From the IMG/VR virus record IMGVR_UViG_3300027365_000007: a stretch of 64,000 nucleotides of DNA; one strand, written 5' to 3'. The translations under genes and the position numbers were made by a program. Below the pieces are notes generated by a model that had not been told where the DNA came from, did no database searches, and saw nothing but the letters and a program-made list of their open reading frames with translations. Shown here one piece after another: positions 1-64,000 of the stretch; positions within the stretch are counted from its first letter, which is position 1, and the number at the start of each line of letters is the position of its first letter. Source of the DNA: a virus (Duplodnaviria > Caudoviricetes).

Positions 1-210
1 AAAAGTCTAACCTATTTCTTATTATTTCTATATAAAGAAAAAGTAAGAGTTTTAGTTATAGATAGAGTTATATTTGAGTAATAGAAATATCATGATAATG
101 ATATTTCATATCTGTATGGAATGGAATGACATACAGATAATAATACTATAGATTCATATAGATATTTGTGAGGCGTCAAGCACCTCACAATGAATTCTTA
201 CGAATTCGAC

Positions 211-239
211 TTGACATGGAATAACGCATAGGGTACAAT
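211..239 (+). promoter_or_regulatory. sigma70-type promoter
   Basis: TTGACA 211-216, 17-nt spacer, TACAAT 234-239, upstream of ORF 290. Confidence 0.8.
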
Positions 240-289
240 TCAGCCATTAAAGTATTTTTTACGTCTTCCAATCCATATGGGGAACTCAA

Positions 290-544
290 ATGACACGAAA
301 AATTATTCGTTTTGTATTAGCACTAACTATTCTTCCATGGCTGTTCATGGAAGTCGTTGGATGTTTAGTATTGGCAATGAACTACCTATTCGATGAGGAT
401 GAAGATTACCCCAATGAGAAATCAAAATACTCAGACACCCTGCGTCGTATGAATAGAATCTACATTATGTGGTACAGATGGATTACATTTAGGGATTATA
501 AGCATAGTATTTTTCAATTTTATGCGGAGTCTACGCATTGCTAG
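290..544 (+). CDS. hypothetical membrane protein
   Basis: 84-aa ORF with RBS and hydrophobic N-terminus; weak similarity to 735..971. Confidence 0.7.
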   Translation: MTRKIIRFVLALTILPWLFMEVVGCLVLAMNYLFDEDEDYPNEKSKYSDTLRRMNRIYIMWYRWITFRDYKHSIFQFYAESTHC

Positions 545-561
545 ATTGCACCAACTTAATA

Positions 562-708
562 CGCGTCCGGTTGTTGCGATCTAGTAAAGTGTTGGTGACG
601 GTCATCATTCAGTATACCAAAGAAAAATAGCAAGTCGCGCCTGCTATGAAGTACTTGATAGAAAGGTGGTCAATGATCGGGAGGTTCGAGTCCTTGCCCT
701 CCGCGCCG
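562..708 (+). ncRNA. degenerate long tRNA-like RNA candidate
   Basis: GC-rich intergenic stretch ending in T-arm-like GGAGG-TTCGAGT-CCTT; weak acceptor pairing, no CCA. Confidence 0.3.
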
Positions 709-734
709 AATTACTATAAAAGAAAGTAGAAGTT

Positions 735-971
735 ATGTATAAATTAAAAAAGGGAATATTATTTTTATCTGCCCTTGTACCAATACCATGGATGATAATC
801 ATAGTATATCATTCAATGGTATTACTTTTTGCTAAGAAGGTAGGAAAGCGAAATATCGTAAAGGAAAGATATGCCCTTAAATGTATTAAGGCTACGTACC
901 GGAGTTGGGTACTGGCAATCACATTCAATAAAAAAGATATTTATCCAATGTACTATAAAGTAGACATGTAA
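735..971 (+). CDS. hypothetical membrane protein
   Basis: 78-aa ORF with hydrophobic segment. Confidence 0.65.
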   Translation: MYKLKKGILFLSALVPIPWMIIIVYHSMVLLFAKKVGKRNIVKERYALKCIKATYRSWVLAITFNKKDIYPMYYKVDM

Positions 972-993
972 CTATAAATCAAGAGGTGAAAAT

Positions 994-1302
994 ATGTCTG
1001 AACATAACGATAGTAATGTAATTGTTGTAGATAATGCAGGGTTTTTTCGTAAATTATTCGGCAAGCGATATAGCGTTAAAATAATGGATTCACACAACGA
1101 TATTAGCTTTAGCACTTTTTACTGTTCAAATCATAAGTCGGTTATCGATGCTATTAATGCATGCAACGATCTTTGTAAGGAATTGGCATCAGGTGATGTA
1201 CCAGTGGCAAATTATGTGGATGAACTGGATATGTATCTTGAAACAGATGATCGTGTCAAAGAACAATTGCTTTTTAGCGAGTTTTCATCAAACGCGATGT
1301 AA
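994..1302 (+). CDS. hypothetical protein
   Basis: GAGG RBS, 102 aa. Confidence 0.75.
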   Translation: MSEHNDSNVIVVDNAGFFRKLFGKRYSVKIMDSHNDISFSTFYCSNHKSVIDAINACNDLCKELASGDVPVANYVDELDMYLETDDRVKEQLLFSEFSSNAM

Positions 1303-1327
1303 ATCGATGAAGGATGAATAACATTAT

Positions 1328-2325
1328 TCATCCCTCATTAATGATTATTTTTATAAAATCTTCTATAGAAAGTAATGTAAATGATTTACATTTGAGCATA
1401 ATCTCGTTTACATTGTTGACATTTTCGATATTATCATAGGAGGAAATGGTGTCTAGATAGTCTTTTGCCATTGTGTCTATTGTTTTCTTAACTGTATCAT
1501 AATACATTTTATATACATCATCGATCACCTTTTTTATTTCTTCAGTTTCCTCATTAGACAATTCATAACCCTCATCATAAAGGCGTGATTTTATAAAATC
1601 TATAATATACTCAATGATATTTGCGTATTCCATCTCAATATCTTTTAGATCTTCTATAAAATATGTACTTATGTGTCTATTTTTATAGATGAATTTATCA
1701 ATGGCATAATTCACAATCGATAAAAACTTTTCATGACTAAACGACTTATCAATAATTTTTTAAGTCCATCTTCCTTAGATTGTGTATATATGTCAACTTC
1801 GTTGATTATATCTTCCATAATATACCTCATGGTATAGCCATCGTTTAGATAATCAACATAAAAATCTTCGTAGGTATCGCTAACATACATGGTATAATCA
1901 CCATCTGGGAGAATTATATACACATCTTTAAATAAATTGGCATAATCTATAACATTCCGGATAATTTTTGTAGTAAATAATAAATTGCGTATAGGTTCAT
2001 TAAACATTTCTTCTGCTAACTCATTGACCGTATCGTGAATTAATTTATTACTATCTCTAGGACCGTCACGGTAATGCATAGCGATACTCTGACCCGTTTT
2101 AAAATCTTTACTAGAAGTACCATGATATAGGATGTTGGAGCGGCCCTTTATTAATGTACCCAATACGGTACTAAAATTTGAGTTACTTAACCCCTCAAAT
2201 CCATTTGGATATTGTGATTTTAGTTCCTTGTTATACTTTGGTAAATTTTTAGCGATGTGTTTTCTAAAATATGGATGTGATTTAATATCATCAATGTTGT
2301 TTTCAAATAAATGTTTGATAAGCAT
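1328..2325 (-). pseudogene. ART-like paralogue family member split by a frameshift (ORFs 1711..2325 and 1328..1714)
   Basis: The N-terminal ORF has the LYHG/GPRDS/IRN motifs and the downstream ORF has the family C-terminal NEIM motif; one extra A in the A6 run (plus-strand T 1756-1761) fuses them. Confidence 0.65.
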
Positions 2326-2417
2326 TATAAGTTCCTTTAAAAATATACGGCTATATCTATTTATTGACGGTTCGTTTATATTAGGGTATGGTTATAAGAA
2401 CATATGAGGTTTGGTTA

Positions 2418-2618
2418 TGGTGAGAAAACTATTTGAAACGAAGAACTCACCACACACCTAATACATTACGATTTTGGTTCAGGGAATTCTTATGTAAGCG
2501 TTTACATTGTGTTACTTCAGTAAATGTGTTACCGCAGGCAATATGTGTTCGATGTGGTCATAAAAATAATTGTGTACAACCGCAAGTTCCTGAATGGACT
2601 GATATATCTAGAGGATAA
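2418..2618 (+). CDS. small Cys-rich protein, probable 5' frameshift
   Basis: The RBS-preceded ATG at 2418 is out of frame with ORF 2433..2618 by one T; CxxC motif present. Confidence 0.45.
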
Positions 2619-2619
2619 T

Positions 2620-3030
2620 ATGCGAGTAAGAGTATATAAAAATCTTCATAAAGATTGTTATTCTGTGAGAGCAATAGAAGGTTCTATGAAAGGCATAGTT
2701 ATTGCACATGCCCGAAATATTGTTCTAAAAAATGTAAAGTATATAGTAGGTGAAAAAGGTCGAGAACGAGTTATTAGAGAGAAACAGAAGAACGTACATG
2801 CTTTTGTTGAAGGTGATATTGTGTCTATGATCACTATTGGGACTAATACATTGAACTTTCCACTACACACTTCATTACCATTTTCTAATGGAGTCGCAAT
2901 CACCTATAATCCATACGAATATAAATCATTTGTCACTCGCGATCACCAAGTCCCAGTGTATGAGTCGTCTTATGCGATATTAAATGATTATGGAATATTT
3001 CAACCCAGTCTAGGAGATAATAATGTATAA
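2620..3030 (+). CDS. conserved phage hypothetical protein
   Basis: GAGGA RBS before ATG 2620; VYKNLHK...NVHAFVEG...ITYNPY pattern. Confidence 0.75.
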   Translation: MRVRVYKNLHKDCYSVRAIEGSMKGIVIAHARNIVLKNVKYIVGEKGRERVIREKQKNVHAFVEGDIVSMITIGTNTLNFPLHTSLPFSNGVAITYNPYEYKSFVTRDHQVPVYESSYAILNDYGIFQPSLGDNNV

Positions 3031-3601
3031 AGAATACGCCCAAGTTACATTCCCAGAATTCACGGGAGCTAAAGTTAATATGATGCCATTTGTATTTGGT
3101 GATTTGAAAACTATTCCTGAATACCTTCAACAATATATTGACATTATCAATCAGTGTAATTTTGAAAAAGGTACCGTCTGTTATTTGACCGTTCATGAAA
3201 GTGTGGTGAAAAACACTACCCAAAGACGAGGTGGTGTACATGTTGAAGCACCCAATCTATTATCATGGGGTGGTGGTGCGTGGGGTGGTATGAGCCCTAA
3301 TAAAGGTGTGTACATGGCTTCTACTGATGGTGCATGTCAAGTATGGGACGAAATTGTTACCGACAGAGACCATCATGGGGCCTGTGAACCTCTTGGGGAG
3401 CCTGAAAAGATGAAACCTAACACTTTGTACTGGATGACTGATAAAACCCCGCACCAAGCTCTTGAGAGCAATGGTAAACGACAATTCATACGTATTGTAT
3501 CCAGTGAGATTTCACTATGGTTTAAGCAACATAATACTAAGAATCCGTTAGGTATTGAGCCAACATGTGAAATAGTAGAATGGAATAAATTTAAAGTTTA
3601 A
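3023..3601 (+). CDS. hypothetical protein, possible 2OG-Fe(II) oxygenase-like
   Basis: 192 aa; GVHVE and TPH...RQFIR motifs; fold call is weak. Confidence 0.4.
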   Translation: MYKEYAQVTFPEFTGAKVNMMPFVFGDLKTIPEYLQQYIDIINQCNFEKGTVCYLTVHESVVKNTTQRRGGVHVEAPNLLSWGGGAWGGMSPNKGVYMASTDGACQVWDEIVTDRDHHGACEPLGEPEKMKPNTLYWMTDKTPHQALESNGKRQFIRIVSSEISLWFKQHNTKNPLGIEPTCEIVEWNKFKV

Positions 3602-3603
3602 AT

Positions 3604-4038
3604 ATGATTAAAGCTGAACTAACACCACCGTTAAATTTATTAGAAGAGTATCCATACGTTGGATACTCTATGACAGGTGATGAAATAGTACTCTTCGTTA
3701 CTACTGGCACTGGATTAATTTTATCAGGTGCACATCGGTATTCTTTAAAAGAAGGTCTCTTTGAGTCACTATATGAAAGAATACCAACCCCTTTAAATAT
3801 ACAAGCATCAAATATATGGAACGGTATCTATCCCGTAGTAGTGCAAAATCAAGAATTACTAGTTTCGGTCCATGAATATTTGTTATACCTTAACGAAGAA
3901 CAGTTCATAGGGTTTGATATTGATTGTGATGGTGTCGCTTCATTTGAAGCAGTAGTGAACGATGACTTCGGTATAAATTATAAAGAACGGACAAATGTAC
4001 TTATCCCCGTTTCGATGACTTTTCACTTTGATGCTTGA
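3604..4038 (+). CDS. hypothetical protein
   Basis: 144-aa ORF in tandem with neighbours. Confidence 0.7.
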   Translation: MIKAELTPPLNLLEEYPYVGYSMTGDEIVLFVTTGTGLILSGAHRYSLKEGLFESLYERIPTPLNIQASNIWNGIYPVVVQNQELLVSVHEYLLYLNEEQFIGFDIDCDGVASFEAVVNDDFGINYKERTNVLIPVSMTFHFDA

Positions 4039-4064
4039 CATACCATTGTGTTTTAAATTATAAT
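4035..4064 (+). promoter_or_regulatory. sigma70-type promoter
   Basis: TTGACA 4035-4040, 18-nt spacer, TATAAT 4059-4064. Confidence 0.75.
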
Positions 4065-4092
4065 GTTTATAACACATCGAGGGAGAAGTTTT

Positions 4093-4440
4093 ATGGCTTA
4101 CATCAATAAAGACACTGTGAAAACAATCCGCGAGTCACTGAAAAAAGAATTCCCTGAAATTAAGTTTTCAGTACGCAAGCAAGATCATCTAGCAGTATCA
4201 GTAAGCATTATGAAATCACCCTACTTCGAAGACGGTGAGTATCGTCAGATCAATCAATACTGGATCAAAGAATCTACCGATAATGCAAATCAAGCATCTG
4301 TCATTGAACGTATTGATAAAGTCATTCGCAATGCTGGTAACTATTTTGACCATTCTGATTCAATGACTGACTATTTTCATTGTGCGTTTTACTACGATAT
4401 TGCAGTAGGAAAATTTGACAAGAATCACATCAAAACATAA
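4093..4440 (+). CDS. LPD29-like (large polyvalent protein-associated domain) protein
   Basis: MAYI...IRESLKKEFPEIKFSVR...DSMTDYFH...YYDI pattern; GGAG RBS before ATG 4093. Confidence 0.6.
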   Translation: MAYINKDTVKTIRESLKKEFPEIKFSVRKQDHLAVSVSIMKSPYFEDGEYRQINQYWIKESTDNANQASVIERIDKVIRNAGNYFDHSDSMTDYFHCAFYYDIAVGKFDKNHIKT

Positions 4441-4459
4441 AGAGGCATATGCCTCTTTA
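4439..4459. terminator. bidirectional hairpin terminator
   Basis: AAGAGGCAT/ATGCCTCTT palindrome between convergent genes. Confidence 0.6.
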
Positions 4460-5818
4460 TTATTGTTTCTCGCTCCGAGTTTCTACTAGACTAGGAGTTG
4501 TTTCTACTAAACTTAGTGTTATTTCTGTTAAACTAGGCGTTGTTTCTACTAGACTAGGCGTTGTTTCTGTTAAACTAGGCGTTGTTTCTGTTAAACTAGG
4601 TGTGGTCCAAGATAATGCACTGTGATTTATTAATGCACCTGTTAACAAGTTGAGATCATCTGGTATTTTAGTAATTAATGCGTCATTGGAACCTTGTCCT
4701 TCCGAATTTTGATTCCCAACTGCCACATAGCCCCCATCGTTGCTTTGGATAACTGAGTAATAATTATCACTATTTGAACCACCCAATCCTTTTTGACTAA
4801 CCACATTAAGATTGGCGTCGTATTTAGTAATTAATGCGTCGTAATTACCTTGTCCTTCCGAACTTTGATTCCCAACTGCTACATAGCCCCCATCGTTGCT
4901 TTGGATAACTGAGTAATAATTATCACTATTTGAACCACCCAATCCTTTTTGACTAACCACATTAAGATTGGCGTCGTATTTAACAATTAATGCGTCGTAA
5001 CTACCTTGTCCTTCTGATTGCTGATAACCAACAGCCACATATCCACCATCGTTGGTTTGGATAACTGAACGATAATAATCATTAGTTGTGCCGCCTAACC
5101 CTTTTTGACTAACTACGTTAAGATTGGCGTCGTATTTAACAATTAATGCGTCATTGTAACCTTGTCCTTCCGAACCTTGATACCCAACTGCTACATAGCC
5201 CCCATCATTGGTTTGTATAACTGAGTAATAATTATCACTATTTGAACCACCCAATCCTTTTTGACTAACCACATTAAGATTGGCGTCGTATTTAGTAATT
5301 AATGCGTCGTAATTACCTTGTCCTTCCGAACTTTGATTCCCAACTGCTACATAGCCCCCATCGTTGCTTTGGATAACTGAGTAATAATTATCACTATTTG
5401 AACCACCCAATCCTTTTTGACTAACCACATTAAGATTGGCGTCGTATTTAACAATTAATGCGTCGTAACTACCTTGTCCTTCTGATTGCTGATAACCAAC
5501 AGCCACATATCCACCATCGTTGGTTTGGATAACTGAACGATAATAATCATTAGTTGTGCCGCCTAACCCTTTTTGACTAACTACGTTAAGATTGGCGTCG
5601 TATTTAACAATTAATGCGTCGTAACTACCTTGCCCTTCCGAATTTTGATTCCCCACAGCCACATATCCACCATCGTTGGTTTGGATAACAGATCTATAAT
5701 AATCATTAGTTGTGCCGCCTAATGTGCTTACAATCCATGATTTAAATTCCACCACGGTCATACCTTTTGATAATTGAACACTGTTGATCCCAACATTATA
5801 AATTTTTATACCTGACAT
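4460..5818 (-). CDS. tandem-repeat beta-propeller protein (7 x 52 aa), probable virion or adhesin protein
   Basis: Seven near-identical GG..D...SVIQ.NDGGYVAVG...DALI.KYD units followed by TPSL(T/V)ET repeats. Confidence 0.75.
   Translation of the reverse strand: MSGIKIYNVGINSVQLSKGMTVVEFKSWIVSTLGGTTNDYYRSVIQTNDGGYVAVGNQNSEGQGSYDALIVKYDANLNVVSQKGLGGTTNDYYRSVIQTNDGGYVAVGYQQSEGQGSYDALIVKYDANLNVVSQKGLGGSNSDNYYSVIQSNDGGYVAVGNQSSEGQGNYDALITKYDANLNVVSQKGLGGSNSDNYYSVIQTNDGGYVAVGYQGSEGQGYNDALIVKYDANLNVVSQKGLGGTTNDYYRSVIQTNDGGYVAVGYQQSEGQGSYDALIVKYDANLNVVSQKGLGGSNSDNYYSVIQSNDGGYVAVGNQSSEGQGNYDALITKYDANLNVVSQKGLGGSNSDNYYSVIQSNDGGYVAVGNQNSEGQGSNDALITKIPDDLNLLTGALINHSALSWTTPSLTETTPSLTETTPSLVETTPSLTEITLSLVETTPSLVETRSEKQ
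4481..4606 (-). repeat. 21-bp coding tandem repeat, 6 copies
   Basis: TTPSL(T/V)E heptads. Confidence 0.9.
4670..5719 (-). repeat. 156-bp coding tandem repeat, about 7 copies
   Basis: Visible near-identical units; units 2-3 recur as units 5-6 (468-bp period). Confidence 0.95.
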
Positions 5819-5856
5819 TTTTATCTCCTATTTTTATTTTATTTATGCCTTAGATT

Positions 5857-6840
5857 TCATTGATATTTTTGTTTATAGTATTTTACGAGATCGTCCATAC
5901 CGCCTTCGAACGTGTCTAGGATAGCGTATCTACCTGTTGTGCACATAATTTCATGACTTTCAGGTATCTCATGGAGATTGCTTGTTTTCTTAACATCAGA
6001 TACGTATAGATAGGCTCGAAGTTCAAGTTCTTTTATATCAGAAGGTATTAGATTTTCAATCAAATAATTACTTAGCTCAATTATTTCATTCGATGCATAA
6101 CGCATGTTAATATCTTCAATGTCATAGATTCCTTCATTTATTATGAGGCTTTTCATAGACATAACGATATACTTGTCTATATTTTTTCTAACGTGTTGCC
6201 AATTACTAACATCTTTCATCTCTTCAAGAGAGTCCATTGGATAGATATTATCCTCTAGATTGCCATCATAGAAAGATATTGATTTTGTATAAGGAGTGAT
6301 ATATGATAATATCATATTTGTGAGTGTACCACCTGTTAATTTATTATATATGGCCTTTTGTAACTCTACACCCTTTGGTGATTTTAGCGCCTCCATTATT
6401 ATATCAGATCGTTTTTCCCTATACTTAGAAAACTCAAAAACACCATTACTATCGGAATACATGTCACTTATTATATCATTGTAATACAATGCGTAATCAT
6501 CGTCTAAAGGTATAAGCGTTCTTAGTGACCCATAATTTTCAGATGCCTCGGGTGATTGTGTTGCAAAGATCATGTTTCTAATCTTCACACCAAATTTCTT
6601 TTCAGATTCTTCATTGACAATCTGATGAATGATCTTAGCACTATCAGTTGGACCTTTACGCTCATGTATAGTAATAACTCGGTTGACATCCATATTGTAA
6701 CTACCATGGACCAGTTGAGGTGGTATAGTATTGTGAGTAATGTAGGGTAGTATGTTTTCATTGAAGTATTTTGTTTCAATTATTAAGTCGAACAAATCAT
6801 TGTTCTTAGGGGTGTCTATTTCATTGATTCTCATATTCAA
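5857..6840 (-). CDS. ART-like paralogue family protein, putative internal head protein
   Basis: LVHG, GPTDS, IRNMIFAT, NYG and HEIM motifs; TATAAATA at 6850-6857. Confidence 0.6.
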   Translation of the reverse strand: MNMRINEIDTPKNNDLFDLIIETKYFNENILPYITHNTIPPQLVHGSYNMDVNRVITIHERKGPTDSAKIIHQIVNEESEKKFGVKIRNMIFATQSPEASENYGSLRTLIPLDDDYALYYNDIISDMYSDSNGVFEFSKYREKRSDIIMEALKSPKGVELQKAIYNKLTGGTLTNMILSYITPYTKSISFYDGNLEDNIYPMDSLEEMKDVSNWQHVRKNIDKYIVMSMKSLIINEGIYDIEDINMRYASNEIIELSNYLIENLIPSDIKELELRAYLYVSDVKKTSNLHEIPESHEIMCTTGRYAILDTFEGGMDDLVKYYKQKYQ

Positions 6841-6849
6841 AAAGCCTCG

Positions 6850-6857
6850 TATTTATA
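6850..6857 (-). promoter_or_regulatory. T4-type late promoter
   Basis: TATAAATA just upstream of gene start. Confidence 0.6.
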
Positions 6858-6920
6858 ATATTTATGTATTGTATTTCAGTCAATTTTCCAGTACAATATA
6901 GGAAATTGTAGGAGAAAGTT

Positions 6921-7115
6921 ATGTCATCTAAGAATGAAGCACCTCATCTGGGAGATTATTTTTTCCGTAAGATCGATGACTTTCCTTACCTTGTAAATAA
7001 GGCTAAAACACTCGATCCTCAGCGTGTCGATGATCTTATGAAATCACGACAAAACTTGTGTGATGTCATTGACTCCCTTCAGGATATCATTGATTCTGAT
7101 GACGATATGCTGTAA
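6921..7115 (+). CDS. hypothetical protein
   Basis: GGAG RBS, 64 aa. Confidence 0.7.
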   Translation: MSSKNEAPHLGDYFFRKIDDFPYLVNKAKTLDPQRVDDLMKSRQNLCDVIDSLQDIIDSDDDML

Positions 7116-7143
7116 AATAAAACCATATTGAGAGGAAATTGTT

Positions 7144-7266
7144 ATGGTACTTAATAACGTTTTGGTTATGTTCGGCGAAATTATGGAGCAATATGGTCGA
7201 GTAAAATCATTAAAGCATGAGCTTAAAGATATCAAGAAAGAACTTGATGCTATCGGTGGAACCTAA
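7144..7266 (+). CDS. small hypothetical protein (40 aa)
   Basis: GAGGA RBS, ATG 7144, TAA 7264-7266; below the ORF-track cutoff. Confidence 0.5.
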   Translation: MVLNNVLVMFGEIMEQYGRVKSLKHELKDIKKELDAIGGT

Positions 7267-7954
7267 GCCAGATTACTACTGTATGATGTATCCAGACGAA
7301 CATGGCGAAGACTATGAGTACCATGAGAAGCGTGGTCGTAAGGATCATCTTACTAGTAAATTCAATAAAGTTCTCAAAGAAAAGATTTCGAACGAGAAAC
7401 TTTTCAAAAAAATGAAACACCAGTTTCGTGAATATCAAGAAGAACATGTCAATAAAGAAAACCATATCGATATTGATAAACATATCAATATTGTAGTTTC
7501 TATGCGCAACGACCGCATAGAGAAGGAACGTCATTTTCGTTCTAAAGTCAATGACATTGTAGGCCAGATCATTCTTAACATCATTGCAATATCGCATAAA
7601 GAACACTTGCGCAACTTTGTCTCTCTGGAACTATGTGAATATTCTAAACAACTTGAGAAAGAGTTTGAGCATACAGAATCCAGTTATGTGCATAAACTAA
7701 TGTCTATGGGATATGATTTGAAAAATAACCCTAGTCGTTTTAAAGCAGCTAAACATATGGTGGAATCTCGCTATACTGAAGAAAAGATTTCTGCACTGAT
7801 CAGTAAAGCTTCTGATGCCATTACACAAATTGAATACAGACTGAACAACACGGATGATAAGCGGATTGCAAAAAAAGCTAATTCGTTTAAACAAAATTTA
7901 CAGAGATTGATAGAACAATATAATGATATGTCATATAAACGCAATAGCATTTGA
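7217..7954 (+). CDS. hypothetical protein (start may be downstream)
   Basis: 245-aa ORF, helical and charged. Confidence 0.7.
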   Translation: MSLKISRKNLMLSVEPKPDYYCMMYPDEHGEDYEYHEKRGRKDHLTSKFNKVLKEKISNEKLFKKMKHQFREYQEEHVNKENHIDIDKHINIVVSMRNDRIEKERHFRSKVNDIVGQIILNIIAISHKEHLRNFVSLELCEYSKQLEKEFEHTESSYVHKLMSMGYDLKNNPSRFKAAKHMVESRYTEEKISALISKASDAITQIEYRLNNTDDKRIAKKANSFKQNLQRLIEQYNDMSYKRNSI

Positions 7955-7965
7955 GGTTGTAATAG

Positions 7966-8760
7966 ATGATTATTGACAAATTTTATAATATTGACCTCCC
8001 GAAATGGCCACACTGTATTATAAAAGGTAAGAAAGTTTCAGTAGATCAGGCTAAAGATATTATCTTTAAGTTAGATCGGTACTTTACATGTGATATCAAA
8101 CCACACAGTAATGATATGAAACATATTCTGAATAGATATCGTAGAAGATCAGGTTTATACCTGTTTGATGATTGTTACGATATAATTAAGAAGATGGGGC
8201 CTAAAAGTCCATCAACATCAGTTTATGGTTATGACCACGGCCTTCTTATGACTATGCATGAACGTATTCAAGATTATCTTGGTGTATGTGATGATTTAGA
8301 GTATATTAAATGTGACATAGCCGATAGTTGCTATATTGGTGGTCCCAATGGACTAGTAGATCCATCAGGAAACATACACTTTGATAAAAATATCGGTAAA
8401 TACCCCTCGGTGGAAGAAGTTCATAAAGAATTGCTTTATATAAGTAAAACTTTCCCATTTTTAGATATGACTGTGAGTCTTTATGATATTGAAAAGTGTA
8501 TGCGTGATGAACAGTCAGCTAACTGCATGGTTAGTTTTATTGTAAAAAATGGCAATGTTACAGTCACGAATTTTGATCTTGGTATGGATGAGTTTACTAA
8601 CGCAAATAGTCTTGAAACGTATTCCGATTTGTTACCCTACAATAGGGGTTCTTGTGGTATTCCTGAAGAATGGTTCGATGACTATGCAGATCGGGTAATG
8701 GAAGCAATGCATGCGACTGGCGTATATGATGAGCTGATTGAAGTACTCGGGCGAAATTAA
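7966..8760 (+). CDS. hypothetical protein
   Basis: 264 aa, GAGG RBS. Confidence 0.75.
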   Translation: MIIDKFYNIDLPKWPHCIIKGKKVSVDQAKDIIFKLDRYFTCDIKPHSNDMKHILNRYRRRSGLYLFDDCYDIIKKMGPKSPSTSVYGYDHGLLMTMHERIQDYLGVCDDLEYIKCDIADSCYIGGPNGLVDPSGNIHFDKNIGKYPSVEEVHKELLYISKTFPFLDMTVSLYDIEKCMRDEQSANCMVSFIVKNGNVTVTNFDLGMDEFTNANSLETYSDLLPYNRGSCGIPEEWFDDYADRVMEAMHATGVYDELIEVLGRN

Positions 8761-8768
8761 GGTAAAAT

Positions 8769-9815
8769 ATGTCTGTTAAAATAACGAATGGATTGAGGTA
8801 TAAACCCAACAATCTAAAAGATATGACAAGGTTCCATAAAATATGTCTTGATAGTGTGCAGTATGCGCATCGAAGATATATGCAAGAAATGATAGCGCGG
8901 TATTCAATGAACGTTGTTTTACATTATATCGCATTTCATTCATCAGGTTTCGAAATGGAATTAGATAGTGTTATTGAAGAATGTCTTCTATCGACAATAT
9001 CAACTAGTAGTTGTTGTTATGAATATGCACATTCTAGAATAAAAACTAATACGCTAAAAATTATTGAGAGATATGATTGGTGTGGTGATGATCGAGAAAT
9101 GCTTCTTGGTCTTTTGACATCAATTACTGATCATGTGTCAAGTTTAATGTCCATAGATAGTGATCTATCCTCTCTATATAAAACAGAAATTAGTTGCTTT
9201 TATGATGACGACTCTGTATACATTATCACCCCCGGTAATAACAGTAATACTGATTGTGGTTTGTTCCTCTATAACATGATTATGGATGTGAGTGGAGTTG
9301 AGAGCTTTGAGTACTACAATAATACGGATAGACCTGAAAATATTTCTTTAAATGAATGGAATGAACGTTTAGATAAGTGGGAAGAAGTTACTACGTCTTA
9401 TTACCATAAGTGCAGTTTTGACAATAGTATCACTATATCTAGTACTAATGTGAATATCTTCAATTCTAAACCTAGAAATTATAAGATGTGTAAACAGCAT
9501 GAGTTGTACCATGAAACCAAAGATTATCTAACATTAATGTATTCTGAATACAAAGGAGCATTAAGAAGTACTTTACATATGCTTATTCATGATCAAATAC
9601 AAGTGTCAGCTACTAAGGTAAACGCTACGAATTGGTTAAATGCATACGAATATATATTGAGGCAGCGAGCCGCCTTTATTATTAATAACCCAAAGGTTTG
9701 TGACAAATTTAAAGAAAAGTGTGACGAAATGTTTATACCCCTTTTCCAATATTTTAATCTCGTTGACGATAAAGCTATTATGGCTTATAATGCTTCTGAA
9801 TGGTTACACAAATAA
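8769..9815 (+). CDS. hypothetical protein
   Basis: 348 aa, AAGG RBS. Confidence 0.75.
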   Translation: MSVKITNGLRYKPNNLKDMTRFHKICLDSVQYAHRRYMQEMIARYSMNVVLHYIAFHSSGFEMELDSVIEECLLSTISTSSCCYEYAHSRIKTNTLKIIERYDWCGDDREMLLGLLTSITDHVSSLMSIDSDLSSLYKTEISCFYDDDSVYIITPGNNSNTDCGLFLYNMIMDVSGVESFEYYNNTDRPENISLNEWNERLDKWEEVTTSYYHKCSFDNSITISSTNVNIFNSKPRNYKMCKQHELYHETKDYLTLMYSEYKGALRSTLHMLIHDQIQVSATKVNATNWLNAYEYILRQRAAFIINNPKVCDKFKEKCDEMFIPLFQYFNLVDDKAIMAYNASEWLHK

Positions 9816-9923
9816 TACTATTGGATTCAAATTATGAAAAAAGCTGTGTATTATAACGAGACTGCTATTGAAAAAGTCTTAAATATCCTTTATAATATTG
9901 GAAATAAATCGGAGTGAAAAGAC

Positions 9924-10109
9924 ATGAAGCATAAGCCCCGCTGGAAACGTGCCAATTTGTTTGAGATCGTTTTCAAAAAGAATGAAGATGATCTCAATGC
10001 AGTTGAAAGAAAAATTCGCAAACACTATGAATCCATGAATCTAATGGAACGTATTAAACTCCAATATTTTATTGTTGGTGAAGACTTTCGTGTTAGGGCG
10101 ACTCGCTAG
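9924..10109 (+). CDS. hypothetical protein
   Basis: GGAG RBS, 61 aa. Confidence 0.6.
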   Translation: MKHKPRWKRANLFEIVFKKNEDDLNAVERKIRKHYESMNLMERIKLQYFIVGEDFRVRATR

Positions 10110-10118
10110 GAGAGTAAT

Positions 10119-10337
10119 ATGGGATTTTATATCTTTTTATTGGTAGTTCTGGGAATTACTATTATTGTTCTTTCAGAATGGTTTATTCTCGATAGTATCA
10201 CCAAGCAATTTATATATTTTTTCCTTATTGGTGCTTCTGCGTTTGTATACGTTTGGAATCCGTCGCCGTTACCAATGGCATTCTGTTTGACCTTTGTTAT
10301 TTACTACACAGTGTTTTATTTATTTAGAATAAGGTAG
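10119..10337 (+). CDS. small membrane protein
   Basis: Three hydrophobic segments. Confidence 0.7.
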   Translation: MGFYIFLLVVLGITIIVLSEWFILDSITKQFIYFFLIGASAFVYVWNPSPLPMAFCLTFVIYYTVFYLFRIR

Positions 10338-10341
10338 GTGT

Positions 10342-10599
10342 ATGGGATATGAGAATTCTAAATATTATGACTATACGTGGGATGATGTAAAAGACGCAGC
10401 AGCGTCTTTATACTACATTCTGGGACAATGGCATTAAAGACCCAGCGGGAGAAGTATATTCCAATGCTTTGCCAAGAATGGTGATGGATATTGTACAGTG
10501 TTTGAACCCGTAGATGCGGGTATTAAAGAAGATTATGCCCTTTTATGCCAAGCCTATATTCAATTAAGTGAAGACGGAATGATCGGAAATGGAAAATAA
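10342..10599 (+). pseudogene. small gene with in-frame TAA at 10435-10437
   Basis: AGGTAGGTG RBS; same frame stays open after the stop to TAA 10597-10599, overlapping the next ATG. Confidence 0.55.
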
Positions 10600-11047
10600 A
10601 AAGTTACGCAAGTTACTAGTACCTGTTTTTGATCATCTATATAATCTCTATGATCACGAATTGGAGTCTTATATTCAATATTGGGAAAATGTACAGAAAA
10701 AAGAAAACTCCGATAAAAAAGACTGTGCTGAAAAGTTATCTGCACTGTATGAGGAAAAACGACGCCGTGATGGTGAGAGATCAATGAATGAAAATTGTGA
10801 AAGTACTACGCATGATTCTTTCAAACCATGTCCATTTTGTGGTAACGTGCCAGATATATCTTCTAAAGGTACATTCTTCGATGTAGATTGTTGTGTAAGT
10901 ATGAGTTTCCAGAAGAGTGATATCGTAGATGAATTACTCGGCAAGAGGATTAAATTGGACCCTAATACGTTGAAATATGAAGACGATATAGAAAATATGA
11001 TATTTGAATACGTGAAGTCTAAATGGAACACACGATATAACTTTTAA
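10589..11047 (+). CDS. hypothetical protein with Lar-like KPCPFCG zinc ribbon
   Basis: FKPCPFCG motif and second CC pair. Confidence 0.55.
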   Translation: MENKKLRKLLVPVFDHLYNLYDHELESYIQYWENVQKKENSDKKDCAEKLSALYEEKRRRDGERSMNENCESTTHDSFKPCPFCGNVPDISSKGTFFDVDCCVSMSFQKSDIVDELLGKRIKLDPNTLKYEDDIENMIFEYVKSKWNTRYNF

Positions 11048-11079
11048 CATAATTAAAACTTAATAAGGTAAAAATACTA

Positions 11080-11331
11080 ATGGCTGATATTAACAACCAA
11101 ACCCCTACTGATGAAATGATCTCCAATATGAGTGTGAAAGATCTGGAAGCATTGAAGCTCTCATGGATTCGTGAACGTGAGAAGCTTTATCAACTTGTTG
11201 ATAAGTGTGATGAAATTATCATGAAGGTGCATTATTCATTGCAGGGCAAAGGCAATATCGATCAACATATTGACGAAACACAAAATGTAACAGTTACAGA
11301 TTTGGACATCAAAACTGGTGATGGAAATTAA
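11080..11331 (+). CDS. hypothetical protein
   Basis: AAGG RBS, 83 aa. Confidence 0.7.
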   Translation: MADINNQTPTDEMISNMSVKDLEALKLSWIREREKLYQLVDKCDEIIMKVHYSLQGKGNIDQHIDETQNVTVTDLDIKTGDGN

Positions 11332-11344
11332 ATCTTAGAATTGT

Positions 11345-11683
11345 ATGAATATAACTAGTGTGATACGTGATCTCGAAGCGATTAAAGAATTTCTCATAGA
11401 CAGAAATCATATACATGCGCTGAGTAGATGCGAAGAACTTAATGATGGATTGATAGAAATTCTAGACCCTCATTGGAACATTCAAAGCTCAGATGATCAA
11501 TATACTGACCCGGAAATGTGGGATTTTCAACCTATATACAATGACATCCAGCCAATATTAGAAATTTTACGTTTTGTTGATTCATTTAACGGGATATACG
11601 CAGAATATGAGAGGTTGGACATAGAAGCAATGAATGATGCATGTGTAATGGTTGAAAATATTATTGAAAAGATAGGAGATTAG
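11345..11683 (+). CDS. hypothetical protein
   Basis: 112 aa, tandem. Confidence 0.7.
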   Translation: MNITSVIRDLEAIKEFLIDRNHIHALSRCEELNDGLIEILDPHWNIQSSDDQYTDPEMWDFQPIYNDIQPILEILRFVDSFNGIYAEYERLDIEAMNDACVMVENIIEKIGD

Positions 11684-11684
11684 T

Positions 11685-12089
11685 GTGAAGAAAGAGAAAA
11701 AGTTTTTTGAAGAGCATAGTGAAGGACAGGTTTTTTATTCCCCAATTCTTAATGGTCAATTCCAAAAATTTTATACAACAGTTATTGAAGAAGCGAGTAA
11801 AGACACTTATATGAAGTTTTCAACAAATTTCTTTTCATCTTCACTTCCATGGCGTAAAGAACTATTTGGAAAGCAAGACTTTTGTACTAGTGATTCTTCT
11901 AATAGACGACTGTATGTTTGGCGTATTAATTTCGTAAACGGTGTATTGTGGATTCTAAGCGGTGGTAATGGCCGTGGAACTTCTTACGAATGGTATTCCG
12001 AAGATAATAAGTACGAAGAGCTTTATAAAGAACTTATTGAATACCTTCTTAATATCTATGATTTGAAAGAATTATTAAATTATACGTAG
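11685..12089 (+). CDS. hypothetical protein
   Basis: GTG start after GGAG, 134 aa. Confidence 0.7.
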   Translation: MKKEKKFFEEHSEGQVFYSPILNGQFQKFYTTVIEEASKDTYMKFSTNFFSSSLPWRKELFGKQDFCTSDSSNRRLYVWRINFVNGVLWILSGGNGRGTSYEWYSEDNKYEELYKELIEYLLNIYDLKELLNYT

Positions 12090-12099
12090 ATGTAGTGTA

Positions 12100-12525
12100 A
12101 TGGAAACAATAACACAAAATTATACAAGTATCGTAGAAATAAGTGCAGGCGATGAAATTATTAAAAAATATATGGAATATCTCGAAAATTCGAATATCAA
12201 AACTTATATAACAGATGTACCCGTATGTGAAATTGATGGTCGTGTATATTGCGCCCAAGCACACATTAAGGATTTCACTAATGAAAGTATGACATCATCG
12301 TTTATGATGGGGGAGTATATATGTCCGTTTTCTTTCGAAACAAAGACACCGTATGTTGATGTTGTTGATGAGGTCTTAGAGGATGTGTTTAGATGTATAA
12401 AACGTGACTGTCTTAGAAGTAAATATAAAACGGTTGCTTTATACCGTTTCACTATTTCAGTACAGTATGATTTTGATAATGAGAAAATGAAATTAAACTG
12501 TCGTTATTCTTATGCAAATGAATGA
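12100..12525 (+). CDS. hypothetical protein, tandem paralogue of 12546..12971
   Basis: Shared FM.GE..P.SF...VDEVL..F..IK motif. Confidence 0.75.
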   Translation: METITQNYTSIVEISAGDEIIKKYMEYLENSNIKTYITDVPVCEIDGRVYCAQAHIKDFTNESMTSSFMMGEYICPFSFETKTPYVDVVDEVLEDVFRCIKRDCLRSKYKTVALYRFTISVQYDFDNEKMKLNCRYSYANE

Positions 12526-12545
12526 CGTAACAAATAGGGTATATT

Positions 12546-12971
12546 ATGAATACTAAAGTAAATGAATATGTGACAGAAGTATGTATCGATAGTGATGATG
12601 AATGCTTACATAAGTATTTCGATGAATTGAATGGATTGGGGTATAGTGTGACAGCCGTAAACTCCCCGGTTGTTAAACACAATAATACCTCATATACTAT
12701 ATCTAGTTATAAATATGAAATATGTCATCAATCTATTGTACAACAATTTATGGTTGGTGAAACCTTAGATCCTGACTCGTTTCAAAAAACAAACTATACT
12801 CAGGTTGCTGTTGATGAGGTTTTGTATGGTATCTTTTATGATATCAAAGAAGCTCTCAGAAACAATAATAAGAAGGAACTATTATTTTATAATACTACTA
12901 TGCGTATTGTCTATGACCATACGAAAAGCTGTTTAAAACTTGGCGTCTTATACAGAGTTCAATATGTGTGA
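12546..12971 (+). CDS. hypothetical protein, tandem paralogue of 12100..12525
   Basis: Shared FM.GE..P.SF...VDEVL..F..IK motif. Confidence 0.75.
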   Translation: MNTKVNEYVTEVCIDSDDECLHKYFDELNGLGYSVTAVNSPVVKHNNTSYTISSYKYEICHQSIVQQFMVGETLDPDSFQKTNYTQVAVDEVLYGIFYDIKEALRNNNKKELLFYNTTMRIVYDHTKSCLKLGVLYRVQYV

Positions 12972-13010
12972 ATATTAGACATGAAACATTATAACCATAG
13001 GATATAACGT

Positions 13011-13307
13011 ATGAATATTTTTAAGAAATTGTTTTCTAAGCTCAGTAGACAACGACAAGTACAACCATGTGACCATGTGTTTTTTCCATATTATGATGAA
13101 ACGGTGAATCGCAGATACCCAATAGGACAACGTTGTGCTTTATGTCATAAATTTAACTCTAATGAAGAACTTGGTATAAGTTTTGATCATATTGACATTG
13201 AAAAGAAACATAGACCTGAAAATGTCACCTGTGTTCACGGAAACATAAATGGAGTACCGGCATGTCCGCCCGGTGAGAACTGCTATTCCTCTAAGAAGCG
13301 TAAATAA
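13011..13307 (+). CDS. Cys-rich hypothetical protein
   Basis: 98 aa; CDH, CxxC and further Cys. Confidence 0.65.
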   Translation: MNIFKKLFSKLSRQRQVQPCDHVFFPYYDETVNRRYPIGQRCALCHKFNSNEELGISFDHIDIEKKHRPENVTCVHGNINGVPACPPGENCYSSKKRK

Positions 13308-13427
13308 GATGTGACCGTTGATAAGTATGAAACATCGAAAGCAATTTAGAACAAAAGACAGAGTGAGGAAAAAATTGCATCCTAGATAAAAATCATATAT
13401 GATGTTTTAGAAAACCAAAAAAAGAGC

Positions 13428-13456
13428 TTGACAGGATGTATAAATAGCTTTACACT
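13428..13456 (+). promoter_or_regulatory. sigma70-type promoter of tRNA operon 1
   Basis: TTGACA 13428-13433, 17-nt spacer, TACACT 13451-13456. Confidence 0.85.
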
Positions 13457-13554
13457 ATGTTCAAGATAAAAAATTACAGAGTTTTAGAGACAATGTTGTC
13501 TCTTCTATAAATAACATTAACTTAGAAAGAAAAGAATTTAAGAGAGAAACCAAA

Positions 13555-13674
13555 ATGACTATTTTCGCACAGATGCACAAACAAGAACAGTTTAAGGGAA
13601 GTGAATTCCCCCGTGCAATTGTATCGTCAGATAGCATCTGTGGTTGGTCACAAGATGACTATGAGGGTTTCTAG
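13555..13674 (+). CDS. leader peptide 1 (39 aa, MTIFAQMHKQEQFKGSEFPRAIVSSDSICGWSQDDYEGF)
   Basis: ATG 13555 after AGAGAG, TAG 13672-13674; frame and stop position kept in both copies. Confidence 0.75.
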   Translation: MTIFAQMHKQEQFKGSEFPRAIVSSDSICGWSQDDYEGF

Positions 13675-13713
13675 CTTATGATTAAGTAAACAACACATAA
13701 GCAAAGTAAGATA

Positions 13714-13749
13714 AAGAAACCCTTCTATTGAGAAGGGTTTCTTAGTTTT
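13714..13749 (+). terminator. attenuator terminator 1
   Basis: AAGAAACCCTTCT-ATTG-AGAAGGGTTTCTT 13-bp stem then AGTTTT; the 5' arm can alternatively pair with AGGGTTTCT 13664-13672. Confidence 0.85.
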
Positions 13750-13764
13750 AGATAAAAAGAATTT

Positions 13765-13840
13765 GCGGGCTTAGCTCAGTTGGTAGAGCGTCGTCCTTCC
13801 AAGTCGATGGTCATCGGTTCGAATCCGATAGTCCGCTCCA
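13765..13840 (+). tRNA. tRNA-Gly(TCC)
   Basis: Cloverleaf, loop CT-TCC-AA, encoded CCA. Confidence 0.9.
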
Positions 13841-13864
13841 ATTTAAAATTTGTGGAAGGTAAGT

Positions 13865-14134
13865 ATGGATGTCAAAGTAAATCCTAAGATTGCTTCATTT
13901 TTAAAATTCGTAATGTGTGGATACATTAAAGTTGGCGATGAAATATGGTCAACAGGGACACGAGGTGAAAAGAAGCTAACGAAGTCACAAATTAAGTCAA
14001 TCGAAAAGACTGGTATTGTAAGTTTTGATTGGCAAGAGGATTGTATTAAGTTACAATCAACGGTAGATTTGGTACGTGTTTCGCCTATTGGCAAAGTACC
14101 ATATAAGACGTTTAACGTAGAATATAACGAATAA
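13865..14134 (+). CDS. hypothetical protein, paralogue of 19847..20128
   Basis: VNP..ASFL.F.M.GY.KVG motif; GGAAGG RBS. Confidence 0.75.
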   Translation: MDVKVNPKIASFLKFVMCGYIKVGDEIWSTGTRGEKKLTKSQIKSIEKTGIVSFDWQEDCIKLQSTVDLVRVSPIGKVPYKTFNVEYNE

Positions 14135-14140
14135 GTTTTA

Positions 14141-14230
14141 GGAGGGGTGGCAGAGCGGCTGAATGCAGCGGTCTTGAAAACCGCCGAGCCCTTCGGGGCT
14201 CCGTGGGTTCAAATCCCACCCCCTCCGCCA
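14141..14230 (+). tRNA. tRNA-Ser(TGA)
   Basis: Long variable arm, GCGGT-CTTGAAA-ACCGC, CCA. Confidence 0.95.
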
Positions 14231-14238
14231 AAATTTAA

Positions 14239-14309
14239 GCCTTGGGTTCTGGGAACAGGTTGGGCTCCAAACCTGACCGTGCAGGGTTCGATTCCTTGAC
14301 AAGGTGCCA
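14239..14309 (+). tRNA. non-canonical tRNA-Trp(CCA)
   Basis: 71 nt; 3-nt D-loop, 7-bp anticodon stem, loop CT-CCA-AA, G discriminator, CCA. Confidence 0.75.
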
Positions 14310-14317
14310 TATAAAAT

Positions 14318-14391
14318 GGCGGGTTGGCCGAGTGGCTAGGCGGTGGACTGCAAATCCACCTACGGGGGTTCGATTCCCTCACTCGTCTCCA
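14318..14391 (+). tRNA. tRNA-Cys(GCA)
   Basis: GTGGA-CTGCAAA-TCCAC, U discriminator, CCA. Confidence 0.9.
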
Positions 14392-14424
14392 AACAAAAAA
14401 GTTTGAGAAAATAGAAAAAAGTAC

Positions 14425-14453
14425 TTGACAGGAAGCATAAATAAGATTACACT
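14425..14453 (+). promoter_or_regulatory. sigma70-type promoter of tRNA operon 2
   Basis: TTGACA 14425-14430, 17-nt spacer, TACACT 14448-14453. Confidence 0.85.
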
Positions 14454-14552
14454 TAACTCAAGTATTAAAAAATGCAGAGTTTTAGAGGCAATGTTGTCTC
14501 TTCTATAAATAACATTAACTTAGAAAGAGAAGAATTTAAGAGAGAAACCAAA

Positions 14553-14675
14553 ATGACTATTTTCGCACAGATGCACAAACAAGAACAGTTTAAGGGAAGT
14601 GAATTCCCCCGTGCAATTGTATCTTTTGATCGTGAGATCATGGATAGTGCGAAAGGGGAGATTAAGGGTTTCTAG
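14553..14675 (+). CDS. leader peptide 2 (40 aa, MTIFAQMHKQEQFKGSEFPRAIVSFDREIMDSAKGEIKGF)
   Basis: ATG 14553, TAG 14673-14675; 3' part of track ORF 14472..14675. Confidence 0.75.
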   Translation: MTIFAQMHKQEQFKGSEFPRAIVSFDREIMDSAKGEIKGF

Positions 14676-14716
14676 CTTATGATTAAGTAAACGACACATA
14701 AGCAAAGTAGATAAAG

Positions 14717-14749
14717 AAACCCTTCCACTGAGAAGGGTTTTTTAGTTTT
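14717..14749 (+). terminator. attenuator terminator 2
   Basis: AAACCCTTC-CACTGA-GAAGGGTTT plus U tract; the 5' arm can alternatively pair with AAGGGTTTCT 14664-14673. Confidence 0.85.
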
Positions 14750-14763
14750 AGATAAAAGATTTT

Positions 14764-14840
14764 GGAACGGTAGCTCAGTTGGTAGTAGCAGTGGTGTGAA
14801 GTACCACGTGTCGATGGTTCGAATCCATCCCGTTCTACCA
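14764..14840 (+). tRNA. tRNA-Phe(GAA), unusual anticodon loop
   Basis: GTGGT-GTGAAGT-ACCAC, CCA. Confidence 0.8.
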
Positions 14841-14883
14841 AATTAGGCTTTACGCCATGTTCTTTAAAAATTATTTATATTTA

Positions 14884-14960
14884 GCGGCATTAGTTCAGTT
14901 GGTTAGAACGCTACACTGTCACTGTAGAGGTCGCGGGTTCGAGTCCCGCATGTCGCGCCA
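14884..14960 (+). tRNA. tRNA-Asp(GTC)
   Basis: CTACA-CTGTCAC-TGTAG, CCA. Confidence 0.95.
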
Positions 14961-15075
14961 AATTCAAAACCAAATTTGACAAGGGTTTGGGTAATAAGTT
15001 AGAGTGATATAACCATCACTTACCTTGTCGAAATTTATTTCTATAATTGATAAAAAAGTAAATCAATTATAACGA

Positions 15076-15167
15076 AGTGAAGTGGGTGAGCGGTCAAAAC
15101 CAGCACACTGCTAATGTGCCGACCCGCTTTTGCGGGTCCGAGGGTTCGAATCCCTCCTTCACTGCCA
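15076..15167 (+). tRNA. tRNA-Ser(GCT)
   Basis: GCACA-CTGCTAA-TGTGC, long variable arm, CCA. Confidence 0.9.
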
Positions 15168-15173
15168 GTTTCA

Positions 15174-15250
15174 AGTGGCTTAGCTCAGTTGGCTAGAGCG
15201 GTGCCCTTACAAGGCATAGGTCGATGGTTTGATCCCATCCGCACCGACCA
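15174..15250 (+). tRNA. tRNA-Val(TAC), probably pseudo
   Basis: Anticodon arm intact; acceptor stem largely unpaired; T-loop TTTGATC. Confidence 0.6.
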
Positions 15251-15259
15251 TTTTTTTCT

Positions 15260-15335
15260 GTCCCGTTCGTCTAGTTGGTCAGGACACTGGCCTTTCACGT
15301 CAGTAACAGGGGTTCGAGCCCCCTACGGGACACCA
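15260..15335 (+). tRNA. tRNA-Glu(TTC)
   Basis: CTGGC-CTTTCAC-GTCAG, CCA. Confidence 0.9.
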
Positions 15336-15358
15336 AATTTTGATAGTAACGACTATCT

Positions 15359-15435
15359 AGGAATGTAGCTCAGTTGGTGAGAGCGTTCGGCTGATAACCG
15401 AAAGGACGCAAGTTCGAGTCTTGCCATTCCTACCA
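15359..15435 (+). tRNA. tRNA-Ile(GAT)
   Basis: TTCGG-CTGATAA-CCGAA, CCA. Confidence 0.95.
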
Positions 15436-15470
15436 AATTTTTCACTACCTGATGTATTCCGGGTAGTCTC

Positions 15471-15546
15471 TGGGGTGAGGTGTAATGGTTGCACATCGGC
15501 CTTTTAAGCCGAAAGGAGTAGAGTTCGATTCTCACCACCCCAACCA
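15471..15546 (+). tRNA. tRNA-Lys(TTT)
   Basis: TCGGC-CTTTTAA-GCCGA, CCA; T-stem has a bulge. Confidence 0.85.
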
Positions 15547-15554
15547 TTTTATTT

Positions 15555-15630
15555 GTCTCGTTCGTCTAGTTGGTCAGGACACTAGGCTTTCACCCTAGAA
15601 ATGTTGAGTTCGAGCCCCTACGGGACGCCA
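15555..15630 (+). tRNA. tRNA-Glu(TTC) second copy, degenerate T-arm
   Basis: CTAGG-CTTTCAC-CCTAG; T-stem mispaired. Confidence 0.6.
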
Positions 15631-15653
15631 AATTTTCATAGATGTAATTGTCA

Positions 15654-15682
15654 TTGAAGAATATCGTGCAATATATTATACT
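15654..15682 (+). promoter_or_regulatory. possible internal sigma70 promoter
   Basis: TTGAAG, 17-nt spacer, TATACT. Confidence 0.45.
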
Positions 15683-15713
15683 GTAGTTAATGAAAAGAAA
15701 AGGACGGTGTTAA

Positions 15714-16232
15714 ATGAATTATTTACAAAACCATTGTTATTGTACAGAATCGAACTGGGATAGATCATCTTACAGTTGTAGAAATATGGTTTGGTTCCAT
15801 TCCTATATGAATGAAGACAAAACCGATTGGGCGAACCTTGTTGATGAAAAGAGTGAAAGTTTCATTGACTATAATAGAATGAAAGTCCATAATGAAGTTT
15901 CTGAAGAAATGAATCTTCCAGTAATTACAGATCCTGAGAGGTTTCGAAAGGATGTGGTAAATTTAAAACCACACGTTCTTCGTTGGTTGGAAGATAACGT
16001 TGATGATCGCGATGATGAAGAATGTATTAAAGGCTGGTGTATCGGCTCTATTAAGTATAGATCAAGTAACGATACTATCATGACAATATTCTTTCATCGC
16101 GAAACAGATGCTATGAAATTTATCAAGGAATTTAGTGTAAATAAAAAACCTGTTTTTTACCATAATTATTTTGATGATGTTAAAAAGATTTTAAATCTGG
16201 AAACAGGTAAATATAGGAGTTTCGGAGTGTAG
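15714..16232 (+). CDS. hypothetical protein
   Basis: 172 aa; 3' end overlaps the pseudo-tRNA-Ala. Confidence 0.7.
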   Translation: MNYLQNHCYCTESNWDRSSYSCRNMVWFHSYMNEDKTDWANLVDEKSESFIDYNRMKVHNEVSEEMNLPVITDPERFRKDVVNLKPHVLRWLEDNVDDRDDEECIKGWCIGSIKYRSSNDTIMTIFFHRETDAMKFIKEFSVNKKPVFYHNYFDDVKKILNLETGKYRSFGV

Positions 16233-16298
16233 CGCAGTTGGGAGAGCGATGCCCTTGCAAGGCATAGGTCGTCGGTTAGATCCCGTCCTTCTCCACCA
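16224..16298 (+). tRNA. tRNA-Ala(TGC), probably pseudo
   Basis: ATGCC-CTTGCAA-GGCAT; acceptor out of register; T-loop TTAGATC. Confidence 0.55.
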
Positions 16299-16305
16299 TT
16301 TTTGT

Positions 16306-16383
16306 TGGGATGTCGCCAAGTTGGTCTAAGGCATTCGGTTTTGATCCGAATATTCGGGGGTTCGAATCCCACCACTCCAACCA
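16306..16383 (+). tRNA. tRNA-Gln(TTG)
   Basis: TTCGG-TTTTGAT-CCGAA, CCA; single mismatches in acceptor and T stems. Confidence 0.75.
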
Positions 16384-16410
16384 AATTTTGCTTTAAGAGT
16401 AAATAAAGAT

Positions 16411-18972
16411 ATGTCCAGAAAACAAAAACTTATTGATAACCTATCTTATTTAGAAAACGATGTATATAATAAGAGTGAAGTTACAAGCCGTGATTATAAG
16501 CCCTACTATCAATATAAGATTGGGTTCCTTGACGAACAATTTTTTCCGGTGTACGGCTATCTGAATTTTGGTTATTTACCTCATTCATCAAAGTATTTCT
16601 TATTCAAGGATACCAAAGGTAGGGAAGTTATTCTTTACAAGGGATCGCAAGGCAAACCCGAAACAGACAGTTTCTTTAGAGCTTATCGATACGATAAGAA
16701 CGGTGATTTCATTTATGACAACTCACCACTTAGCACACCATTCATGTCATCCAATCAGAGAATTAATTACATTGATTGTTGTAGCACAAACTACATCGTC
16801 GCTCAGATCAAAACATTGGGTGATCCTAATACATACAACTATTATCTTATTCGAACTAACTCAAGTTACGATACATCTGTATGGCAGAATGTTTTGGACA
16901 TAACAAGTTCCATGGGGTTCAGTGCATCGGTTGCAAATAATATTACTATCGATGAAAAAGAACAAAAGCTTTATGTTATTGCGTCAGAAAATGCGAGTGG
17001 TGGGTTAACAAGTTTTGGTACTATAAAATTAAAAATATATAATCTTAATAATGGAAACTATATCAACGAATATTCTATATTTGATATGCCTACTGACTTA
17101 AATTATAGTGCCTATTCTACATCAACTAAAGCTCTAAGCTACGGTGGTCTTCGTACAGTATTTAATTATAATACTGGTGATCTATTAGTAAGCCTTAAAA
17201 CCATCATTTATTATGATATAAACGGTGGCAGAACTTATATTACAAAAGATATTAATCTTTCCTTAAACCTTAGTGATACCTTAAGGCAAACTGGCACAGG
17301 AACCTATAGTTATTATATACCTATTAACTCCACTAACTATGACTTCTTTAATAACGGCATTGGTATTGGCTCTTGGAATAGTGGTGGTAGACATGACGCT
17401 TATTCTTTCAATGAATATGATAACTCTATCTATTACATTGATAGATCAACGTGGATAGATACGGGATTCAACCTAAGACAACGTGATTTCAGTAGTCCAC
17501 TAACAAGCTCTGGATACTTCTTAGATTCTTTACCAGAAATTTATTCTACACAAAGACATAACGTACCCGATTCATCACCTTGGTCAAAAACCTGTTATAA
17601 AAAATGTATAATAACTGACGACTACTATATTGGCTATGGAAATAGCACAAAATATGGTGTTACTTATTTTATATCGAAATACAATATAAATGGACAAGAT
17701 ATAGAATTCATAGCAGGTCAGTGGAGAATATTAGATGATATAAACCTGAACAGTAATATTAATCTAAAAGAACTGGATAGATGGTTTATAACAAAGAATG
17801 GAACAACAGTAGAGTACTACATTTATGACAATTCATTTAATGTGTTTAAAATAGATATAGATAGTAACTTTAATATAATATACACTGATATGGGATTACA
17901 GTTACCTACTCCTAGCTCTTCATCTTATGGTAGGCAGAATCAATGGGCAATAGACTTTTCTAACAATAAGGTATATTGGGTTGTGTTAGATTATACCGAT
18001 TCTCATAAAGCAAAAATTATATGGACAAATAATAATGGATCATCATGGGACTTAGGACCGGTTCTTAACAGTACTCAAGCTAGTGGTTCAGCTTCACAGT
18101 TTAGTGATGGAAATGCTAGAGCATATGGGTCTAACGGCTCTAATATGTTTATGGAGAATAATTTAGTCTATGTAAACTTTACATATCTATCTGTCGGTGG
18201 AGCATATGGAACGCCATACGAACAATACGATAGTGCTACTAATACGCTGACTACATTCTCTAATTCAACAAACCCTTATAACGGTGGTAACTCAATTGGG
18301 TACAATAGTCGAATGAGTTATTATATAAGTGATACAAACATTGGTTATTATTCTATGCGCTTTTATAGTCAATCGGTGCTTTCTAATTTATTGAATGGGA
18401 ATTCGTTGAGTACACTGTATACTAATGTATCCACTTCATCTGGATTGGGCGCAACTCTTTTAAACTTTCCAGTATTCCTAGATGGTTATTATTATCAAAC
18501 AGCTACTACTGATGTGGCATTGGAAGCGAACGCAGATAACTTTGTTTATCTTGAGACAGTAGATAACACTACACTAAACGCTTATTCTAGTGTAACTGAT
18601 TTAAACAACACGTCTAATCGTATTAAGATTGCAAAAATAACAACTGATTCGGCAAACCCGATATCTCAAGAATTATATGATTTGAGTTTCAATGATACAA
18701 CAGCGCCGAAGTATATATTTAAAAAAATAAAACTAGAAAATGTTTCTCTTTCTCAAGGACAATCAATCACCGTACTATCAAGTGACTATGGGTTAAATGA
18801 TTATGATAGGTATCGAGTTATGGACTTCAGAAGTGATGGAACTGGTGACTATTTTTTAAATAGCAATGTAGAGTACAGTTTGAGTTTTGATAAAAGTCAG
18901 ATAGTCATTACATCACAAGAGAGTGGAACACAAACATATACATTTTTAATACACGTATATTTGGGGATATAA
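16411..18972 (+). CDS. large beta-rich virion protein (tail fibre / receptor-binding candidate)
   Basis: 853 aa, S/T/N/Y-rich; N-terminal YLENDVYNKSEV motif and C-terminal domain shared with the next gene. Confidence 0.55.
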   Translation: MSRKQKLIDNLSYLENDVYNKSEVTSRDYKPYYQYKIGFLDEQFFPVYGYLNFGYLPHSSKYFLFKDTKGREVILYKGSQGKPETDSFFRAYRYDKNGDFIYDNSPLSTPFMSSNQRINYIDCCSTNYIVAQIKTLGDPNTYNYYLIRTNSSYDTSVWQNVLDITSSMGFSASVANNITIDEKEQKLYVIASENASGGLTSFGTIKLKIYNLNNGNYINEYSIFDMPTDLNYSAYSTSTKALSYGGLRTVFNYNTGDLLVSLKTIIYYDINGGRTYITKDINLSLNLSDTLRQTGTGTYSYYIPINSTNYDFFNNGIGIGSWNSGGRHDAYSFNEYDNSIYYIDRSTWIDTGFNLRQRDFSSPLTSSGYFLDSLPEIYSTQRHNVPDSSPWSKTCYKKCIITDDYYIGYGNSTKYGVTYFISKYNINGQDIEFIAGQWRILDDINLNSNINLKELDRWFITKNGTTVEYYIYDNSFNVFKIDIDSNFNIIYTDMGLQLPTPSSSSYGRQNQWAIDFSNNKVYWVVLDYTDSHKAKIIWTNNNGSSWDLGPVLNSTQASGSASQFSDGNARAYGSNGSNMFMENNLVYVNFTYLSVGGAYGTPYEQYDSATNTLTTFSNSTNPYNGGNSIGYNSRMSYYISDTNIGYYSMRFYSQSVLSNLLNGNSLSTLYTNVSTSSGLGATLLNFPVFLDGYYYQTATTDVALEANADNFVYLETVDNTTLNAYSSVTDLNNTSNRIKIAKITTDSANPISQELYDLSFNDTTAPKYIFKKIKLENVSLSQGQSITVLSSDYGLNDYDRYRVMDFRSDGTGDYFLNSNVEYSLSFDKSQIVITSQESGTQTYTFLIHVYLGI

Positions 18973-18976
18973 TAAA

Positions 18977-19666
18977 ATGCCAAGCATGTATAAACGATTA
19001 ACCGATTACTTAGAATACTTAGAGAATAATGTATACAGTCGTGATGAGGTTGATTCTCGTGACTTCCTAAACTTTGAGCCTAAAGTAGGAGTCGGAAACA
19101 ATAATATCGTAAGCTACACAACATCAGGTCTAACATTTACAGTAACAGAAACTCGAATATTTTTAGGTGGGTACTCACACATTGTTAGTAGTCTTCCATA
19201 TACGTTACCTGCTAATGCAGTGTCTTACATTTATTTGGAAAAAGGATCAGGGCGTGATGATATAACTATTTCTCACACAACCACCGAGCTTCAAAACTCT
19301 TTTAATAAAATTTATATAGCTAAAGTTGAAACGAATGTATCCAGTATTACTAATGTTGATGCATATTCAGTAACACCATTTGGTTCCTTTGCGGACTATG
19401 AGAAAATGTCTTCGTTCACTACAACGGTTACTGTAGCATCCGGTTCGTCTTATGCTATAACCCTAAGTCAGTTGAGTAATATTAATACATTAAATAAAAC
19501 GTTCTTAGACTTTACGATTCAATATAGCGTGTTTGATTCTCAATCTAGTACATATCGATATCCGGTTGTAGGAATAGAGCAGCGAATAAATTCTACTGCG
19601 GATACCTTGACAATAACAAACAATACCGGCTCTTCTGTAGATATTGTAATAAGTATTCATGGATAA
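18977..19666 (+). CDS. virion or tail-fibre-associated protein, paralogue of the termini of 16411..18972
   Basis: YLENNVYSRDEVDSRD and FLGGY...YIYLE...KIYIAKV motifs. Confidence 0.55.
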   Translation: MPSMYKRLTDYLEYLENNVYSRDEVDSRDFLNFEPKVGVGNNNIVSYTTSGLTFTVTETRIFLGGYSHIVSSLPYTLPANAVSYIYLEKGSGRDDITISHTTTELQNSFNKIYIAKVETNVSSITNVDAYSVTPFGSFADYEKMSSFTTTVTVASGSSYAITLSQLSNINTLNKTFLDFTIQYSVFDSQSSTYRYPVVGIEQRINSTADTLTITNNTGSSVDIVISIHG

Positions 19667-19686
19667 AAAATTTGTGGAGATAACCA

Positions 19687-19932
19687 ATGAAGATATATGA
19701 TTTATTAGAAGCTCCGGTTCCCAAGCCCCTTGATAATGACATTGAAGATGCTATCGAACATGCTGATACTGAGGGTAATGGATGGGATAGAACAGACTTT
19801 CATCTTGAAAAGATGCTGGACCTGATCCTGAATGAGGTTTACGAATATGCAAGAAGTACAACAAATCAATGTAAATCCAACTATGGCTTCGTTTTTGAGA
19901 TTTATTATGCTAGGTTATCACAAGGTTGGTAA
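19687..19932 (+). CDS. small protein with MKIYDLLE N-terminus
   Basis: GGAG RBS; 3' end overlaps the next gene. Confidence 0.55.
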   Translation: MKIYDLLEAPVPKPLDNDIEDAIEHADTEGNGWDRTDFHLEKMLDLILNEVYEYARSTTNQCKSNYGFVFEIYYARLSQGW

Positions 19933-20128
19933 CACAGTATGGACTACTCGACAGGACGGTAGTAAAGTACTTACAAAGACTCAATTGACATCTCTAGAGA
20001 ATAAGGGACTTATTGTTATTGGCTGGTATCCAGACAAGGCAGTGTTAGAGTCTCATGTAAATATAGTTGCTGTCGAACCTATGGGATTGAAAGTGCCATA
20101 TAAAAAATTTAAAGTAACATACTATTAG
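19847..20128 (+). CDS. hypothetical protein, paralogue of 13865..14134
   Basis: GAGG RBS before ATG 19847; shared motif. Confidence 0.7.
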   Translation: MQEVQQINVNPTMASFLRFIMLGYHKVGNTVWTTRQDGSKVLTKTQLTSLENKGLIVIGWYPDKAVLESHVNIVAVEPMGLKVPYKKFKVTYY

Positions 20129-20423
20129 ATAAAACAAATTATTATAATAATTTTTTAAGGTATATGATAGCTTAGGTTTGAGCAAAAATGTATCTAGTTA
20201 AGAGGACTATATTATGCCAAGTAAAAAAAGAATTAAACAGTTTTTTCGATGAAGTACTTATTGATGAGATACTTCAGTCCCCAGAAAACGATAATGTGAA
20301 AAAATAAGCTATACACTGGCTGTTAGTGTTGCTAGTTTTATTATTTATGGTTATACTTTAGAATATATACTGGACATATGTGCTATTCCAATTCGATTCC
20401 TGCCATATGTGATTTTTATTTTA

Positions 20424-20487
20424 GCCCAAGTAACCGTGTCTGGCTACGAACCAGTTAAGCGTAGTTGGAGTTGAAAATGTAGGTTCG
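20424..20487 (+). pseudogene. truncated non-canonical tRNA-Arg(ACG)-like gene
   Basis: CTGG-CTACGAA-CCAG arm; sequence breaks off at GTAGGTTCG immediately before the HNH gene. Confidence 0.45.
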
Positions 20488-20526
20488 TAAGCATAAATAC
20501 AGGTATATGATCGAGAGAATATCTGT

Positions 20527-21216
20527 ATGAATTATCAAAAGCACTATGATCTATTAATTGATCGGGCAAGAAATAGAACTCTTGAAGGGTATAAGGAAAT
20601 GCATCATGTGACTCCAAGATGTATGGGTGGAACCGATGATCTTTATAACATAGTTGAATTAACATCAGAAGAACATTATGTAGCTCACCAACTGTTAGTT
20701 AAAATGTACCCCGATCATGATGGTTTAAAATGGGCAGCAATCCAAATGCTAGGTCACCCTAATGGGAATAGGAATAATAACCAGACTTATGGTTGGTTAA
20801 AAAAACATTATCATAATGTGTGTAAGAAAAGAAAAGGTAAAAAGAATGGCTCTTATGGTAAAAGTTGGTTCCATAACCCATTGACTGAAGAAGTCATTAA
20901 GTGTAGTACAAATGATGTCCCTGATGGATTTATCAAAGGGCGCAGCATTAGTGAGTTAAGAACGTGCCCTAATTGTGCTATAGACTTCAGAGTTGCAAAG
21001 TCTAAAAAACAGACATATTGCACCAATAGATGTAAGAGTACAAATAATATAGTTAGTAAAGAAACTAGAAATAAAATAGCAGAATCCCAGAGACGATATT
21101 ATCAAAAAATAAAACACCCTCATCTTGGAACCATCTTAATCACCAATGGAGATATCGTTAAAAGGATTAATAACGATGCCCCTATTCCAGAAGGATGGTG
21201 GAAAGGTAGAATTTAA
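20527..21216 (+). CDS. HNH homing endonuclease
   Basis: Y..HY..LI..A..R...EMHHVTPRCMGGTDD..N.V.LT.EEHYVAH.LL; C-terminal PEGWWKGR-type motifs. Confidence 0.9.
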   Translation: MNYQKHYDLLIDRARNRTLEGYKEMHHVTPRCMGGTDDLYNIVELTSEEHYVAHQLLVKMYPDHDGLKWAAIQMLGHPNGNRNNNQTYGWLKKHYHNVCKKRKGKKNGSYGKSWFHNPLTEEVIKCSTNDVPDGFIKGRSISELRTCPNCAIDFRVAKSKKQTYCTNRCKSTNNIVSKETRNKIAESQRRYYQKIKHPHLGTILITNGDIVKRINNDAPIPEGWWKGRI

Positions 21217-21220
21217 CATC

Positions 21221-21297
21221 AGGAAGTTAGCTCAGTTGGCTAGAGCATTCGACCGATAATCGAAGGGTCGCTGGTTCGAGTCCAGCACTTCCTACCA
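21221..21297 (+). tRNA. tRNA-Ile(GAT) second copy with C33
   Basis: TTCGA-CCGATAA-TCGAA, CCA. Confidence 0.85.
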
Positions 21298-21302
21298 TTT
21301 TC

Positions 21303-21379
21303 TGGGGCTTAGCTCAGTCTGGTAGAGCATCTGCTTTGGGAGCAGAGGGTCGTAGGTTCAATTCCTGCATCCCCGACCA
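21303..21379 (+). tRNA. tRNA-Pro(TGG)
   Basis: TCTGC-TTTGGGA-GCAGA, CCA. Confidence 0.9.
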
Positions 21380-21384
21380 ATTTC

Positions 21385-21462
21385 AAGGGGGTCGTTTCCT
21401 TTAAGGAAGCACCGTATGATCCGAATCGGTTCCTGTGTAGAGTACAGGGGTTCCCTTTTTTT
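21385..21462 (+). ncRNA. tRNA-like cloverleaf RNA without CCA
   Basis: 7-bp closing stem and three hairpins, located between two tRNA genes. Confidence 0.5.
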
Positions 21463-21479
21463 ATTTCAATTAGTTTTGT

Positions 21480-21556
21480 TGGGGTATCGCCAAGTGGACT
21501 AAGGCATCGGGTTTTGATCCCGATATTCGAAGGTTCGAATCCTTCTGCCCCTACCA
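21480..21556 (+). tRNA. tRNA-Gln(TTG) second copy
   Basis: TCGGG-TTTTGAT-CCCGA, CCA. Confidence 0.9.
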
Positions 21557-22063
21557 TTATCTTTTAACTCTTTTTACTGAAAGTATCCTAGAAGTGTTAG
21601 GGTTTATTATTACTTCCTTTTCATATTTTATCGTGGAAATAACATCAGGATCGTCCAAGAATGCAATAAAAGCTAGAGGCACAAATATAACATCGCTAGT
21701 GTTTATTTTGAAAGTGATTAAATAACCAACATCACCTAAGACCTTAGAAAAATTTTCAGCCACGGTCTTAGAATATGAACATGAACTGTACGATATACCT
21801 TTAGTGTTAGTTTTTTCTTTTTCCCGTGACGAAATTTCTTTTTTTATGGTGATCCATTCTTCTTCATCGTAGTCATCATTCCAAAAGTATACTCCACGGT
21901 AAACCGTATCGGGTATTTTCTCACGATATTCATCATTTACTTTCTTGAAGTATGAACTATTCTCTATATAGTTCAGTAAGTCATGAAACTTATTTTTATT
22001 ACTGATGAATTCTTTAAATAGTTGTTGAAATTTCGTGTCAGATTCTATATCATGTATATTCAT
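21557..22063 (-). CDS. ADP-ribosyltransferase, R-S-E (VIP2/Alt-like) type
   Basis: VYRG, YSSCS...A..F and EKEVII motifs. Confidence 0.7.
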   Translation of the reverse strand: MNIHDIESDTKFQQLFKEFISNKNKFHDLLNYIENSSYFKKVNDEYREKIPDTVYRGVYFWNDDYDEEEWITIKKEISSREKEKTNTKGISYSSCSYSKTVAENFSKVLGDVGYLITFKINTSDVIFVPLAFIAFLDDPDVISTIKYEKEVIINPNTSRILSVKRVKR

Positions 22064-22090
22064 AGCTAATAAACCTTTTCTTATATTTAT

Positions 22091-22164
22091 TGAGGATTAG
22101 TGTCAGTGGCCTAACACACAGCGCTCATAACGCTGTACCACCAGTTCGAATCTGGTATCCTCGA
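22091..22164 (+). tRNA. tRNA with CAT anticodon (elongator Met or Ile2), CCA not encoded
   Basis: CAGCG-CTCATAA-CGCTG; no GGG/CCC initiator signature. Confidence 0.75.
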
Positions 22165-22188
22165 CTCATACCAATGGAGATAATAGAT

Positions 22189-22407
22189 ATGAAGCATCTT
22201 ACTGTAGGAAAATTGAAAGAGTTGATTGAAGACGTTGATGATGATACTATTGTCGCTGGCATTGGACATTTCGGTGAAACTCTTAATATCGAGCCAGTTG
22301 GTCTCCAAGGTGCTGTACTTAACGATAGTAAAACACGTTGGCAAGATGGTAAGAAAGTTACTGTCTTCGTACTTAATTGTGAAGATATGGGTCCAGACCC
22401 AGAATAA
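22189..22407 (+). CDS. hypothetical protein
   Basis: GGAG RBS; MKHLTVGKLKELIE start. Confidence 0.7.
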   Translation: MKHLTVGKLKELIEDVDDDTIVAGIGHFGETLNIEPVGLQGAVLNDSKTRWQDGKKVTVFVLNCEDMGPDPE

Positions 22408-22414
22408 GGAATAT

Positions 22415-22786
22415 ATGATAATAGAACTAGACTCAATATATCAACTTTTAGAAGAAGGACGTTTTACAACCCAAGTACCGACGATTTACATAGGTGGTGG
22501 TTCTTCTAATATGGTTAATATTCCAGACGCATTTTTTATGAATGTTAAATTTGGACAGGATCGTATTGCTTTTGGAAAAGAGAAGTCTTATCTTGCTCTT
22601 AGTAGGACAGGATTTAACGTTTATAAAGATGAACTGTATAATGCTTATGCACGTGGTATACAAGCTCATGGTCTTAGACCAAACCAACCATCAACCAAAA
22701 AAGAGTTTGTTGATCAGATGAATCAGTGGTATGATAATCTTGAAAATAAATCGCTAACCGAAGCGAAGAAAAGAAAACTTATTTAG
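22415..22786 (+). CDS. hypothetical protein
   Basis: AAGGA RBS before ATG 22415 within track ORF 22226..22786. Confidence 0.7.
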   Translation: MIIELDSIYQLLEEGRFTTQVPTIYIGGGSSNMVNIPDAFFMNVKFGQDRIAFGKEKSYLALSRTGFNVYKDELYNAYARGIQAHGLRPNQPSTKKEFVDQMNQWYDNLENKSLTEAKKRKLI

Positions 22787-22861
22787 GACGTATAACTCAG
22801 TTAGTAAAGTACTACCCTGTCACGGTAGAACTCGTGAGTTCGAGCCCAGCCGGGGGAGCCA
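22786..22861 (+). pseudogene. pseudo-tRNA-Asp(GTC)
   Basis: CTACC-CTGTCAC-GGTAG arm and CCA; acceptor and T stems decayed. Confidence 0.6.
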
Positions 22862-22879
22862 AATTAAGAGAGAAATGCT

Positions 22880-23206
22880 ATGAAAACAACTATTCAGGAA
22901 CCATCAGTAACAGAAACGAAAGTGACTGTATATGGCATTTATGATAATGCCTGTGGTGTTTTAGTTGATCGTAAAGATCAGGAGTGTGGAGACTTTAGAT
23001 ATGACAGTAAAGTTCTTACAGACCAAGAATACATGGTTGTTAATAGTATTTCCACTCACGATGATAAGAAAGCGTTGTATGAAGATATTGAAGACGCTAA
23101 ACACGTAAAATGGTTACTGGAAAAAGAAAACTCAGATAATGCATATACAATAGTATCATTTACTAAGTGTACCTATGAGTTTTATAAGTTTGACGCGGTA
23201 GAATAG
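22880..23206 (+). CDS. hypothetical protein
   Basis: 108 aa. Confidence 0.7.
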   Translation: MKTTIQEPSVTETKVTVYGIYDNACGVLVDRKDQECGDFRYDSKVLTDQEYMVVNSISTHDDKKALYEDIEDAKHVKWLLEKENSDNAYTIVSFTKCTYEFYKFDAVE

Positions 23207-23208
23207 AT

Positions 23209-23568
23209 ATGGAAATATTTTTAATCGTTATGGTTCTTTTTATACTAGGAGCCATGAAAGCAAGTCATGAAAACAATAAGCCAGAAACGTTGTTAGATTG
23301 TAGCGACAATTTATGCAAGTGGAATGATGGGAAACCCTGTCCATATAAGTTAATCCAATATAAAGGACAACATGGTCTTAGACGACGTGTAGAAGGAATA
23401 CATGAATGTTGTAGCACCCGACAGGCAAAAGTTAAAATGGCGAAGCTTGTACTAGAGGGTAAAATCAATACCAAAGGACAGAGTATTATCGATAGTTCTA
23501 GAAAAACTGTTGAGTGGCACAAGAGAGAATATCCTGAAGAACATGAATTTCTCTTTGGTGAAAAATAA
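23209..23568 (+). CDS. hypothetical protein with N-terminal membrane anchor
   Basis: 119 aa. Confidence 0.7.
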   Translation: MEIFLIVMVLFILGAMKASHENNKPETLLDCSDNLCKWNDGKPCPYKLIQYKGQHGLRRRVEGIHECCSTRQAKVKMAKLVLEGKINTKGQSIIDSSRKTVEWHKREYPEEHEFLFGEK

Positions 23569-23570
23569 TT

Positions 23571-23599
23571 TTGACTTTTAATTTTTAACCCTCTATAAT
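23571..23599 (+). promoter_or_regulatory. sigma70-type promoter
   Basis: TTGACT, 17-nt spacer, TATAAT. Confidence 0.75.
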
Positions 23600-23625
23600 G
23601 TTTATAACAGATCAGGGGATTTATT

Positions 23626-23802
23626 ATGTGTAATCAAAATGCTAATACGTTGGAAGATAAAATCATTGAGCTTCGTGCAATGGAGCTTGAACTTGATGAA
23701 GCGGTTTACTTTGATGATGCTGTGTATGTGATTGAACGTCTCCATGAAAAAGTTAGCGACATTAAGTCTGAAATTCAAGCGCTTGAAAAGGATTATGACT
23801 GA
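23626..23802 (+). CDS. small acidic coiled-coil protein (58 aa)
   Basis: GGGGA RBS; below the track cutoff. Confidence 0.65.
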   Translation: MCNQNANTLEDKIIELRAMELELDEAVYFDDAVYVIERLHEKVSDIKSEIQALEKDYD

Positions 23803-23813
23803 AAGAATAATGG

Positions 23814-23880
23814 TGTATGTAGCTTAGTTGGTAAAGCCCCACCATACACCCCAAACATCAATATATAGTACCATCCCCCT
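23814..23880 (+). pseudogene. tRNA remnant
   Basis: D-arm-like TAGCTTAGTTGGTAAAGC only. Confidence 0.3.
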
Positions 23881-23918
23881 ACTTAATAATAGTACGAGAA
23901 TTAAACGAGGCTAAGTGT

Positions 23919-24443
23919 ATGAAATCCTACGACGATCCACAAACATTACGTAAAAACTTTATTGAGTATGTTATCAAGCCGTTGCGAGTACCACGACCTT
24001 GGGAAAAGCCTGAAGAAAGTATTATTGAATATAGGTTGAAAAATAAAGACGTTCATTTTTTCGAGCGTATTATTAGTAGAAGTGTAGACCTTGGACGACT
24101 GGGGAGTTTGTGTAAACGCCTTATTAATGAGAACTATTGTACACTTTTGTACAATTTCCATATGGCTAGAAAAACCTTTAAGATGTTTGAAGAAAAACCA
24201 TTTCTTCTCGTCACCTACAAAGATTTAAATATTATTTTTATGATGGTAGATGGACATGATCACCCGAAGTATAAGCGTTGGGAACTTGTACCTATCACTG
24301 TACTAAAAAATAACGACAAATTCACTTATGATTATCGTATCGATATACCTGATAAAAAACCAGATGTTTTAGTACCCAAGTTGAAACAATTCCATATTAC
24401 GACTGACGATACACCATCTATTATTCAACCGAAGAAGGTCTAA
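23919..24443 (+). CDS. hypothetical protein
   Basis: 174 aa. Confidence 0.7.
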   Translation: MKSYDDPQTLRKNFIEYVIKPLRVPRPWEKPEESIIEYRLKNKDVHFFERIISRSVDLGRLGSLCKRLINENYCTLLYNFHMARKTFKMFEEKPFLLVTYKDLNIIFMMVDGHDHPKYKRWELVPITVLKNNDKFTYDYRIDIPDKKPDVLVPKLKQFHITTDDTPSIIQPKKV

Positions 24444-24459
24444 CCTCTTCGGTTTTTTA
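24428..24459 (+). terminator. Rho-independent terminator
   Basis: AACCGAAGA...TCTTCGGTT plus T tract. Confidence 0.7.
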
Positions 24460-24499
24460 TTATCTACTGTTTACAAAGAGTGGACTGGATGATAAGATA

Positions 24500-25780
24500 T
24501 TGTTTTTGAAAAACAACGAGGAAATTATGCAAGACTTAAAAACACTTAGTACTATTCTACATTTGCTACAATGGCACAACCAGACTGAAAATGGTTCCGA
24601 TGCCTTGGATGAGCTTGAGCTTGAGCTTTCCAGTAATTACAATGGACAGATTTCTAATTTTTGCGAAGACAATCCTGATCATCCAATTGCTCATCATTAT
24701 GCGGATGTAAACATTGCAGATACTGAACTCATTGATGAGATGGATATGGTCGCCCAACGACTTAATAATAAGTATCTTTCGATGCGTAAAGACAAAGCTG
24801 AACCTGATGATGAATATTTCAATCTATTTGATCAAATGGTTGAAGTCACGAAACGATTTATGTCAGTGGTTGGTTATACACATCCGATTCAACTAACCGA
24901 CAAAAATATTGCTGATCCATCAGTAGTGACTGAATTGGTTCGTAACCTATCTGATATTTCTATTAAATTTATTAACGAAAAGCCACAGAATTCGCTCGTG
25001 TCTAAGCGTCAATATACCATGGATGATGTTCACAGTGTTTTGACTGACGATACAATTTCATATAAAGTATCGAATAAAAATGGTTCATTTATGATGCCGT
25101 TGGATGCAGAATCATCTAACATCCATATTAAAGATACTGGGAATATCAATGATATGATGCGTAGCGCATGTCACGAATTTGGCCATGCTCAATATCAGTC
25201 GAAGATTCTAGCAAACAATACTGATATTGGTAAGATCGGCGGTATGATCTCACTGTCACTACACGAATCATCTTCTATTTTACATGAGATAAATCTTTCG
25301 GAAATGTCACCAGAAGTCACTGAAGATTATGATAATGTTTTTCGCCTGATGTCCGATAAGATTCATTACATCATTCATATTCAAATCCGTATGGAAATTG
25401 AAGAAATGCTGTTTAATAATGAAATTACGGCACGTGACATTCCTGATGTTTGGAACTCAAAGGTTGAAGAATATATTGGTATTGTGCCAAAAAATAATTG
25501 GGATGGCTTTCTCCAAGATATTCACTGGAATAATGGTGCGTTCGGTTATTTTCATAGTTACGCTATTGGATTTTTCAACGCCCTTGTTATGTCTGAGACA
25601 ATGGTTCAGAATGGTGTAGATACGTCGAACCCTGATAATCTTCTTAAAGAGATTGAAAATACTTATGGCGAATATAATGAATTTACAAAAAATATTTTGG
25701 AAAGAATGTATCCTGATTTAGGCTCTGCGATTGAAAAGTATGAAGAGCAGTTGTTTAAACGGTTTACCTATGTTGGATAA
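24500..25780 (+). CDS. M32 family (Taq-like) metallocarboxypeptidase
   Basis: HEFGH (HEXXH), HESSS, and GFLQDIHW..G.FGYF.SY motifs. Confidence 0.85.
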   Translation: MFLKNNEEIMQDLKTLSTILHLLQWHNQTENGSDALDELELELSSNYNGQISNFCEDNPDHPIAHHYADVNIADTELIDEMDMVAQRLNNKYLSMRKDKAEPDDEYFNLFDQMVEVTKRFMSVVGYTHPIQLTDKNIADPSVVTELVRNLSDISIKFINEKPQNSLVSKRQYTMDDVHSVLTDDTISYKVSNKNGSFMMPLDAESSNIHIKDTGNINDMMRSACHEFGHAQYQSKILANNTDIGKIGGMISLSLHESSSILHEINLSEMSPEVTEDYDNVFRLMSDKIHYIIHIQIRMEIEEMLFNNEITARDIPDVWNSKVEEYIGIVPKNNWDGFLQDIHWNNGAFGYFHSYAIGFFNALVMSETMVQNGVDTSNPDNLLKEIENTYGEYNEFTKNILERMYPDLGSAIEKYEEQLFKRFTYVG

Positions 25781-25806
25781 TAACAAAGTCTATTAATGGA
25801 AATTAT

Positions 25807-26229
25807 ATGGTTGAGAATAAAGAAATAACGTGTGAATTTTCTACTGATATCATTAATTTTGGACAAAGGATAAAAGATTTGGAGAAATATGATTTCTCCA
25901 ATCCTATATTTTTCGATGTTCTGTATTCCACTCTGTGGATTGATAGAAGTAATATTTCAGATTCTTGTTTTCTATCCACTGAAGCGAACAAGGTATCGGA
26001 TCTATTAGAAGACGAGTTTGAGGAATGGGCTGTAAGAATATTTGGGAAACAGTGTATTCGATCATTTTTTATAGTATTTTATCCCAATCTTTATATGTCA
26101 ATGGATCGTATTTCATTTCATATATCTTTAACCATACCTAGAAAAAAGTATAACTTTTTAAAAATAAAATACTACAATCTAATTGAATACCTAGATTATG
26201 ATATGGGATTTAGGCATGTCAAATCTTAA
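25807..26229 (+). CDS. hypothetical protein, C-terminal N-F-x-K-I-K family
   Basis: KYNFLKIKY. Confidence 0.65.
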   Translation: MVENKEITCEFSTDIINFGQRIKDLEKYDFSNPIFFDVLYSTLWIDRSNISDSCFLSTEANKVSDLLEDEFEEWAVRIFGKQCIRSFFIVFYPNLYMSMDRISFHISLTIPRKKYNFLKIKYYNLIEYLDYDMGFRHVKS

Positions 26230-26271
26230 AATTTATATATACATTATAGCTTGTAGCAAGCAAGGAATAGT

Positions 26272-26505
26272 ATGAGTAAAATAAGTTTTAAACATAGAAG
26301 AATGATGGTAAGGGAGCTTCAACGTCTAAGGTTCATCTATAACCGCGATGGTTATGAACCAATGGATGTATTTGCAAAACGTGGTATAAACCAGTATAAT
26401 AACTCTTTGAAATCATCATATGGCAAAACATACTCTGATGAACTAAGATCATCTATTTTAACATATTTGATTATAGTAAATAATGAAAGAGTTTTGGGAT
26501 TATAG
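26272..26505 (+). CDS. hypothetical protein
   Basis: AAGGA RBS, 77 aa. Confidence 0.7.
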   Translation: MSKISFKHRRMMVRELQRLRFIYNRDGYEPMDVFAKRGINQYNNSLKSSYGKTYSDELRSSILTYLIIVNNERVLGL

Positions 26506-26543
26506 ATCGGTTTAATCCCTTATAAAATGTGGGAGTAAGTACT

Positions 26544-26699
26544 ATGGCTAGAAGAAACCTACCTGAAAAGTACATGCTTAAGGATCATGATTTCGCACAA
26601 GTATTGAAAGGTAATCGTAAAGCCAAGAATACTAGGAAGAAAATGCGACGTGCCATGAAGAAGCGTGAACGGCATATTTATAGATACGACTTGGACTGA
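26544..26699 (+). CDS. small basic protein (51 aa)
   Basis: GGGAG RBS; K/R-rich. Confidence 0.6.
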   Translation: MARRNLPEKYMLKDHDFAQVLKGNRKAKNTRKKMRRAMKKRERHIYRYDLD

Positions 26700-26702
26700 A
26701 TT

Positions 26703-27065
26703 ATGAATTCTGTAAATACTAAGATACGTGATATTATGACGTTTGTTCATATCGGTGAGTATGATGACCAAAAGGTCATTGGTAAACTCCACGATATGAA
26801 TGTATATATCACTTCTTATTTAAATCACAGTATTGTTTCCCAGAGAGGCATTGAGATATATAGTAATCGCTACACATATGACACTCTACTAAAAGATGTG
26901 CTTCAACAGAGCCATTATCCTAATGTCACATATAGTCGTTTTAGAACGTTAGGTCAGGGAATGTATGGGAAAATTGCTTACTTTTCTGATGATCTTACGA
27001 TAAATGATGTTATTAAATTTCTAGAAGCTTTTCACTTAAGATTGGTTCTTACCAAATATAAATAA
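26703..27065 (+). CDS. hypothetical protein
   Basis: 120 aa. Confidence 0.65.
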   Translation: MNSVNTKIRDIMTFVHIGEYDDQKVIGKLHDMNVYITSYLNHSIVSQRGIEIYSNRYTYDTLLKDVLQQSHYPNVTYSRFRTLGQGMYGKIAYFSDDLTINDVIKFLEAFHLRLVLTKYK

Positions 27066-27089
27066 TATGGTTAAGTGAGGTATCATATT

Positions 27090-27314
27090 ATGAAAATGAA
27101 AGATGTATTAGACGCACCAACAATGAGTCCTGAAGATATAGCATCGTTACATGATGTTCCTATTGATCAAATAGAAAATGAACTTTCTATGGGTATTGAT
27201 GTTGAAAAGGAACATACATCTGACGAATCCGTAGCAAAAGAAATCGCACTGGATCATTTAAAAGAATTACCTGATTACTATACGCGACTTAAGAAAATGG
27301 AACGCGAAGAATAA
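27090..27314 (+). CDS. DUF5661-like protein
   Basis: MGI.VE.EHT.D...AKEIALDHL.E.PDYYT.L motif; TATAAATA at 27057-27064. Confidence 0.75.
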   Translation: MKMKDVLDAPTMSPEDIASLHDVPIDQIENELSMGIDVEKEHTSDESVAKEIALDHLKELPDYYTRLKKMEREE

Positions 27315-27388
27315 TGCCATCATGGGTTGAATAATTTTTCAATATGAATTTGCGACACTGTGAGCAATAGTTTATAATAAGCCTGCTA

Positions 27389-27691
27389 TTGGTAAAGGTC
27401 TTGAACCTGAACCTGCCCATATGTTCGCCATTTATATTCGTTATCATACAGATTTGGGATAGTGTTATGACAATGTATAATTATGATTTTGTAAAGTGTG
27501 ATAGTCTTAGACATTATCTTCAGACGAAAGAGTTTGATCATAAATTCGAAGAAGGCGCTATCGCTATTTTGGAAAAATTGAATAAAGAAGAAATGGACTT
27601 GGAATTGTTCAAAGAGTGTGCTACATTACTCGGTGAGACATTGTATAAAATAGAAACCATGGAACTTGATTTACTAGGTTCCGAATACTAA
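27389..27691 (+). CDS. hypothetical protein (true start probably downstream)
   Basis: Acidic C-terminal part looks coding. Confidence 0.55.
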   Translation: MVKVLNLNLPICSPFIFVIIQIWDSVMTMYNYDFVKCDSLRHYLQTKEFDHKFEEGAIAILEKLNKEEMDLELFKECATLLGETLYKIETMELDLLGSEY

Positions 27692-27708
27692 ATTATGAGG
27701 ATATTGTT

Positions 27709-28551
27709 ATGAAAAATGATACACAAAAGTTTAATGTTGGTGACGAAGTTGAAGTTACTAACAAAAAGCTTAAATCATACGGTGCCAAAGGTGTTGTAAA
27801 AGAATTGGGATATGATCCTTTCCTTCTTTATGCTGATGGAACAGTAGGTGTCCATGACTTTACTACAACCGGCCACGACTGTCTTGTGAGTCTTCAAAGT
27901 GGCTCTACTATTCGAATCAAAGATGAAAATATCAAAGTTATTAAGAAGAATACCACAACTGCTTCTACAGCAGTTGATTTTGATGAATATTATAATTTTA
28001 CGCACCAAAATGGATATACCGAACAGGTATACGTTTTTGATTGCGAGTTTAACAAAACCGTAGATGGTCCTTACGTACTTGCTATGAATCTCAATACAGT
28101 ACCTGTTGCGCATTTTTCTTTATATACCATTCCACACATCAGTATGGAAAAAATAACCAACAAAGATGTGCTTGAAAGACTACAAGACGTTAAAGACCGT
28201 TTTGTAAAACGGTCTACTACATACACTGTTGTTATCGAAGGTCGAAAGATGTCTTCCTTCCTTGAGAGGAGTAATAAGGAAAGTTATGATCCATATTTTC
28301 ATGAAAAAATGTACGGACGTTCATTCTATAATCGTCGTACAATGTGTGTTAAGCATGACTCTCAGAATAAAGATACATTCGAAGAACTGCGCAGTAAATA
28401 CGATACTTCATTTACTGTACGTGGTGATGGCTTGAATGATCTAATTAAAGAACTCATTCTAGATTACGGCGTGGTTCAGGAAAATATTAAAGTATATAAA
28501 CTCCAAGCACCTCAGAGTGTTAGTGTGAAAGTAGATATTGATATTAAGTGA
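27709..28551 (+). CDS. hypothetical protein with KOW/SH3-like N-terminus
   Basis: FNVGDEVEV...G..GVV. Confidence 0.65.
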   Translation: MKNDTQKFNVGDEVEVTNKKLKSYGAKGVVKELGYDPFLLYADGTVGVHDFTTTGHDCLVSLQSGSTIRIKDENIKVIKKNTTTASTAVDFDEYYNFTHQNGYTEQVYVFDCEFNKTVDGPYVLAMNLNTVPVAHFSLYTIPHISMEKITNKDVLERLQDVKDRFVKRSTTYTVVIEGRKMSSFLERSNKESYDPYFHEKMYGRSFYNRRTMCVKHDSQNKDTFEELRSKYDTSFTVRGDGLNDLIKELILDYGVVQENIKVYKLQAPQSVSVKVDIDIK

Positions 28552-28849
28552 GAAATATATGACACCAGTAAGACGTAACATGTATATTCAATTGGGCGGA
28601 TTTTGTCATGGGAAGTGGTATCCTTTGAGGAAATTTCATAGACACTTTAATCAAAGATGGTCCAATCCTAAGAACAAGTGTAAATTGAAAATTGGAAAGC
28701 CTCGTTTCGTAGATATGCTTATTAATCGCGATGAAAGAAGGGTCAAACGGGTTTATCGCGGGATTCTTGTATCTAAAAGAGCAAAAAAGTACGTACTGAA
28801 AAGTATTGGCAAAAGAAAAAATATGGATTATCATAGAGTACGGGTATGA
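28538..28849 (+). CDS. basic hypothetical protein
   Basis: 103 aa, K/R-rich. Confidence 0.6.
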   Translation: MILSEKYMTPVRRNMYIQLGGFCHGKWYPLRKFHRHFNQRWSNPKNKCKLKIGKPRFVDMLINRDERRVKRVYRGILVSKRAKKYVLKSIGKRKNMDYHRVRV

Positions 28850-28902
28850 TACCGTAGAAGCACTAAGTGAAATAAACTAACTAACATTAAGGAAAAATAT
28901 AT

Positions 28903-29547
28903 ATGAATACATATGCAGAAAAAAGTGGTGACTGGCGAATGGAAAGAGGTCGCAAAACGGTTGTGAATGGATTGTTGGCTGTTGCTGGTACATTCCTCAC
29001 AACAGGCATTGGTGTTTGGATCGCATCATTGTTTGGAATTACGATCACTGGTCTTGTGGGAACTATTACGTTTTTGGTCGTTATGATTGGTATGATCTTC
29101 TTGATTCAAATGAATGCCAATAACGTATTCGGTCTGCCTCTATTGCTTCTATTTGGTGCCATTCAAGGTGTATTTGCTGGTGCATATCTAACGATGTTTT
29201 CAATGTCGTCAATCCTTTTGGCAGTAGCTGGTACTGTTGGTATTACATTTGCCTGTATGCGTTATGCAGCAACATTTAAAATGGATACGTCCAACTGGGG
29301 CATGCCACTTTTTATTATACTCTTGGTGCTAGTTGGCATTATGCTTGCCAACCTTTGGATTGGATCTAGTCTACTTGCGACCGCATTGTCAGTTGGTATC
29401 ATCGTAGTGTTTGGCGGCTTTATTCTACATGATACCCAACATGCGCTTAAGAATCCTGAAATGAGCTATATTGAATTCGCAATTGGTATGTATCTAAACA
29501 TGTTCAATATTTTTATTCACCTACTATCATTGATTGGTAACGATTAA
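28903..29547 (+). CDS. Bax inhibitor-1 / YccA family membrane protein
   Basis: Seven hydrophobic segments; ILHDTQ and A..MYLNMFNIF..LL motifs. Confidence 0.85.
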   Translation: MNTYAEKSGDWRMERGRKTVVNGLLAVAGTFLTTGIGVWIASLFGITITGLVGTITFLVVMIGMIFLIQMNANNVFGLPLLLLFGAIQGVFAGAYLTMFSMSSILLAVAGTVGITFACMRYAATFKMDTSNWGMPLFIILLVLVGIMLANLWIGSSLLATALSVGIIVVFGGFILHDTQHALKNPEMSYIEFAIGMYLNMFNIFIHLLSLIGND

Positions 29548-29550
29548 ATT

Positions 29551-29586
29551 ATACAAGGGTGTTGCAATATGACGCAATACCCTTTA
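29551..29586 (+). terminator. hairpin terminator overlapping a promoter for tRNA-Cys
   Basis: AGGGT-GTTGC...GCAAT-ACCCT; TTGCAA...TATAAT. Confidence 0.5.
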
Positions 29587-29604
29587 TAATGTTATCATAA
29601 ACTG

Positions 29605-29676
29605 GCTAGTTTTGCCGAGTGGTTAGGCAGCGGATTGCAAATCCGCCTACGAGGGTTCGATTCCCTCAACTAGCTC
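29605..29676 (+). tRNA. tRNA-Cys(GCA) second copy, CCA interrupted
   Basis: GCGGA-TTGCAAA-TCCGC; ends TCA instead of TCCA. Confidence 0.85.
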
Positions 29677-30339
29677 ATTTATAACACTCGTTATTTGGTT
29701 GAGATATTTAATTGATGTCGATTTCTCAAAGTTTTTCTGGTCTGATGTGTCTATTATGAAAAGATTAAAGTCTTTTGATTCACATAATAACTTTCTCTCA
29801 TAGTCATTCTTTAAGATGTCTTTAAATTTTTTATTTCCGTATATTGCCTTATAATGTACAATTCCATTTATTTCAAATGCCACCTTCAGTGAAGGTATTA
29901 GAATATCTAGTTCTAAACCAATAGTAGATCGATCATTAAATGAGAAATCCATATTTGGGTATATACCCATTAGCTTTTCCTGAAGCCATAATTCAAGTTT
30001 AGAAGAGTTTGTGCCATGTAATTTATTTCTATTATTATACTTTGCGGAACATGATCTAGAACAAAAATGGTTTTTAGATTTTTTAAAATCTTTTTTTATT
30101 TTATATATTGTTTTATCACACTCTTTACACGACGTTTCTATTTTGAATGACAAACTATTATTTCTACATTTTATAGAACAGTAGTTTTTTGTTCTTCCCG
30201 ATTTTATCTTTGATTGTATATCATTACACGGCTGTTTGTAACTTGAATTACATTTCATACAAATCATCGGAACTTTTTCTCTTGACATATATTGTTTTAG
30301 TATGCTATAATTTTTTATAATTTCTGGATAAGTATACAT
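29647..30339 (-). CDS. zinc-ribbon plus PD-(D/E)XK/Vsr-like homing endonuclease
   Basis: Repeated CxxC and YCS/FCS motifs; SKLE.WL...ELDI.IP..KVAFE.NG..HY. Confidence 0.75.
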   Translation of the reverse strand: MYTYPEIIKNYSILKQYMSREKVPMICMKCNSSYKQPCNDIQSKIKSGRTKNYCSIKCRNNSLSFKIETSCKECDKTIYKIKKDFKKSKNHFCSRSCSAKYNNRNKLHGTNSSKLELWLQEKLMGIYPNMDFSFNDRSTIGLELDILIPSLKVAFEINGIVHYKAIYGNKKFKDILKNDYERKLLCESKDFNLFIIDTSDQKNFEKSTSIKYLNQITSVINELVEGIEPS

Positions 30340-30399
30340 AATTCTTTCTAGTTGAAATATTAATGTCTTTAGTATTTATTCGATTCCCTCAACTAGCTC
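29656..30399. mobile_element. endonuclease cassette flanked by a 21-bp direct repeat of the tRNA-Cys 3' end
   Basis: TTCGATTCCCTCAACTAGCTC at 29656-29676 and 30379-30399; the second copy is followed by CA, giving CCA. Confidence 0.8.
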
Positions 30400-30420
30400 C
30401 AAACATCGAGGGGTAATATC

Positions 30421-30597
30421 ATGGAAAAGCAAATGGTCGAAGAACTTCGTAACGGTAACAAAATCTACAAAGTGCAAGACAACCATGGTACACCCAGATA
30501 CCGTGTGAAGCGCGGCAAACATTGGATAGGTAAAACTCTGGATGGTGGGTATATTTCTGCACGAGCAGCACGTCGGTTTGGTGAGGCAAATGGATAA
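30421..30597 (+). CDS. 58-aa protein, module gene A copy 1
   Basis: HGTPRYRV.RGKHWIGKTLDGGYISARAA shared with 34685..34861. Confidence 0.8.
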   Translation: MEKQMVEELRNGNKIYKVQDNHGTPRYRVKRGKHWIGKTLDGGYISARAARRFGEANG

Positions 30598-30730
30598 GAA
30601 AATACGGAGAAAATCATTTAATCGTGTTCGTATGGAACGGGCATTAAAGTCGGGGAAACCAATTCATATTCCTCCGGGTCTAAGTCGGAAAGAACTTAGA
30701 AACTTTATTATCAATTCTGGTAAAAAATAA
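30590..30730 (+). CDS. 46-aa protein, module gene B copy 1
   Basis: RM..AL.SG.P..IP..R...R.FI shared with the N-terminus of 34868..35221. Confidence 0.65.
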   Translation: MDKKIRRKSFNRVRMERALKSGKPIHIPPGLSRKELRNFIINSGKK

Positions 30731-30754
30731 ATTGTTATAAAAGAGGAAGGTAGT

Positions 30755-30961
30755 ATGCGAAACAAAGCCGTTGAACTAATGGTACGTTGTCAATTTAGTA
30801 TCCCTGATACTACTGAAGTTTCAGTTAAGTGTCTTGGGAGTACTAACAGTAATTATGATTTTGAAGTTGAATGGTGGGATGACATGAATGTTCGATATCA
30901 ATCGAATTTTACATTACCCCATATTGAATATGTAGAAGACACTCAATTTGCAACGTCTTAA
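30755..30961 (+). CDS. 68-aa protein, module gene C copy 1
   Basis: M.NKAVE.MVR.QF.IP shared with the C-terminal half of 34868..35221. Confidence 0.8.
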   Translation: MRNKAVELMVRCQFSIPDTTEVSVKCLGSTNSNYDFEVEWWDDMNVRYQSNFTLPHIEYVEDTQFATS

Positions 30962-30983
30962 GGATACTACCGTAGTATCCTTA
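30959..30983. terminator. palindromic hairpin
   Basis: TAAGGATACTA-CCG-TAGTATCCTTA between convergent genes. Confidence 0.55.
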
Positions 30984-31065
30984 AGTAAAAGCAAAAAGCT
31001 GCATTGTCTGTATTACACTTGTTGACAAGGATGTCTCCCCTTGGTCTAATATAGACTATTATTAC

Positions 31066-31863
31066 TTAACCACCTCTCATATTCTTCCCTAATAATCCTT
31101 CCCTAGCCATTCGCTTTCTAATACGCTTCTTCCAACGTTCTTTCGCCTCATATGACAACCTCTTAAATGTTTGGCTTAAACTTGCGTTTTTTGACAGCAT
31201 TTCTTCGAAAGTTAGTTCGTCCCATATATCTGAAAATTCCTTTTTAAGTTGCTTTATGTTATGAATCTGTGCTTCTATCTCTATATGGGTTTCAAATGGA
31301 TCGCCCTGTAGTGTCTTTTTAGTAAAAGTTCCTTGACTTAATGTTTTTGTAATATGTCTATTATGCATTATATCATCGTAATAGTGTGCTAATTCATGAT
31401 GTATCGATGCCTTGACTTTATGGCTCTTAAATTCATTTATAAATTCACCAACCCTATCATCGGATATTATGTCTTTTGCAAGACTTTCGATAGAATCATA
31501 TCGATGTGCATATTGTACTACAATGTCATATGCATCACTATTGATGTTTAGAAATATTCTTGCTGGGTTTGTACCAGTTGCGGGGCTGTAGGCGTTCCCT
31601 CTGGATGAATCAAAAACATGTATCTTCACTGGTTCTAGTTCATTGACGTGTTTGAGTTCATTAGACTGTACCACGCCGTTTTTAATTAACCCACTCAGTG
31701 AGAATGTACCTGTGGAAAATTGTTCTATTAATAAATTTGCTTTACGAATATTCAAAATATGAATATTCTCAATCACCTCTTTAAAGAAAAAATTATATAT
31801 ACGATCCACGTCATCGTCAATTTCTAATAACTTTTCTTGTAGTAATATATCACTTATGCGCAT
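31066..31863 (-). CDS. putative zinc metallopeptidase with MRISDILLQE N-terminus
   Basis: SIHHELAHYYD (HEXXH) and E..A downstream. Confidence 0.6.
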   Translation of the reverse strand: MRISDILLQEKLLEIDDDVDRIYNFFFKEVIENIHILNIRKANLLIEQFSTGTFSLSGLIKNGVVQSNELKHVNELEPVKIHVFDSSRGNAYSPATGTNPARIFLNINSDAYDIVVQYAHRYDSIESLAKDIISDDRVGEFINEFKSHKVKASIHHELAHYYDDIMHNRHITKTLSQGTFTKKTLQGDPFETHIEIEAQIHNIKQLKKEFSDIWDELTFEEMLSKNASLSQTFKRLSYEAKERWKKRIRKRMAREGLLGKNMRGG

Positions 31864-31927
31864 ATGCCATCTCCTTTAAATACTAATATTATTTATCTCA
31901 AATAATATACAGATTGTAATGATAGAC

Positions 31928-33385
31928 TGGGTATGAAACAGTTAACATAATTATACACTGTTTACCCATTATTATAACTTTTATATCACATATAAATATT
32001 ATTACTAAATAATTAAGAATAACTATTACAAAAACAATGATTTTAGTAGAAAGACACCAAATAGACAAAAAGCACCCATCCTTCAAGGAATGCGATTTCT
32101 TGAGTTATATAAGCAAAAACCTATATAATTCAGCTATCTATCATATACGTCAGTTCTATTTCAATAACAACACTTTTCTTAATCCTAAAGTAGTAAATGG
32201 TAAAACTATAAACTACTGGGTATTTGATAAAACCCAATTATATCACGAACTCAAGGACACGAAAGAATTCCGTACCAACGAGCACCCCGAATACAACGGA
32301 TATTCATGTAACACCAAAATCCTAAAACAAACTATGATACAAGTAAGTAGAGTATTCAAGGGATACAAGAAAGCACTAAAGACGTACTCTAATAACCCAT
32401 CAAAGTTTACAGGAAGACCTAAATTGCCAACTTATAAACAAAAGAATGGTAGAAATGAAGTGACAGTGCCAAAAGAAGCTATCTCTTTTGTTAAACACAA
32501 AGGTTATGCTAAAATAGCAAATACGGACATATTTGTTAAATTAGTAAATGTAACCGAAGAGACAACAAAAGAAATAAAGATAGTACCACGAGCCAGCCAT
32601 TATGAAATATTGGTTAGCTATGAAGCACCAGAAGCACAATTAAAACCGCAAAGCGGCAAACTAGCAGGTATAGATATTGGATTGAATAATTTAGTGGCGT
32701 TATCTTCAAATGATATAGCTATGAAGCCATCTCTCATTAACGGACGACCACTAAAATCAATCAACCAATACTATAATAAGAAAGCTGCTAAAATGAAGTC
32801 CTTATTGCCGAAAGATGTTTTTTGGAGTAAGGCACTTAGTCAATTGACTAGGAAGAGAAACAACAAAGTTCAAACTGAAATGCACAACATATCTACATAT
32901 ATTGTCAATGAATTAATCAAACACAATATAGATACATTGATAGTAGGTAATAATAAAGGAATGAAACAAGGAATTGGTATTGGTCGAAAAAATAACCAAA
33001 ATTTTGTGTCAATTCCTTTCCATAAGTTACGTAGGATGTTAGAATACAAATGCAAAAAGGCAGGTATCCATTACATAGAGACAGAGGAAAGTTATACCAG
33101 CAAGTGCAGTTTCCTTGATATGGAAGATATGCGTAAGCAGTCAGTATATAAAGGGAATAGAACACATAGGGGCTTGTTTATTGACTCGAATGGTAATGAG
33201 ATCAATGCTGACTTGAATGGAAGTTTGAACATAATAAGAAAAGTAGCTGGAAATGCATATTTTGTTTATCAAAATACGTCTGATCTAGTAGAGGGCTATG
33301 CCGTTAGTCCATTTAAAGTCACTGTCTAGTAATAGAATATACTTTATAAAGCAATTTGATATAATTTATATATTGAATTTCAAAC
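31928..33385 (+). mobile_element. IS200/IS605-like TnpB-only element (ends approximate)
   Basis: Left hairpin TGGGT..AAACAGT/ACTGTTT-ACCCA at 31928-31968; possible right end TTCAAAC near 33385; no TnpA. Confidence 0.45.
32037..33329 (+). CDS. tnpB: TnpB/InsQ RNA-guided endonuclease
   Basis: SKNLYN HTH, GIDIGLNN RuvC-I, EESYTSKC, NADLNGSLNI. Confidence 0.9.
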   Translation: MILVERHQIDKKHPSFKECDFLSYISKNLYNSAIYHIRQFYFNNNTFLNPKVVNGKTINYWVFDKTQLYHELKDTKEFRTNEHPEYNGYSCNTKILKQTMIQVSRVFKGYKKALKTYSNNPSKFTGRPKLPTYKQKNGRNEVTVPKEAISFVKHKGYAKIANTDIFVKLVNVTEETTKEIKIVPRASHYEILVSYEAPEAQLKPQSGKLAGIDIGLNNLVALSSNDIAMKPSLINGRPLKSINQYYNKKAAKMKSLLPKDVFWSKALSQLTRKRNNKVQTEMHNISTYIVNELIKHNIDTLIVGNNKGMKQGIGIGRKNNQNFVSIPFHKLRRMLEYKCKKAGIHYIETEESYTSKCSFLDMEDMRKQSVYKGNRTHRGLFIDSNGNEINADLNGSLNIIRKVAGNAYFVYQNTSDLVEGYAVSPFKVTV

Positions 33386-33526
33386 GGTTGACATTAGTGA
33401 ATAATCATGGTTTAATAGAATGGTAGTTGAAAAACACCTCACCGTTTATAGGTGAATTTAAAGAGAGACTGCGGCAACAGTCCCTTCTTCTTTTAAATAA
33501 TAGAGTTTTTAATATAGGGAGAAACC

Positions 33527-33769
33527 ATGGAACCAGTTGAAATAAAATTAACAGTAAATGGTATTGAGTACGCCGTGACTATTAACCATATAGGTGAAGT
33601 TATTGAACATCCTGATGGTTCTGGCGATCTACCAATTGAGTATAGCAGTGTACCCGAGTGTCCAGATAAAGACAGTGAGGCTATGCATGAAGCACTCACT
33701 GCGTTTGTAACTAATGCGCTTCGGGCTGCTATTGAGGAAGCTAAGCTAACAGATGAACAGGAGGAATAA
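33527..33769 (+). CDS. small acidic protein
   Basis: GGGAG RBS; TTGACA promoter near 33389. Confidence 0.7.
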   Translation: MEPVEIKLTVNGIEYAVTINHIGEVIEHPDGSGDLPIEYSSVPECPDKDSEAMHEALTAFVTNALRAAIEEAKLTDEQEE

Positions 33770-33770
33770 A

Positions 33771-34127
33771 ATGTTTGAAACAAAAAAGATTCCTGCTAAC
33801 GTAGGAATGCAAAGTCTTGTTGGTATTATGGCTAATGAATATCCGGTAGGATTTGGAAATTACTTTTATTTTGCTAATGGTATGCGCAGTATCAACATGT
33901 GGGCAGAAAACCTAAGCCACGCGGCTTCACATTACCTTCAAGACGGTTTGGTCGAAGTTGACGTATGGTCAGATGGTGATAAGCAATGGGGCGTTGTAGT
34001 GGACGAGAGGCTACCTGAAGGATACACTTTCAATAAACCTTGCTTCACTGGCTGTCATCCACCTTCGGTGGATATGTTGCGTGAAATGAAAGAATATTAT
34101 GGCTGGGATCATAATGATGAGGGATGA
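33771..34127 (+). CDS. hypothetical protein
   Basis: GGAGG RBS before ATG 33771. Confidence 0.75.
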   Translation: MFETKKIPANVGMQSLVGIMANEYPVGFGNYFYFANGMRSINMWAENLSHAASHYLQDGLVEVDVWSDGDKQWGVVVDERLPEGYTFNKPCFTGCHPPSVDMLREMKEYYGWDHNDEG

Positions 34128-34137
34128 GGAATGAGCC

Positions 34138-34365
34138 ATGAGTAATGAAAAAACCAACTTAAAAAAAGTAGCAAAAATCATGCGTAAGATTTCTAAGTTA
34201 GTGCAATTAACTAATTGCTATCTTATGATTTTTGATAATACCTATCAAGTTACTGACTGTGATACTGATGAATCATACGACTTCGATACACCTGAAAAAG
34301 CATTGAATTATTTAGAAAATAAAAAAGAATATCTTGAAAAAGTATTTGAGTTGATTAACTCATAA
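34138..34365 (+). CDS. hypothetical protein
   Basis: 75 aa. Confidence 0.7.
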   Translation: MSNEKTNLKKVAKIMRKISKLVQLTNCYLMIFDNTYQVTDCDTDESYDFDTPEKALNYLENKKEYLEKVFELINS

Positions 34366-34403
34366 AGTGGTTGACAAAATCTAAATACCATGTAGAATAA
34401 ATA

Positions 34404-34514
34404 ACAGTAGAGCTAATTAAGATCATCCTTCTAACAATCCAAAACTTGCCATGTAACCGATCTTTAAACTTCTCTACACCCTATTTAAAAAGACCGCGAA
34501 GTGCGGTCTTTTTT
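34404..34514 (+). ncRNA. stand-alone small RNA candidate
   Basis: TTGACA 34371-34376 and TAGAAT 34393-34398, long stem, terminator, no plus-strand ORF. Confidence 0.5.
34487..34514. terminator. Rho-independent terminator
   Basis: AAAAAGACCGC-GAAGT-GCGGTCTTTTT. Confidence 0.85.
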
Positions 34515-34684
34515 ATTTGTCTCTTGTACTGAACTGCAAGTTCTACGAAGAAAAATACAATCGAATCTGTGGGATTTGATGAAGTACTTTAAGGATGAAT
34601 GTAAAAATAGCTTTACAGTGACAAAGAACTTTGCTATTCTATTGGTAACTTAAAAAACGTCTCTAGAAATTATATAGGTGTTTT

Positions 34685-34861
34685 ATGAATAAAACATTGA
34701 TCAAAACTTTATCCAATGGTAACCATATCTATAAATTTACCGATGGACATGGCACACCCCGTTATCGTGTTCTTCGTGGGAAGCATTGGATCGGTAAGAC
34801 TCTAGATGGTGGATACATTTCTGCACGTGCTGCAAAGAATTTTGCAATGAAAAACGGATAA
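34685..34861 (+). CDS. 58-aa protein, module gene A copy 2
   Basis: Paralogue of 30421..30597. Confidence 0.8.
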   Translation: MNKTLIKTLSNGNHIYKFTDGHGTPRYRVLRGKHWIGKTLDGGYISARAAKNFAMKNG

Positions 34862-34867
34862 TAATAT

Positions 34868-35221
34868 ATGTCTGAAGCACCCTTTGAAAAACACCGTATG
34901 TCTGAAGCTCTACAAAGTGGAAGTCCTACGATAATTCCAAATAACATGAATAGAGAGTCAATGAGAGAATTCATTTTAGATTCTAACAACCACACAAATG
35001 AAGAGGTAGGTGTTATGAAAAATAAAGCCGTTGAAGCTATGGTCCGAGTACAGTTCAATATTCCAGAAGATACCCAAGTGACTGTGAAGTGTATGGCGCG
35101 TGTAGATAATATGTTTGAATTTGAAGTTGAATGGATGGACGATGATAATATCCTTTATCAATGCCCTGTGAAACTTCCTCTGATCTCTTATACTGAAGAT
35201 ACAAGCTTTGCATGCTCTTAA
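34868..35221 (+). CDS. fusion of module genes B and C, copy 2
   Basis: In-frame fusion with internal GAGG RBS before MKNKAVE. Confidence 0.75.
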   Translation: MSEAPFEKHRMSEALQSGSPTIIPNNMNRESMREFILDSNNHTNEEVGVMKNKAVEAMVRVQFNIPEDTQVTVKCMARVDNMFEFEVEWMDDDNILYQCPVKLPLISYTEDTSFACS

Positions 35222-35233
35222 GAATGGTGATGT

Positions 35234-35776
35234 ATGAAACTTTTCAGTGTATCAAAGGTTAAAAATTTTTTAGATAACGCTAACAAAGATCTTCAAAGAA
35301 AATTGTTGAATGATGGTGATGCTGAACGTATATTCATGAATATCGAAAAATTTTTAAAATTATGTGTCAAGGATCTTGATGATTTTTCAATGTTACGGAT
35401 TCTTTTTAAAAGAAAGAAATGTATTGACTCGACATATCTAAATGTATTGTTAACATACAATAATGTTGATGTTGTGGAAATAGATCAAGATGGAAATAAT
35501 GCTCCCATGGATTGTCCAGCAAAATGTATTAATCTCAAATATCCGATTAAAAACCTTAAGGGTTGTAATAGTGAGTACGTTAATGATTTTGTTGTATATC
35601 TCAAACATGGATCTGAAAAATCACAAAAATGTATCAAACGTTTAATGAACCGTTTGGAATCACAGTTCCGTGATATTGATAGTAATGATTTTCTACCAGA
35701 CTACATGGAACTTTCGGTTACGCAATATGCTCTTATTCGTGAAGTGTCAGCTTTTACAAACATAGACGTGAACTGA
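35234..35776 (+). CDS. hypothetical protein
   Basis: 180 aa. Confidence 0.7.
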   Translation: MKLFSVSKVKNFLDNANKDLQRKLLNDGDAERIFMNIEKFLKLCVKDLDDFSMLRILFKRKKCIDSTYLNVLLTYNNVDVVEIDQDGNNAPMDCPAKCINLKYPIKNLKGCNSEYVNDFVVYLKHGSEKSQKCIKRLMNRLESQFRDIDSNDFLPDYMELSVTQYALIREVSAFTNIDVN

Positions 35777-35790
35777 GACAATGGTGATTT

Positions 35791-35997
35791 ATGAAAAGAC
35801 AAGTACCAACGGTCACCTCGGCATTGGAAGAATCAAGAAACCTTGTGTCAGATGATGCCGAAAAGAATAATTTGAAATCACCTCAAGAATACCGTGAGGT
35901 TTTTGATAAAATTTGTAATATGAATAGTTTTCCAGACTATATTCGCGAGGCGTATTACGACGGTATTGAGTTTGGTTTTGAAGAATTATTTCAATAA
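35791..35997 (+). CDS. hypothetical protein
   Basis: 68 aa. Confidence 0.65.
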   Translation: MKRQVPTVTSALEESRNLVSDDAEKNNLKSPQEYREVFDKICNMNSFPDYIREAYYDGIEFGFEELFQ

Positions 35998-36008
35998 AGG
36001 AAGAAATT

Positions 36009-36647
36009 ATGAACCACATTTACGAAAAATCGCGTTTGATTAGCTTGGTACAATACTATCAAGATACGATCAATATTTTGGTTGAAACTGAACAGGAGAA
36101 AATCAAGACCCTTTATAAGAATTATGAACCTGTCTTCGACAAAATTAAGCAAATGCTTAATGATCTTGAAGCAGAATTTATTCCTGAAGATAATCAGTCA
36201 CCAAAGAAAAAAACATTCAAGTTTTTTAAGAACAAAAAAGATGAGCCAACACATAAGCGTCGTTTATGTATTGATTCTATCGTAGATTATGTTAAAGAAA
36301 ATGGTCTCCATATTACATCGTTTAACTATCACGATCTGGATAGAAAATATATAGCCTATCACTACACATCCAAATACAATTTGTATAGTTCGACTCCTAT
36401 TAATCCAGTACATAGGCTTCTTGGTGAACATGACTATGATATGTTCGATTTCTTTGTGTATCGCGAAAACGATAATGAAATTACAATACAAAATCTAAAT
36501 GATGTGAAAAATAGACTCATTAGAGCATTTGGGCATATCCTTGATAGTGGAAAAATACTGCCGGATCAATTCAGCCTTTCATATGACGAGCAAAAAACTT
36601 TAAATTATATTCATAAGATCATCGGTGATTTAACAACTAAAGGATGA
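36009..36647 (+). CDS. hypothetical protein
   Basis: 212 aa. Confidence 0.7.
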   Translation: MNHIYEKSRLISLVQYYQDTINILVETEQEKIKTLYKNYEPVFDKIKQMLNDLEAEFIPEDNQSPKKKTFKFFKNKKDEPTHKRRLCIDSIVDYVKENGLHITSFNYHDLDRKYIAYHYTSKYNLYSSTPINPVHRLLGEHDYDMFDFFVYRENDNEITIQNLNDVKNRLIRAFGHILDSGKILPDQFSLSYDEQKTLNYIHKIIGDLTTKG

Positions 36648-36994
36648 GAAATGAAATGAGTCTTATGTACCTATCGCACTCATTTAGAATACCACAGGCT
36701 ATCGAACTATTTTTATCAATCAATATGTCCACAGAGTTCATGGAACTCTGGATTCGTTCTAATGATGAGATAGACAAAAAGTATGAAGATGAAATAAAAG
36801 AAAAATTAATGCAACAACTTAAAATCAAGACACCGAAACGTTTTTGGGTGAAATTATTTGCGTCGAGATATATAACCGACGCCTGTGTTATGATAACAAT
36901 TTTTACAGATAGTAATAACTTTGACCCAAATTACGTAAAGTTAAAAAATCGCCACCTGTATGATATTATATCTCCATACTTAAAATTTTACTGA
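36644..36994 (+). CDS. hypothetical protein, C-terminal K-L-K family
   Basis: NYVKLKNRHLY. Confidence 0.65.
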   Translation: MRNEMSLMYLSHSFRIPQAIELFLSINMSTEFMELWIRSNDEIDKKYEDEIKEKLMQQLKIKTPKRFWVKLFASRYITDACVMITIFTDSNNFDPNYVKLKNRHLYDIISPYLKFY

Positions 36995-37797
36995 TTCTTA
37001 AGAAACCATTCATCAAATTCACGGAACGTCATATTTTTGATAATGTCACGCATAATCACAAATTTCTTAGCACGTTCCTGATCACCCTCTTTAAAGCTCT
37101 TGAGAGCTACGGCATCATACTTTGACTTCAGGGTGTTCTGAGCATAGCCATATATTTTAAAAGGCTTCTGTGGCTTCTCTCCGGGCATTCTAGGCTGATT
37201 CACAATCATCTGCTTCACATCTTTGACTACATTTAGATATTCTTCAGTACCTTTTTGGTTTTTAGCTTCTTGTTTGGAGATACTAAACTTCTTTTCCATA
37301 GTAGGTCTGATTTCAGATTCTTTCTGATTACTCGCCATAGCATCTTTCTTGATAATTGAGCTTCTTACTTCTTTGCGTATATACGGACGTTCTTCAAAGT
37401 CACCCAATGCCGAATCATAAAGCGCATCTGTAATTTCATCAACAGAATATTTTGGATAAAACTTAGTAACCCATTGATCAATTACTGCATAAACATCTCC
37501 GATACGTGCAAGCTCTTCACGAGTTATACCACGCAATTCTTCCGACTGCTTAGATTCAGGTTTCTTCTCACTCTTCTGGGATTTTAGATATGTGAAAAAT
37601 TCACCGGGAGAAACCTTCTTAATTGCTTCCTGTTCATCACCCTCAAGCTCATTACCCAACGCTTTACGTACACTGTAAAACTTATGAGACGCATTATTGA
37701 ACTCACCAGTTGTTTTACGAAACCTGTCTAACAGCTTCTGTAAAAGTGTTTCGTCTGTCTCAGTAATGATGCTTTCAACCAGATCTAAAATTTTCAT
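36988..37797 (-). CDS. putative internal head protein (MKILDLVES)
   Basis: Shared N-terminal motif; K/E-rich. Confidence 0.6.
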   Translation of the reverse strand: MKILDLVESIITETDETLLQKLLDRFRKTTGEFNNASHKFYSVRKALGNELEGDEQEAIKKVSPGEFFTYLKSQKSEKKPESKQSEELRGITREELARIGDVYAVIDQWVTKFYPKYSVDEITDALYDSALGDFEERPYIRKEVRSSIIKKDAMASNQKESEIRPTMEKKFSISKQEAKNQKGTEEYLNVVKDVKQMIVNQPRMPGEKPQKPFKIYGYAQNTLKSKYDAVALKSFKEGDQERAKKFVIMRDIIKNMTFREFDEWFLKNQ

Positions 37798-37832
37798 ATA
37801 TATCCTCAGTATTCTTTCAATTATATTACTAT

Positions 37833-38867
37833 TTAGGAATTATTTTTATTCTTTATGTAATATTCCAATAGTCCGTATAAATCCCCACCCACTCCATTGT
37901 TTTGCAAAACTGCGTATGGACCTTTGGGTAACATAATCTCAGTTCTATCATTTTGTGCTATAATGTCTTTCAAATCTTCTGTCTTTTCGATACTATCAAC
38001 ATATTTCTTCGACTCACTTACAATCCATTGTTCTTTATAATCACGAAAAGCTTCTAAGGTAAGGATAGTCAGTTCATATAATAGCTTTTCAAATTGATCG
38101 TAGTATTCCCCTTCAAGCTCTGAAATTTTTTCTAAGCTATACATCATAGTTAATACATTGAACATTTCTCGATAAGCAGCTTTGATAACGGCTTCATTGA
38201 TAACAAAATCAAAGTCATTTAATTCTGTAAGTTTAGCGTTAGATATAAATCTGATAAAAATTGTATCAACATAATTCGAAATATGTTTATTAATATAACG
38301 ACCTATATCCGGTTTGATATATCCACCAAATAAGGCATCAATCTTATTAAGCAGTGATTTTACTTTATCAGTTTTTGAAAAGTCCTTAAGCATGGAACTA
38401 ATATTGTTTCTATACTTAACACTGTTGAATATTTTACTACTGACATACATATCATCTACCAATGTACTGTAATATAATTCATAATCACTAGAAAGTGGGA
38501 AAACTCTAAAGACTTCTCCATATTCTGAGGCTTGTGAGGGACTTAACGTTGCGAAAACCATAGAACGTATTTGAGCACCTAACTTATCATTTGATATGTC
38601 GTTGATGGTATTGTGTATGACATTTGGTGTATCCATGGGTTTTTGACGATAAACTATGTTATTGACTTCACCACTCTTCAATTTTCCACCATGATATAAC
38701 ATGGGTATATCATTTTTTACAATTTCCCACGATGATTCTATATCGCTTAAATCCAGACTCTCAAACCAATCTTTAAGATTGATTTCAAAAAATTCACTGT
38801 TAATGATTTGATCATATAGTGAATCTAATGATTCATTTTCTTCTTCAAATAAATGTTTTATTTTCAT
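37833..38867 (-). CDS. ART-like paralogue family protein
   Basis: LYHG, PMDT, IRSMVFAT, EYG and TEIM motifs; TATAAATA at 38890-38897. Confidence 0.6.
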   Translation of the reverse strand: MKIKHLFEEENESLDSLYDQIINSEFFEINLKDWFESLDLSDIESSWEIVKNDIPMLYHGGKLKSGEVNNIVYRQKPMDTPNVIHNTINDISNDKLGAQIRSMVFATLSPSQASEYGEVFRVFPLSSDYELYYSTLVDDMYVSSKIFNSVKYRNNISSMLKDFSKTDKVKSLLNKIDALFGGYIKPDIGRYINKHISNYVDTIFIRFISNAKLTELNDFDFVINEAVIKAAYREMFNVLTMMYSLEKISELEGEYYDQFEKLLYELTILTLEAFRDYKEQWIVSESKKYVDSIEKTEDLKDIIAQNDRTEIMLPKGPYAVLQNNGVGGDLYGLLEYYIKNKNNS

Positions 38868-39059
38868 TTTAAATCCTCATGTATACGGTTATTTATAACT
38901 GTTATAAATATATGTAACGCGATAATAGGGGTACAATTTTGAGAGTATATGATGTAAGTTTAAAGAAAATAAAGATAGGAAAGCGTATAGTAAGTTTGCT
39001 ATCTGACGATAATTGGCTAACAAACAATCCATCAATATGGAGTTTTTAATAGCGGTGAG

Positions 39060-39389
39060 TTGACCGCACAATCTACTGGTTCAGGTTATATTGCCTACCA
39101 GACTATTGATTCGTTAGAATTAGGAAAGGACTACGAAATATCGTTTGATGTGGATTTCTTTGAGGTGGTTGATTCAGCGCCAACATTGAACTTTGTTCTA
39201 GGAGATGTCAATAACACATCACAACGCAAGGGGATTAGTGATGTACGTGGTGGTGGTAGTACGAAATCCTATACAGGTACTTTAACGTGTTACGACAAGA
39301 CACTTAGGTTTTGGAATAATCGATATGTGACATCAGTCCCAAGGTTTTCAGGAAGAATATACAATCTGGTATTGAAAGAAATAGAGTGA
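39060..39389 (+). CDS. beta-sandwich (CBM-like) domain protein, start uncertain
   Basis: YQTI..LE.GK.YEISFDV pattern. Confidence 0.45.
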   Translation: MTAQSTGSGYIAYQTIDSLELGKDYEISFDVDFFEVVDSAPTLNFVLGDVNNTSQRKGISDVRGGGSTKSYTGTLTCYDKTLRFWNNRYVTSVPRFSGRIYNLVLKEIE

Positions 39390-39400
39390 TAAAATAATAT

Positions 39401-40603
39401 ATGCGAATATTCAATCTTAAAGAAGGAATAGAGGAATTAGATCTAGAATCTTATAAGTCTCTTATTGAAGGAGATTACTCTGACGCGTACAAACTAGTCC
39501 AAGAAGGCAATGTTATATACAAGGGAATGTATGAAATATTCCAAGACCAACCTTACTTTTTTACAAGAATAAAGAACCGTCAGTCAGCAAACGTTCCTAA
39601 TTATTACACATTATGGATCAATAATCATGATGATTGGGCTAGATTTCCTAATAGAAATGTCATTGGTACCACATCGGAAAAGTTTGCCGAACCATACGGA
39701 TTTTTTACTTTAGTAATACTACCTAAAAATGGTACAAAAATTGGTGTTTGTCCGTCTGATGATATTTGGTATTCCTTCCCAGTGCACACCATAATGGATA
39801 AAAATGTTGTTGATGTGTTAGAATTATTTGAACGTCTGTTTGAATACTATTATAATGAAAAACCTACGACATACAACCAACTAATAAAGTTTCTTTCTAA
39901 TATGAAAATTACTGAAGAGGACGTTCAGTCACTTGATGTTTATCCAGATATGGCAGACATTATACAGATGTTAATAAAGAATAATCCTTTAGACGTATTC
40001 CAGAAGTTATTTTACCCTAAAGGCTTCGATATAGTTTCTATGAAGGATATCAGAAACATTAATAATAAAGAAGTTTGGTTTGATGGTGATTTCATAGGCA
40101 TACCATTGGACGATTTTAAAAAGTTTGTACCATTAAGTAGTACATTGAATGAATCGGTTAGTGATTACGATAATTGGACAATGCATGATGAAGAGACGTT
40201 AAAATCCGACTTTGATGAGTATCAGTTTAAAGAGGAACGTAAATGGAAAGATCGTGCGGAACGAATGGGTTTCAGATATCCCATATTCCCAACATTTGAA
40301 AGCTATAAACACAGTATTGAAAATGGCGAGGTGGTAGAATTGTCGGATGATCGTTGGGACGAGATCGAAAATTTATCAAAAAATAGCAGTCTCGATAGTA
40401 TCAATGATATGGTAAATGGGTATACAGTACCACGCGATGTTGAACGTATCAAACAGGGTATTGAGAATGATTCAAAGATACCATATCCTGTAATTTTGAA
40501 AGGAACTAATGGTTACCATATTATGTCTGGAAATACACGAATAAACACCGCACGTGTACTGGGAGTAACCCCGAAAGTATTAATTCTAGATGTTTCTGAA
40601 TAA
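39401..40603 (+). CDS. ART-like (distant) plus ParB/Srx-like fusion protein
   Basis: N-terminus resembles 50461..51399; C-terminal PVIL...HIMSGNTR. Confidence 0.55.
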   Translation: MRIFNLKEGIEELDLESYKSLIEGDYSDAYKLVQEGNVIYKGMYEIFQDQPYFFTRIKNRQSANVPNYYTLWINNHDDWARFPNRNVIGTTSEKFAEPYGFFTLVILPKNGTKIGVCPSDDIWYSFPVHTIMDKNVVDVLELFERLFEYYYNEKPTTYNQLIKFLSNMKITEEDVQSLDVYPDMADIIQMLIKNNPLDVFQKLFYPKGFDIVSMKDIRNINNKEVWFDGDFIGIPLDDFKKFVPLSSTLNESVSDYDNWTMHDEETLKSDFDEYQFKEERKWKDRAERMGFRYPIFPTFESYKHSIENGEVVELSDDRWDEIENLSKNSSLDSINDMVNGYTVPRDVERIKQGIENDSKIPYPVILKGTNGYHIMSGNTRINTARVLGVTPKVLILDVSE

Positions 40604-40668
40604 ATTAATTAAAAGACTTGAAATGGCTGATAGTATCGGGTATACTATTAATAAATAGGAGAGATGAT

Positions 40669-40845
40669 ATGCCAATCGTATTGACCGAAGCACAAAAATC
40701 AAAAGTAGAAATTCTGAAAGAAGCTGTTGAAGATGCAGATATCATTTCAGATGAAGAATTTACTAACATCATGTACGAACTTAAAGATCAAGGTGTTGAC
40801 GTTGAAATGGTATTGCGTGAAGATTATGGAATCGATTTTGAATGA
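40669..40845 (+). CDS. small acidic protein, antitoxin candidate
   Basis: GGAG RBS; ATGA overlap with the next gene. Confidence 0.55.
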   Translation: MPIVLTEAQKSKVEILKEAVEDADIISDEEFTNIMYELKDQGVDVEMVLREDYGIDFE

Positions 40846-41192
40846 AGCTTATTGATTTAGGACTCAAAGGAATATTTGAGTCGAAAGAGTATAAAATAAA
40901 AAAGTCAAAGAAATTTAACAAATTCAAGATTAAATATTCGAATAAAAAGAGTAATATTAAACTCCTTGATAACTTGGTTAAAACCCTTCAGAAAGAAGGT
41001 GAGATAGTTGATCATGGTGTTCACCGTATCAATCAACCTATCTACTCAGAATATACAGGCGGTAATGAAACGGGTTGGCAAAGTGTGTATATTTCCAAGA
41101 GTGATGACTTGCGCCTAATGTATAAACGATTCAATGATGGAGTCATTGAAGTGAAATTTGGAAAGGCTACAGACGTAGGTTACACACATTAG
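40842..41192 (+). CDS. RelE/YafQ-like ribonuclease candidate
   Basis: K.F.K...LL..LV..L...DH.VH...W...DLRLMY pattern. Confidence 0.5.
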   Translation: MKLIDLGLKGIFESKEYKIKKSKKFNKFKIKYSNKKSNIKLLDNLVKTLQKEGEIVDHGVHRINQPIYSEYTGGNETGWQSVYISKSDDLRLMYKRFNDGVIEVKFGKATDVGYTH

Positions 41193-41201
41193 TATAACCT
41201 A

Positions 41202-41972
41202 CTAATCCCATATCTCTTCTGTGAACTCATCCCACATATCAGGACTTATCAAATAGAAACCGTCTGGCATATAACACATAATCTCTGTCTCCCGTGGAGG
41301 AATATCTTCTGATCCAACTATTTTATGAACGTTGTAATCATCACTAATGTCTGTTTCAATGGTATTATATAATTCGGATATAAATAGTTCAATAAAAGTG
41401 TCGCCTATTTCTTTTTCATGCTCTGTTTCATATTTTATTGATTCTTTAACTTGTTTAACTTCATCAAGGCTTCGGCAATATTCTATCTTGAAAATCTCTC
41501 TATTATATTTTGAAACGACATCGTTCAATTCTTCACTTGTGATATCATCATCCAACTCTTCTATTTCATCAATGATTTGATCGGCAACAAATGCAGGCAT
41601 GTCCTCTGCGTTAAACTGTGCCGTGAAATCTTCAACACCTTCCGCATAGTATAGTGTATAATCACCGACAGGAACGACTACTTTAAGAACACCATATGCG
41701 TCGGCAGTATTATGATCTTGCGTTGCATAGAAAAGGTCTCGTATAGGTAATCCATAACTCTGCTTAAGGATCTGATTGGCTATAGCGTTGATAATCTGCG
41801 GAGTGTCTTTAGAGCCCTTCCTAAAGTGAAATTTGTTTAATGTATAGGGATCAACGTTCCCACCTGTACCGTGATATAAAGTGAAATCGGGGTATTTGTG
41901 TTGGAAATCTTTTACTGCGTTAAACAGTTGTTCATTGTTTTGGTTTTCATTTAGTATATCTTTTATTTTCAT
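41202..41972 (-). CDS. ART-like paralogue family protein
   Basis: LYHG, SKDT, IRDLFYAT, AYG and TEIM motifs. Confidence 0.6.
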   Translation of the reverse strand: MKIKDILNENQNNEQLFNAVKDFQHKYPDFTLYHGTGGNVDPYTLNKFHFRKGSKDTPQIINAIANQILKQSYGLPIRDLFYATQDHNTADAYGVLKVVVPVGDYTLYYAEGVEDFTAQFNAEDMPAFVADQIIDEIEELDDDITSEELNDVVSKYNREIFKIEYCRSLDEVKQVKESIKYETEHEKEIGDTFIELFISELYNTIETDISDDYNVHKIVGSEDIPPRETEIMCYMPDGFYLISPDMWDEFTEEIWD

Positions 41973-42403
41973 TTTATTTCCTTATATGAGCTTCGTATAA
42001 CTTGCGCATTGTTATCTTTAGCCCATTTAATTAATGGTGATACATTACCTAAGTCATTCGTCTCAATCGTTCTTAAATGGGTGTCACCCACTACAACAGC
42101 AATTGTTTGATACCGGCAATCATTTACTACATTGTTCAAATGCTTAACCATTGAAACCTCACGCTTTTCAAACTGACTTCTTAAGTCATCATTATATTTC
42201 ACTTCATCTTCCAAAGGGAGAACATCTACGTTGGGTAATGCGTCATTGTAAAATTCTTTATCTTCCCAATACAGTTCGTGGATTATAACATCTGGGTTTA
42301 GTCTTACGACAGCGTTTCTAATTCTCTCAACTTCTTCTGGTATAGTGTGATTTTCACCGTAAATATATACTGATTTTGGGACATCAATATCTTTTATTTT
42401 CAT
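41969..42403 (-). CDS. hypothetical protein, possible TraB/ChaN-like hydrolase fold
   Basis: IYGENH...PDVIIHE...VVGDTHL. Confidence 0.4.
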   Translation of the reverse strand: MKIKDIDVPKSVYIYGENHTIPEEVERIRNAVVRLNPDVIIHELYWEDKEFYNDALPNVDVLPLEDEVKYNDDLRSQFEKREVSMVKHLNNVVNDCRYQTIAVVVGDTHLRTIETNDLGNVSPLIKWAKDNNAQVIRSSYKEIK

Positions 42404-42456
42404 GATTAAATCCTGTATTTTTATTTATTTATCTTCCTTGTGAATCGAATACCTAT

Positions 42457-42705
42457 ATGATATCATTAGTCATTATGAAAAATATAACATTGAAAAAAGA
42501 ATACTACTGGTTAGAAGTGGATCAGCATGGAAACACATCACAGCCTAGAGTGGCTGGTAGTTTCGATGATGGTTACTTTAATTTGAATAAATCTGGAATT
42601 ACAGACAAACATATAGCCATACAACGTCTCGAAAAGTATTATGAAGTTGGTGGTTCTGGTGAATATATTCTTGTTGAAAAGCACATGAAGGATAACAATG
42701 ACTGA
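42457..42705 (+). CDS. hypothetical protein
   Basis: 82 aa. Confidence 0.6.
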   Translation: MISLVIMKNITLKKEYYWLEVDQHGNTSQPRVAGSFDDGYFNLNKSGITDKHIAIQRLEKYYEVGGSGEYILVEKHMKDNND

Positions 42706-43087
42706 GGATATTGCAACGAACAAAGTAAATGATAAGTTATTATATAAACAGCCACAACTGTCTTATGTGATAAAAGTTGTAAAATTACGCCATAGATTTA
42801 TTTTTTATGCACAGGACCGTACCGGCTATGATTTTAGTACTTTATACGATTTATGCATTAATCAACCAACTCAACAATTATGTGATATTCTAAGGGACTA
42901 TGTAACAGAACCATACAAAAATCTAGAAGCTGAAATTTCCTTTGATTCACGGCAATACAAAGAAATATTTCCAAAGGGTTCTGAAATTAGATACTTCTAT
43001 GTAATGATTAGATTTAAAAGTCGGGATAAAATTAATAAAATGAAACTGAAATATCCCAAGCTGATGGATGAGATAGGGGTAGCATAA
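42698..43087 (+). CDS. hypothetical protein, K-L-K-Y-P family
   Basis: INKMKLKYP. Confidence 0.65.
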   Translation: MTEDIATNKVNDKLLYKQPQLSYVIKVVKLRHRFIFYAQDRTGYDFSTLYDLCINQPTQQLCDILRDYVTEPYKNLEAEISFDSRQYKEIFPKGSEIRYFYVMIRFKSRDKINKMKLKYPKLMDEIGVA

Positions 43088-43455
43088 TGCCATCTAGTGA
43101 AAATATACATCATTTAACGTTAGAATATGCGTGTAACCGTTATGCTTTTTGTCAATATGTAATCGGGAATCATAGTAATTTCAAATCACAAACAATTAAG
43201 CATGAGGTAATACATAATCGTTCTGGAACACAGTATGAAGAGTTGCTGAACATTCTTGAAGAGTATGTTAAATCCTCTATCAAACCTATTTGGGATGTTG
43301 CAATCAATGTTGACGTAGAACATTCTAACCTATTATTCCCAACAGGACTTAATCAGCGAACAATAGTAGTTCATATCAAAATAGATGCTGATGTTTATAA
43401 TCTATTTAAATTAAAACACTCAAAATTCCATCAACAGCTTAAATCAACTCAATAA
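43087..43455 (+). CDS. hypothetical protein, F-K-L-K family
   Basis: YNLFKLKH. Confidence 0.65.
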   Translation: MPSSENIHHLTLEYACNRYAFCQYVIGNHSNFKSQTIKHEVIHNRSGTQYEELLNILEEYVKSSIKPIWDVAINVDVEHSNLLFPTGLNQRTIVVHIKIDADVYNLFKLKHSKFHQQLKSTQ

Positions 43456-44383
43456 GTTCTAGAAAAACATCAACCATGAATTCAGATTGATAATCTATTG
43501 CATATGCGTGTTTAAAAAATAACATAGCTTCATATTTTTTTAGGTCTGACGGATCTTGTGTTTCTTCGATTTTGTCCACGTAACGTTTTATATTACCCAT
43601 GTAATTATTAATAATTGTACCGAGTGTTCTTTTAATACTGTTTAGAACTCTATCAAAATTATCATGGTTGCTTATAACTTCTTTCAAATACTCTTCACAT
43701 TCTTCTATTACACGCTGTTTGAACTCTTTGAAAGTTTTAAACTGCTCGTCATCCAATACACTAGTTACATAGCCGAAGAAACCATACACACTGTCTTCAA
43801 CATTATTTTTAAATGTATTATTCTCACCCATTGCATATGCCATATTATCAAGAATATAGCTAGTGAAGTGACCACCAAACTCTCCATGACTCGCGGCACT
43901 GAATCCATCAGTAAAATCGGTAACCCCGAGTGAATAGAAAATCTTATACTCTCCAAGAGGAAATATTATATATGGCGAACCATAGGATTTTGCACTTTTA
44001 ACCTGAGTTGTAACAAACATACCGTTGCGCACATTCACGCCATATTTTTTCTTTGATAGGTTATTAATATAATTATGAATAAAAACATTAGTGTCTTTAG
44101 GTTCGGTTCTTTCGCGAAATTCTAGATATTTGATGTCACCCATCAAGGTTTCAGTGCCATGAAATAAGAAATTGTCATATACGAACTTTTTAATTATATC
44201 GCCTTGGTTTTGTACTTTAGGATCATAGTTCCTTACGTTTGCATTGATTTGTTCTATCTTATCTTCTATGTATGAAAAGTATGGCGAGTTGTATATGTTT
44301 CTTGCAACGATTTCAGACGTAAGTACACCCTTATCTTCGTTTACTTGTTTATAAATTTCTGGAAATATATCTTCTATATTCAT
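43439..44383 (-). CDS. ART-like paralogue family protein
   Basis: LFHG, PKDT, VRNGMFVT, SYG and YEAM motifs; TATAAATA at 44407-44414. Confidence 0.6.
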   Translation of the reverse strand: MNIEDIFPEIYKQVNEDKGVLTSEIVARNIYNSPYFSYIEDKIEQINANVRNYDPKVQNQGDIIKKFVYDNFLFHGTETLMGDIKYLEFRERTEPKDTNVFIHNYINNLSKKKYGVNVRNGMFVTTQVKSAKSYGSPYIIFPLGEYKIFYSLGVTDFTDGFSAASHGEFGGHFTSYILDNMAYAMGENNTFKNNVEDSVYGFFGYVTSVLDDEQFKTFKEFKQRVIEECEEYLKEVISNHDNFDRVLNSIKRTLGTIINNYMGNIKRYVDKIEETQDPSDLKKYEAMLFFKHAYAIDYQSEFMVDVFLELIELI

Positions 44384-44483
44384 ATTTTCAGCCCTTTTGT
44401 TTATTATATTTATAAAGGGTTTGAAAATGCTACAGAAAGTGAGAGGGATCTATCAGAAGAAATAGAAATGTATACTATGAAAG

Positions 44484-44696
44484 TTATTTACCTTTACTAT
44501 CTAAAAGCATGACATAGTTAGTAACGTCTCCGTCATTAATATAATTAATATCAGATGGCGATACCCAATTTAAAGGGGAAAGCCATTGATTGCCATCCCG
44601 ATCAATTCCTACTGCAACTACAGAATCGCCACCAGTGTTCCAGTAAAAACGATAGATACCAATATCAAGATTGTTTATTTCATCCTTAGTAATCAT
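44484..44696 (-). CDS. hypothetical protein
   Basis: 70 aa. Confidence 0.65.
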   Translation of the reverse strand: MITKDEINNLDIGIYRFYWNTGGDSVVAVGIDRDGNQWLSPLNWVSPSDINYINDGDVTNYVMLLDSKGK

Positions 44697-45115
44697 AGCT
44701 TTTTCCTTATCTCTTCAATAACTTCATTTTCAAAATAAGCAATGGTTTCCATTTCTTTTTGATACAATCGGTTTTCAAGAAACCAAAAAATTTTACGCTT
44801 ATTTTTAGGCCATATGATGTTACGTTCTTCAACTTCTTCATCGTCATAGAAAAGCCGAGTTTGTAATGTCAATGAGCTACATTTCCCTACATTAGAAATA
44901 AAGAAAAAAGCTTCATCACTAAGTGTTGAAAATGTAATAGACAAACCATGTTTGACATCTTTTGGAACATAGGGATGCTCTTATGGATTGTTGGACATGT
45001 ATTTAATTTTATCTAGCTCTTCTGGACAGATATCTTTAAAATAGTCAGAGATAATATCATAAAGATACCTTGAATCCAGATCGTTATTTGTTTCTATGGT
45101 TATTGTATATCCCAT
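44693..45115 (-). pseudogene. gene with in-frame TAA at 44981-44983
   Basis: ATG 45115 with RBS is in frame with track ORF 44693..44944 across one stop. Confidence 0.6.
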
Positions 45116-45117
45116 AC

Positions 45118-45480
45118 TCAACCTTCACCTTCTTCCAAATCGCGGTAATATTCTTCATCCGGTTTCCATGGAAATAGTTCTGAAATATGGAAGTAGCATA
45201 CCATTCCATCTGGAATGTCCATATTACCGTTTGTGTATACTTCTTTGTACAATGTAGATTCATCGTCGCAATTACGATAAGGGTTTTCTACAAGGCACAC
45301 GTAACGGTATTTCCATACACCCCAACGTTTGATATGTTTTTTAGCCCATTGAAAACATCTCTCACGAAGTTCTTCCTGTTCCTTTTCACGAATAATATCT
45401 TGTTTCCGAAGAAATTCTTCGCGTTCCCGTTCTTCGAGAATATAATTAGGGGTAAAAAATTTCTTAATTTTATGAAACAT
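45118..45480 (-). CDS. hypothetical protein
   Basis: 120 aa. Confidence 0.7.
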   Translation of the reverse strand: MFHKIKKFFTPNYILEEREREEFLRKQDIIREKEQEELRERCFQWAKKHIKRWGVWKYRYVCLVENPYRNCDDESTLYKEVYTNGNMDIPDGMVCYFHISELFPWKPDEEYYRDLEEGEG

Positions 45481-45767
45481 TATCGTACCCCGCTGAGGTA
45501 TTTTTGAGCCAGACCGTCGATCCAGTCATTGAGTTTAGTTTGTTGTACTTCAGTTACTTCGAATCGTTTGTTAGGGGAGCCCTTACCAGACGCAATCATA
45601 TCTTGGACTGCATTACGCATGAACTCAATATGCTTTGAATTAATCCAATAAGGATTATTATGGGAAAGACTTGTACCAGTACGCTGAAGATCAGTCATGG
45701 CTTTCACTTTCTTTTTCAGTTGCGGCATAGTTGCTTTCATAAGTAATCTCCATTTCAGTAGTACCAT
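45480..45767 (-). CDS. hypothetical protein (likely start MKATMPQ)
   Basis: GGAG RBS before the internal ATG. Confidence 0.65.
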   Translation of the reverse strand: MVLLKWRLLMKATMPQLKKKVKAMTDLQRTGTSLSHNNPYWINSKHIEFMRNAVQDMIASGKGSPNKRFEVTEVQQTKLNDWIDGLAQKYLSGVR

Positions 45768-45795
45768 TATAACAAAGGTAAAACTAAAAGTAAAA

Positions 45796-45990
45796 TTATT
45801 TTTTCAAAGTACGATGTTCTTCCCAATCTAGAACATCATATCTTCCTGTTACAACACCCCATGCATGTTTCAAACGTGTTTTCAATGACACAAATTTATA
45901 ATTTTCTGCACGAGCGGGAATCCATTCATGATGGTTTGTTTCAACTTGAGTATCCCAATTTTTAATCTGCTCAGCCGTATACTTAGACAT
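45796..45990 (-). CDS. hypothetical protein
   Basis: 64 aa. Confidence 0.65.
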   Translation of the reverse strand: MSKYTAEQIKNWDTQVETNHHEWIPARAENYKFVSLKTRLKHAWGVVTGRYDVLDWEEHRTLKK

Positions 45991-46180
45991 TACCTTCCCT
46001 CTCTTTTAAATCATTTACCACTTTATGAATCATTTTATGATCGACGTATCCTACTGTATTATCGACGCAGTACTTAACCATATCTCTAGGTAATACGTTG
46101 TTAGTAGTTAACAACCTACGATACATGAGATACGATTTCTTTTCATAATCTTTCAACCATGGCGCAACATTTTTAACCAT
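45983..46180 (-). CDS. hypothetical protein
   Basis: 65 aa. Confidence 0.6.
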   Translation of the reverse strand: MVKNVAPWLKDYEKKSYLMYRRLLTTNNVLPRDMVKYCVDNTVGYVDHKMIHKVVNDLKEREGNV

Positions 46181-46188
46181 AAAGCCCC

Positions 46189-46455
46189 CTAAATTCTTTC
46201 AGCCCAACCCATAGGCATTACATTGTATTTTGAACCACACTTAGAACACTTGATGTTCTGTGCCATTCCACCACTAGGCCCTTCAAGAAATTCACTATTA
46301 CCACAATCAAGACAACCATTTTTCGTTAGTTCATCAAACATCTTTTCATTCTCAGATCGGTTATCTTTCTTAAGTGATTTCATCATTTGTTTAAAGTAAG
46401 TACCCTTGTAAGTTGTTCGATTACGGTAATTGCCTTTAGGCCAAATATTAAACAT
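46189..46455 (-). CDS. zinc-ribbon protein
   Basis: CLDCG...EGPSGG...CSKCG. Confidence 0.7.
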   Translation of the reverse strand: MFNIWPKGNYRNRTTYKGTYFKQMMKSLKKDNRSENEKMFDELTKNGCLDCGNSEFLEGPSGGMAQNIKCSKCGSKYNVMPMGWAERI

Positions 46456-46457
46456 TA

Positions 46458-46748
46458 TTATTCCTCGATTTTAACTTTTCTTGAATCATAACAGTAACCA
46501 TCACCAACTTTCAATCGGGCTTGGTTAACTTCAACTTTCATACCATTTTCTAATAAAATGATAGCATCCCTACGCTTTAGCTCAAGAATTGCTTCAACCT
46601 TACTTTCACCAAAACAGCGAAATTCGTATGTCTCTCCCCACCAAAAACCATAGGCGATAAATCCAACAAACATTAGTATAGTTACCCATCCGACAAACTT
46701 TTCGCCATTACCATTTAGAATTTCCCACAGCTTTTTTCTAAAGCTCAT
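46458..46748 (-). CDS. membrane-anchored hypothetical protein
   Basis: One transmembrane segment. Confidence 0.65.
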   Translation of the reverse strand: MSFRKKLWEILNGNGEKFVGWVTILMFVGFIAYGFWWGETYEFRCFGESKVEAILELKRRDAIILLENGMKVEVNQARLKVGDGYCYDSRKVKIEE

Positions 46749-46926
46749 TATTACGCCTCGATTCCATTAGCTTTTCGACAGCTTCCAAATCACGCTTAAG
46801 CTCTTCGCTATTAAGAAGTGCCTCCCCATCTTTAACTCTTACGCTTGGACCAGTCCATTCAACATTTGATTCAATGTTATCTGGCATATAAAACAGTCCT
46901 TTAAGAAACTTCATGATCTTATTCAT
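46738..46926 (-). CDS. hypothetical protein
   Basis: 62 aa. Confidence 0.6.
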   Translation of the reverse strand: MNKIMKFLKGLFYMPDNIESNVEWTGPSVRVKDGEALLNSEELKRDLEAVEKLMESRRNNEL

Positions 46927-47138
46927 AGGTTTCCACCAATAGTCAATGTGCCTACCTTTGCTTTTTTAAAGCCAAACCTTCTCAGTTGTTCTTCAGCACT
47001 TTTAACATCGCGATCATTTTGAAATGCAGAACTTTGTAAACCAGTTTCGGCAAGAGAATTGTATTCATCAGATACCCATGTTGAAACTGTCACAGGCATA
47101 TCAAAGTCGCTGTACTGTTCTAAATTTACAATCAACAT
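46923..47138 (-). CDS. hypothetical protein
   Basis: 71 aa. Confidence 0.6.
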   Translation of the reverse strand: MLIVNLEQYSDFDMPVTVSTWVSDEYNSLAETGLQSSAFQNDRDVKSAEEQLRRFGFKKAKVGTLTIGGNL

Positions 47139-47139
47139 G

Positions 47140-47352
47140 TCACATATCCTTTTTAGGTTTATAGATTTGGAAATCTACTTCAGTTGTAGCAAAAACGATT
47201 GTATTATTTGGAAAGTTTTGTCTGAGTGCATTAGCTAAAGACTTTGTATAACTTTGTGTTGTATCTTTGTCGATCTTAATCAAAAGAACTTCGTCTTCGG
47301 ATAACTCAAACTTTTCAATACTTTTAATTTTTGCTTCATCATTTTGATTCAT
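47140..47352 (-). CDS. hypothetical protein
   Basis: GAGG RBS, 70 aa. Confidence 0.65.
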   Translation of the reverse strand: MNQNDEAKIKSIEKFELSEDEVLLIKIDKDTTQSYTKSLANALRQNFPNNTIVFATTEVDFQIYKPKKDM

Positions 47353-47450
47353 AGACTTCCTCGAATTTGGCTCAGCGGTACGATGATCATATCACCCCTG
47401 CGTTCTGGCATTAACCCTTCCGCTGAAAGCTGGCAGTACAGCTACACGTG

Positions 47451-48413
47451 TTATTTAAAAAAGCCACCAATACCAAATGATCCTAATGGATGACCACCAC
47501 ATGGCGATCCACGATTAGAAAGTTTCTTGGTAGAGATTTTAACTTCACTATTTGACGCATCATAAATGAAGTTAATGATTTCGTCATACTTAACGGTACT
47601 AGGCCCATAACTTCCTTTGGTAATGTATTCACTTTCGACAAGGCTGTCTTTCACGATAGCATTAATAAGATCATTGTAACATTTGTCTTTAGGATCAACA
47701 AGTCCCTTAACATTCATTTTATTTTTGTTGACTTGGAAGTGTGCTTCATCGTTAAAAATACGAACCTCACCATTCCATTCAAAATAATCAGCAACACGTT
47801 GGTATACATGAACTATTTGATTTTCATAACTCGGTACATATGTACAATCATCTTTATCTTCAGTGCATTTAAACTTACCTAGATAAACCATGATGTCATT
47901 GAAAGAACCATAAAAAGGAACACCAACATCTACCTTAGAAGTAGTTTTCTTTTTACCTTTTGGTGCAAATGTCTTCTCGAAGTCTTTAAATTCCTGACTA
48001 TCTTTACGTACAAAGAAATAGTTTGATCCGGCATAACGAAAAGCCATTTCAGATTTAATAACACCTTTTCTTACTGATCCGTTGATAAGAAGTTCAACCA
48101 TACCATCAGTACGGAAATCAAACTTCAAGTAACAGTCATGTTCTTTATTATAAACAACGGCTGACGGAACCTTTGCACTTTGTCCACGACTATCAACATC
48201 ATCATAGATAATAGCGTCTTTAAAACTGTTTGGTGTTTCAATTTCTAAGCAAGGCACTTTTGAGCGATAGCCTTCAGCCCAACGACGTGCACCACTACCA
48301 TCATGGTGTGGGAGTTTCGGCCAAGAATCATACAACGGTTTTCCATTATAAGTCTTACTAGAATTGGCACCGCAATAAAATACAATTTTAGAACAAGTTT
48401 TTTCGACAGCCAT
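47451..48413 (-). CDS. hypothetical protein
   Basis: 320 aa, GGAG RBS. Confidence 0.75.
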   Translation of the reverse strand: MAVEKTCSKIVFYCGANSSKTYNGKPLYDSWPKLPHHDGSGARRWAEGYRSKVPCLEIETPNSFKDAIIYDDVDSRGQSAKVPSAVVYNKEHDCYLKFDFRTDGMVELLINGSVRKGVIKSEMAFRYAGSNYFFVRKDSQEFKDFEKTFAPKGKKKTTSKVDVGVPFYGSFNDIMVYLGKFKCTEDKDDCTYVPSYENQIVHVYQRVADYFEWNGEVRIFNDEAHFQVNKNKMNVKGLVDPKDKCYNDLINAIVKDSLVESEYITKGSYGPSTVKYDEIINFIYDASNSEVKISTKKLSNRGSPCGGHPLGSFGIGGFFK

Positions 48414-48426
48414 TATTAGTTCTCCA

Positions 48427-48681
48427 CTATTTAATTACAAACGATTGTTTGTCTTTTTTCGTGTTAATATACACATTCCTTACTGGTTCTTTGGACCGGA
48501 AAGATTGACGATATTCACATTTTTTACAAACAAAATCTTTAATAATATAATCATCAAAAAAGTGAAAGTCACATTCGTATTCATGATGACAAACTGCTTT
48601 CTTTAAAAACGTTTTCACACTCACATCAAAATCCTTTAATGACAGAAATGAAATCCAATGCTTGGTCTTCATTGAATCCAC
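48427..48681 (-). CDS. small CxxC protein, start uncertain
   Basis: CHH..EC...CKKC; overlaps the upstream gene. Confidence 0.45.
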   Translation of the reverse strand: MDSMKTKHWISFLSLKDFDVSVKTFLKKAVCHHEYECDFHFFDDYIIKDFVCKKCEYRQSFRSKEPVRNVYINTKKDKQSFVIK

Positions 48682-48925
48682 GCTCAGTTAGGTCACGTGC
48701 CATCTTAAGGTAACGCTTCTTCGCGTAGGATTGTTGAACGTTTTCCCACTTTTCATATTCCCAACCACATCCATCCATATGATTGCTGGTGCACAAGGTA
48801 TCATGGAGAACGGTAGCAAACTTTTGCTCAGGAGTCAAGTTCTTATATTTTTCAATAAGGGCTTTGTGTTCCTTTTCCAGCTTTTTCAGTTCAGATTCAA
48901 TTTCTTTAATAGGTTTATAACACAT
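48626..48925 (-). CDS. hypothetical protein
   Basis: LHD.LC..NH.DGC.W motif. Confidence 0.7.
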   Translation of the reverse strand: MCYKPIKEIESELKKLEKEHKALIEKYKNLTPEQKFATVLHDTLCTSNHMDGCGWEYEKWENVQQSYAKKRYLKMARDLTERGFNEDQALDFISVIKGF

Positions 48926-48973
48926 GCTTAATATTTCTTTTAAAGTTGCTTGAAACTATCACAATGGCTTAAA

Positions 48974-49309
48974 TTAATCCCACCACAAACCATTTCGTAC
49001 AACATGTTTAGTGGCTACCATGACATCATGAAGTGAATTAGAATCACCCGGTTCTTCACATACACCAGTACGTTTTTCATCACTCAATGCTTCAAGATGG
49101 TCAAGGTTTTGACCATGTGGGACTCGTGTCTTTTCCATACACATAGTAGAACCATCATCGTATACCCAACCACATTCAACGATTTGCTTTGGATATTTCT
49201 GCTGAAGCTCCCCAAACAGGTTAACCCATGTGGGGAACACGCTTGGTTCAAAGTCTACCAGTTCACCATTGACTTTAAAATATTTTTTAATTGCAGTAGC
49301 CATGTTCAC
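48974..49309 (-). CDS. hypothetical protein
   Basis: 111 aa. Confidence 0.65.
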   Translation of the reverse strand: MNMATAIKKYFKVNGELVDFEPSVFPTWVNLFGELQQKYPKQIVECGWVYDDGSTMCMEKTRVPHGQNLDHLEALSDEKRTGVCEEPGDSNSLHDVMVATKHVVRNGLWWD

Positions 49310-49370
49310 ACCCTCGCGTTATTAACTAACTATACTACTATTATAGTGAATCTAAACCAAAATTACAACA

Positions 49371-49835
49371 CTAAATTTTACATTCAATAGGTTTCATACC
49401 AGAAACCATGTTATGTGTGTAAGAACAAAAGTTATGATGAGCAGGACCAATCTTTTTAAGCGGTGTATCACTATTAGGATCAATAGTGTTCCTATGGTTG
49501 AGTAGATCATAATCAATCATATTTTCGATGATTTTTTCATTTGAATTAAGCATACTAATTATATGATTAGAGCTACTAATAATCTTAGCAATATCGATTG
49601 CATCATACTTTTTGATACTAACCATGGAATCGACATTATTACCCTGACGTTCTTTTTCAAGCACGAATATCTTCATAGTGTCGTTAGGAGCAGACACATC
49701 ATTATCACGGTCGGTATAGATATGAATAACACTATTCTTAGAAAACAGTACTAGCATAGTTCCAGAGGATGTCAAAGGAAGCAAAACCTTTCTAATGTGA
49801 GAGTTGAACATGATTTCTGCATTATACTGATCCAT
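49371..49835 (-). CDS. hypothetical protein
   Basis: 154 aa. Confidence 0.65.
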   Translation of the reverse strand: MDQYNAEIMFNSHIRKVLLPLTSSGTMLVLFSKNSVIHIYTDRDNDVSAPNDTMKIFVLEKERQGNNVDSMVSIKKYDAIDIAKIISSSNHIISMLNSNEKIIENMIDYDLLNHRNTIDPNSDTPLKKIGPAHHNFCSYTHNMVSGMKPIECKI

Positions 49836-49890
49836 ACCTAATATCCATATTTTGTTTGTTTTTCTATATTACAGGATCTAAAATCTAAAA

Positions 49891-50391
49891 TCAAGACTCT
49901 AGGTTAATCAGTTTTTTGAACTCTTCCCAGATATCTTTAATTTCCATGTTGTAACAGTCTGCTTTAACCACAAAATTATTGTCACCATCTACCTGACCTT
50001 TCTTGAGAAATCTTGCTTTTTGAAAATAGGTTTCTTTTGGAATCATACCTAAAAACCATAATGTATCCATATTGGCATTTACCCGACAAAAAGCATATAA
50101 GTCGCATTTCTGTTTGGTGTTATAGGCTGCAATACTACATTCATAATAGTCTTTTGGTTTTACGGTAGTACGCTTTGTTTTAACATCAATTGTGACGTTA
50201 TTAAACCATGTCAGATCACTATCGTAAGTGTTGTTATGTTCAGCTCCTAGTAACTCAGCCAAAACAACTTCGCCTACAAATCCTGCTAAGTTTCCTTGAC
50301 CACTTGTAATACTATTGTTTAGTTTTCCTAATTCGTCTGCTAGTTTTTTAGCTTTTTTGATATGATGTTGTTTGATTGGGATTTCTTTCAT
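49891..50391 (-). CDS. PD-(D/E)XK-like phage nuclease
   Basis: G.VGE...YD.DL...IDVKTK. Confidence 0.6.
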   Translation of the reverse strand: MKEIPIKQHHIKKAKKLADELGKLNNSITSGQGNLAGFVGEVVLAELLGAEHNNTYDSDLTWFNNVTIDVKTKRTTVKPKDYYECSIAAYNTKQKCDLYAFCRVNANMDTLWFLGMIPKETYFQKARFLKKGQVDGDNNFVVKADCYNMEIKDIWEEFKKLINLES

Positions 50392-50421
50392 TGGTCACCT
50401 TTTAGAATTGTTATGGTGTAA

Positions 50422-50435
50422 TATTTATATAAATA
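50422..50435. promoter_or_regulatory. overlapping divergent T4-type late promoters
   Basis: TATAAATA on + (50428-50435) and on - (50422-50429). Confidence 0.55.
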
Positions 50436-50460
50436 AATTTATAGTCTAAAGAGGATAACC

Positions 50461-51399
50461 ATGAAGATAAACGATATACTAAACGAAGCTTTTACTGATA
50501 TTTCCGAAGATAAATTTGAGAAACTTTTAACCACCAAGTTTTCACAAGCTTGGAATCATTACATAAAAACGGGAAATGCAATATTTCGTCACGATGATTC
50601 AGCTAGTGGGTATGATCCAGATTTGGTGGCTAAGTTTGCAACACCATTGAAAAATAGAGAAGCAGCATTTGCTTATAGTAATCTTCATAATGAATATATC
50701 AATAATGGCTCTCAATGGTCTGCATTTCCCAAACGTGCTGTCATTGGTGGATCTAATGCAGATATTGCACGTCGTCGTGGTAGTCCTTCCGGGGTTTATT
50801 TAATACTTCCGGTTAATAACACTCCTATTGGTTTATGCCCACAACACGATATATGGGCATCGTTCGAAAACATTCATGAGATCATGGACAGTGAACCCGA
50901 CATGCAAGTGCTTAACAACTTCTATCGACATCCTTTGTTTATGTTTGCCGAAGCAATAGAATACGTTTTAGACTTTAAATTCTATTCATGGTTAAAAGAT
51001 TCTGGTGGAAGTTATGATAGTTATCGAGATGAACTACGTAACTTTGATGCGTTACTGGATGGCGTAAAAAGACAAGATTACGATGAGGTTGTTGAGTATT
51101 ATGATATCTCTCAGAAACGCGTATTAGATGATGTAGAAGTCGTTAGATGTATCTTTGGGTATGATTACAATGGGGATATGATATCAGAACAATTGCATAA
51201 TTTTTGTTTAGCAGTAAGAAAGAATGGTTTGACAAAAACAATGGATTGGTTATTCTCTCCTAAAAACTTTCAGGTAGGAAAGATAGAAGATGTAATTACC
51301 GATCAAAATGATGATAACGAAGTATGGTTTGATAGCTCTTATCTAATGATACCTTACGTGCATCTTGAAGACTTCTACTATAAATATCAAAATCTATAA
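50461..51399 (+). CDS. distant ART-like family protein (MKINDILNE)
   Basis: W..FPKR.VIG, ILP.N.T.IG.CP..DIW.SF and EVWFD shared with 39401..40603. Confidence 0.55.
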   Translation: MKINDILNEAFTDISEDKFEKLLTTKFSQAWNHYIKTGNAIFRHDDSASGYDPDLVAKFATPLKNREAAFAYSNLHNEYINNGSQWSAFPKRAVIGGSNADIARRRGSPSGVYLILPVNNTPIGLCPQHDIWASFENIHEIMDSEPDMQVLNNFYRHPLFMFAEAIEYVLDFKFYSWLKDSGGSYDSYRDELRNFDALLDGVKRQDYDEVVEYYDISQKRVLDDVEVVRCIFGYDYNGDMISEQLHNFCLAVRKNGLTKTMDWLFSPKNFQVGKIEDVITDQNDDNEVWFDSSYLMIPYVHLEDFYYKYQNL

Positions 51400-51437
51400 A
51401 TAATGCATATAATATCTAAATTATTTGGAGAAAAACC

Positions 51438-52089
51438 ATGGGTATAAAACCATACAATGTTATCATGGAATCAGTTCGCTTTCGAACTATTAAAACTATT
51501 TCATTTGCTATAAAAACTAATCGTGATTTATCTACACTTTTTCCTGCGTTCTGTGACAGTACAAGCTCTGGAATTTCTAAGTTTAGTTTTAACATGGGTC
51601 AAGACCCGTTTATAGGCGATACATATGGATTTTTACCATATGATACGAATTATTCAAGCTCTAAACTTTTAGGGAACTACACTACTGAAGGGACAAATAA
51701 TGAAGTTATTGTCCCAGACAATCTTAATACTATTGTATATGATCACAATTATAACAGTGGAAAATATTATTTTGAGATTAATATAGAAGACGAAGGACGT
51801 TATGGATCGGTTGGACTTTCGCCTAGTAGTGGTGACGACTTTCGTATAGTCGAGCATGGCGTTGGGCTATCTGCTATAGGATATGCAGTAGATTACTTGA
51901 CCTATAGATGTAAGGGTGAGTGAAAAAGGTGGTTACTACAGTTCTGATGACCTTGAGTACAAATTCACAAACTATGATGTGACAACAGGCGATGTCTTAC
52001 AAGTCTTTATAGATTATGACTCAAATAACATTACTATAAAAAAGGTTGGTACTGTAAAAGAAGATCATTTAAATTATAAAGATATTTAA
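51438..52089 (+). pseudogene. SPRY/B30.2-like virion protein split by a +1 frameshift
   Basis: SGKYYFEI in the first frame; GDVLQVFIDYDSNNITIKK continues in the +1 frame to TAA 52087-52089; TATAAATA at 51395-51402. Confidence 0.5.
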
Positions 52090-52154
52090 ATAACTTATTT
52101 ACTCTTTACATAAACGTTTATAATGAGGTCAAAAACGACCTCATTATTTTTATA

Positions 52155-52391
52155 TCACCCTTCGTAATTAAATAAATACTTTGTTTCACATTCTAGGAAT
52201 GCTTTAATGATTGGAAATACTTGATTAGGGTTCAACTGTCCTCTTCCTTCTCTCATGACATTTGCCATAAGAACACGTTCATCATATGGGCCGTCGTAAA
52301 AATTCGTCCTTAAATATTCAGATACTTTTTCTCCTAGTTCTTTTTGGTAATCGTCTAACGTTTTATCAATATTGATATGAATCATATCCAT
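52155..52391 (-). CDS. hypothetical protein
   Basis: VMREGRGQLNP motif (GatB/Yqey-like end). Confidence 0.6.
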   Translation of the reverse strand: MDMIHINIDKTLDDYQKELGEKVSEYLRTNFYDGPYDERVLMANVMREGRGQLNPNQVFPIIKAFLECETKYLFNYEG

Positions 52392-52861
52392 TCTCCTGTA
52401 ATACTTTGGCGACGTGTGAACAAGTCTAACTTGCGATATTCTTCCGGGTATTTAATTTTGAACTTATGGTAAGCTTTTTGGGTTTTAAATTGGATATGGA
52501 AGACGTTGCATAGTACATCAAGTTTGAAATAGTAACCTGTTATTTTTTTGGGATCAACAATCGGTTTATAATACAATTCAATATCTTTTTCTTTAGATAT
52601 GAAAGGTAATGCTTCGTTGATTATGAAAGAATGTAATGCATTATTAACCATTTCTATAACGTCTTCGTTCGGAATTATAGAAATGTAGTTACTATCGTTT
52701 GTGTAATGTTTTATTGGCTTTGAAAGATCACTTGTTAATACCGTTTTGTATAACCTTAAGGTATCATCCTCAATGCCCAAAACATTGTCAAAGTAATCAA
52801 TAACTTTATGTAACTCAATCATATTCATTGATGTGATGCTTTTGTAATAATTATTATTCAT
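52382..52861 (-). CDS. hypothetical protein, F-K-I-K-Y-P family
   Basis: YHKFKIKYP. Confidence 0.65.
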   Translation of the reverse strand: MNNNYYKSITSMNMIELHKVIDYFDNVLGIEDDTLRLYKTVLTSDLSKPIKHYTNDSNYISIIPNEDVIEMVNNALHSFIINEALPFISKEKDIELYYKPIVDPKKITGYYFKLDVLCNVFHIQFKTQKAYHKFKIKYPEEYRKLDLFTRRQSITGEWI

Positions 52862-52867
52862 TGGTTA

Positions 52868-53305
52868 TCATTCTTTTCTTTTGATACGATCATATAATTC
52901 AGGGTTGATCAATTTCAATTTGTTTAGTGTCGATTGATCTTCAAATAGTATACGGACTTTTACATGTCGTTTTATCATATCGGTTGTTGGGAAATAAACA
53001 GACCTTCCATTTACCGATTTTCTGAGGCATTCAACAATAAATTTACAGTTTAAGCCTTTAAAGCGAGCTTTACATTTATCAATTACATACATACTGATTA
53101 TGTTATCAACACTATTGAGATCTTTTCTTGTGAAATCACTAGGGTTGCAATTGTATATCGTGTTTTTCATATCACGTTCAACATCTTCTGACAGAAGAAT
53201 AGCTTCGTATTTCTCATTCATTTCATCACTAATATCTATACCATCCATGTATTCTAAAATATCGAATACCGATATTATCTCTGTCAGCCAATAGTTTAAC
53301 ATCAT
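52868..53305 (-). CDS. hypothetical protein, K-L-x-N-P family
   Basis: LNKLKLINPEL. Confidence 0.65.
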   Translation of the reverse strand: MMLNYWLTEIISVFDILEYMDGIDISDEMNEKYEAILLSEDVERDMKNTIYNCNPSDFTRKDLNSVDNIISMYVIDKCKARFKGLNCKFIVECLRKSVNGRSVYFPTTDMIKRHVKVRILFEDQSTLNKLKLINPELYDRIKRKE

Positions 53306-53306
53306 G

Positions 53307-64000: not shown

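Follow-up and report, generated by a model that had tools for sequence, protein, structure and literature searches.

Two Leader Cassettes Precede tRNA Blocks in an Uncultured Phage

The window, by which we mean the whole 64,000-nucleotide stretch of DNA analyzed here, comes from an uncultured phage of ~222 kb. Within it, a cassette composed of a promoter, a mini-gene of 39 or 40 codons and a terminator is found twice, each time ahead of a block of tRNA genes. The order of the elements is the same in both copies (promoter, 5' hairpin, ORF, 7-bp hairpin, intrinsic terminator); a single cassette measures ~340 nt overall, and the leader ~290 nt. The initial annotation had described two near-identical leaders, each before a tRNA run, and the promoters, ORFs, terminators and pairing segments were all found where it had placed them. 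The features of the locus are as follows.

13428..13456, + strand: promoter P1, TTGACA-17-TACACT (predicted transcription start near 13463)
13486..13503, + strand: 5' UTR hairpin of leader 1, 6 bp, in computed folds
13505..13521, + strand: 17-nt UTR block CTATAAATAACATTAAC of leader 1, invariant in all five sequences, with variable flanks
13545..13551, + strand: segment 1 of leader 1, AGAAACC, 4-10 nt 5' of the ATG, overlapping the ribosome landing site
13555..13674, + strand: leader ORF 1, 39 codons plus TAG, ending GGT TTC TAG
13624..13665, + strand: variable cassette of leader 1, codons 24-37 (S S D S I C G W S Q D D Y E)
13664..13672, + strand: segment 2 of leader 1, AGGGTTTCT, running from the final codons into the first base of the stop codon; complements segment 3
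13674..13702, + strand: hairpin H of leader 1 (GCTTATG / CATAAGC), whose first base is the G of the stop codon; nested within the antiterminator
13714-13743, + strand: predicted terminator hairpin T1 (segments 3 and 4, 13-bp stem, -18.9 kcal/mol), with a U-rich tail to 13750
13765..14391, + strand: block 1, putatively gated: tRNA-Gly(UCC), ORF, tRNA-Ser(UGA), tRNA-like element, tRNA-Cys(GCA)
13850/13865-14134, + strand: small ORF of block 1, 89-94 aa
14238-14306, + strand: tRNA-like element of block 1 with a CCA anticodon loop (17 bits, E = 0.2; no ARAGORN call)
14425..14453, + strand: promoter P2, TTGACA-17-TACACT, by sequence match
14484..14501, + strand: 5' UTR hairpin of leader 2, in computed folds
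14543..14549, + strand: segment 1 of leader 2, AGAAACC, pairing with segment 2 in folds
14553..14675, + strand: leader ORF 2, 40 codons plus TAG, ending GGT TTC TAG
14622-14666, + strand: variable cassette of leader 2, codons 24-38, of the ancestral type common to the related phages L002 and L003
14664..14673, + strand: segment 2 of leader 2, AAGGGTTTCT, complementing segment 3
14675..14703, + strand: hairpin H of leader 2, in computed folds
14714-14743, + strand: predicted terminator hairpin T2 (12-bp stem, -14.9 kcal/mol, U6 tract), with a tail to 14750
14764..16383, + strand: block 2, putatively gated: tRNA-Phe, Asp, Ser(GCU), a weak Val(UAC)-like tRNA, Glu, Ile, Lys and Glu, then a 172-aa ORF followed by Ala(UGC) and Gln

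By sequence, the leader promoters are of the sigma-70 type. An extended promoter motif, CTTGACAG...TASWCT, occurs twice in the window, both times at the leaders, against 0.01 occurrences expected, and CTTGACAG and the -10 element are kept in L002 and L003. The first tRNA genes start at 13765 (block 1) and 14764 (block 2), 20-21 nt past the terminator hairpins; this gap is too short for any promoter in both copies, so tRNA-Gly and tRNA-Phe should be reachable solely by read-through. The remaining tRNA runs of the window (21221-21556 and 29605) are without a comparable leader on inspection, and a Pfam search with ten neighboring proteins left nine of them blank. A T4-style late promoter is unsupported as an account of the invariant block containing TATAAATA: the 9-mer CTATAAATA occurs five times in the window, near the expectation of 2.1, and at least five occurrences were obtained in 8 of 100 shuffles.

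Aligned over 375 columns, the copies share 92% identity, distributed as a mosaic. Identity is ~99% in the UTR and codons 1-23 and drops to ~50% in codons 24-37/38, where there is also an in-frame 3-nt indel; from the last two codons through the 3' UTR and the terminator it returns to ~97%. Within the variable cassette a small hairpin is retained by means of compensatory changes, and in leader 1 the cassette pairs with codons 5-8, so that RNA structure alone could account for part of its sequence.

Homologous single leaders are found in two related phages, L002 and L003/G001 (a 218-kb record with one leader copy only), each directly before a tRNA array. Neither of them departs from the window leaders in the promoter, in segments 1-4 or in the stem of hairpin H; the differences lie in the loops, the UTR flanks and the ORF codons. 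The distinct homologues are four only, all related by descent. INPHARED contains no phage resembling the leaders, with tRNAs alone matching; pattern searches of viral contigs gave nothing beyond L003, and a protein-based locus search for an ORF embedded in a tRNA array gave no match. Fragments of relatives are present in freshwater and subsurface samples (runs X1-X4). The DNA contigs yielded no further leader type; those of run X1 that are divergent and of low depth have the changes of the L003 type. The phage was absent from all RNA sequencing runs. The region upstream of the Asn/Leu tRNA pair of G001, which we also inspected, is without a terminator or comparable cassette. Searching positions 12500-23000 against Rfam at E <= 1 returned the tRNAs and otherwise, in the leaders, only noise far under the gathering score (AbsR25, 26 bits; BTnc231, 25 bits).

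Predicted Mutually Exclusive Structures at the End of the Leader

The initial annotation had proposed that the end of each ORF is complementary to the 5' arm of the terminator, and this pairing is exact: in leader 1, AGGGTTTCT (13664-13672) complements AGAAACCCT (13715-23), and in leader 2, AAGGGTTTCT (14664-14673) complements AGAAACCCTT (14715-24). Dinucleotide shuffles of the upstream leader matched the length of the complement in 0.38% of cases for leader 1 (p = 0.0038) and in 0.02% for leader 2 (p = 0.0002). Taken in isolation, the antiterminator has a folding energy of -16.2 to -18.6 kcal/mol and the terminator one of -13.2 to -18.9 kcal/mol. Both leaders fold more stably than their shuffles (z = -4.7 and -4.85). 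When segment 4 is absent, the forced 1:2 and forced 2:3 structures are at most 2.8 kcal/mol apart. In the full-length RNA the terminator state is always favored (about -74 versus -65 kcal/mol); the attenuator model set out below therefore rests on kinetics.

With the ribosome modeled as a 28-nt footprint, the 2:3 pairing is the minimum free energy (MFE) structure as long as the A site has moved no further than codon 33-35; for leader 2 the range is limited to codons 30-34. With the modeled ribosome anywhere from ~6 codons before the stop through the stop itself, the 2:3 antiterminator is impossible. The segment logic of trp/his-type attenuation, as initially put forward, is supported computationally by the near-isoenergetic alternative folds, by the switch that the footprint model yields, by the non-random complementarity and by the conservation of the leader.

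Segment 1 is a copy of segment 3 that lies in the ribosome landing site, which it would be able to occlude. Its 7-bp helix with segment 2 (AGAAACC:GGUUUCU), a candidate anti-antiterminator for an untranslated leader, turns up in the MFE structure and in the centroid and consensus folds; as long as segment 4 is still missing, leader 2 is the only copy in which it prevails. A different protector had originally been suggested, GAATTCCC (13603-13610); in the folds this sequence forms the 3' side of a small local hairpin (GGGAA/UUCCC), which is conserved. We have dropped that helix, the better candidate being the AGAAACC at the ribosome-binding site, paired in the folds with the ORF end.

Folding both leaders and looking for covariation had been recommended, and the two parts of this check came out differently: the folds provide the alternative pairings, but the switch helices are without variation. 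Helices 1:2, 2:3 and 3:4 are invariant across the homologues, so that no covariation test is possible and covariation speaks neither for nor against them. The 5' UTR hairpin has compensatory changes at five pairs across the two window leaders, L002 and L003. Hairpin H has an invariant stem and a loop that differs in L002 and L003, and AAGUAA motifs are conserved in this loop and in the linker.

Codon Content of the Leader ORFs

The codons of leader ORF 2 match the tRNAs encoded behind its terminator to an unusual degree. The array-2 tRNAs read 28 of its 39 codons (base rate 0.43; binomial p = 2.6e-4), a level reached by one of 12,284 windows taken from the phage's own ORFs. None of 200,000 random sets of nine anticodons attains 28, and the nine most-used codon boxes cover 19. 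Leaving out Ala and Gln, which are beyond the 172-aa ORF, the count is ~22 of 39 by hand, with a rough p of order 0.01.

For leader ORF 1, the tRNAs of arrays 1 and 2 together read 29 of 38 codons, reached by 0 of 12,356 own-gene windows. Its own three tRNAs read 5 of 38 codons over the whole ORF, which is marginal (p = 0.06), and a Fisher comparison of leader 1 against leader 2 gives p = 0.17. In the variable cassette of leader 1, Gly-UCC, Ser-UGA and Cys-GCA read 4 of 14 codons (base rate 0.055; p = 0.006; empirical 0.95%), a match equaled by 4-9% of random sets of three tRNAs. In the G001 leader, the next seven tRNAs read 21 of 40 codons (base rate 0.32; p = 0.006; empirical 0.97%).

The matched codons are scattered along the entire long ORF, with no run at any one stall site. 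Of the initial idea that a ribosome stalled mid-leader exerts control, the general principle is supported by the segment logic, the conservation and the codon match; a defined mid-leader stall site is not, because the matched codons are spread across the whole ORF. Their spread fits a sensor of overall decoding speed better than it fits a defined stall site.

Maintenance of the Leader ORF and Competing Explanations

The ATG, the frame and the stop are the same in four lineages, with lengths of 39, 40, 41 and 41 codons, and the leader ORF is the sole ORF shared by all leaders when six frames are compared. Across the lineages there are ~55 substitutions, and both indels in the ORF are in frame; the neutral probability of the frame staying open is ~0.11, with the in-frame indels uncounted. 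Estimates of dN/dS lie in the range 0.47-1.19, and the changes are spread over the three codon positions at ~7:4:8. Judged from these alignments, the start, frame and stop are maintained while the amino acids drift. In every member the stop codon is exactly at the junction of segment 2 and hairpin H. Conservation of frame, stop position and pairing in related phages had been named as a check on the initial proposal, and all are kept in L002 and L003/G001.

Conserved residues of the peptide are N-terminal MTI.A.MHK and C-terminal EIKGF. Among 5.8 billion proteins, a peptide search recovered only the two ORFs of the window and those of a near-identical strain (L001). The Shine-Dalgarno sequence is weak (AGAGAG at -15 to -10), most genes of the window having GGAG, GAGG or AGGA. 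We also considered an antisense ORF of 58 aa as a type I toxin-antitoxin or antisense small-protein gene; it is present only in the window copies and L001, is absent from L002 and L003, and was rejected because it is not conserved.

Our favored reading, held with moderate confidence, is that both cassettes work as ribosome-mediated (leader-peptide) transcription attenuators, each controlling entry into a block of phage tRNA genes. The principal competitor, which we regard as unlikely, is a small early gene of the usual kind, complete with promoter and terminator, that encodes a functional protein of 39-41 aa; the tRNAs would then be products of constitutive leaky read-through, and the complementarities would serve mRNA stability or translational autoregulation instead of a transcription switch. 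Promoter, ORF and terminator do form a complete gene unit, gene callers call the ORF in three records, and the residues at both ends of the peptide are conserved. Once RNase P has cut the 5' end of the tRNA, the leader mRNA would moreover be shielded by its terminal hairpin. A constrained protein is nonetheless difficult to reconcile with a dN/dS of 0.5-1.2 and near-uniform changes over the codon positions; the conserved residues fall on RNA segments in which not even synonymous sites vary, and homologues outside the lineage are lacking in the protein search above. A small gene likewise leaves unexplained why the ORF ends in a 9-10-nt copy of the terminator 3' arm, and why its codons match the adjacent tRNA set so extremely.

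A second explanation accepts a real terminator/antiterminator switch but has it set by an RNA-binding protein, by T-box-like tRNA binding or by polymerase speed, with the ORF incidental. The unusual degree of structure in the leader (z about -4.8) and the weak Shine-Dalgarno would suit such a switch, as would the covarying 5' hairpin, the 17-nt UTR block and the AAGUAA motifs, which lack a role in the ribosome model. We nevertheless think it improbable: no T-box or other cis-regulatory Rfam family matches at E <= 1, the frame and stop survive two in-frame indels and ~55 substitutions, an incidental ORF would not be expected to stop exactly at the segment 2/hairpin H junction in every member, and the codon-tRNA match is given no role.

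That the ~290-nt terminated transcript is instead a trans-acting or dual-function small RNA, with the variable cassette as its target-recognition element and the proximity to tRNAs incidental, is very doubtful. All three phages have the leader immediately in front of a tRNA array, and neither the maintenance of the ORF nor the codon match is explained. In its favor, the mosaic of a conserved scaffold and an exchanged 41-44-nt cassette recalls small RNAs whose seeds can be swapped, and a stable 5' hairpin and terminator are typical of small-RNA ends. Small RNAs derived from attenuators are known, for example rnTrpL (PMC6614838), and a small-RNA role could coexist with attenuation instead of replacing it.

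A Model for Demand-Driven tRNA Supply

In the attenuator model, host RNA polymerase would start at the leader promoter and the cassette would gate its entry into the phage tRNA genes. A ribosome keeping pace with the polymerase would cover the last ~6 codons or the stop while segments 3 and 4 emerge; with segment 2 and hairpin H buried under it, the terminator would form and a leader RNA of ~290 nt would be released. If the ORF is decoded slowly, segment 2 would pair with segment 3, stacked on hairpin H, no terminator would form, and transcription would continue into the tRNA genes. As the ORF consists mostly of codons read by the tRNAs behind the terminator, a shortage of these tRNAs would raise their own synthesis. 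Shortage, whether from a poor host supply or from depletion in infection, would thus lead to more synthesis and abundance to shut-off, amounting to a negative-feedback control of supply.

The second copy probably arose with an insertion of ~920 nt carrying tRNA-Ser(UGA), the tRNA-like element and tRNA-Cys. In leader 1, now before the new block, the 14-codon cassette would then have given way to a sequence in which Ser-UCR, Cys, Gly and Trp codons are frequent. We offer, more tentatively than the attenuator itself, the suggestion that phage tRNA supply is under feedback through a multivalent leader ORF, a modular sensor that was duplicated and cassette-swapped when the phage gained tRNA-Ser(UGA), tRNA-Cys and a Trp-like tRNA.

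Relation to Known Attenuators and Implications

The closest parallels are the leader-peptide attenuators of amino-acid operons, such as trpL, hisL, leuL, thrL, ilvL and pheL of enterobacteria. As in those systems (for pheL, see PMC3082878), a promoter-proximal short ORF and an intrinsic terminator precede the regulated genes, the antiterminator uses RNA from the ORF end and excludes the terminator, an upstream segment may sequester the antiterminator strand, and many codons of the ORF are ones whose decoding gives a readout of the regulated product. The order of energies, with 1:2 similar to 2:3 and both weaker than the full terminator state, resembles that of trp. The phage leaders differ in preceding tRNAs and one or two small ORFs rather than biosynthesis enzymes or synthetases, and in having a long (39-41 codons), multivalent ORF that addresses ~9 tRNA species without a tandem run of a single codon. 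They share no sequence homology with the amino-acid operon leaders, and their stop codon overlaps segment 2. Because of this overlap, the terminating event would be the arrival of the ribosome at the ORF end, not its release between segments 1 and 2.

The phage cassettes would also be akin to pheST/thrS-type control of aminoacyl-tRNA synthetase genes and to T-box riboswitches, in which a choice between terminator and antiterminator likewise adapts the translation machinery to how much charged tRNA is available. T-box leaders (RF00230), however, bind uncharged tRNA directly and need no ORF, whereas the output of the phage cassette is tRNA itself; the T-box covariance model finds no match in positions 12500-23000 at E <= 1. 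Mycobacterial leaderless short ORFs encoding polycysteine are reported to act as cysteine-responsive attenuators (bioRxiv 10.1101/834739). Their codon content similarly senses the supply of one charged tRNA and controls a downstream operon, but they are single-amino-acid sensors of chromosomal protein-coding genes. The tRNA blocks themselves are like the tRNA clusters of T4 and T5, in which phage tRNAs are interspersed with small ORFs and homing-endonuclease-like genes.

Our literature search found no report of attenuators for tRNA genes or of a codon-matched leader ORF controlling phage tRNA clusters, in agreement with the initial statement that no translation-coupled attenuator of phage tRNA genes is known to have been described. 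An attenuator-like leader may precede E. coli pheU/pheV; it plays no part in our argument.

The reasons for phages to carry tRNA genes, and the control of these genes, have been argued over for decades; codon compensation and escape from tRNA-targeting or tRNA-cleaving defenses are the main proposals (PMC10264068). If the attenuator model is correct, leader-peptide attenuation would extend from amino-acid and synthetase genes to tRNA genes, in the form of a compact sensor of ~290 nt that reads the supply of ~9 tRNA species at once. The tRNAs of this phage would then be under demand-driven control, with the leader ORF measuring the decoding of the phage's own codons, and the leader may also sense the depletion of tRNAs caused by host defenses.

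Organization of the leader cassettes

The window is AT-rich (34.5% G+C) and comes from a metagenomic contig of 222,591 nt; its proteins are nearly all orphans, and an INPHARED search found no cultured relative. Between 13428 and 14763 it contains two copies of a ~335-nt cassette, leader 1 and leader 2, each of which precedes a block of tRNA genes (arrays 1 and 2) and is composed of the following elements:

Promoter TTGACA-17-TACACT at 13428-13456 (leader 1) and 14425-14453 (leader 2), its extended motif unique to these two sites
5' UTR of ~92 nt with a 6-bp hairpin and an invariant 17-nt block
ORF of 39 or 40 codons, ending GGT TTC TAG
Hairpin H, 7 bp, its first base being the G of the stop codon
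Predicted terminator hairpin, 12-13 bp, with a U-rich tail

The terminator lies 20-21 nt from the first tRNA gene, tRNA-Gly (starting at 13765) or tRNA-Phe (14764). Because this gap leaves no space for a promoter, these two genes can be transcribed only through the hairpins. The initial annotation had proposed that such elements form attenuators of the trp/his type gating phage tRNA operons, and on re-examination all of its coordinates were correct.

The two leaders differ at few positions in the UTR and codons 1-23, are about half identical over codons 24-37/38, where there is a 3-nt in-frame indel, and return to near identity in the last two codons, 3' UTR and terminator. Judged from the alignment, point mutation cannot produce this mosaic, and a 41-44-nt segment has either been swapped or pushed to diverge, with its flanks preserved.

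The invariant UTR block CTATAAATAACATTAAC (13505-13521 and 14503-14519) includes TATAAATA, which we take to be the T4 late-promoter consensus. A late-promoter role for this block is unsupported by the count of the 9-mer CTATAAATA: the window has 5 copies where 2.1 would be expected, and 8 of 100 shuffles have at least as many.

A proposed terminator/antiterminator switch

Four segments could alternate in pairing: segment 1 before the ATG, segment 2 at the ORF end, and segments 3 and 4, the 5' and 3' arms of the terminator. Segment 2, the last 9-10 nt of the ORF, is the exact complement of segment 3, a length of complementarity matched in 0.38% (leader 1) and 0.02% (leader 2) of dinucleotide shuffles of the leader. 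Segment 1, AGAAACC, is a 7-nt copy of segment 3 located 4-10 nt upstream of the ATG, and pairs with segment 2 in the minimum free energy, centroid and consensus folds. In isolation, the antiterminator (2:3 stacked on hairpin H) has a fold energy of -16.2 to -18.6 kcal/mol and the terminator one of -13.2 to -18.9 kcal/mol. As long as segment 4 is still missing from the transcript, the 1:2 and 2:3 states lie within 2.8 kcal/mol of each other; in the full-length RNA the terminator state is favoured by 5-10 kcal/mol. The "protector" helix initially ascribed to GAATTCCC was not recovered, this sequence forming a small local hairpin instead.

In a model of the ribosome footprint as a 28-nt mask on the nascent RNA, 2:3 pairing is optimal for A-site positions up to codon 33-35 (for leader 2, only at codons 30-34) and impossible when about six codons or fewer separate the ribosome from the stop. 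The 5' hairpin is backed by covariation, with five compensatory pairs, and so is a small hairpin within the variable segment. No variation occurs in segments 1-4 or in the hairpin H stem, so that support for their pairing comes from conservation and statistics rather than covariation. A switch of this kind could alternatively be set by a protein or tRNA, or the cassettes could act through a trans-acting small RNA.

The leader ORF

A further rival to a leader-peptide attenuator is a small early gene followed by a leaky terminator. The leader ORF is the only ORF common to all leaders in six frames, a 58-aa antisense ORF being confined to the window copies and L001, a near-identical strain. Its ATG, frame and stop position are constant in all four lineages (39, 40, 41 and 41 codons), both indels have lengths divisible by three, and the chance of the frame remaining open under neutral substitution is ~11% over all three comparisons, in-frame indels not counted. 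With a dN/dS of 0.47-1.19 and changes at the three codon positions of about 7:4:8, the peptide sequence is barely constrained. This pattern is what a regulatory leader ORF would be expected to show, in which translation matters and the product does not; the evidence for it is moderate rather than strong. The ORF's Shine-Dalgarno sequence is poor compared with other genes in the window.

Related phages and the origin of the second copy

L001 carries leader 1 with six substitutions clustered in codons 19-22, all within 13 nt (L001:8110-8130 against window 13610-13622) of an otherwise identical ~470-nt stretch; they turn the peptide FPRAIV into FSCGRV. These codons also differ in two loci of related phages, L002 and L003, making this a second hypervariable patch within the ORF. 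L002 was found by a metagenome scan using the stop/hairpin H junction, and L003, in the 217,982-nt record G001, by a viral-contig scan using the terminator. Each has one homologous leader, in G001 the sole copy, immediately before a tRNA array (L002: Gly, Phe, Ala-like, Ile, Lys, Asp, Glu; G001: Gly, Phe, Ala-like, Ile, Lys, Glu, Ser, Pro, Gln, Met, Asp, Asn).

The genes for tRNA-Gly and tRNA-Phe are adjacent in L002 and G001 and ~920 nt apart in the window, where a small ORF, tRNA-Ser(UGA), a tRNA-like element, tRNA-Cys and the second leader intervene. On this comparison, leader 2 retains the ancestral cassette common to L002 and L003, and leader 1 occupies the ancestral position with a new cassette. 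The small ORF (13865-14134, 89 aa), part of this insertion relative to the two related phages, is paralogous (49% identity) to a 98-aa protein at 19832-20128, also within the tRNA region, and Pfam gave no match for either protein.

Codon match to the downstream tRNAs

Of the 39 sense codons that follow the ATG in leader 2, 28 can be decoded by tRNAs from array 2 (Phe, Asp, Ser-GCU, Val-like, Glu, Ile, Lys, Ala and Gln), with array boundaries chosen by the analyst; a hand count from the codon list gives about 22/39 without Ala and Gln. Such codons account for 43% of those in the phage's own genes (binomial p = 2.6e-4), and at least 28 matches are found in one of 12,284 39-codon windows in phage ORFs. 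Drawing nine anticodon boxes at random 200,000 times never gave 28 matches, and the nine most-used boxes cover only 19. Leader 1 matches both arrays together at 29/38 codons, a value reached by none of 12,356 windows.

The signal specific to leader 1 is weaker. Four of the 14 codons in its variable segment (TCG, TCA, TGT, TCA) correspond to Ser-UGA or Cys (base rate 5.5%, p = 0.006), a match equalled by 4-9% of random three-tRNA sets, and the contrast between the leaders is non-significant (Fisher p = 0.17). In G001, 21/40 leader codons match the next seven tRNAs (base rate 32%, p = 0.006, empirical 0.97%), the homologous leaders not being independent of one another.

Other elements of the tRNA region and window

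The tRNA-like element at 14238-14306, between tRNA-Ser(UGA) and tRNA-Cys, forms a cloverleaf whose anticodon loop reads CUCCAAA (CCA = Trp); its stems are weak, and the acceptor stem contains a G·A mismatch. The element scores 17 bits (E = 0.2) against the Rfam tRNA-Sec model and is not called by ARAGORN. It could be a degenerate or unusual tRNA-Trp; if it is a working one, a TGG codon would be the fifth leader 1 match. A weak tRNA with anticodon UAC (Val) at 15174-15253, related to tRNA-Ala at 16224 (repeat family D4), is a partial Rfam tRNA match (43 bits) with a poor acceptor stem, called by ARAGORN only at a lowered threshold.

Within array 2, tRNA-Asp and tRNA-Ser(GCU) are separated by a 115-nt spacer (14961-15075) that contains a promoter-like TTGACA-18-TAGAGT inside a long inverted repeat (GACAAGG...CCTTGTC), followed by a second inverted repeat. 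It could provide array 2 with a promoter of its own or act as a structured element for processing. In another tRNA run, tRNA-Pro and tRNA-Gln flank a terminator-like hairpin that has a T7 tract (21428-21452), with no leader-type ORF nearby. A 229-aa ORF (20527-21216) ending 5 nt upstream of tRNA-Ile has, by eye, an HNH-like motif (HHVTPRCMGG...N...EH) and no Pfam match at E <= 0.01. Situated in the tRNA region, it is possibly a homing-endonuclease-like gene. Elsewhere, a 452-aa ORF (4460-5818, - strand) consists mostly of six tandem 156-nt repeats (78-97% identical), with a run of 21-nt repeats at its 3' end, and a 426-aa ORF (24500-25780) matches Peptidase_M32 (carboxypeptidase Taq; E = 1e-35), which seems, to our knowledge, unusual in a phage.

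Proposed mechanism

The leaders share their logic with trp/his/ilv leaders, to which they have no sequence homology. They differ in that the regulated genes are phage tRNAs, the ORF is long and multivalent, and the stop codon is embedded in segment 2; no account of tRNA genes controlled in this way turned up in a full-text literature search.

The most economical reading, to which we give somewhat better than even odds, is a leader-peptide attenuator that would report the overall speed at which an ORF written in "phage-tRNA codons" is decoded. Going beyond what the sequence itself shows, we infer that a ribosome keeping pace with the polymerase would cover segment 2 and melt hairpin H while segments 3 and 4 emerge, and the terminator would form. 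A lagging ribosome would leave segment 2 free to capture segment 3, and transcription would run on into the tRNAs. The outcome would be negative feedback on tRNA supply, and the switch would also answer tRNA depletion during infection.

Follow-up and report, generated by a model that had tools for sequence, protein, structure and literature searches.

The window (the whole stretch of 64,000 nucleotides analysed here) comes from an uncultured phage of about 222 kb with 35% GC. It contains twice, on the + strand, the arrangement of a promoter, a short ORF, a terminator and tRNA genes. The two leaders (leader 1 at 13428-13750, and leader 2 at 14425-14750, the latter delimited by alignment with leader 1, folding and its ORF) are near-identical, and tRNA genes lie 3' of each. 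Both include a promoter, an ORF of 39 or 40 codons, an antiterminator strand made from the last ORF codons, and an intrinsic terminator. The promoter of leader 1 (13428-13456) has the hexamers TTGACA and TACACT separated by 17 nt, and the hexamers of the leader 2 promoter (14425-14453) are identical. The ORFs start around 90 nt 3' of the promoters. They are preceded, 9-15 nt 5' of the ATG, by the Shine-Dalgarno-like motif AAGAGAG, a style of ribosome-binding site found also at other genes of the phage. The transcript of leader 1 has a 5' hairpin at 13486-13503, identified by folding and by the alignment of homologues. Segment 1 (AGAAACC, 13545-13551), which was found in the minimum-energy fold and in the RNAalifold consensus, adjoins the start codon on its 5' side. 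The ORF of leader 1 (13555-13674, 39 codons and a TAG) contains a cassette formed by codons 24-37 (S S D S I C G W S Q D D Y E, 13624-13665). Segment 2, the antiterminator strand GAGGGTTTCT (13663-13672), extends over the final sense codons into the first base of the TAG. The post-stop hairpin (GCTTATG ... CATAAGC, 13674-13702) is nested within the antiterminator. Segments 3 and 4 make up the terminator (13714-13750), a 13-bp stem followed by TTAGTTTT.

The corresponding parts of leader 2 are segment 1 (14543-14549), the ORF (14553-14675), the cassette (14622-14666), segment 2 (14664-14673), the post-stop hairpin (14675-14703) and the terminator (14714-14743), whose stem has 12 bp instead of 13. 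Both terminators have U-rich tails, ending at 13750 and 14750, and the first tRNA gene follows at a distance of 15-20 nt in both cases. These are the only terminator-like sites between 13200 and 16500, and we found no additional promoter between terminator and tRNAs in the window. Searches of the neighbouring ORFs of the window against Pfam and PHROGs were uninformative. Outside the cassette the two leaders are 94-98% identical (153/158, 44/45 and 46/49 positions in the flanks), versus 48% in the cassette of about 42 nt (21/44 columns). Judging from this alignment, the copies appear to have been duplicated recently and to have diverged essentially only in the cassette; the pair would thus provide a natural cassette-swap experiment.

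Operon 1 encodes tRNA-Gly(TCC) (13765-13840), an ORF of 89 aa (13865-14134) with no Pfam or PHROG match and no relative in IMG/VR, tRNA-Ser(TGA) (14141-14230), a Trp-like gene (14239-14309) and tRNA-Cys(GCA) (14318-14391). An earlier note on this locus had listed Gly, Ser, Trp and Cys tRNAs. The genes for Gly, Ser and Cys were recovered by ARAGORN and Rfam, but that for Trp(CCA) was called neither by ARAGORN (even with -ps80) nor by the Rfam tRNA model (E ≤ 1), although its sequence folds as a non-canonical cloverleaf. This cloverleaf is the minimum-energy fold and places the anticodon CCA at 14267-14269. Its acceptor stem has 6 bp and its D loop 3 nt; the anticodon loop is CUCCAAA, the T loop is UUCGAUU and a GCCA end is encoded. 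It falls outside the canonical bacterial tRNAs, which have a normal D arm and are recognised by the covariance model or ARAGORN. We regard it as a putative non-canonical Trp-like tRNA gene, which may be inactive. Operon 2 (14764-16383) encodes Phe, Asp, Ser(GCT), Val(TAC)-like, Glu, Ile, Lys and Glu tRNAs, an ORF of 172 aa, and Ala and Gln tRNAs. Leaders are missing in front of other tRNA genes of the phage, namely another one for Cys (29605-29676) and additional ones for Ile and Gln. There is no Asn tRNA among the 17 tRNAs of the window, and no Asn codon in either leader.

Segment 2 pairs with segment 3 (13715-13724) over 10 bp, and this helix and the terminator are mutually exclusive. In leader 1, nascent RNA covering segments 2 through 3 adopts this 2:3 helix with the nested hairpin (-17.1 kcal/mol). 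A 10-bp antiterminator (-16.6 to -19 kcal/mol) was the minimum-energy fold of the nascent RNA in each of the four homologous leaders, and it also formed in three analogous leaders. When we masked the footprint of a ribosome at the stop codon, only the terminator formed. Across the four homologues, the RNAalifold consensus includes the terminator, the post-stop hairpin and the pairing of segments 1 and 2. The 5' hairpin covaries among them, with five of its six pairs changed on both sides and still paired. Segment 1 is invariant, so the 1:2 pairing shows no covariation, and the post-stop hairpin is also invariant. The last ORF codons are exactly complementary to the terminator arm, which fixes them. 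These computed folds indicate that the terminator/antiterminator geometry is real and conserved. Rfam gave no riboswitch match, and T-boxes were absent both from the window (gathering score) and from 13300-16500 (E ≤ 1). The Trp_, His_, Phe_, Leu_ and Thr_leader families did not reach their gathering scores; the best weak match was to Phe_leader (24.7 bits versus a gathering score of 55, E=0.45).

The cassette of leader 1 reads TCG TCA GAT AGC ATC TGT GGT TGG TCA at 13624-13650, as the earlier note had stated. It was also right that Cys and Trp codons are exclusive to leader 1, since the ORF of leader 2 lacks TGT, TGC and TGG, and that the Cys, Gly and Trp codons precede the antiterminator strand: TGT-GGT-TGG lie at 13639-13647, 18-26 nt 5' of GGGTTTCT (13665-13672). 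Its caveat on glycine stands too, as GGT is not cognate to a UCC anticodon under standard wobble rules; the cognate GGA is codon 15. The TCG, TCA, TGT, TGG and TCA codons of the cassette are read by the Ser-UGA, Cys and Trp-like tRNAs of operon 1. This makes five of the 14 cassette codons, where the frequency across the genome is 0.065 (binomial P=0.0014), or six of the 14 versus 0.117 if GGT is counted (P=0.0034). Among all stretches of 14 codons in the ORFs of this phage, 0.42% match operon 1 as well as cassette 1 does, and 0.55% have Trp, Cys and TCR codons together. Overall, the chance probability of the cassette 1 match is 0.001-0.008. Cassette 2 matches operon 2 at 11 of its 15 codons (P=0.017). 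For the whole ORFs, P was 0.04 for leader 1 against operon 1, and 2e-4 for leader 2 against operon 2 (28/39 codons). Pairing either cassette with the other operon gave non-significant results. Each tRNA species is matched by a cognate codon in its own leader, in operon 1 (4/4) as in operon 2 (9/9), the matching codons of leader 2 being those for Phe, Asp, Ser-AGY, Glu, Ile, Lys, Ala, Gln and Val.

The last operon-1 codon (TCA, 13648) is 15 nt 5' of segment 2, about one ribosome leading edge, and none of the five codons that follow it (CAA GAT GAC TAT GAG) is for operon 1. In leader 2 the matched codons extend to the very edge of segment 2, a position at which stalling is expected to promote termination. 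Seven of the 14 codons of cassette 1 are read by operon-2 tRNAs (TAT is read by none), and in its constant part leader 1 fits operon 2 better than operon 1 (z of 2.6 versus 2.2). Classical attenuators use runs of regulatory codons. In leader 1 the Cys and Trp codons occur once each, and the sensitivity to mild shortage would be low. By these sequence statistics, the match of cassette 1 taken alone is modest and the comparative test described below is strong.

The comparison set comprised eight non-redundant leaders from six phage contigs, and the null model for the codon match was each phage's own codon usage. The earlier note had suggested comparing cassettes with operon content in related genomes, as a test that might refute its idea. 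The outcome was positive: homologous leaders in two relatives and analogous ones in four other contigs all carry codons of their own downstream tRNAs, also in two cases where the leader was predicted before its ORF had been read. The eight leaders combined gave a Fisher P of 7e-19 (3e-16 without the two of the window), and only 9 of the 40,320 permutations of leaders and operons matched as well as the true pairing. A cognate codon was found in the own leader for 53 of the 54 tRNA species of the set. The relatives (G001 and L024) have a leader-2-type cassette before tRNAs in the order Gly-Phe-Ala-Ile-Lys-Glu..., and G001, which has a tRNA for Asn, also has Asn codons (AAT/AAC) in its leader. 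A second tRNA cluster of G001 (25-28.5 kb, with Asn and Leu tRNAs) has no terminator or leader. Indels among homologues are all of 3 nt within the ORF, and of 1-2 nt outside it. Hence, the reading frame is kept. One of the analogues (G005) showed no overall enrichment (P=0.67); it has a promoter between the terminator and the tRNAs. The core pairing GGGTTTCT / AGAAACCC is common to leaders in otherwise unrelated contigs. For the cassette of leader 1 we found a counterpart in a near-identical strain but no independent homologue; searching IMG/VR with this cassette gave no match. A tRNA-like gene in contig L006 (3267-3349), to which ARAGORN with a relaxed threshold assigned no amino acid and a four-base anticodon, was excluded from the statistics.

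We also searched for leaders prospectively with a covariance model (R1) that is blind to ORF content. In one of the leaders found in this way, 17 of the 34 codons are for Leu or Gln, and it precedes Leu-Leu-Gln-Gln-Leu tRNAs (P=8e-13). Another has twelve consecutive Ile, Arg, Leu or Gln codons before Arg-Leu-Leu-Gln-Ile-Leu tRNAs. Three covariance-model matches were not counted, as they have no tRNAs downstream. An exact 27-nt leader pattern had no match in IMG/VR. A generic pattern gave 18 loci, among which seven near-identical, GC-rich ones (from contigs of about 43 kb) and six others lacked the arrangement of ORF, terminator and tRNAs; these 13 were taken as chance matches or ordinary terminators. 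We found no match among INPHARED phages, either with nucleotide searches (near and distant) or with tblastn of the adjacent 853-aa protein. Short ORFs have reportedly been described in the tRNA region of phage T5. We considered T5.070, which precedes a Cys tRNA, but it looks like a small CxxC-type protein and no terminator follows it, so we rejected it as an analogue. The sequencing runs that matched the sequence were DNA metagenomes only. Contigs from these runs were mostly look-alikes of host tRNAs. In some low-depth contigs the end of a leader 2 terminator is joined directly to the stretch between leader 1 and tRNA-Gly.

Four features by which attenuators are recognised are found here: a promoter-proximal ORF with a ribosome-binding site, a terminator before the genes, a mutually exclusive antiterminator, and cargo-related codons in suitable positions. 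We propose, with a probability of roughly three in four, that each leader is a leader-peptide attenuator of the trp/ilv style that senses slow decoding of the codons of its own tRNA cargo. The phage would then probably make the operon-1 tRNAs only when ribosomes slow down at Ser, Cys and Trp codons. Transcription would start at the sigma-70-type promoter, and we infer that the short ORF is translated as it emerges. A ribosome that reaches the stop codon would cover segment 2, letting segments 3 and 4 pair, and RNA polymerase would terminate at the U-tract before the first tRNA. A ribosome stalled on a cassette codon, about 15-40 nt upstream, would leave segment 2 free to pair with segment 3; the terminator would not form and the tRNAs would be transcribed. 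If the ORF is not translated, segment 1, by the start codon, would pair with segment 2, resulting in termination by default. In leader 1 the sensed codons would be TCG/TCA (Ser-UGA), TGT (Cys) and TGG (Trp-like), with GGA at codon 15 for Gly-UCC. This predicts a supply loop with negative feedback, where a shortage of cognate aminoacyl-tRNA opens the gate and the accumulated phage tRNA closes it. The shortage might arise from loss of host tRNAs, from anticodon nucleases, or from mismatched codon usage in a phage with 35% GC. The suggestion of the earlier note, i.e., a sensor matched to its cargo in which a stall frees the antiterminator strand, fits every computational test that we ran.

The leaders could alternatively be real attenuators or insulators that respond to translation capacity in general, or to a factor of the phage or host, the match of cassette 1 resulting from chance and codon bias. 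The P of cassette 1 alone (about 0.001-0.008), that of the whole leader-1 ORF (just 0.04), the single Trp and Cys codons, the half of cassette 1 that operon-2 tRNAs can read, and the lack of enrichment in G005 are all compatible with such a scenario. Yet, codon usage of each phage was already built into the null model, and the swap test is specific to the operon. General sensing also fits poorly with the outcome of the two blind predictions, the coverage of 53 of the 54 tRNA species, and the divergence of the copies in the cassette only, which makes this alternative unlikely. We give even less weight to the ORF being a micropeptide gene ended by the terminator, with the tRNAs expressed by read-through or from other promoters. 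The ORFs of 39 or 40 codons are called as genes in public collections (P0001-P0003), and among three phages the leader-2 type shows fair conservation at its C-terminus. However, changes at the N-terminus among homologues are mostly non-synonymous, the ORFs lack a Pfam or other family, the window has no other promoter between terminator and tRNAs, and the last codons are fixed by their complementarity to the terminator arm. A peptide function also predicts no operon-specific codon content, and we find this explanation very improbable.

The cassette might instead be shaped by RNA structure, with a switch run by folding or by an RNA-binding factor, and the frame and codons as by-products. Whole leaders do fold better than shuffled sequences (z of -5.8 for leader 1 and -4.7 for leader 2). 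The cassette and the constant region share perfect complements of 9 nt in leader 1 (P about 0.009) and 8 nt in leader 2 (P about 0.03), in differing registers. The earlier note had described a hairpin within cassette 1. It exists (-11.2 kcal/mol, with 9 of 200 shuffles as good), but the minimum-energy fold of the whole leader replaces it by a pairing of GCATCTGTG (13634-13642) with CACAGATGC (13568-13576). RNA pairing could explain part of cassette 1, because TGT and GG are in the 9-nt helix. It accounts for TGT, but not for TCG, TCA, TGG and TCA, and by inspection the cassette/constant pairing is weak or absent in G001 and L024 (4-5 bp). It leaves unexplained the frame-preserving indels, the invariant start and stop codons, and the match of codons and tRNAs across unrelated leader sequences, while Rfam matches to riboswitches or T-boxes are absent. 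We consider it improbable, somewhat less so than a micropeptide gene. The attenuator that senses its own cargo is thus our preferred reading. More tentatively, and in our view less likely than not, the leaders might be modular and rewritable multi-tRNA sensors, where exchanging a cassette of about 40 nt re-targets a common chassis, the shared GGGTTTCT/AGAAACCC core being a mobile module that travels with blocks of tRNA genes. The sensors would act in counter-defence and homeostasis: the catastrophic loss of any one listed host tRNA, by anticodon nucleases, host shut-off or codon mismatch, would lead to transcription of replacement tRNAs, which would stop once decoding recovers. The claim that the sensor is programmable, made in the earlier note, rests on one duplication event.

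For decades it has been debated why tRNA genes are present in phages and, to our knowledge, the regulation of these genes is essentially undescribed. A full-text literature search found no publication on leader-peptide attenuation of tRNA genes. Three recent studies show that phage tRNAs rescue infection when host defences cleave the tRNAs of the host (PMC10264068, PMC11464382, PMC11555353). If our reading is correct, these leaders would be the first known case of on-demand transcription of tRNA genes, triggered by the decoding deficit that they repair. Classical attenuation would be extended to the supply of tRNAs (from that of amino acids), to about ten codon types (from one to three) and to viruses (from cells). 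Leader ORFs could then be used to read, from sequence only, which tRNAs form a single functional unit for a phage, and their codons could help to validate odd tRNA genes such as the Trp-like gene. The leaders might also provide synthetic biology with a compact, re-programmable and codon-specific sensor.

The closest known systems are the attenuators of enterobacteria. Several of them are multivalent: the ilvGMEDA and ilvBN leaders have Ile, Leu and Val codons and the thr leader has Thr and Ile codons. Like these, the phage leaders have a promoter-proximal short ORF, several types of regulatory codons, exclusive antiterminator and terminator and, as predicted here, read-through upon stalling. 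They differ in that their cargo consists of tRNA genes rather than biosynthetic enzymes, in having up to about 10 codon types, mostly present once or twice each and not in runs, and in that their output would replenish the sensed molecule; there is also no sequence or Rfam relationship between them. With trpL, hisL, pheL and leuL, the phage leaders share the four-segment logic, the masking of segment 2 by a ribosome at the stop codon, and the 1:2 pre-pairing that leads to termination by default. Unlike in these systems, segment 1 of the phage leaders is at the ribosome-binding site and lacks regulatory codons; these codons are located in an exchangeable cassette, which forms base pairs with the 5' portion of the ORF. 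The pheM leader of pheST (phenylalanyl-tRNA synthetase) attenuates a component of the translation apparatus and responds to the supply of charged tRNA. It thus resembles the phage leaders in combining leader-peptide attenuation with translation-apparatus cargo, but it concerns one amino acid, a protein-coding cargo and a host gene. Finally, T-boxes also sense the status of specific tRNAs, choose between terminator and antiterminator, and control translation-related genes. They bind one uncharged tRNA directly and need no ORF, whereas the phage element would need a ribosome and could read many tRNAs.

At 34.6% GC the window is AT-rich; its parent contig measures about 222.6 kb and encodes proteins that mostly lack database relatives. 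The source is apparently a large uncultured phage, and the best match among sequencing runs was a subsurface metagenome (DNA). On the plus strand, 14 tRNA or tRNA-like genes lie between 13.4 and 16.4 kb. A leader of about 330 nt stands ahead of them in two copies (leader 1, 13428-13750; leader 2, 14425-14750). Both leaders carry a sigma-70-type promoter (TTGACA, 17 nt, TACACT), a 5' hairpin, a short ORF (13555-13674, 39 codons; 14553-14675, 40 codons), a hairpin directly 3' of the stop codon, and an intrinsic terminator 15-20 nt upstream of the first tRNA gene. The two terminators are the only terminator-like sites in 13200-16500. The leader-2 ORF can also start at an in-frame ATG at 14472, near the predicted transcription start, giving 67 codons (14472-14675); this long form is the one in public gene calls (P0001), and leader 1 has no counterpart of the upstream ATG.

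The flanks of the two leaders are nearly identical (153/158, 44/45 and 46/49 positions), whereas a codon stretch of the ORF, the cassette (13624-13665 and 14622-14666), matches at only 21 of 44. Either the cassette was swapped as a block, or the flanks were held alike and the cassettes held different; both point to a functional cassette.

The predicted anatomy is that of a classical leader-peptide attenuator. In leader 1, segment 1 (AGAAACC, 13545-13551) lies directly upstream of the ATG, segment 2 (GAGGGTTTCT, 13663-13672) spans the final codons and reaches one base into the stop, and segments 3 and 4 (13714-13743) are the two arms of the terminator. The untranslated leader RNA folds with segments 1:2 and 3:4 paired (z = -5.8 for leader 1 and -4.7 for leader 2, relative to shuffles). 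An RNA ending at segment 3 forms a 10-bp 2:3 helix around the post-stop hairpin (about -17 kcal/mol), and masking the footprint of a ribosome at the stop codon leaves the terminator alone to form. The size of this footprint is established, and we infer that it applies to these leaders: a ribosome at the stop codon would cover segment 2 and lead to termination, and one stalled at or upstream of about 13650 would leave segment 2 free and allow read-through. Four homologous leaders share the terminator, the post-stop hairpin and the 1:2 pairing, and their 5' hairpin keeps its pairs via double changes at five of six positions; all indels are of 3 nt within the ORF and of 1-2 nt outside it. Of the structural hallmarks of a ribosome-mediated attenuator, the leaders display all those accessible to in silico testing.

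An earlier note had proposed that cassette 1 encodes the codons of its own tRNA operon. The cassette sequence it gave is exact (13624-13650), Cys and Trp codons are absent from leader 2, and the TGT-GGT-TGG codons lie 18-26 nt upstream of the antiterminator strand GGGTTTCT. Its caveat that GGT is not cognate to a UCC anticodon is correct. Five of the 14 codons of cassette 1 are read by operon-1 tRNAs (genome frequency 0.065, P=0.0014), or six of 14 when GGT is included (P=0.0034), and only 0.42% of the 14-codon windows across the phage's ORFs equal this. Operon-2 tRNAs read 11 of the 15 codons of cassette 2 (P=0.017) and 28 of the 39 codons of the whole leader-2 ORF (P=2e-4). At least one cognate codon occurs in the own leader for 4/4 tRNA species of operon 1 and 9/9 of operon 2, and the match was not significant for the leader/operon cross-pairings in the window. 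Seven codons of cassette 1 are read by operon-2 tRNAs, and for the constant part of leader 1, operon 2 is a better fit than operon 1. The operon-1 codons end 15 nt upstream of segment 2, the next five codons not being of operon 1. Cassette 1 holds one Cys and one Trp codon, which suits the sensing of severe depletion better than that of mild starvation.

The hairpin attributed to cassette 1 exists (-11.2 kcal/mol), but the lowest-energy fold of the full leader instead pairs GCATCTGTG (13634-13642) with CACAGATGC (13568-13576). Perfect complements between the cassette and the constant 5' region of the ORF reach 9 nt in leader 1 (P about 0.009), where the helix includes the TGT, and 8 nt in leader 2 (P about 0.03), in a different register. 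The cassette is therefore probably also under an RNA-pairing constraint.

Comparison with related genomes, which the earlier note had called for, upheld the match. The 218 kb IMG/VR contig 3300021979_000004 (G001), whose neighbouring 853-aa protein is 93% identical to that of the window, and the metagenome contig OJDD01004269.1 (L024) each have a single leader, which is of leader-2 type and precedes Gly, Phe, Ala, Ile, Lys and further tRNAs. A few codons set their cassettes apart from that of leader 2, and each fits the operon behind it (28/40 codons, P=0.011, in G001; 21/40, P=0.015, in L024). An Asn tRNA in G001 is accompanied by Asn codons in its leader; in the window, none of the 17 tRNAs is for Asn and both leaders lack Asn codons. 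In both relatives Gly(TCC) lies directly behind the leader, so the window appears to have gained by insertion, between Gly and Phe, the 89-aa ORF, Ser, Trp-like, Cys and a second copy of the leader. The leader copy now ahead of the Ser/Trp-like/Cys block bears Ser, Cys and Trp codons.

A strain variant of the phage (L037, JGI Ga0114983_1001571, 5001-5120) is identical over about 900 nt save five substitutions. All five lie in leader 1, in a patch of 11 nt in the constant region (13609-13619; FPRAIV to FSCGRV), adding by happenstance one TGT and one GGA codon. The patch is similar to the G001 sequence there and has the look of a small tract of gene conversion. G001 also has a tRNA-like sequence with a long variable arm (L006, 3267-3349; Rfam, 41.5 bits), to which ARAGORN at a relaxed threshold assigned a four-base anticodon and no amino acid; by eye, its loop could be read as ACG (Arg), matching a CGC codon of the G001 leader.

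We searched for analogues with a generic segment 2/3/4 pattern and then with a covariance model of the leader cores (R1). The same architecture was found in four other contigs from unrelated phages (G002/L007, G003/L008, G004/L012 with L032, and G005/L026). Just 5' of segment 2 in G003, 11 of 15 codons are for Trp, Ser, Tyr, Glu or Pro, ahead of Tyr, Pro, Pro, Ser, Trp, Ser and Glu tRNAs; the ORF of G004 leader A has codons for 10/10 downstream tRNA species. The B leaders of G002 and G004 were found by R1 before their ORFs had been read: the former has 17/34 Leu or Gln codons ahead of Leu, Leu, Gln, Gln and Leu tRNAs (P=8e-13), the latter 12 consecutive Ile/Arg/Leu/Gln codons ahead of Arg, Leu, Leu, Gln, Ile and Leu tRNAs (P=3e-4). 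The G005 leader covers all ten of its tRNAs with no overall enrichment (P=0.67). There, a strong promoter-like sequence (TTGACA, 17 nt, TATAAT; L026 1640-1670) between terminator and first tRNA would add a constitutive input to the gated one. Over eight non-redundant leaders the combined P was 7e-19 (3e-16 without the two of the window), only 9 of 40,320 leader/operon permutations equalled the true pairing, and 53 of 54 tRNA species had a cognate codon in their leader.

The tRNA genes of operon 1 stood in part: ARAGORN and Rfam confirmed Gly(TCC), Ser(TGA) and Cys(GCA), but the proposed Trp(CCA) gene had no ARAGORN call even at a relaxed threshold and no Rfam tRNA-model match at E<=1. Its sequence (14239-14309) does fold into a cloverleaf that has the anticodon loop CUCCAAA, a D loop of 3 nt and a canonical T loop, and whose GCCA end is encoded; we treat it as a putative non-canonical Trp-like gene, the Trp identity being uncertain. 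The Val(TAC)-like gene (15174-15253) was called by ARAGORN only at a relaxed threshold, matched Rfam model positions 8-63 only, and showed no intact acceptor stem by eye. Over 61 nt it shares 82% identity with Ala(TGC) (16224-16298), and it may be an Ala-derived paralogue with altered anticodon, or a pseudogene. Some tRNAs of the window are ungated: a second Cys(GCA) (29605-29676), which shares 88% identity over 58 nt with its gated counterpart (14318-14391), has a 214-aa ORF and no leader upstream, and Ile, Pro, Gln and Met tRNAs at 21221-22165, including extra Ile and Gln copies, lack an attenuator.

The gated operons also contain ORFs of 89 aa (13865-14134) and 172 aa (15714-16232), which would share the regulation of their tRNAs; neither matched Pfam or PHROG, and the former had no relative in IMG/VR. 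Between Asp and Ser(GCT) of operon 2, the region 14976-15040 has a promoter-like TTGACA, 18 nt, TAGAGT and an inverted repeat (GACAAGG ... CCTTGTC), and may be an internal promoter or processing site. Elsewhere, a 452-aa ORF (4460-5818, minus strand) consists mostly of tandem repeats (six of 156-nt period, five of 21-nt period), and a 430-aa ORF (32037-33329) matches PHROG transposase families (phrog_506, E=1.5e-38).

Overall, the earlier observation was confirmed save for the uncertain Trp gene, and its interpretation as a cargo-matched sensor cassette gains computational support from the attenuator folds, the own-operon codon match and the relatives. We give a probability of roughly three in four to leader-peptide attenuation gating its own tRNA cargo. 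The leaders belong to no Rfam leader family and are not a T-box (Rfam), no analogue was found at the site checked in phage T5, and full-text literature searches returned no description of leader-peptide attenuation of tRNA genes. In their working they would resemble trpL, hisL and pheL, and the multivalent ilv and thr leaders; what appears new is tRNA genes as cargo, a census-like listing of many codon types, and feedback onto the sensed molecule itself.

Follow-up and report, generated by a model that had tools for sequence, protein, structure and literature searches.

Two leader units stand before tRNA genes in a jumbo phage

The window, i.e. the whole stretch of 64,000 nucleotides that was analysed here (IMG/VR record IMGVR_UViG_3300027365_000007), is AT-rich, with a G+C content of 34.6%, and comes from a large (jumbo) phage. 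No closely related named phage was found, the nearest being Salicola phage SCTP-2, which is a distant relative (26% identity across a 739-aa protein). ARAGORN reports 17 tRNA genes in the window and the Rfam tRNA model gives 18 matches. Two paralogous units of about 355 nt each, located at 13404-13757 (leader 1) and 14401-14757 (leader 2), were found directly before tRNA genes. Their flanks are 95-100% identical, whereas a core of 39 or 42 nt, called here the cassette, shows only about 50% identity. The order of elements is the same in both units: a TTGACA-17-TACACT promoter, a 5' hairpin, the TATAAATA box, an open reading frame of 39 or 40 codons, a second hairpin, an intrinsic terminator and, after about 19 nt, the first tRNA gene. 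No further copies of the leader were found elsewhere in the window, and a candidate for a degenerate third leader, at 20120-20310, was examined and not supported. The features are as follows.

13428-13749, plus strand: leader 1, the paralogous unit, with its promoter, ORF (13555-13674), cassette (13627-13665) and terminator (13714-13743); the genes behind it are Gly(TCC), Ser(TGA), Trp-like and Cys
14425-14453, plus strand: strong sigma-70-type promoter of leader 2, TTGACA-17-TACACT, from a pattern scan
14484-14501, plus strand: 5' hairpin AGAGGC-AAUGUU-GUCUCU, present in predicted folds
14504-14511, plus strand: the TATAAATA box, resembling a T4 late promoter, invariant in five of five aligned leaders and set in variable flanks
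14542-14549, plus strand: segment A (GAGAAACC), overlapping the ribosome-binding region and predicted to pair with the end of the ORF
14553-14675, plus strand: leader ORF 2, 40 codons and TAG, open in all relatives
14621-14645, plus strand: cassette hairpin UGAUC-GUGA-GAUCA with outer pairs and a GNRA loop, from a predicted fold
14625-14666, plus strand: variable cassette of 14 codons (FDREIMDSAKGEIK)
14664-14673, plus strand: segment B (AAGGGUUUCU), a candidate antiterminator strand made up of the final codons plus one base, the first, of the TAG stop (14673-14675)
14675-14703, plus strand: hairpin 2 (GCUUAUG ... CAUAAGC), with an invariant stem and a variable loop in five leaders
14714-14749, plus strand: intrinsic terminator, a stem of 12-13 bp followed by a U tract, with a conserved stem and a variable loop
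14764-15629, plus strand: tRNA run, Phe(GAA) 14764-14840, Asp(GTC) 14884-14960, Ser(GCT) 15076-15167, Val-like 15174-15253, Glu(TTC) 15260-15335, Ile(GAT) 15359-15435, Lys(TTT) 15471-15546 and Glu(TTC) 15554-15629
14976-15005, plus strand: promoter-like site TTGACA-18-TAGAGT between Asp and Ser, from a pattern scan

A ribosome-binding site, AAGAGAG, lies 8-10 nt upstream of the leader 2 AUG, and both this site and the ORF are kept in four further leaders. As the first tRNA gene begins only about 19 nt past the terminator stem, a promoter between the terminator and this gene is impossible. The TATAAATA box might be a promoter in its own right, which we infer from its likeness to T4 late promoters. 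If the promoter-like site at 14976 is active, six of the eight tRNAs of the run would escape an attenuator placed in front of it.

An earlier note, made from this DNA alone, had listed a Val gene among the eight members of the run. The other members are as it stated, and a Val(TAC)-like gene is indeed present, but it is degenerate: ARAGORN reports it only at a lowered threshold, its Rfam match is partial (model positions 8-63) and only three of its seven acceptor pairs are formed upon manual pairing of the sequence. It and the Ala(TGC) gene at 16224 are paralogues (repeat family D6). The Arg, Met and Ala codons of the cassette had also been linked to genes further downstream. The Ala (16224) and Met (22091) genes exist, but the Arg(ACG)-like one is missed by both ARAGORN and Rfam. 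What is present is a fragment resembling a tRNA, at about 20417-20490 in the neighbourhood of an HNH gene, recognised only by its likeness to the intact copy in the G002 contig described below.

The leader frame stays open in related leaders while its peptide drifts

DNA-pattern scans of contigs yielded two matches only: an ENA contig of 1871 nt with a full leader (L009; cassette IDREINDSAEVEIK) and an IMG/VR contig of 218 kb with one leader (G002; cassette FNREIIDSAEVEIK), in which no second leader was found. More leader variants, some of them mosaic, occur on low-depth contigs of four metagenomes, one from the subsurface and three from freshwater; no RNA run was found to contain the locus. 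Scans with the peptide against viral and metagenome contigs revealed no relatives, a scan of bacterial genomes gave no leader match, and the neighbouring 172-aa protein, followed by synteny, pointed to phages devoid of the leader unit. The promoter of leader 2 keeps both hexamers in L009, and in G002 it keeps the -35 hexamer with TAGTCT as its -10. The 5' hairpin shows compensatory changes at five pairs in these two relatives.

The four leaders (two in the window, one each in L009 and G002) all stand directly before a tRNA gene; tRNA order is reshuffled between the three genomes. The L009 leader is followed by Gly(TCC), Phe, Ala-like, Ile, Lys, Asp and Glu. The one in G002 is followed by Gly, Phe, Ala-like, Ile, Lys and Glu, then by an antisense ORF and by Ser(GCT) and Arg(ACG)-like, with Pro, Gln, Met, Asp and Asn further on and ORFs between them. 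In G002 the same type of promoter also stands directly before another tRNA gene with no leader, and therefore the leader-terminator unit is an add-on. Because Gly directly follows the leader in both G002 and L009, the junction of leader 1 with Gly is the ancestral one and that of leader 2 with Phe the new one. Comparison of the cassettes thus reads as a duplication after which the ancestral cassette stayed with Phe, Asp, Glu, Ile and Lys and the copy before Gly, Ser, Trp and Cys acquired a new one. This new cassette, in leader 1, has Ser, Cys, Gly and Trp codons. Such a swap would be predicted if cassettes were matched to the genes behind them, but it is a single event.

Four length changes separate the known leader ORFs, and all are multiples of three: cassette 1 versus cassette 2, a codon inserted near position 12, CAA inserted after codon 17, and replacement by EKECWE in a metagenome variant that ends ...DSA-EKECWE-GF-stop. 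Another metagenome variant continues ...GSE-QFPCMNVSFN. About 29 replaced codons contain no stop, and, if the four length changes are taken as independent, the joint chance of this and of the in-frame indels is about 0.002. The start codon and the ribosome-binding region are invariant across the aligned leaders, conservation setting in exactly at AGAGAGAAACCAAAAUG. The earlier proposal that the leader ORF is translated thus gains support from a frame kept open through in-frame length changes in relatives. The peptide itself drifts: F, K and N are all found at codon 4, a hypervariable patch spans codons 19-22, and a manual count on the alignment of leader 2 with L009 gave differences at codon positions 1:2:3 of 6:4:7, so that purifying selection on the leader peptide was not seen. 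There is no PHROG match, and among 5.8 billion proteins only three matches were found, two of which are the window's own and none of which lies beyond the same locus. These features fit an ORF selected for its open frame and not for its peptide.

A further relative is a JGI contig of 8957 nt (L002), 99.93% identical to the window with six differences. Five of these fall within 13609-13619, in a 14-nt patch of the leader 1 ORF that is partly G002-like, and change PRAI to SCGR. Such a patch suggests a short tract exchanged by recombination between alleles of the leader. We considered whether this change could speak for sensing of Ser, Cys and Gly, and rejected the idea, as G002 has PCAR in this position with no Cys tRNA among those found on its contig (73% complete), and in a metagenome SCGR occurs together with a leader of the cassette-2 type.

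A comparable layout exists in a distant jumbo phage of 347 kb with 36 tRNA matches (G001, IMGVR_UViG_3300027834_000005). Two units, at 5383-5670 and 11070-11375 of its contig L003, each with a perfect sigma-70 promoter, a small ORF and a terminator, precede tRNA clusters there. As in the window, flanks are conserved and ORF bodies variable, in this case unrelated, and each ORF holds a CGGGUU copy of the terminator 3' arm, 61-62 nt before the 5' arm. On the other hand, the sequences are unrelated to our leaders, the N-termini resemble those of small membrane or secreted peptides, and the ORFs end ahead of the conserved 3' part, which would leave the candidate antiterminator strand uncovered by a ribosome at the stop.

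The most serious competitor of a regulatory reading is that the leader ORF is an ordinary small gene of 40 codons with its own promoter and a leaky terminator, that tRNAs are made by constitutive read-through, and that the codon overlap described below comes from chance and composition. Promoter, ribosome-binding site, ORF and terminator do make a complete gene, a leaky terminator after an ordinary gene would look alike, and the G001 units, with ORFs of 52 and 58 aa and partly hydrophobic N-termini, could be plain small genes. Nevertheless, a peptide that drifts almost neutrally, matches no family and is found almost nowhere else is hardly what such a gene would be expected to encode, and the location of the stop codon inside a 10-nt copy of a terminator arm (segment B) is left unexplained. 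We thus regard the ordinary-gene explanation as unlikely.

Cassette codons resemble the tRNA run behind them

The 14 variable codons of cassette 2, as written earlier within ORF 14553-14675, were confirmed, and so was the claim that ten of them are read by tRNAs of their own run under standard wobble, with the Ser codon AGT fitting the GCT anticodon. As a background we used the 72 long ORFs of the window, in which the codon set of this operon makes up 38.3% of codons (0.383). The possibility that such a match arises by chance had been raised together with the claim, and the outcome is divided. The score of 10/14 is nominally unusual (P about 0.012-0.02; binomial P 0.012), and only 1.5% of all 14-codon windows in the phage's own ORFs reach it. 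However, when only codons unlike those of leader 1 are counted, the match falls to 8/12 (P 0.044). The codons dropped in this count are the Asp and Ile codons common to leader 1, which a conserved hairpin dictates. GAU, CGU, GAG and AUC form the stem and the GNRA loop of this hairpin, and a part of the cassette 2 match (GAU, AUC, GAG) is imposed by structure.

Cassette 1 matches its own run (Gly TCC, Ser TGA, Trp-like, Cys) at 4 of 13 codons, against a background of 0.065 (P about 0.01), and no enrichment was found when each cassette was compared with the other run (P 0.38 and 0.6). Among the 330 possible splits of 11 tRNA species into groups of four and seven, the true operon split ranks 8th. 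The 24 codons common to both leaders include 11 operon-2 codons (P 0.29), and leader 1 therefore also samples Phe, Lys, Glu and Ile codons; specificity would be poor. Cassette 2 has no tandem runs of one codon and is a mixture of six or seven codon kinds.

The match is kept in the relatives: 10/14 in L009 (P 0.008) and, in G002, 9/14 against the first six tRNAs (P 0.006) or 11/14 against the first eight (P 0.0008). By these counts the cassette is enriched for codons of its own run in all three phages that carry the cassette-2 type, with the reservation that the three cassettes are homologous and stand for one observation set against three operon layouts, not for three observations. Substitutions following tRNA content were not seen among these three cassettes. 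The window has a Gly codon in its cassette but no tRNA-Gly in the run, and this codon is lost where tRNA-Gly heads the run; a Val codon was gained with no Val tRNA in the run, and the Phe codon was lost in L009 though tRNA-Phe was retained.

In G001, ORF 1 (52 aa) precedes Glu, Gln, Gln, Leu, Leu, Leu, Glu, Arg and Glu, and takes 17 of its 51 codons from this Glu/Gln/Leu/Arg cluster, against a background of 17% (P 0.004-0.007); no enrichment for own-cluster codons was found in ORF 2 (P 0.23). Fisher's combination of the four unit-level P values equals 2e-4, a value that we discount heavily because the operon and cassette limits and the wobble rules were set after seeing the data.

One further part of the earlier proposal, namely that the F-D and E-I-K orders in the cassette echo the gene order, did not hold up, as a longest-common-subsequence test gave P 0.05-0.07. 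An adjacency test gave P 0.002, but this statistic was picked post hoc, and L009 and G002, whose cassettes are almost unchanged, have only one matching pair each. We treat the order echo, seen in the sequence of one cassette, as coincidence.

Is the codon choice then tuned to the tRNAs, or only loosely correlated with them? Tuning is plausible but unproven. If it exists, the cassettes would act as codon-matched sensors, in which depletion or cleavage of the run's own tRNAs stalls the ribosome, opens the terminator and replenishes those very tRNAs. We offer this only as a tentative possibility, towards which the present evidence does not tip the balance.

The leaders are strongly structured, but the long cassette stem is not conserved

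It had been proposed that the cassette folds into a long stem (UCCCC...UGAUC-GUGA-GAUCA...GGGGA) preserved while the sequence was replaced. This stem is the local minimum-energy fold (-20.8 kcal/mol, z -3.1), but it is not kept across both cassettes. Leader 1 has no equivalent (-12.4 kcal/mol, z -0.3), in L009 and G002 the outer UCCCC:GGGGA helix is disrupted by a GGG to GUG change, and we thus rejected the long stem as a conserved feature. What remains is the inner hairpin, which alone persists in whole-leader folds and alone is conserved in relatives. One of its pairs passes from G-C to G.U in L009 and to A-U in G002 with the loop staying GNRA, and leader 1 carries at the corresponding position a hairpin with another sequence. 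The cassette hairpin could possibly serve as a pause or closing hairpin.

Whole leaders are strongly structured (z -4.6 and -5.8), and covariation is seen in the hairpins and not in the peptide. It could thus be argued that the region is a non-coding structured 5' leader of the tRNA precursor whose ORF is fortuitous, and which either serves stability or processing or is set free by RNase P as a small RNA; in minimum-energy folds of both leaders each cassette even pairs with the conserved 5' part of the ORF (codons 4-8). These long-range pairings are, however, lost in L009 and G002, and a search of Rfam for families matching the leader found none. Moreover, a fortuitous ORF would be expected neither to keep its indels in frame and its replaced segments free of stops nor to hold its start codon and ribosome-binding region invariant. 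The chances of this explanation being right seem low to us.

Segment B provides a candidate antiterminator

Returning to a leader that would be read by ribosomes, its 3' part offers a means by which translation could act on the terminator. Segment B copies the terminator 3' arm (D) and is a perfect 10-nt complement of the 5' arm (C); in leader 1 the complement is 9 nt. In shuffled sequences such a complement arises with P 0.0007-0.003 anywhere upstream and about 0.0001-0.0002 at the ORF end. Segment A, in turn, pairs with 14666-14673 in minimum-energy and consensus folds. A, B, C and D are invariant in the aligned leaders, so the alternative pairings show no covariation.

We folded transcripts ended before D emerges, with a ribosome represented by a 27-nt mask. 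The predicted probability of B:C pairing is 0.4-0.98 with the ribosome at positions up to codon 34 and is abolished at codons 35-41, with the A site among the last 6-7 codons. At equilibrium the terminator is predicted to win always (P 0.99); a working switch would therefore have to be kinetic, like that of classical attenuators, and the mechanism proposed below hinges on assumed kinetics. For leader 1 the folds give the antiterminator (0.98) with no ribosome present at all. In this model a stall at almost any codon leads to read-through, and the cassette is not uniquely placed. The fold results thus support a sensor of translation rate, with the cassette codons not singled out.

The mechanism we propose would work as follows. 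Segment B has two alternative partners, either A, over the ribosome-binding site, or C, the terminator 5' arm. Once at the final codons or the stop, a ribosome would cover B during synthesis of C and D; the terminator would then form and the tRNAs would remain unmade. A ribosome delayed before about codon 34 would leave B free to pair with C, resulting in read-through. The steps leading from a delayed ribosome to read-through and to more tRNA are ones that we infer. With the cassette being the 3' half of the ORF and holding codons of its own tRNAs, a shortage of those tRNAs could raise their synthesis, in a sort of feedback.

The attenuator-like anatomy that had been noted before is supported by the new comparative data. 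That the leader element is functional is very likely. That leader 2 acts on the downstream tRNA genes as a ribosome-dependent transcription attenuator is a narrower claim, to which, from its sequence and that of its relatives, we give somewhat better than an even chance.

Promoter-plus-stem-loop mobile regulatory cassettes have been described for T4-type phages, and the leader might likewise be a mobile promoter and stem-loop that promotes recombination and shuffling of tRNA modules and has no part in regulation. Although flanks 95-100% identical around a replaced core, the cluster of L002 differences within a leader, mosaic leaders in metagenomes, reshuffled tRNA order and the two G001 units with conserved flanks and unrelated ORF bodies would all suit it, we find it improbable as the whole account, since it leaves the conserved open frame and the stop inside the antiterminator strand unexplained, and mobility is compatible with the attenuator reading in any case.

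Comparison with known attenuators

Under the attenuator reading, leader 2 would resemble the trpL, hisL, leuL, thrL, pheL and pheST (pheM) attenuators of enterobacteria. It would share with them a promoter-proximal short ORF, a terminator upstream of the genes under control, an alternative pairing that includes the ORF end, ribosome position as the deciding factor and, possibly, leader codons related to the product. In pheM, Phe codons are already tied to tRNA-Phe charging. The differences are equally clear. Leader 2 would regulate tRNAs and not enzymes or synthetases, its codons are mixed with no tandem run of one kind, and the strand that would sequester B overlaps the ribosome-binding site, ahead of the start codon. 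Moreover, the unit is phage-borne and duplicated, and its 14-codon core has been swapped. T-box riboswitches are similar in that tRNA status chooses between a terminator and an antiterminator before translation-related genes. However, they bind tRNA directly and need no translation, whereas leader 2 has a conserved ORF and no T-box match, be it at the gathering threshold or with E values up to 1. A full-text literature search found no description of leader-peptide control of tRNA genes.

Phage tRNA genes counter tRNA-targeting defences (PMC11555353), which would give a reason for supply of phage tRNAs on demand, although that work concerns the tRNAs themselves and not leader-regulated expression. 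Any link of the leader to anticodon nucleases is pure conjecture, and nothing in the window ties the leader to a nuclease.

What the leaders would mean for the phage

Control of phage tRNA genes is poorly known. The element described here is small (about 300 nt) and self-contained, and natural variants of it exist: one genome holds two cassettes, and metagenomes hold at least four others. If the sensor reading is true, the phage would possess a self-correcting circuit of tRNA supply, and its leader would be the first leader-peptide attenuator known for tRNA genes. If the leaders are attenuators, a textbook mechanism extends from amino-acid operons to the tRNA genes themselves. They would then give the phage a way to read the translation state of its host, which may bear on codon mismatch, on host shut-off and on defences that cleave tRNA.

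Residue order in the leader 2 cassette agrees in part with tRNA gene order

The 14 variable codons of the leader 2 ORF (the cassette, 14625-14666) form 13 adjacent residue pairs, and five of them (FD, EI, DS, EI and IK) match adjacent gene pairs in the tRNA run that follows (14764-15629). The agreement has a P of about 0.002 for a statistic that was picked post hoc, and we found it to be absent when it was checked in relatives.

The tRNA regions contain a structured spacer and unusual tRNA-like genes

Three features were noted here:
14961-15075, structured spacer of 115 nt separating tRNA-Asp from tRNA-Ser
15174-15253, Val(TAC)-like tRNA with a weakly paired acceptor stem
14239-14312, Trp(CCA)-like cloverleaf whose anticodon stem has 7 bp and whose D loop has 3 nt

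Within the inverted repeat of the spacer sits a promoter-like TTGACA-18-TAGAGT (14976-15005); we sought the spacer in L009 (an ENA contig of 1871 nt) and in G002 (a 218-kb phage contig with a single leader), and it was absent from each. In the Val(TAC)-like tRNA, three of the seven acceptor-stem pairs form by manual reading, and its paralogue is tRNA-Ala(TGC) at 16224-16298. The corresponding place in L009 and G002 holds an Ala(TGC)-like gene; the tmRNA model, in its tRNA-like ends, fits this gene better than the tRNA model does. The Trp(CCA)-like sequence is predicted to fold as a cloverleaf and was missed by ARAGORN and likewise by Rfam.

Additional elements were also found at tRNA genes of other contigs:
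L003:13013-13056 and 13163-13206 (distant jumbo phage G001), a motif resembling the hammerhead ribozyme, CUGAUGAG ... CGAAAC, present twice
L012:520-825 (G002) and L007:1480-1917, interrupted tRNA genes with inserts of 240-400 nt

The hammerhead-like copies lie within a tRNA cluster, in the interval between tRNA-Phe and tRNA-Tyr. The inserts look like group I introns. The interrupted gene of G002 is located immediately 3' of a leader-type promoter.

Other ORFs and repeats in the window

32037-33329, TnpB-type element ORF of 430 aa with IS605 OrfB and Cas12f-like TNB domains
4460-5818, minus strand, 452-aa ORF with self-similar stretches at 4667-5722
13850-14134 and 19832-20128, two ORFs (94 and 98 aa) that are paralogues

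The TnpB-type ORF is carried within phage sequence. In the region of the 452-aa ORF, the first 226 nt of L002, a JGI contig, match six further stretches at 80-88% identity, with offsets that are multiples of about 156 nt. One of the paralogous ORFs lies inside tRNA operon 1, flanked by tRNA-Gly and tRNA-Ser; family searches with the pair gave zero matches.

The leader 1 ORF contains a variable patch

L002 is 99.93% identical to the window over the 8957 nt compared, and five of the six differences fall in one 14-nt patch:
13609-13619, variable patch, leader 1 ORF codons 19-22

These codons read PRAI in the window, SCGR in L002, PCAR in G002 and PGAP in L009. Judged from these sequences, this part of the leader ORF is a hot spot for recombination or hypervariability.
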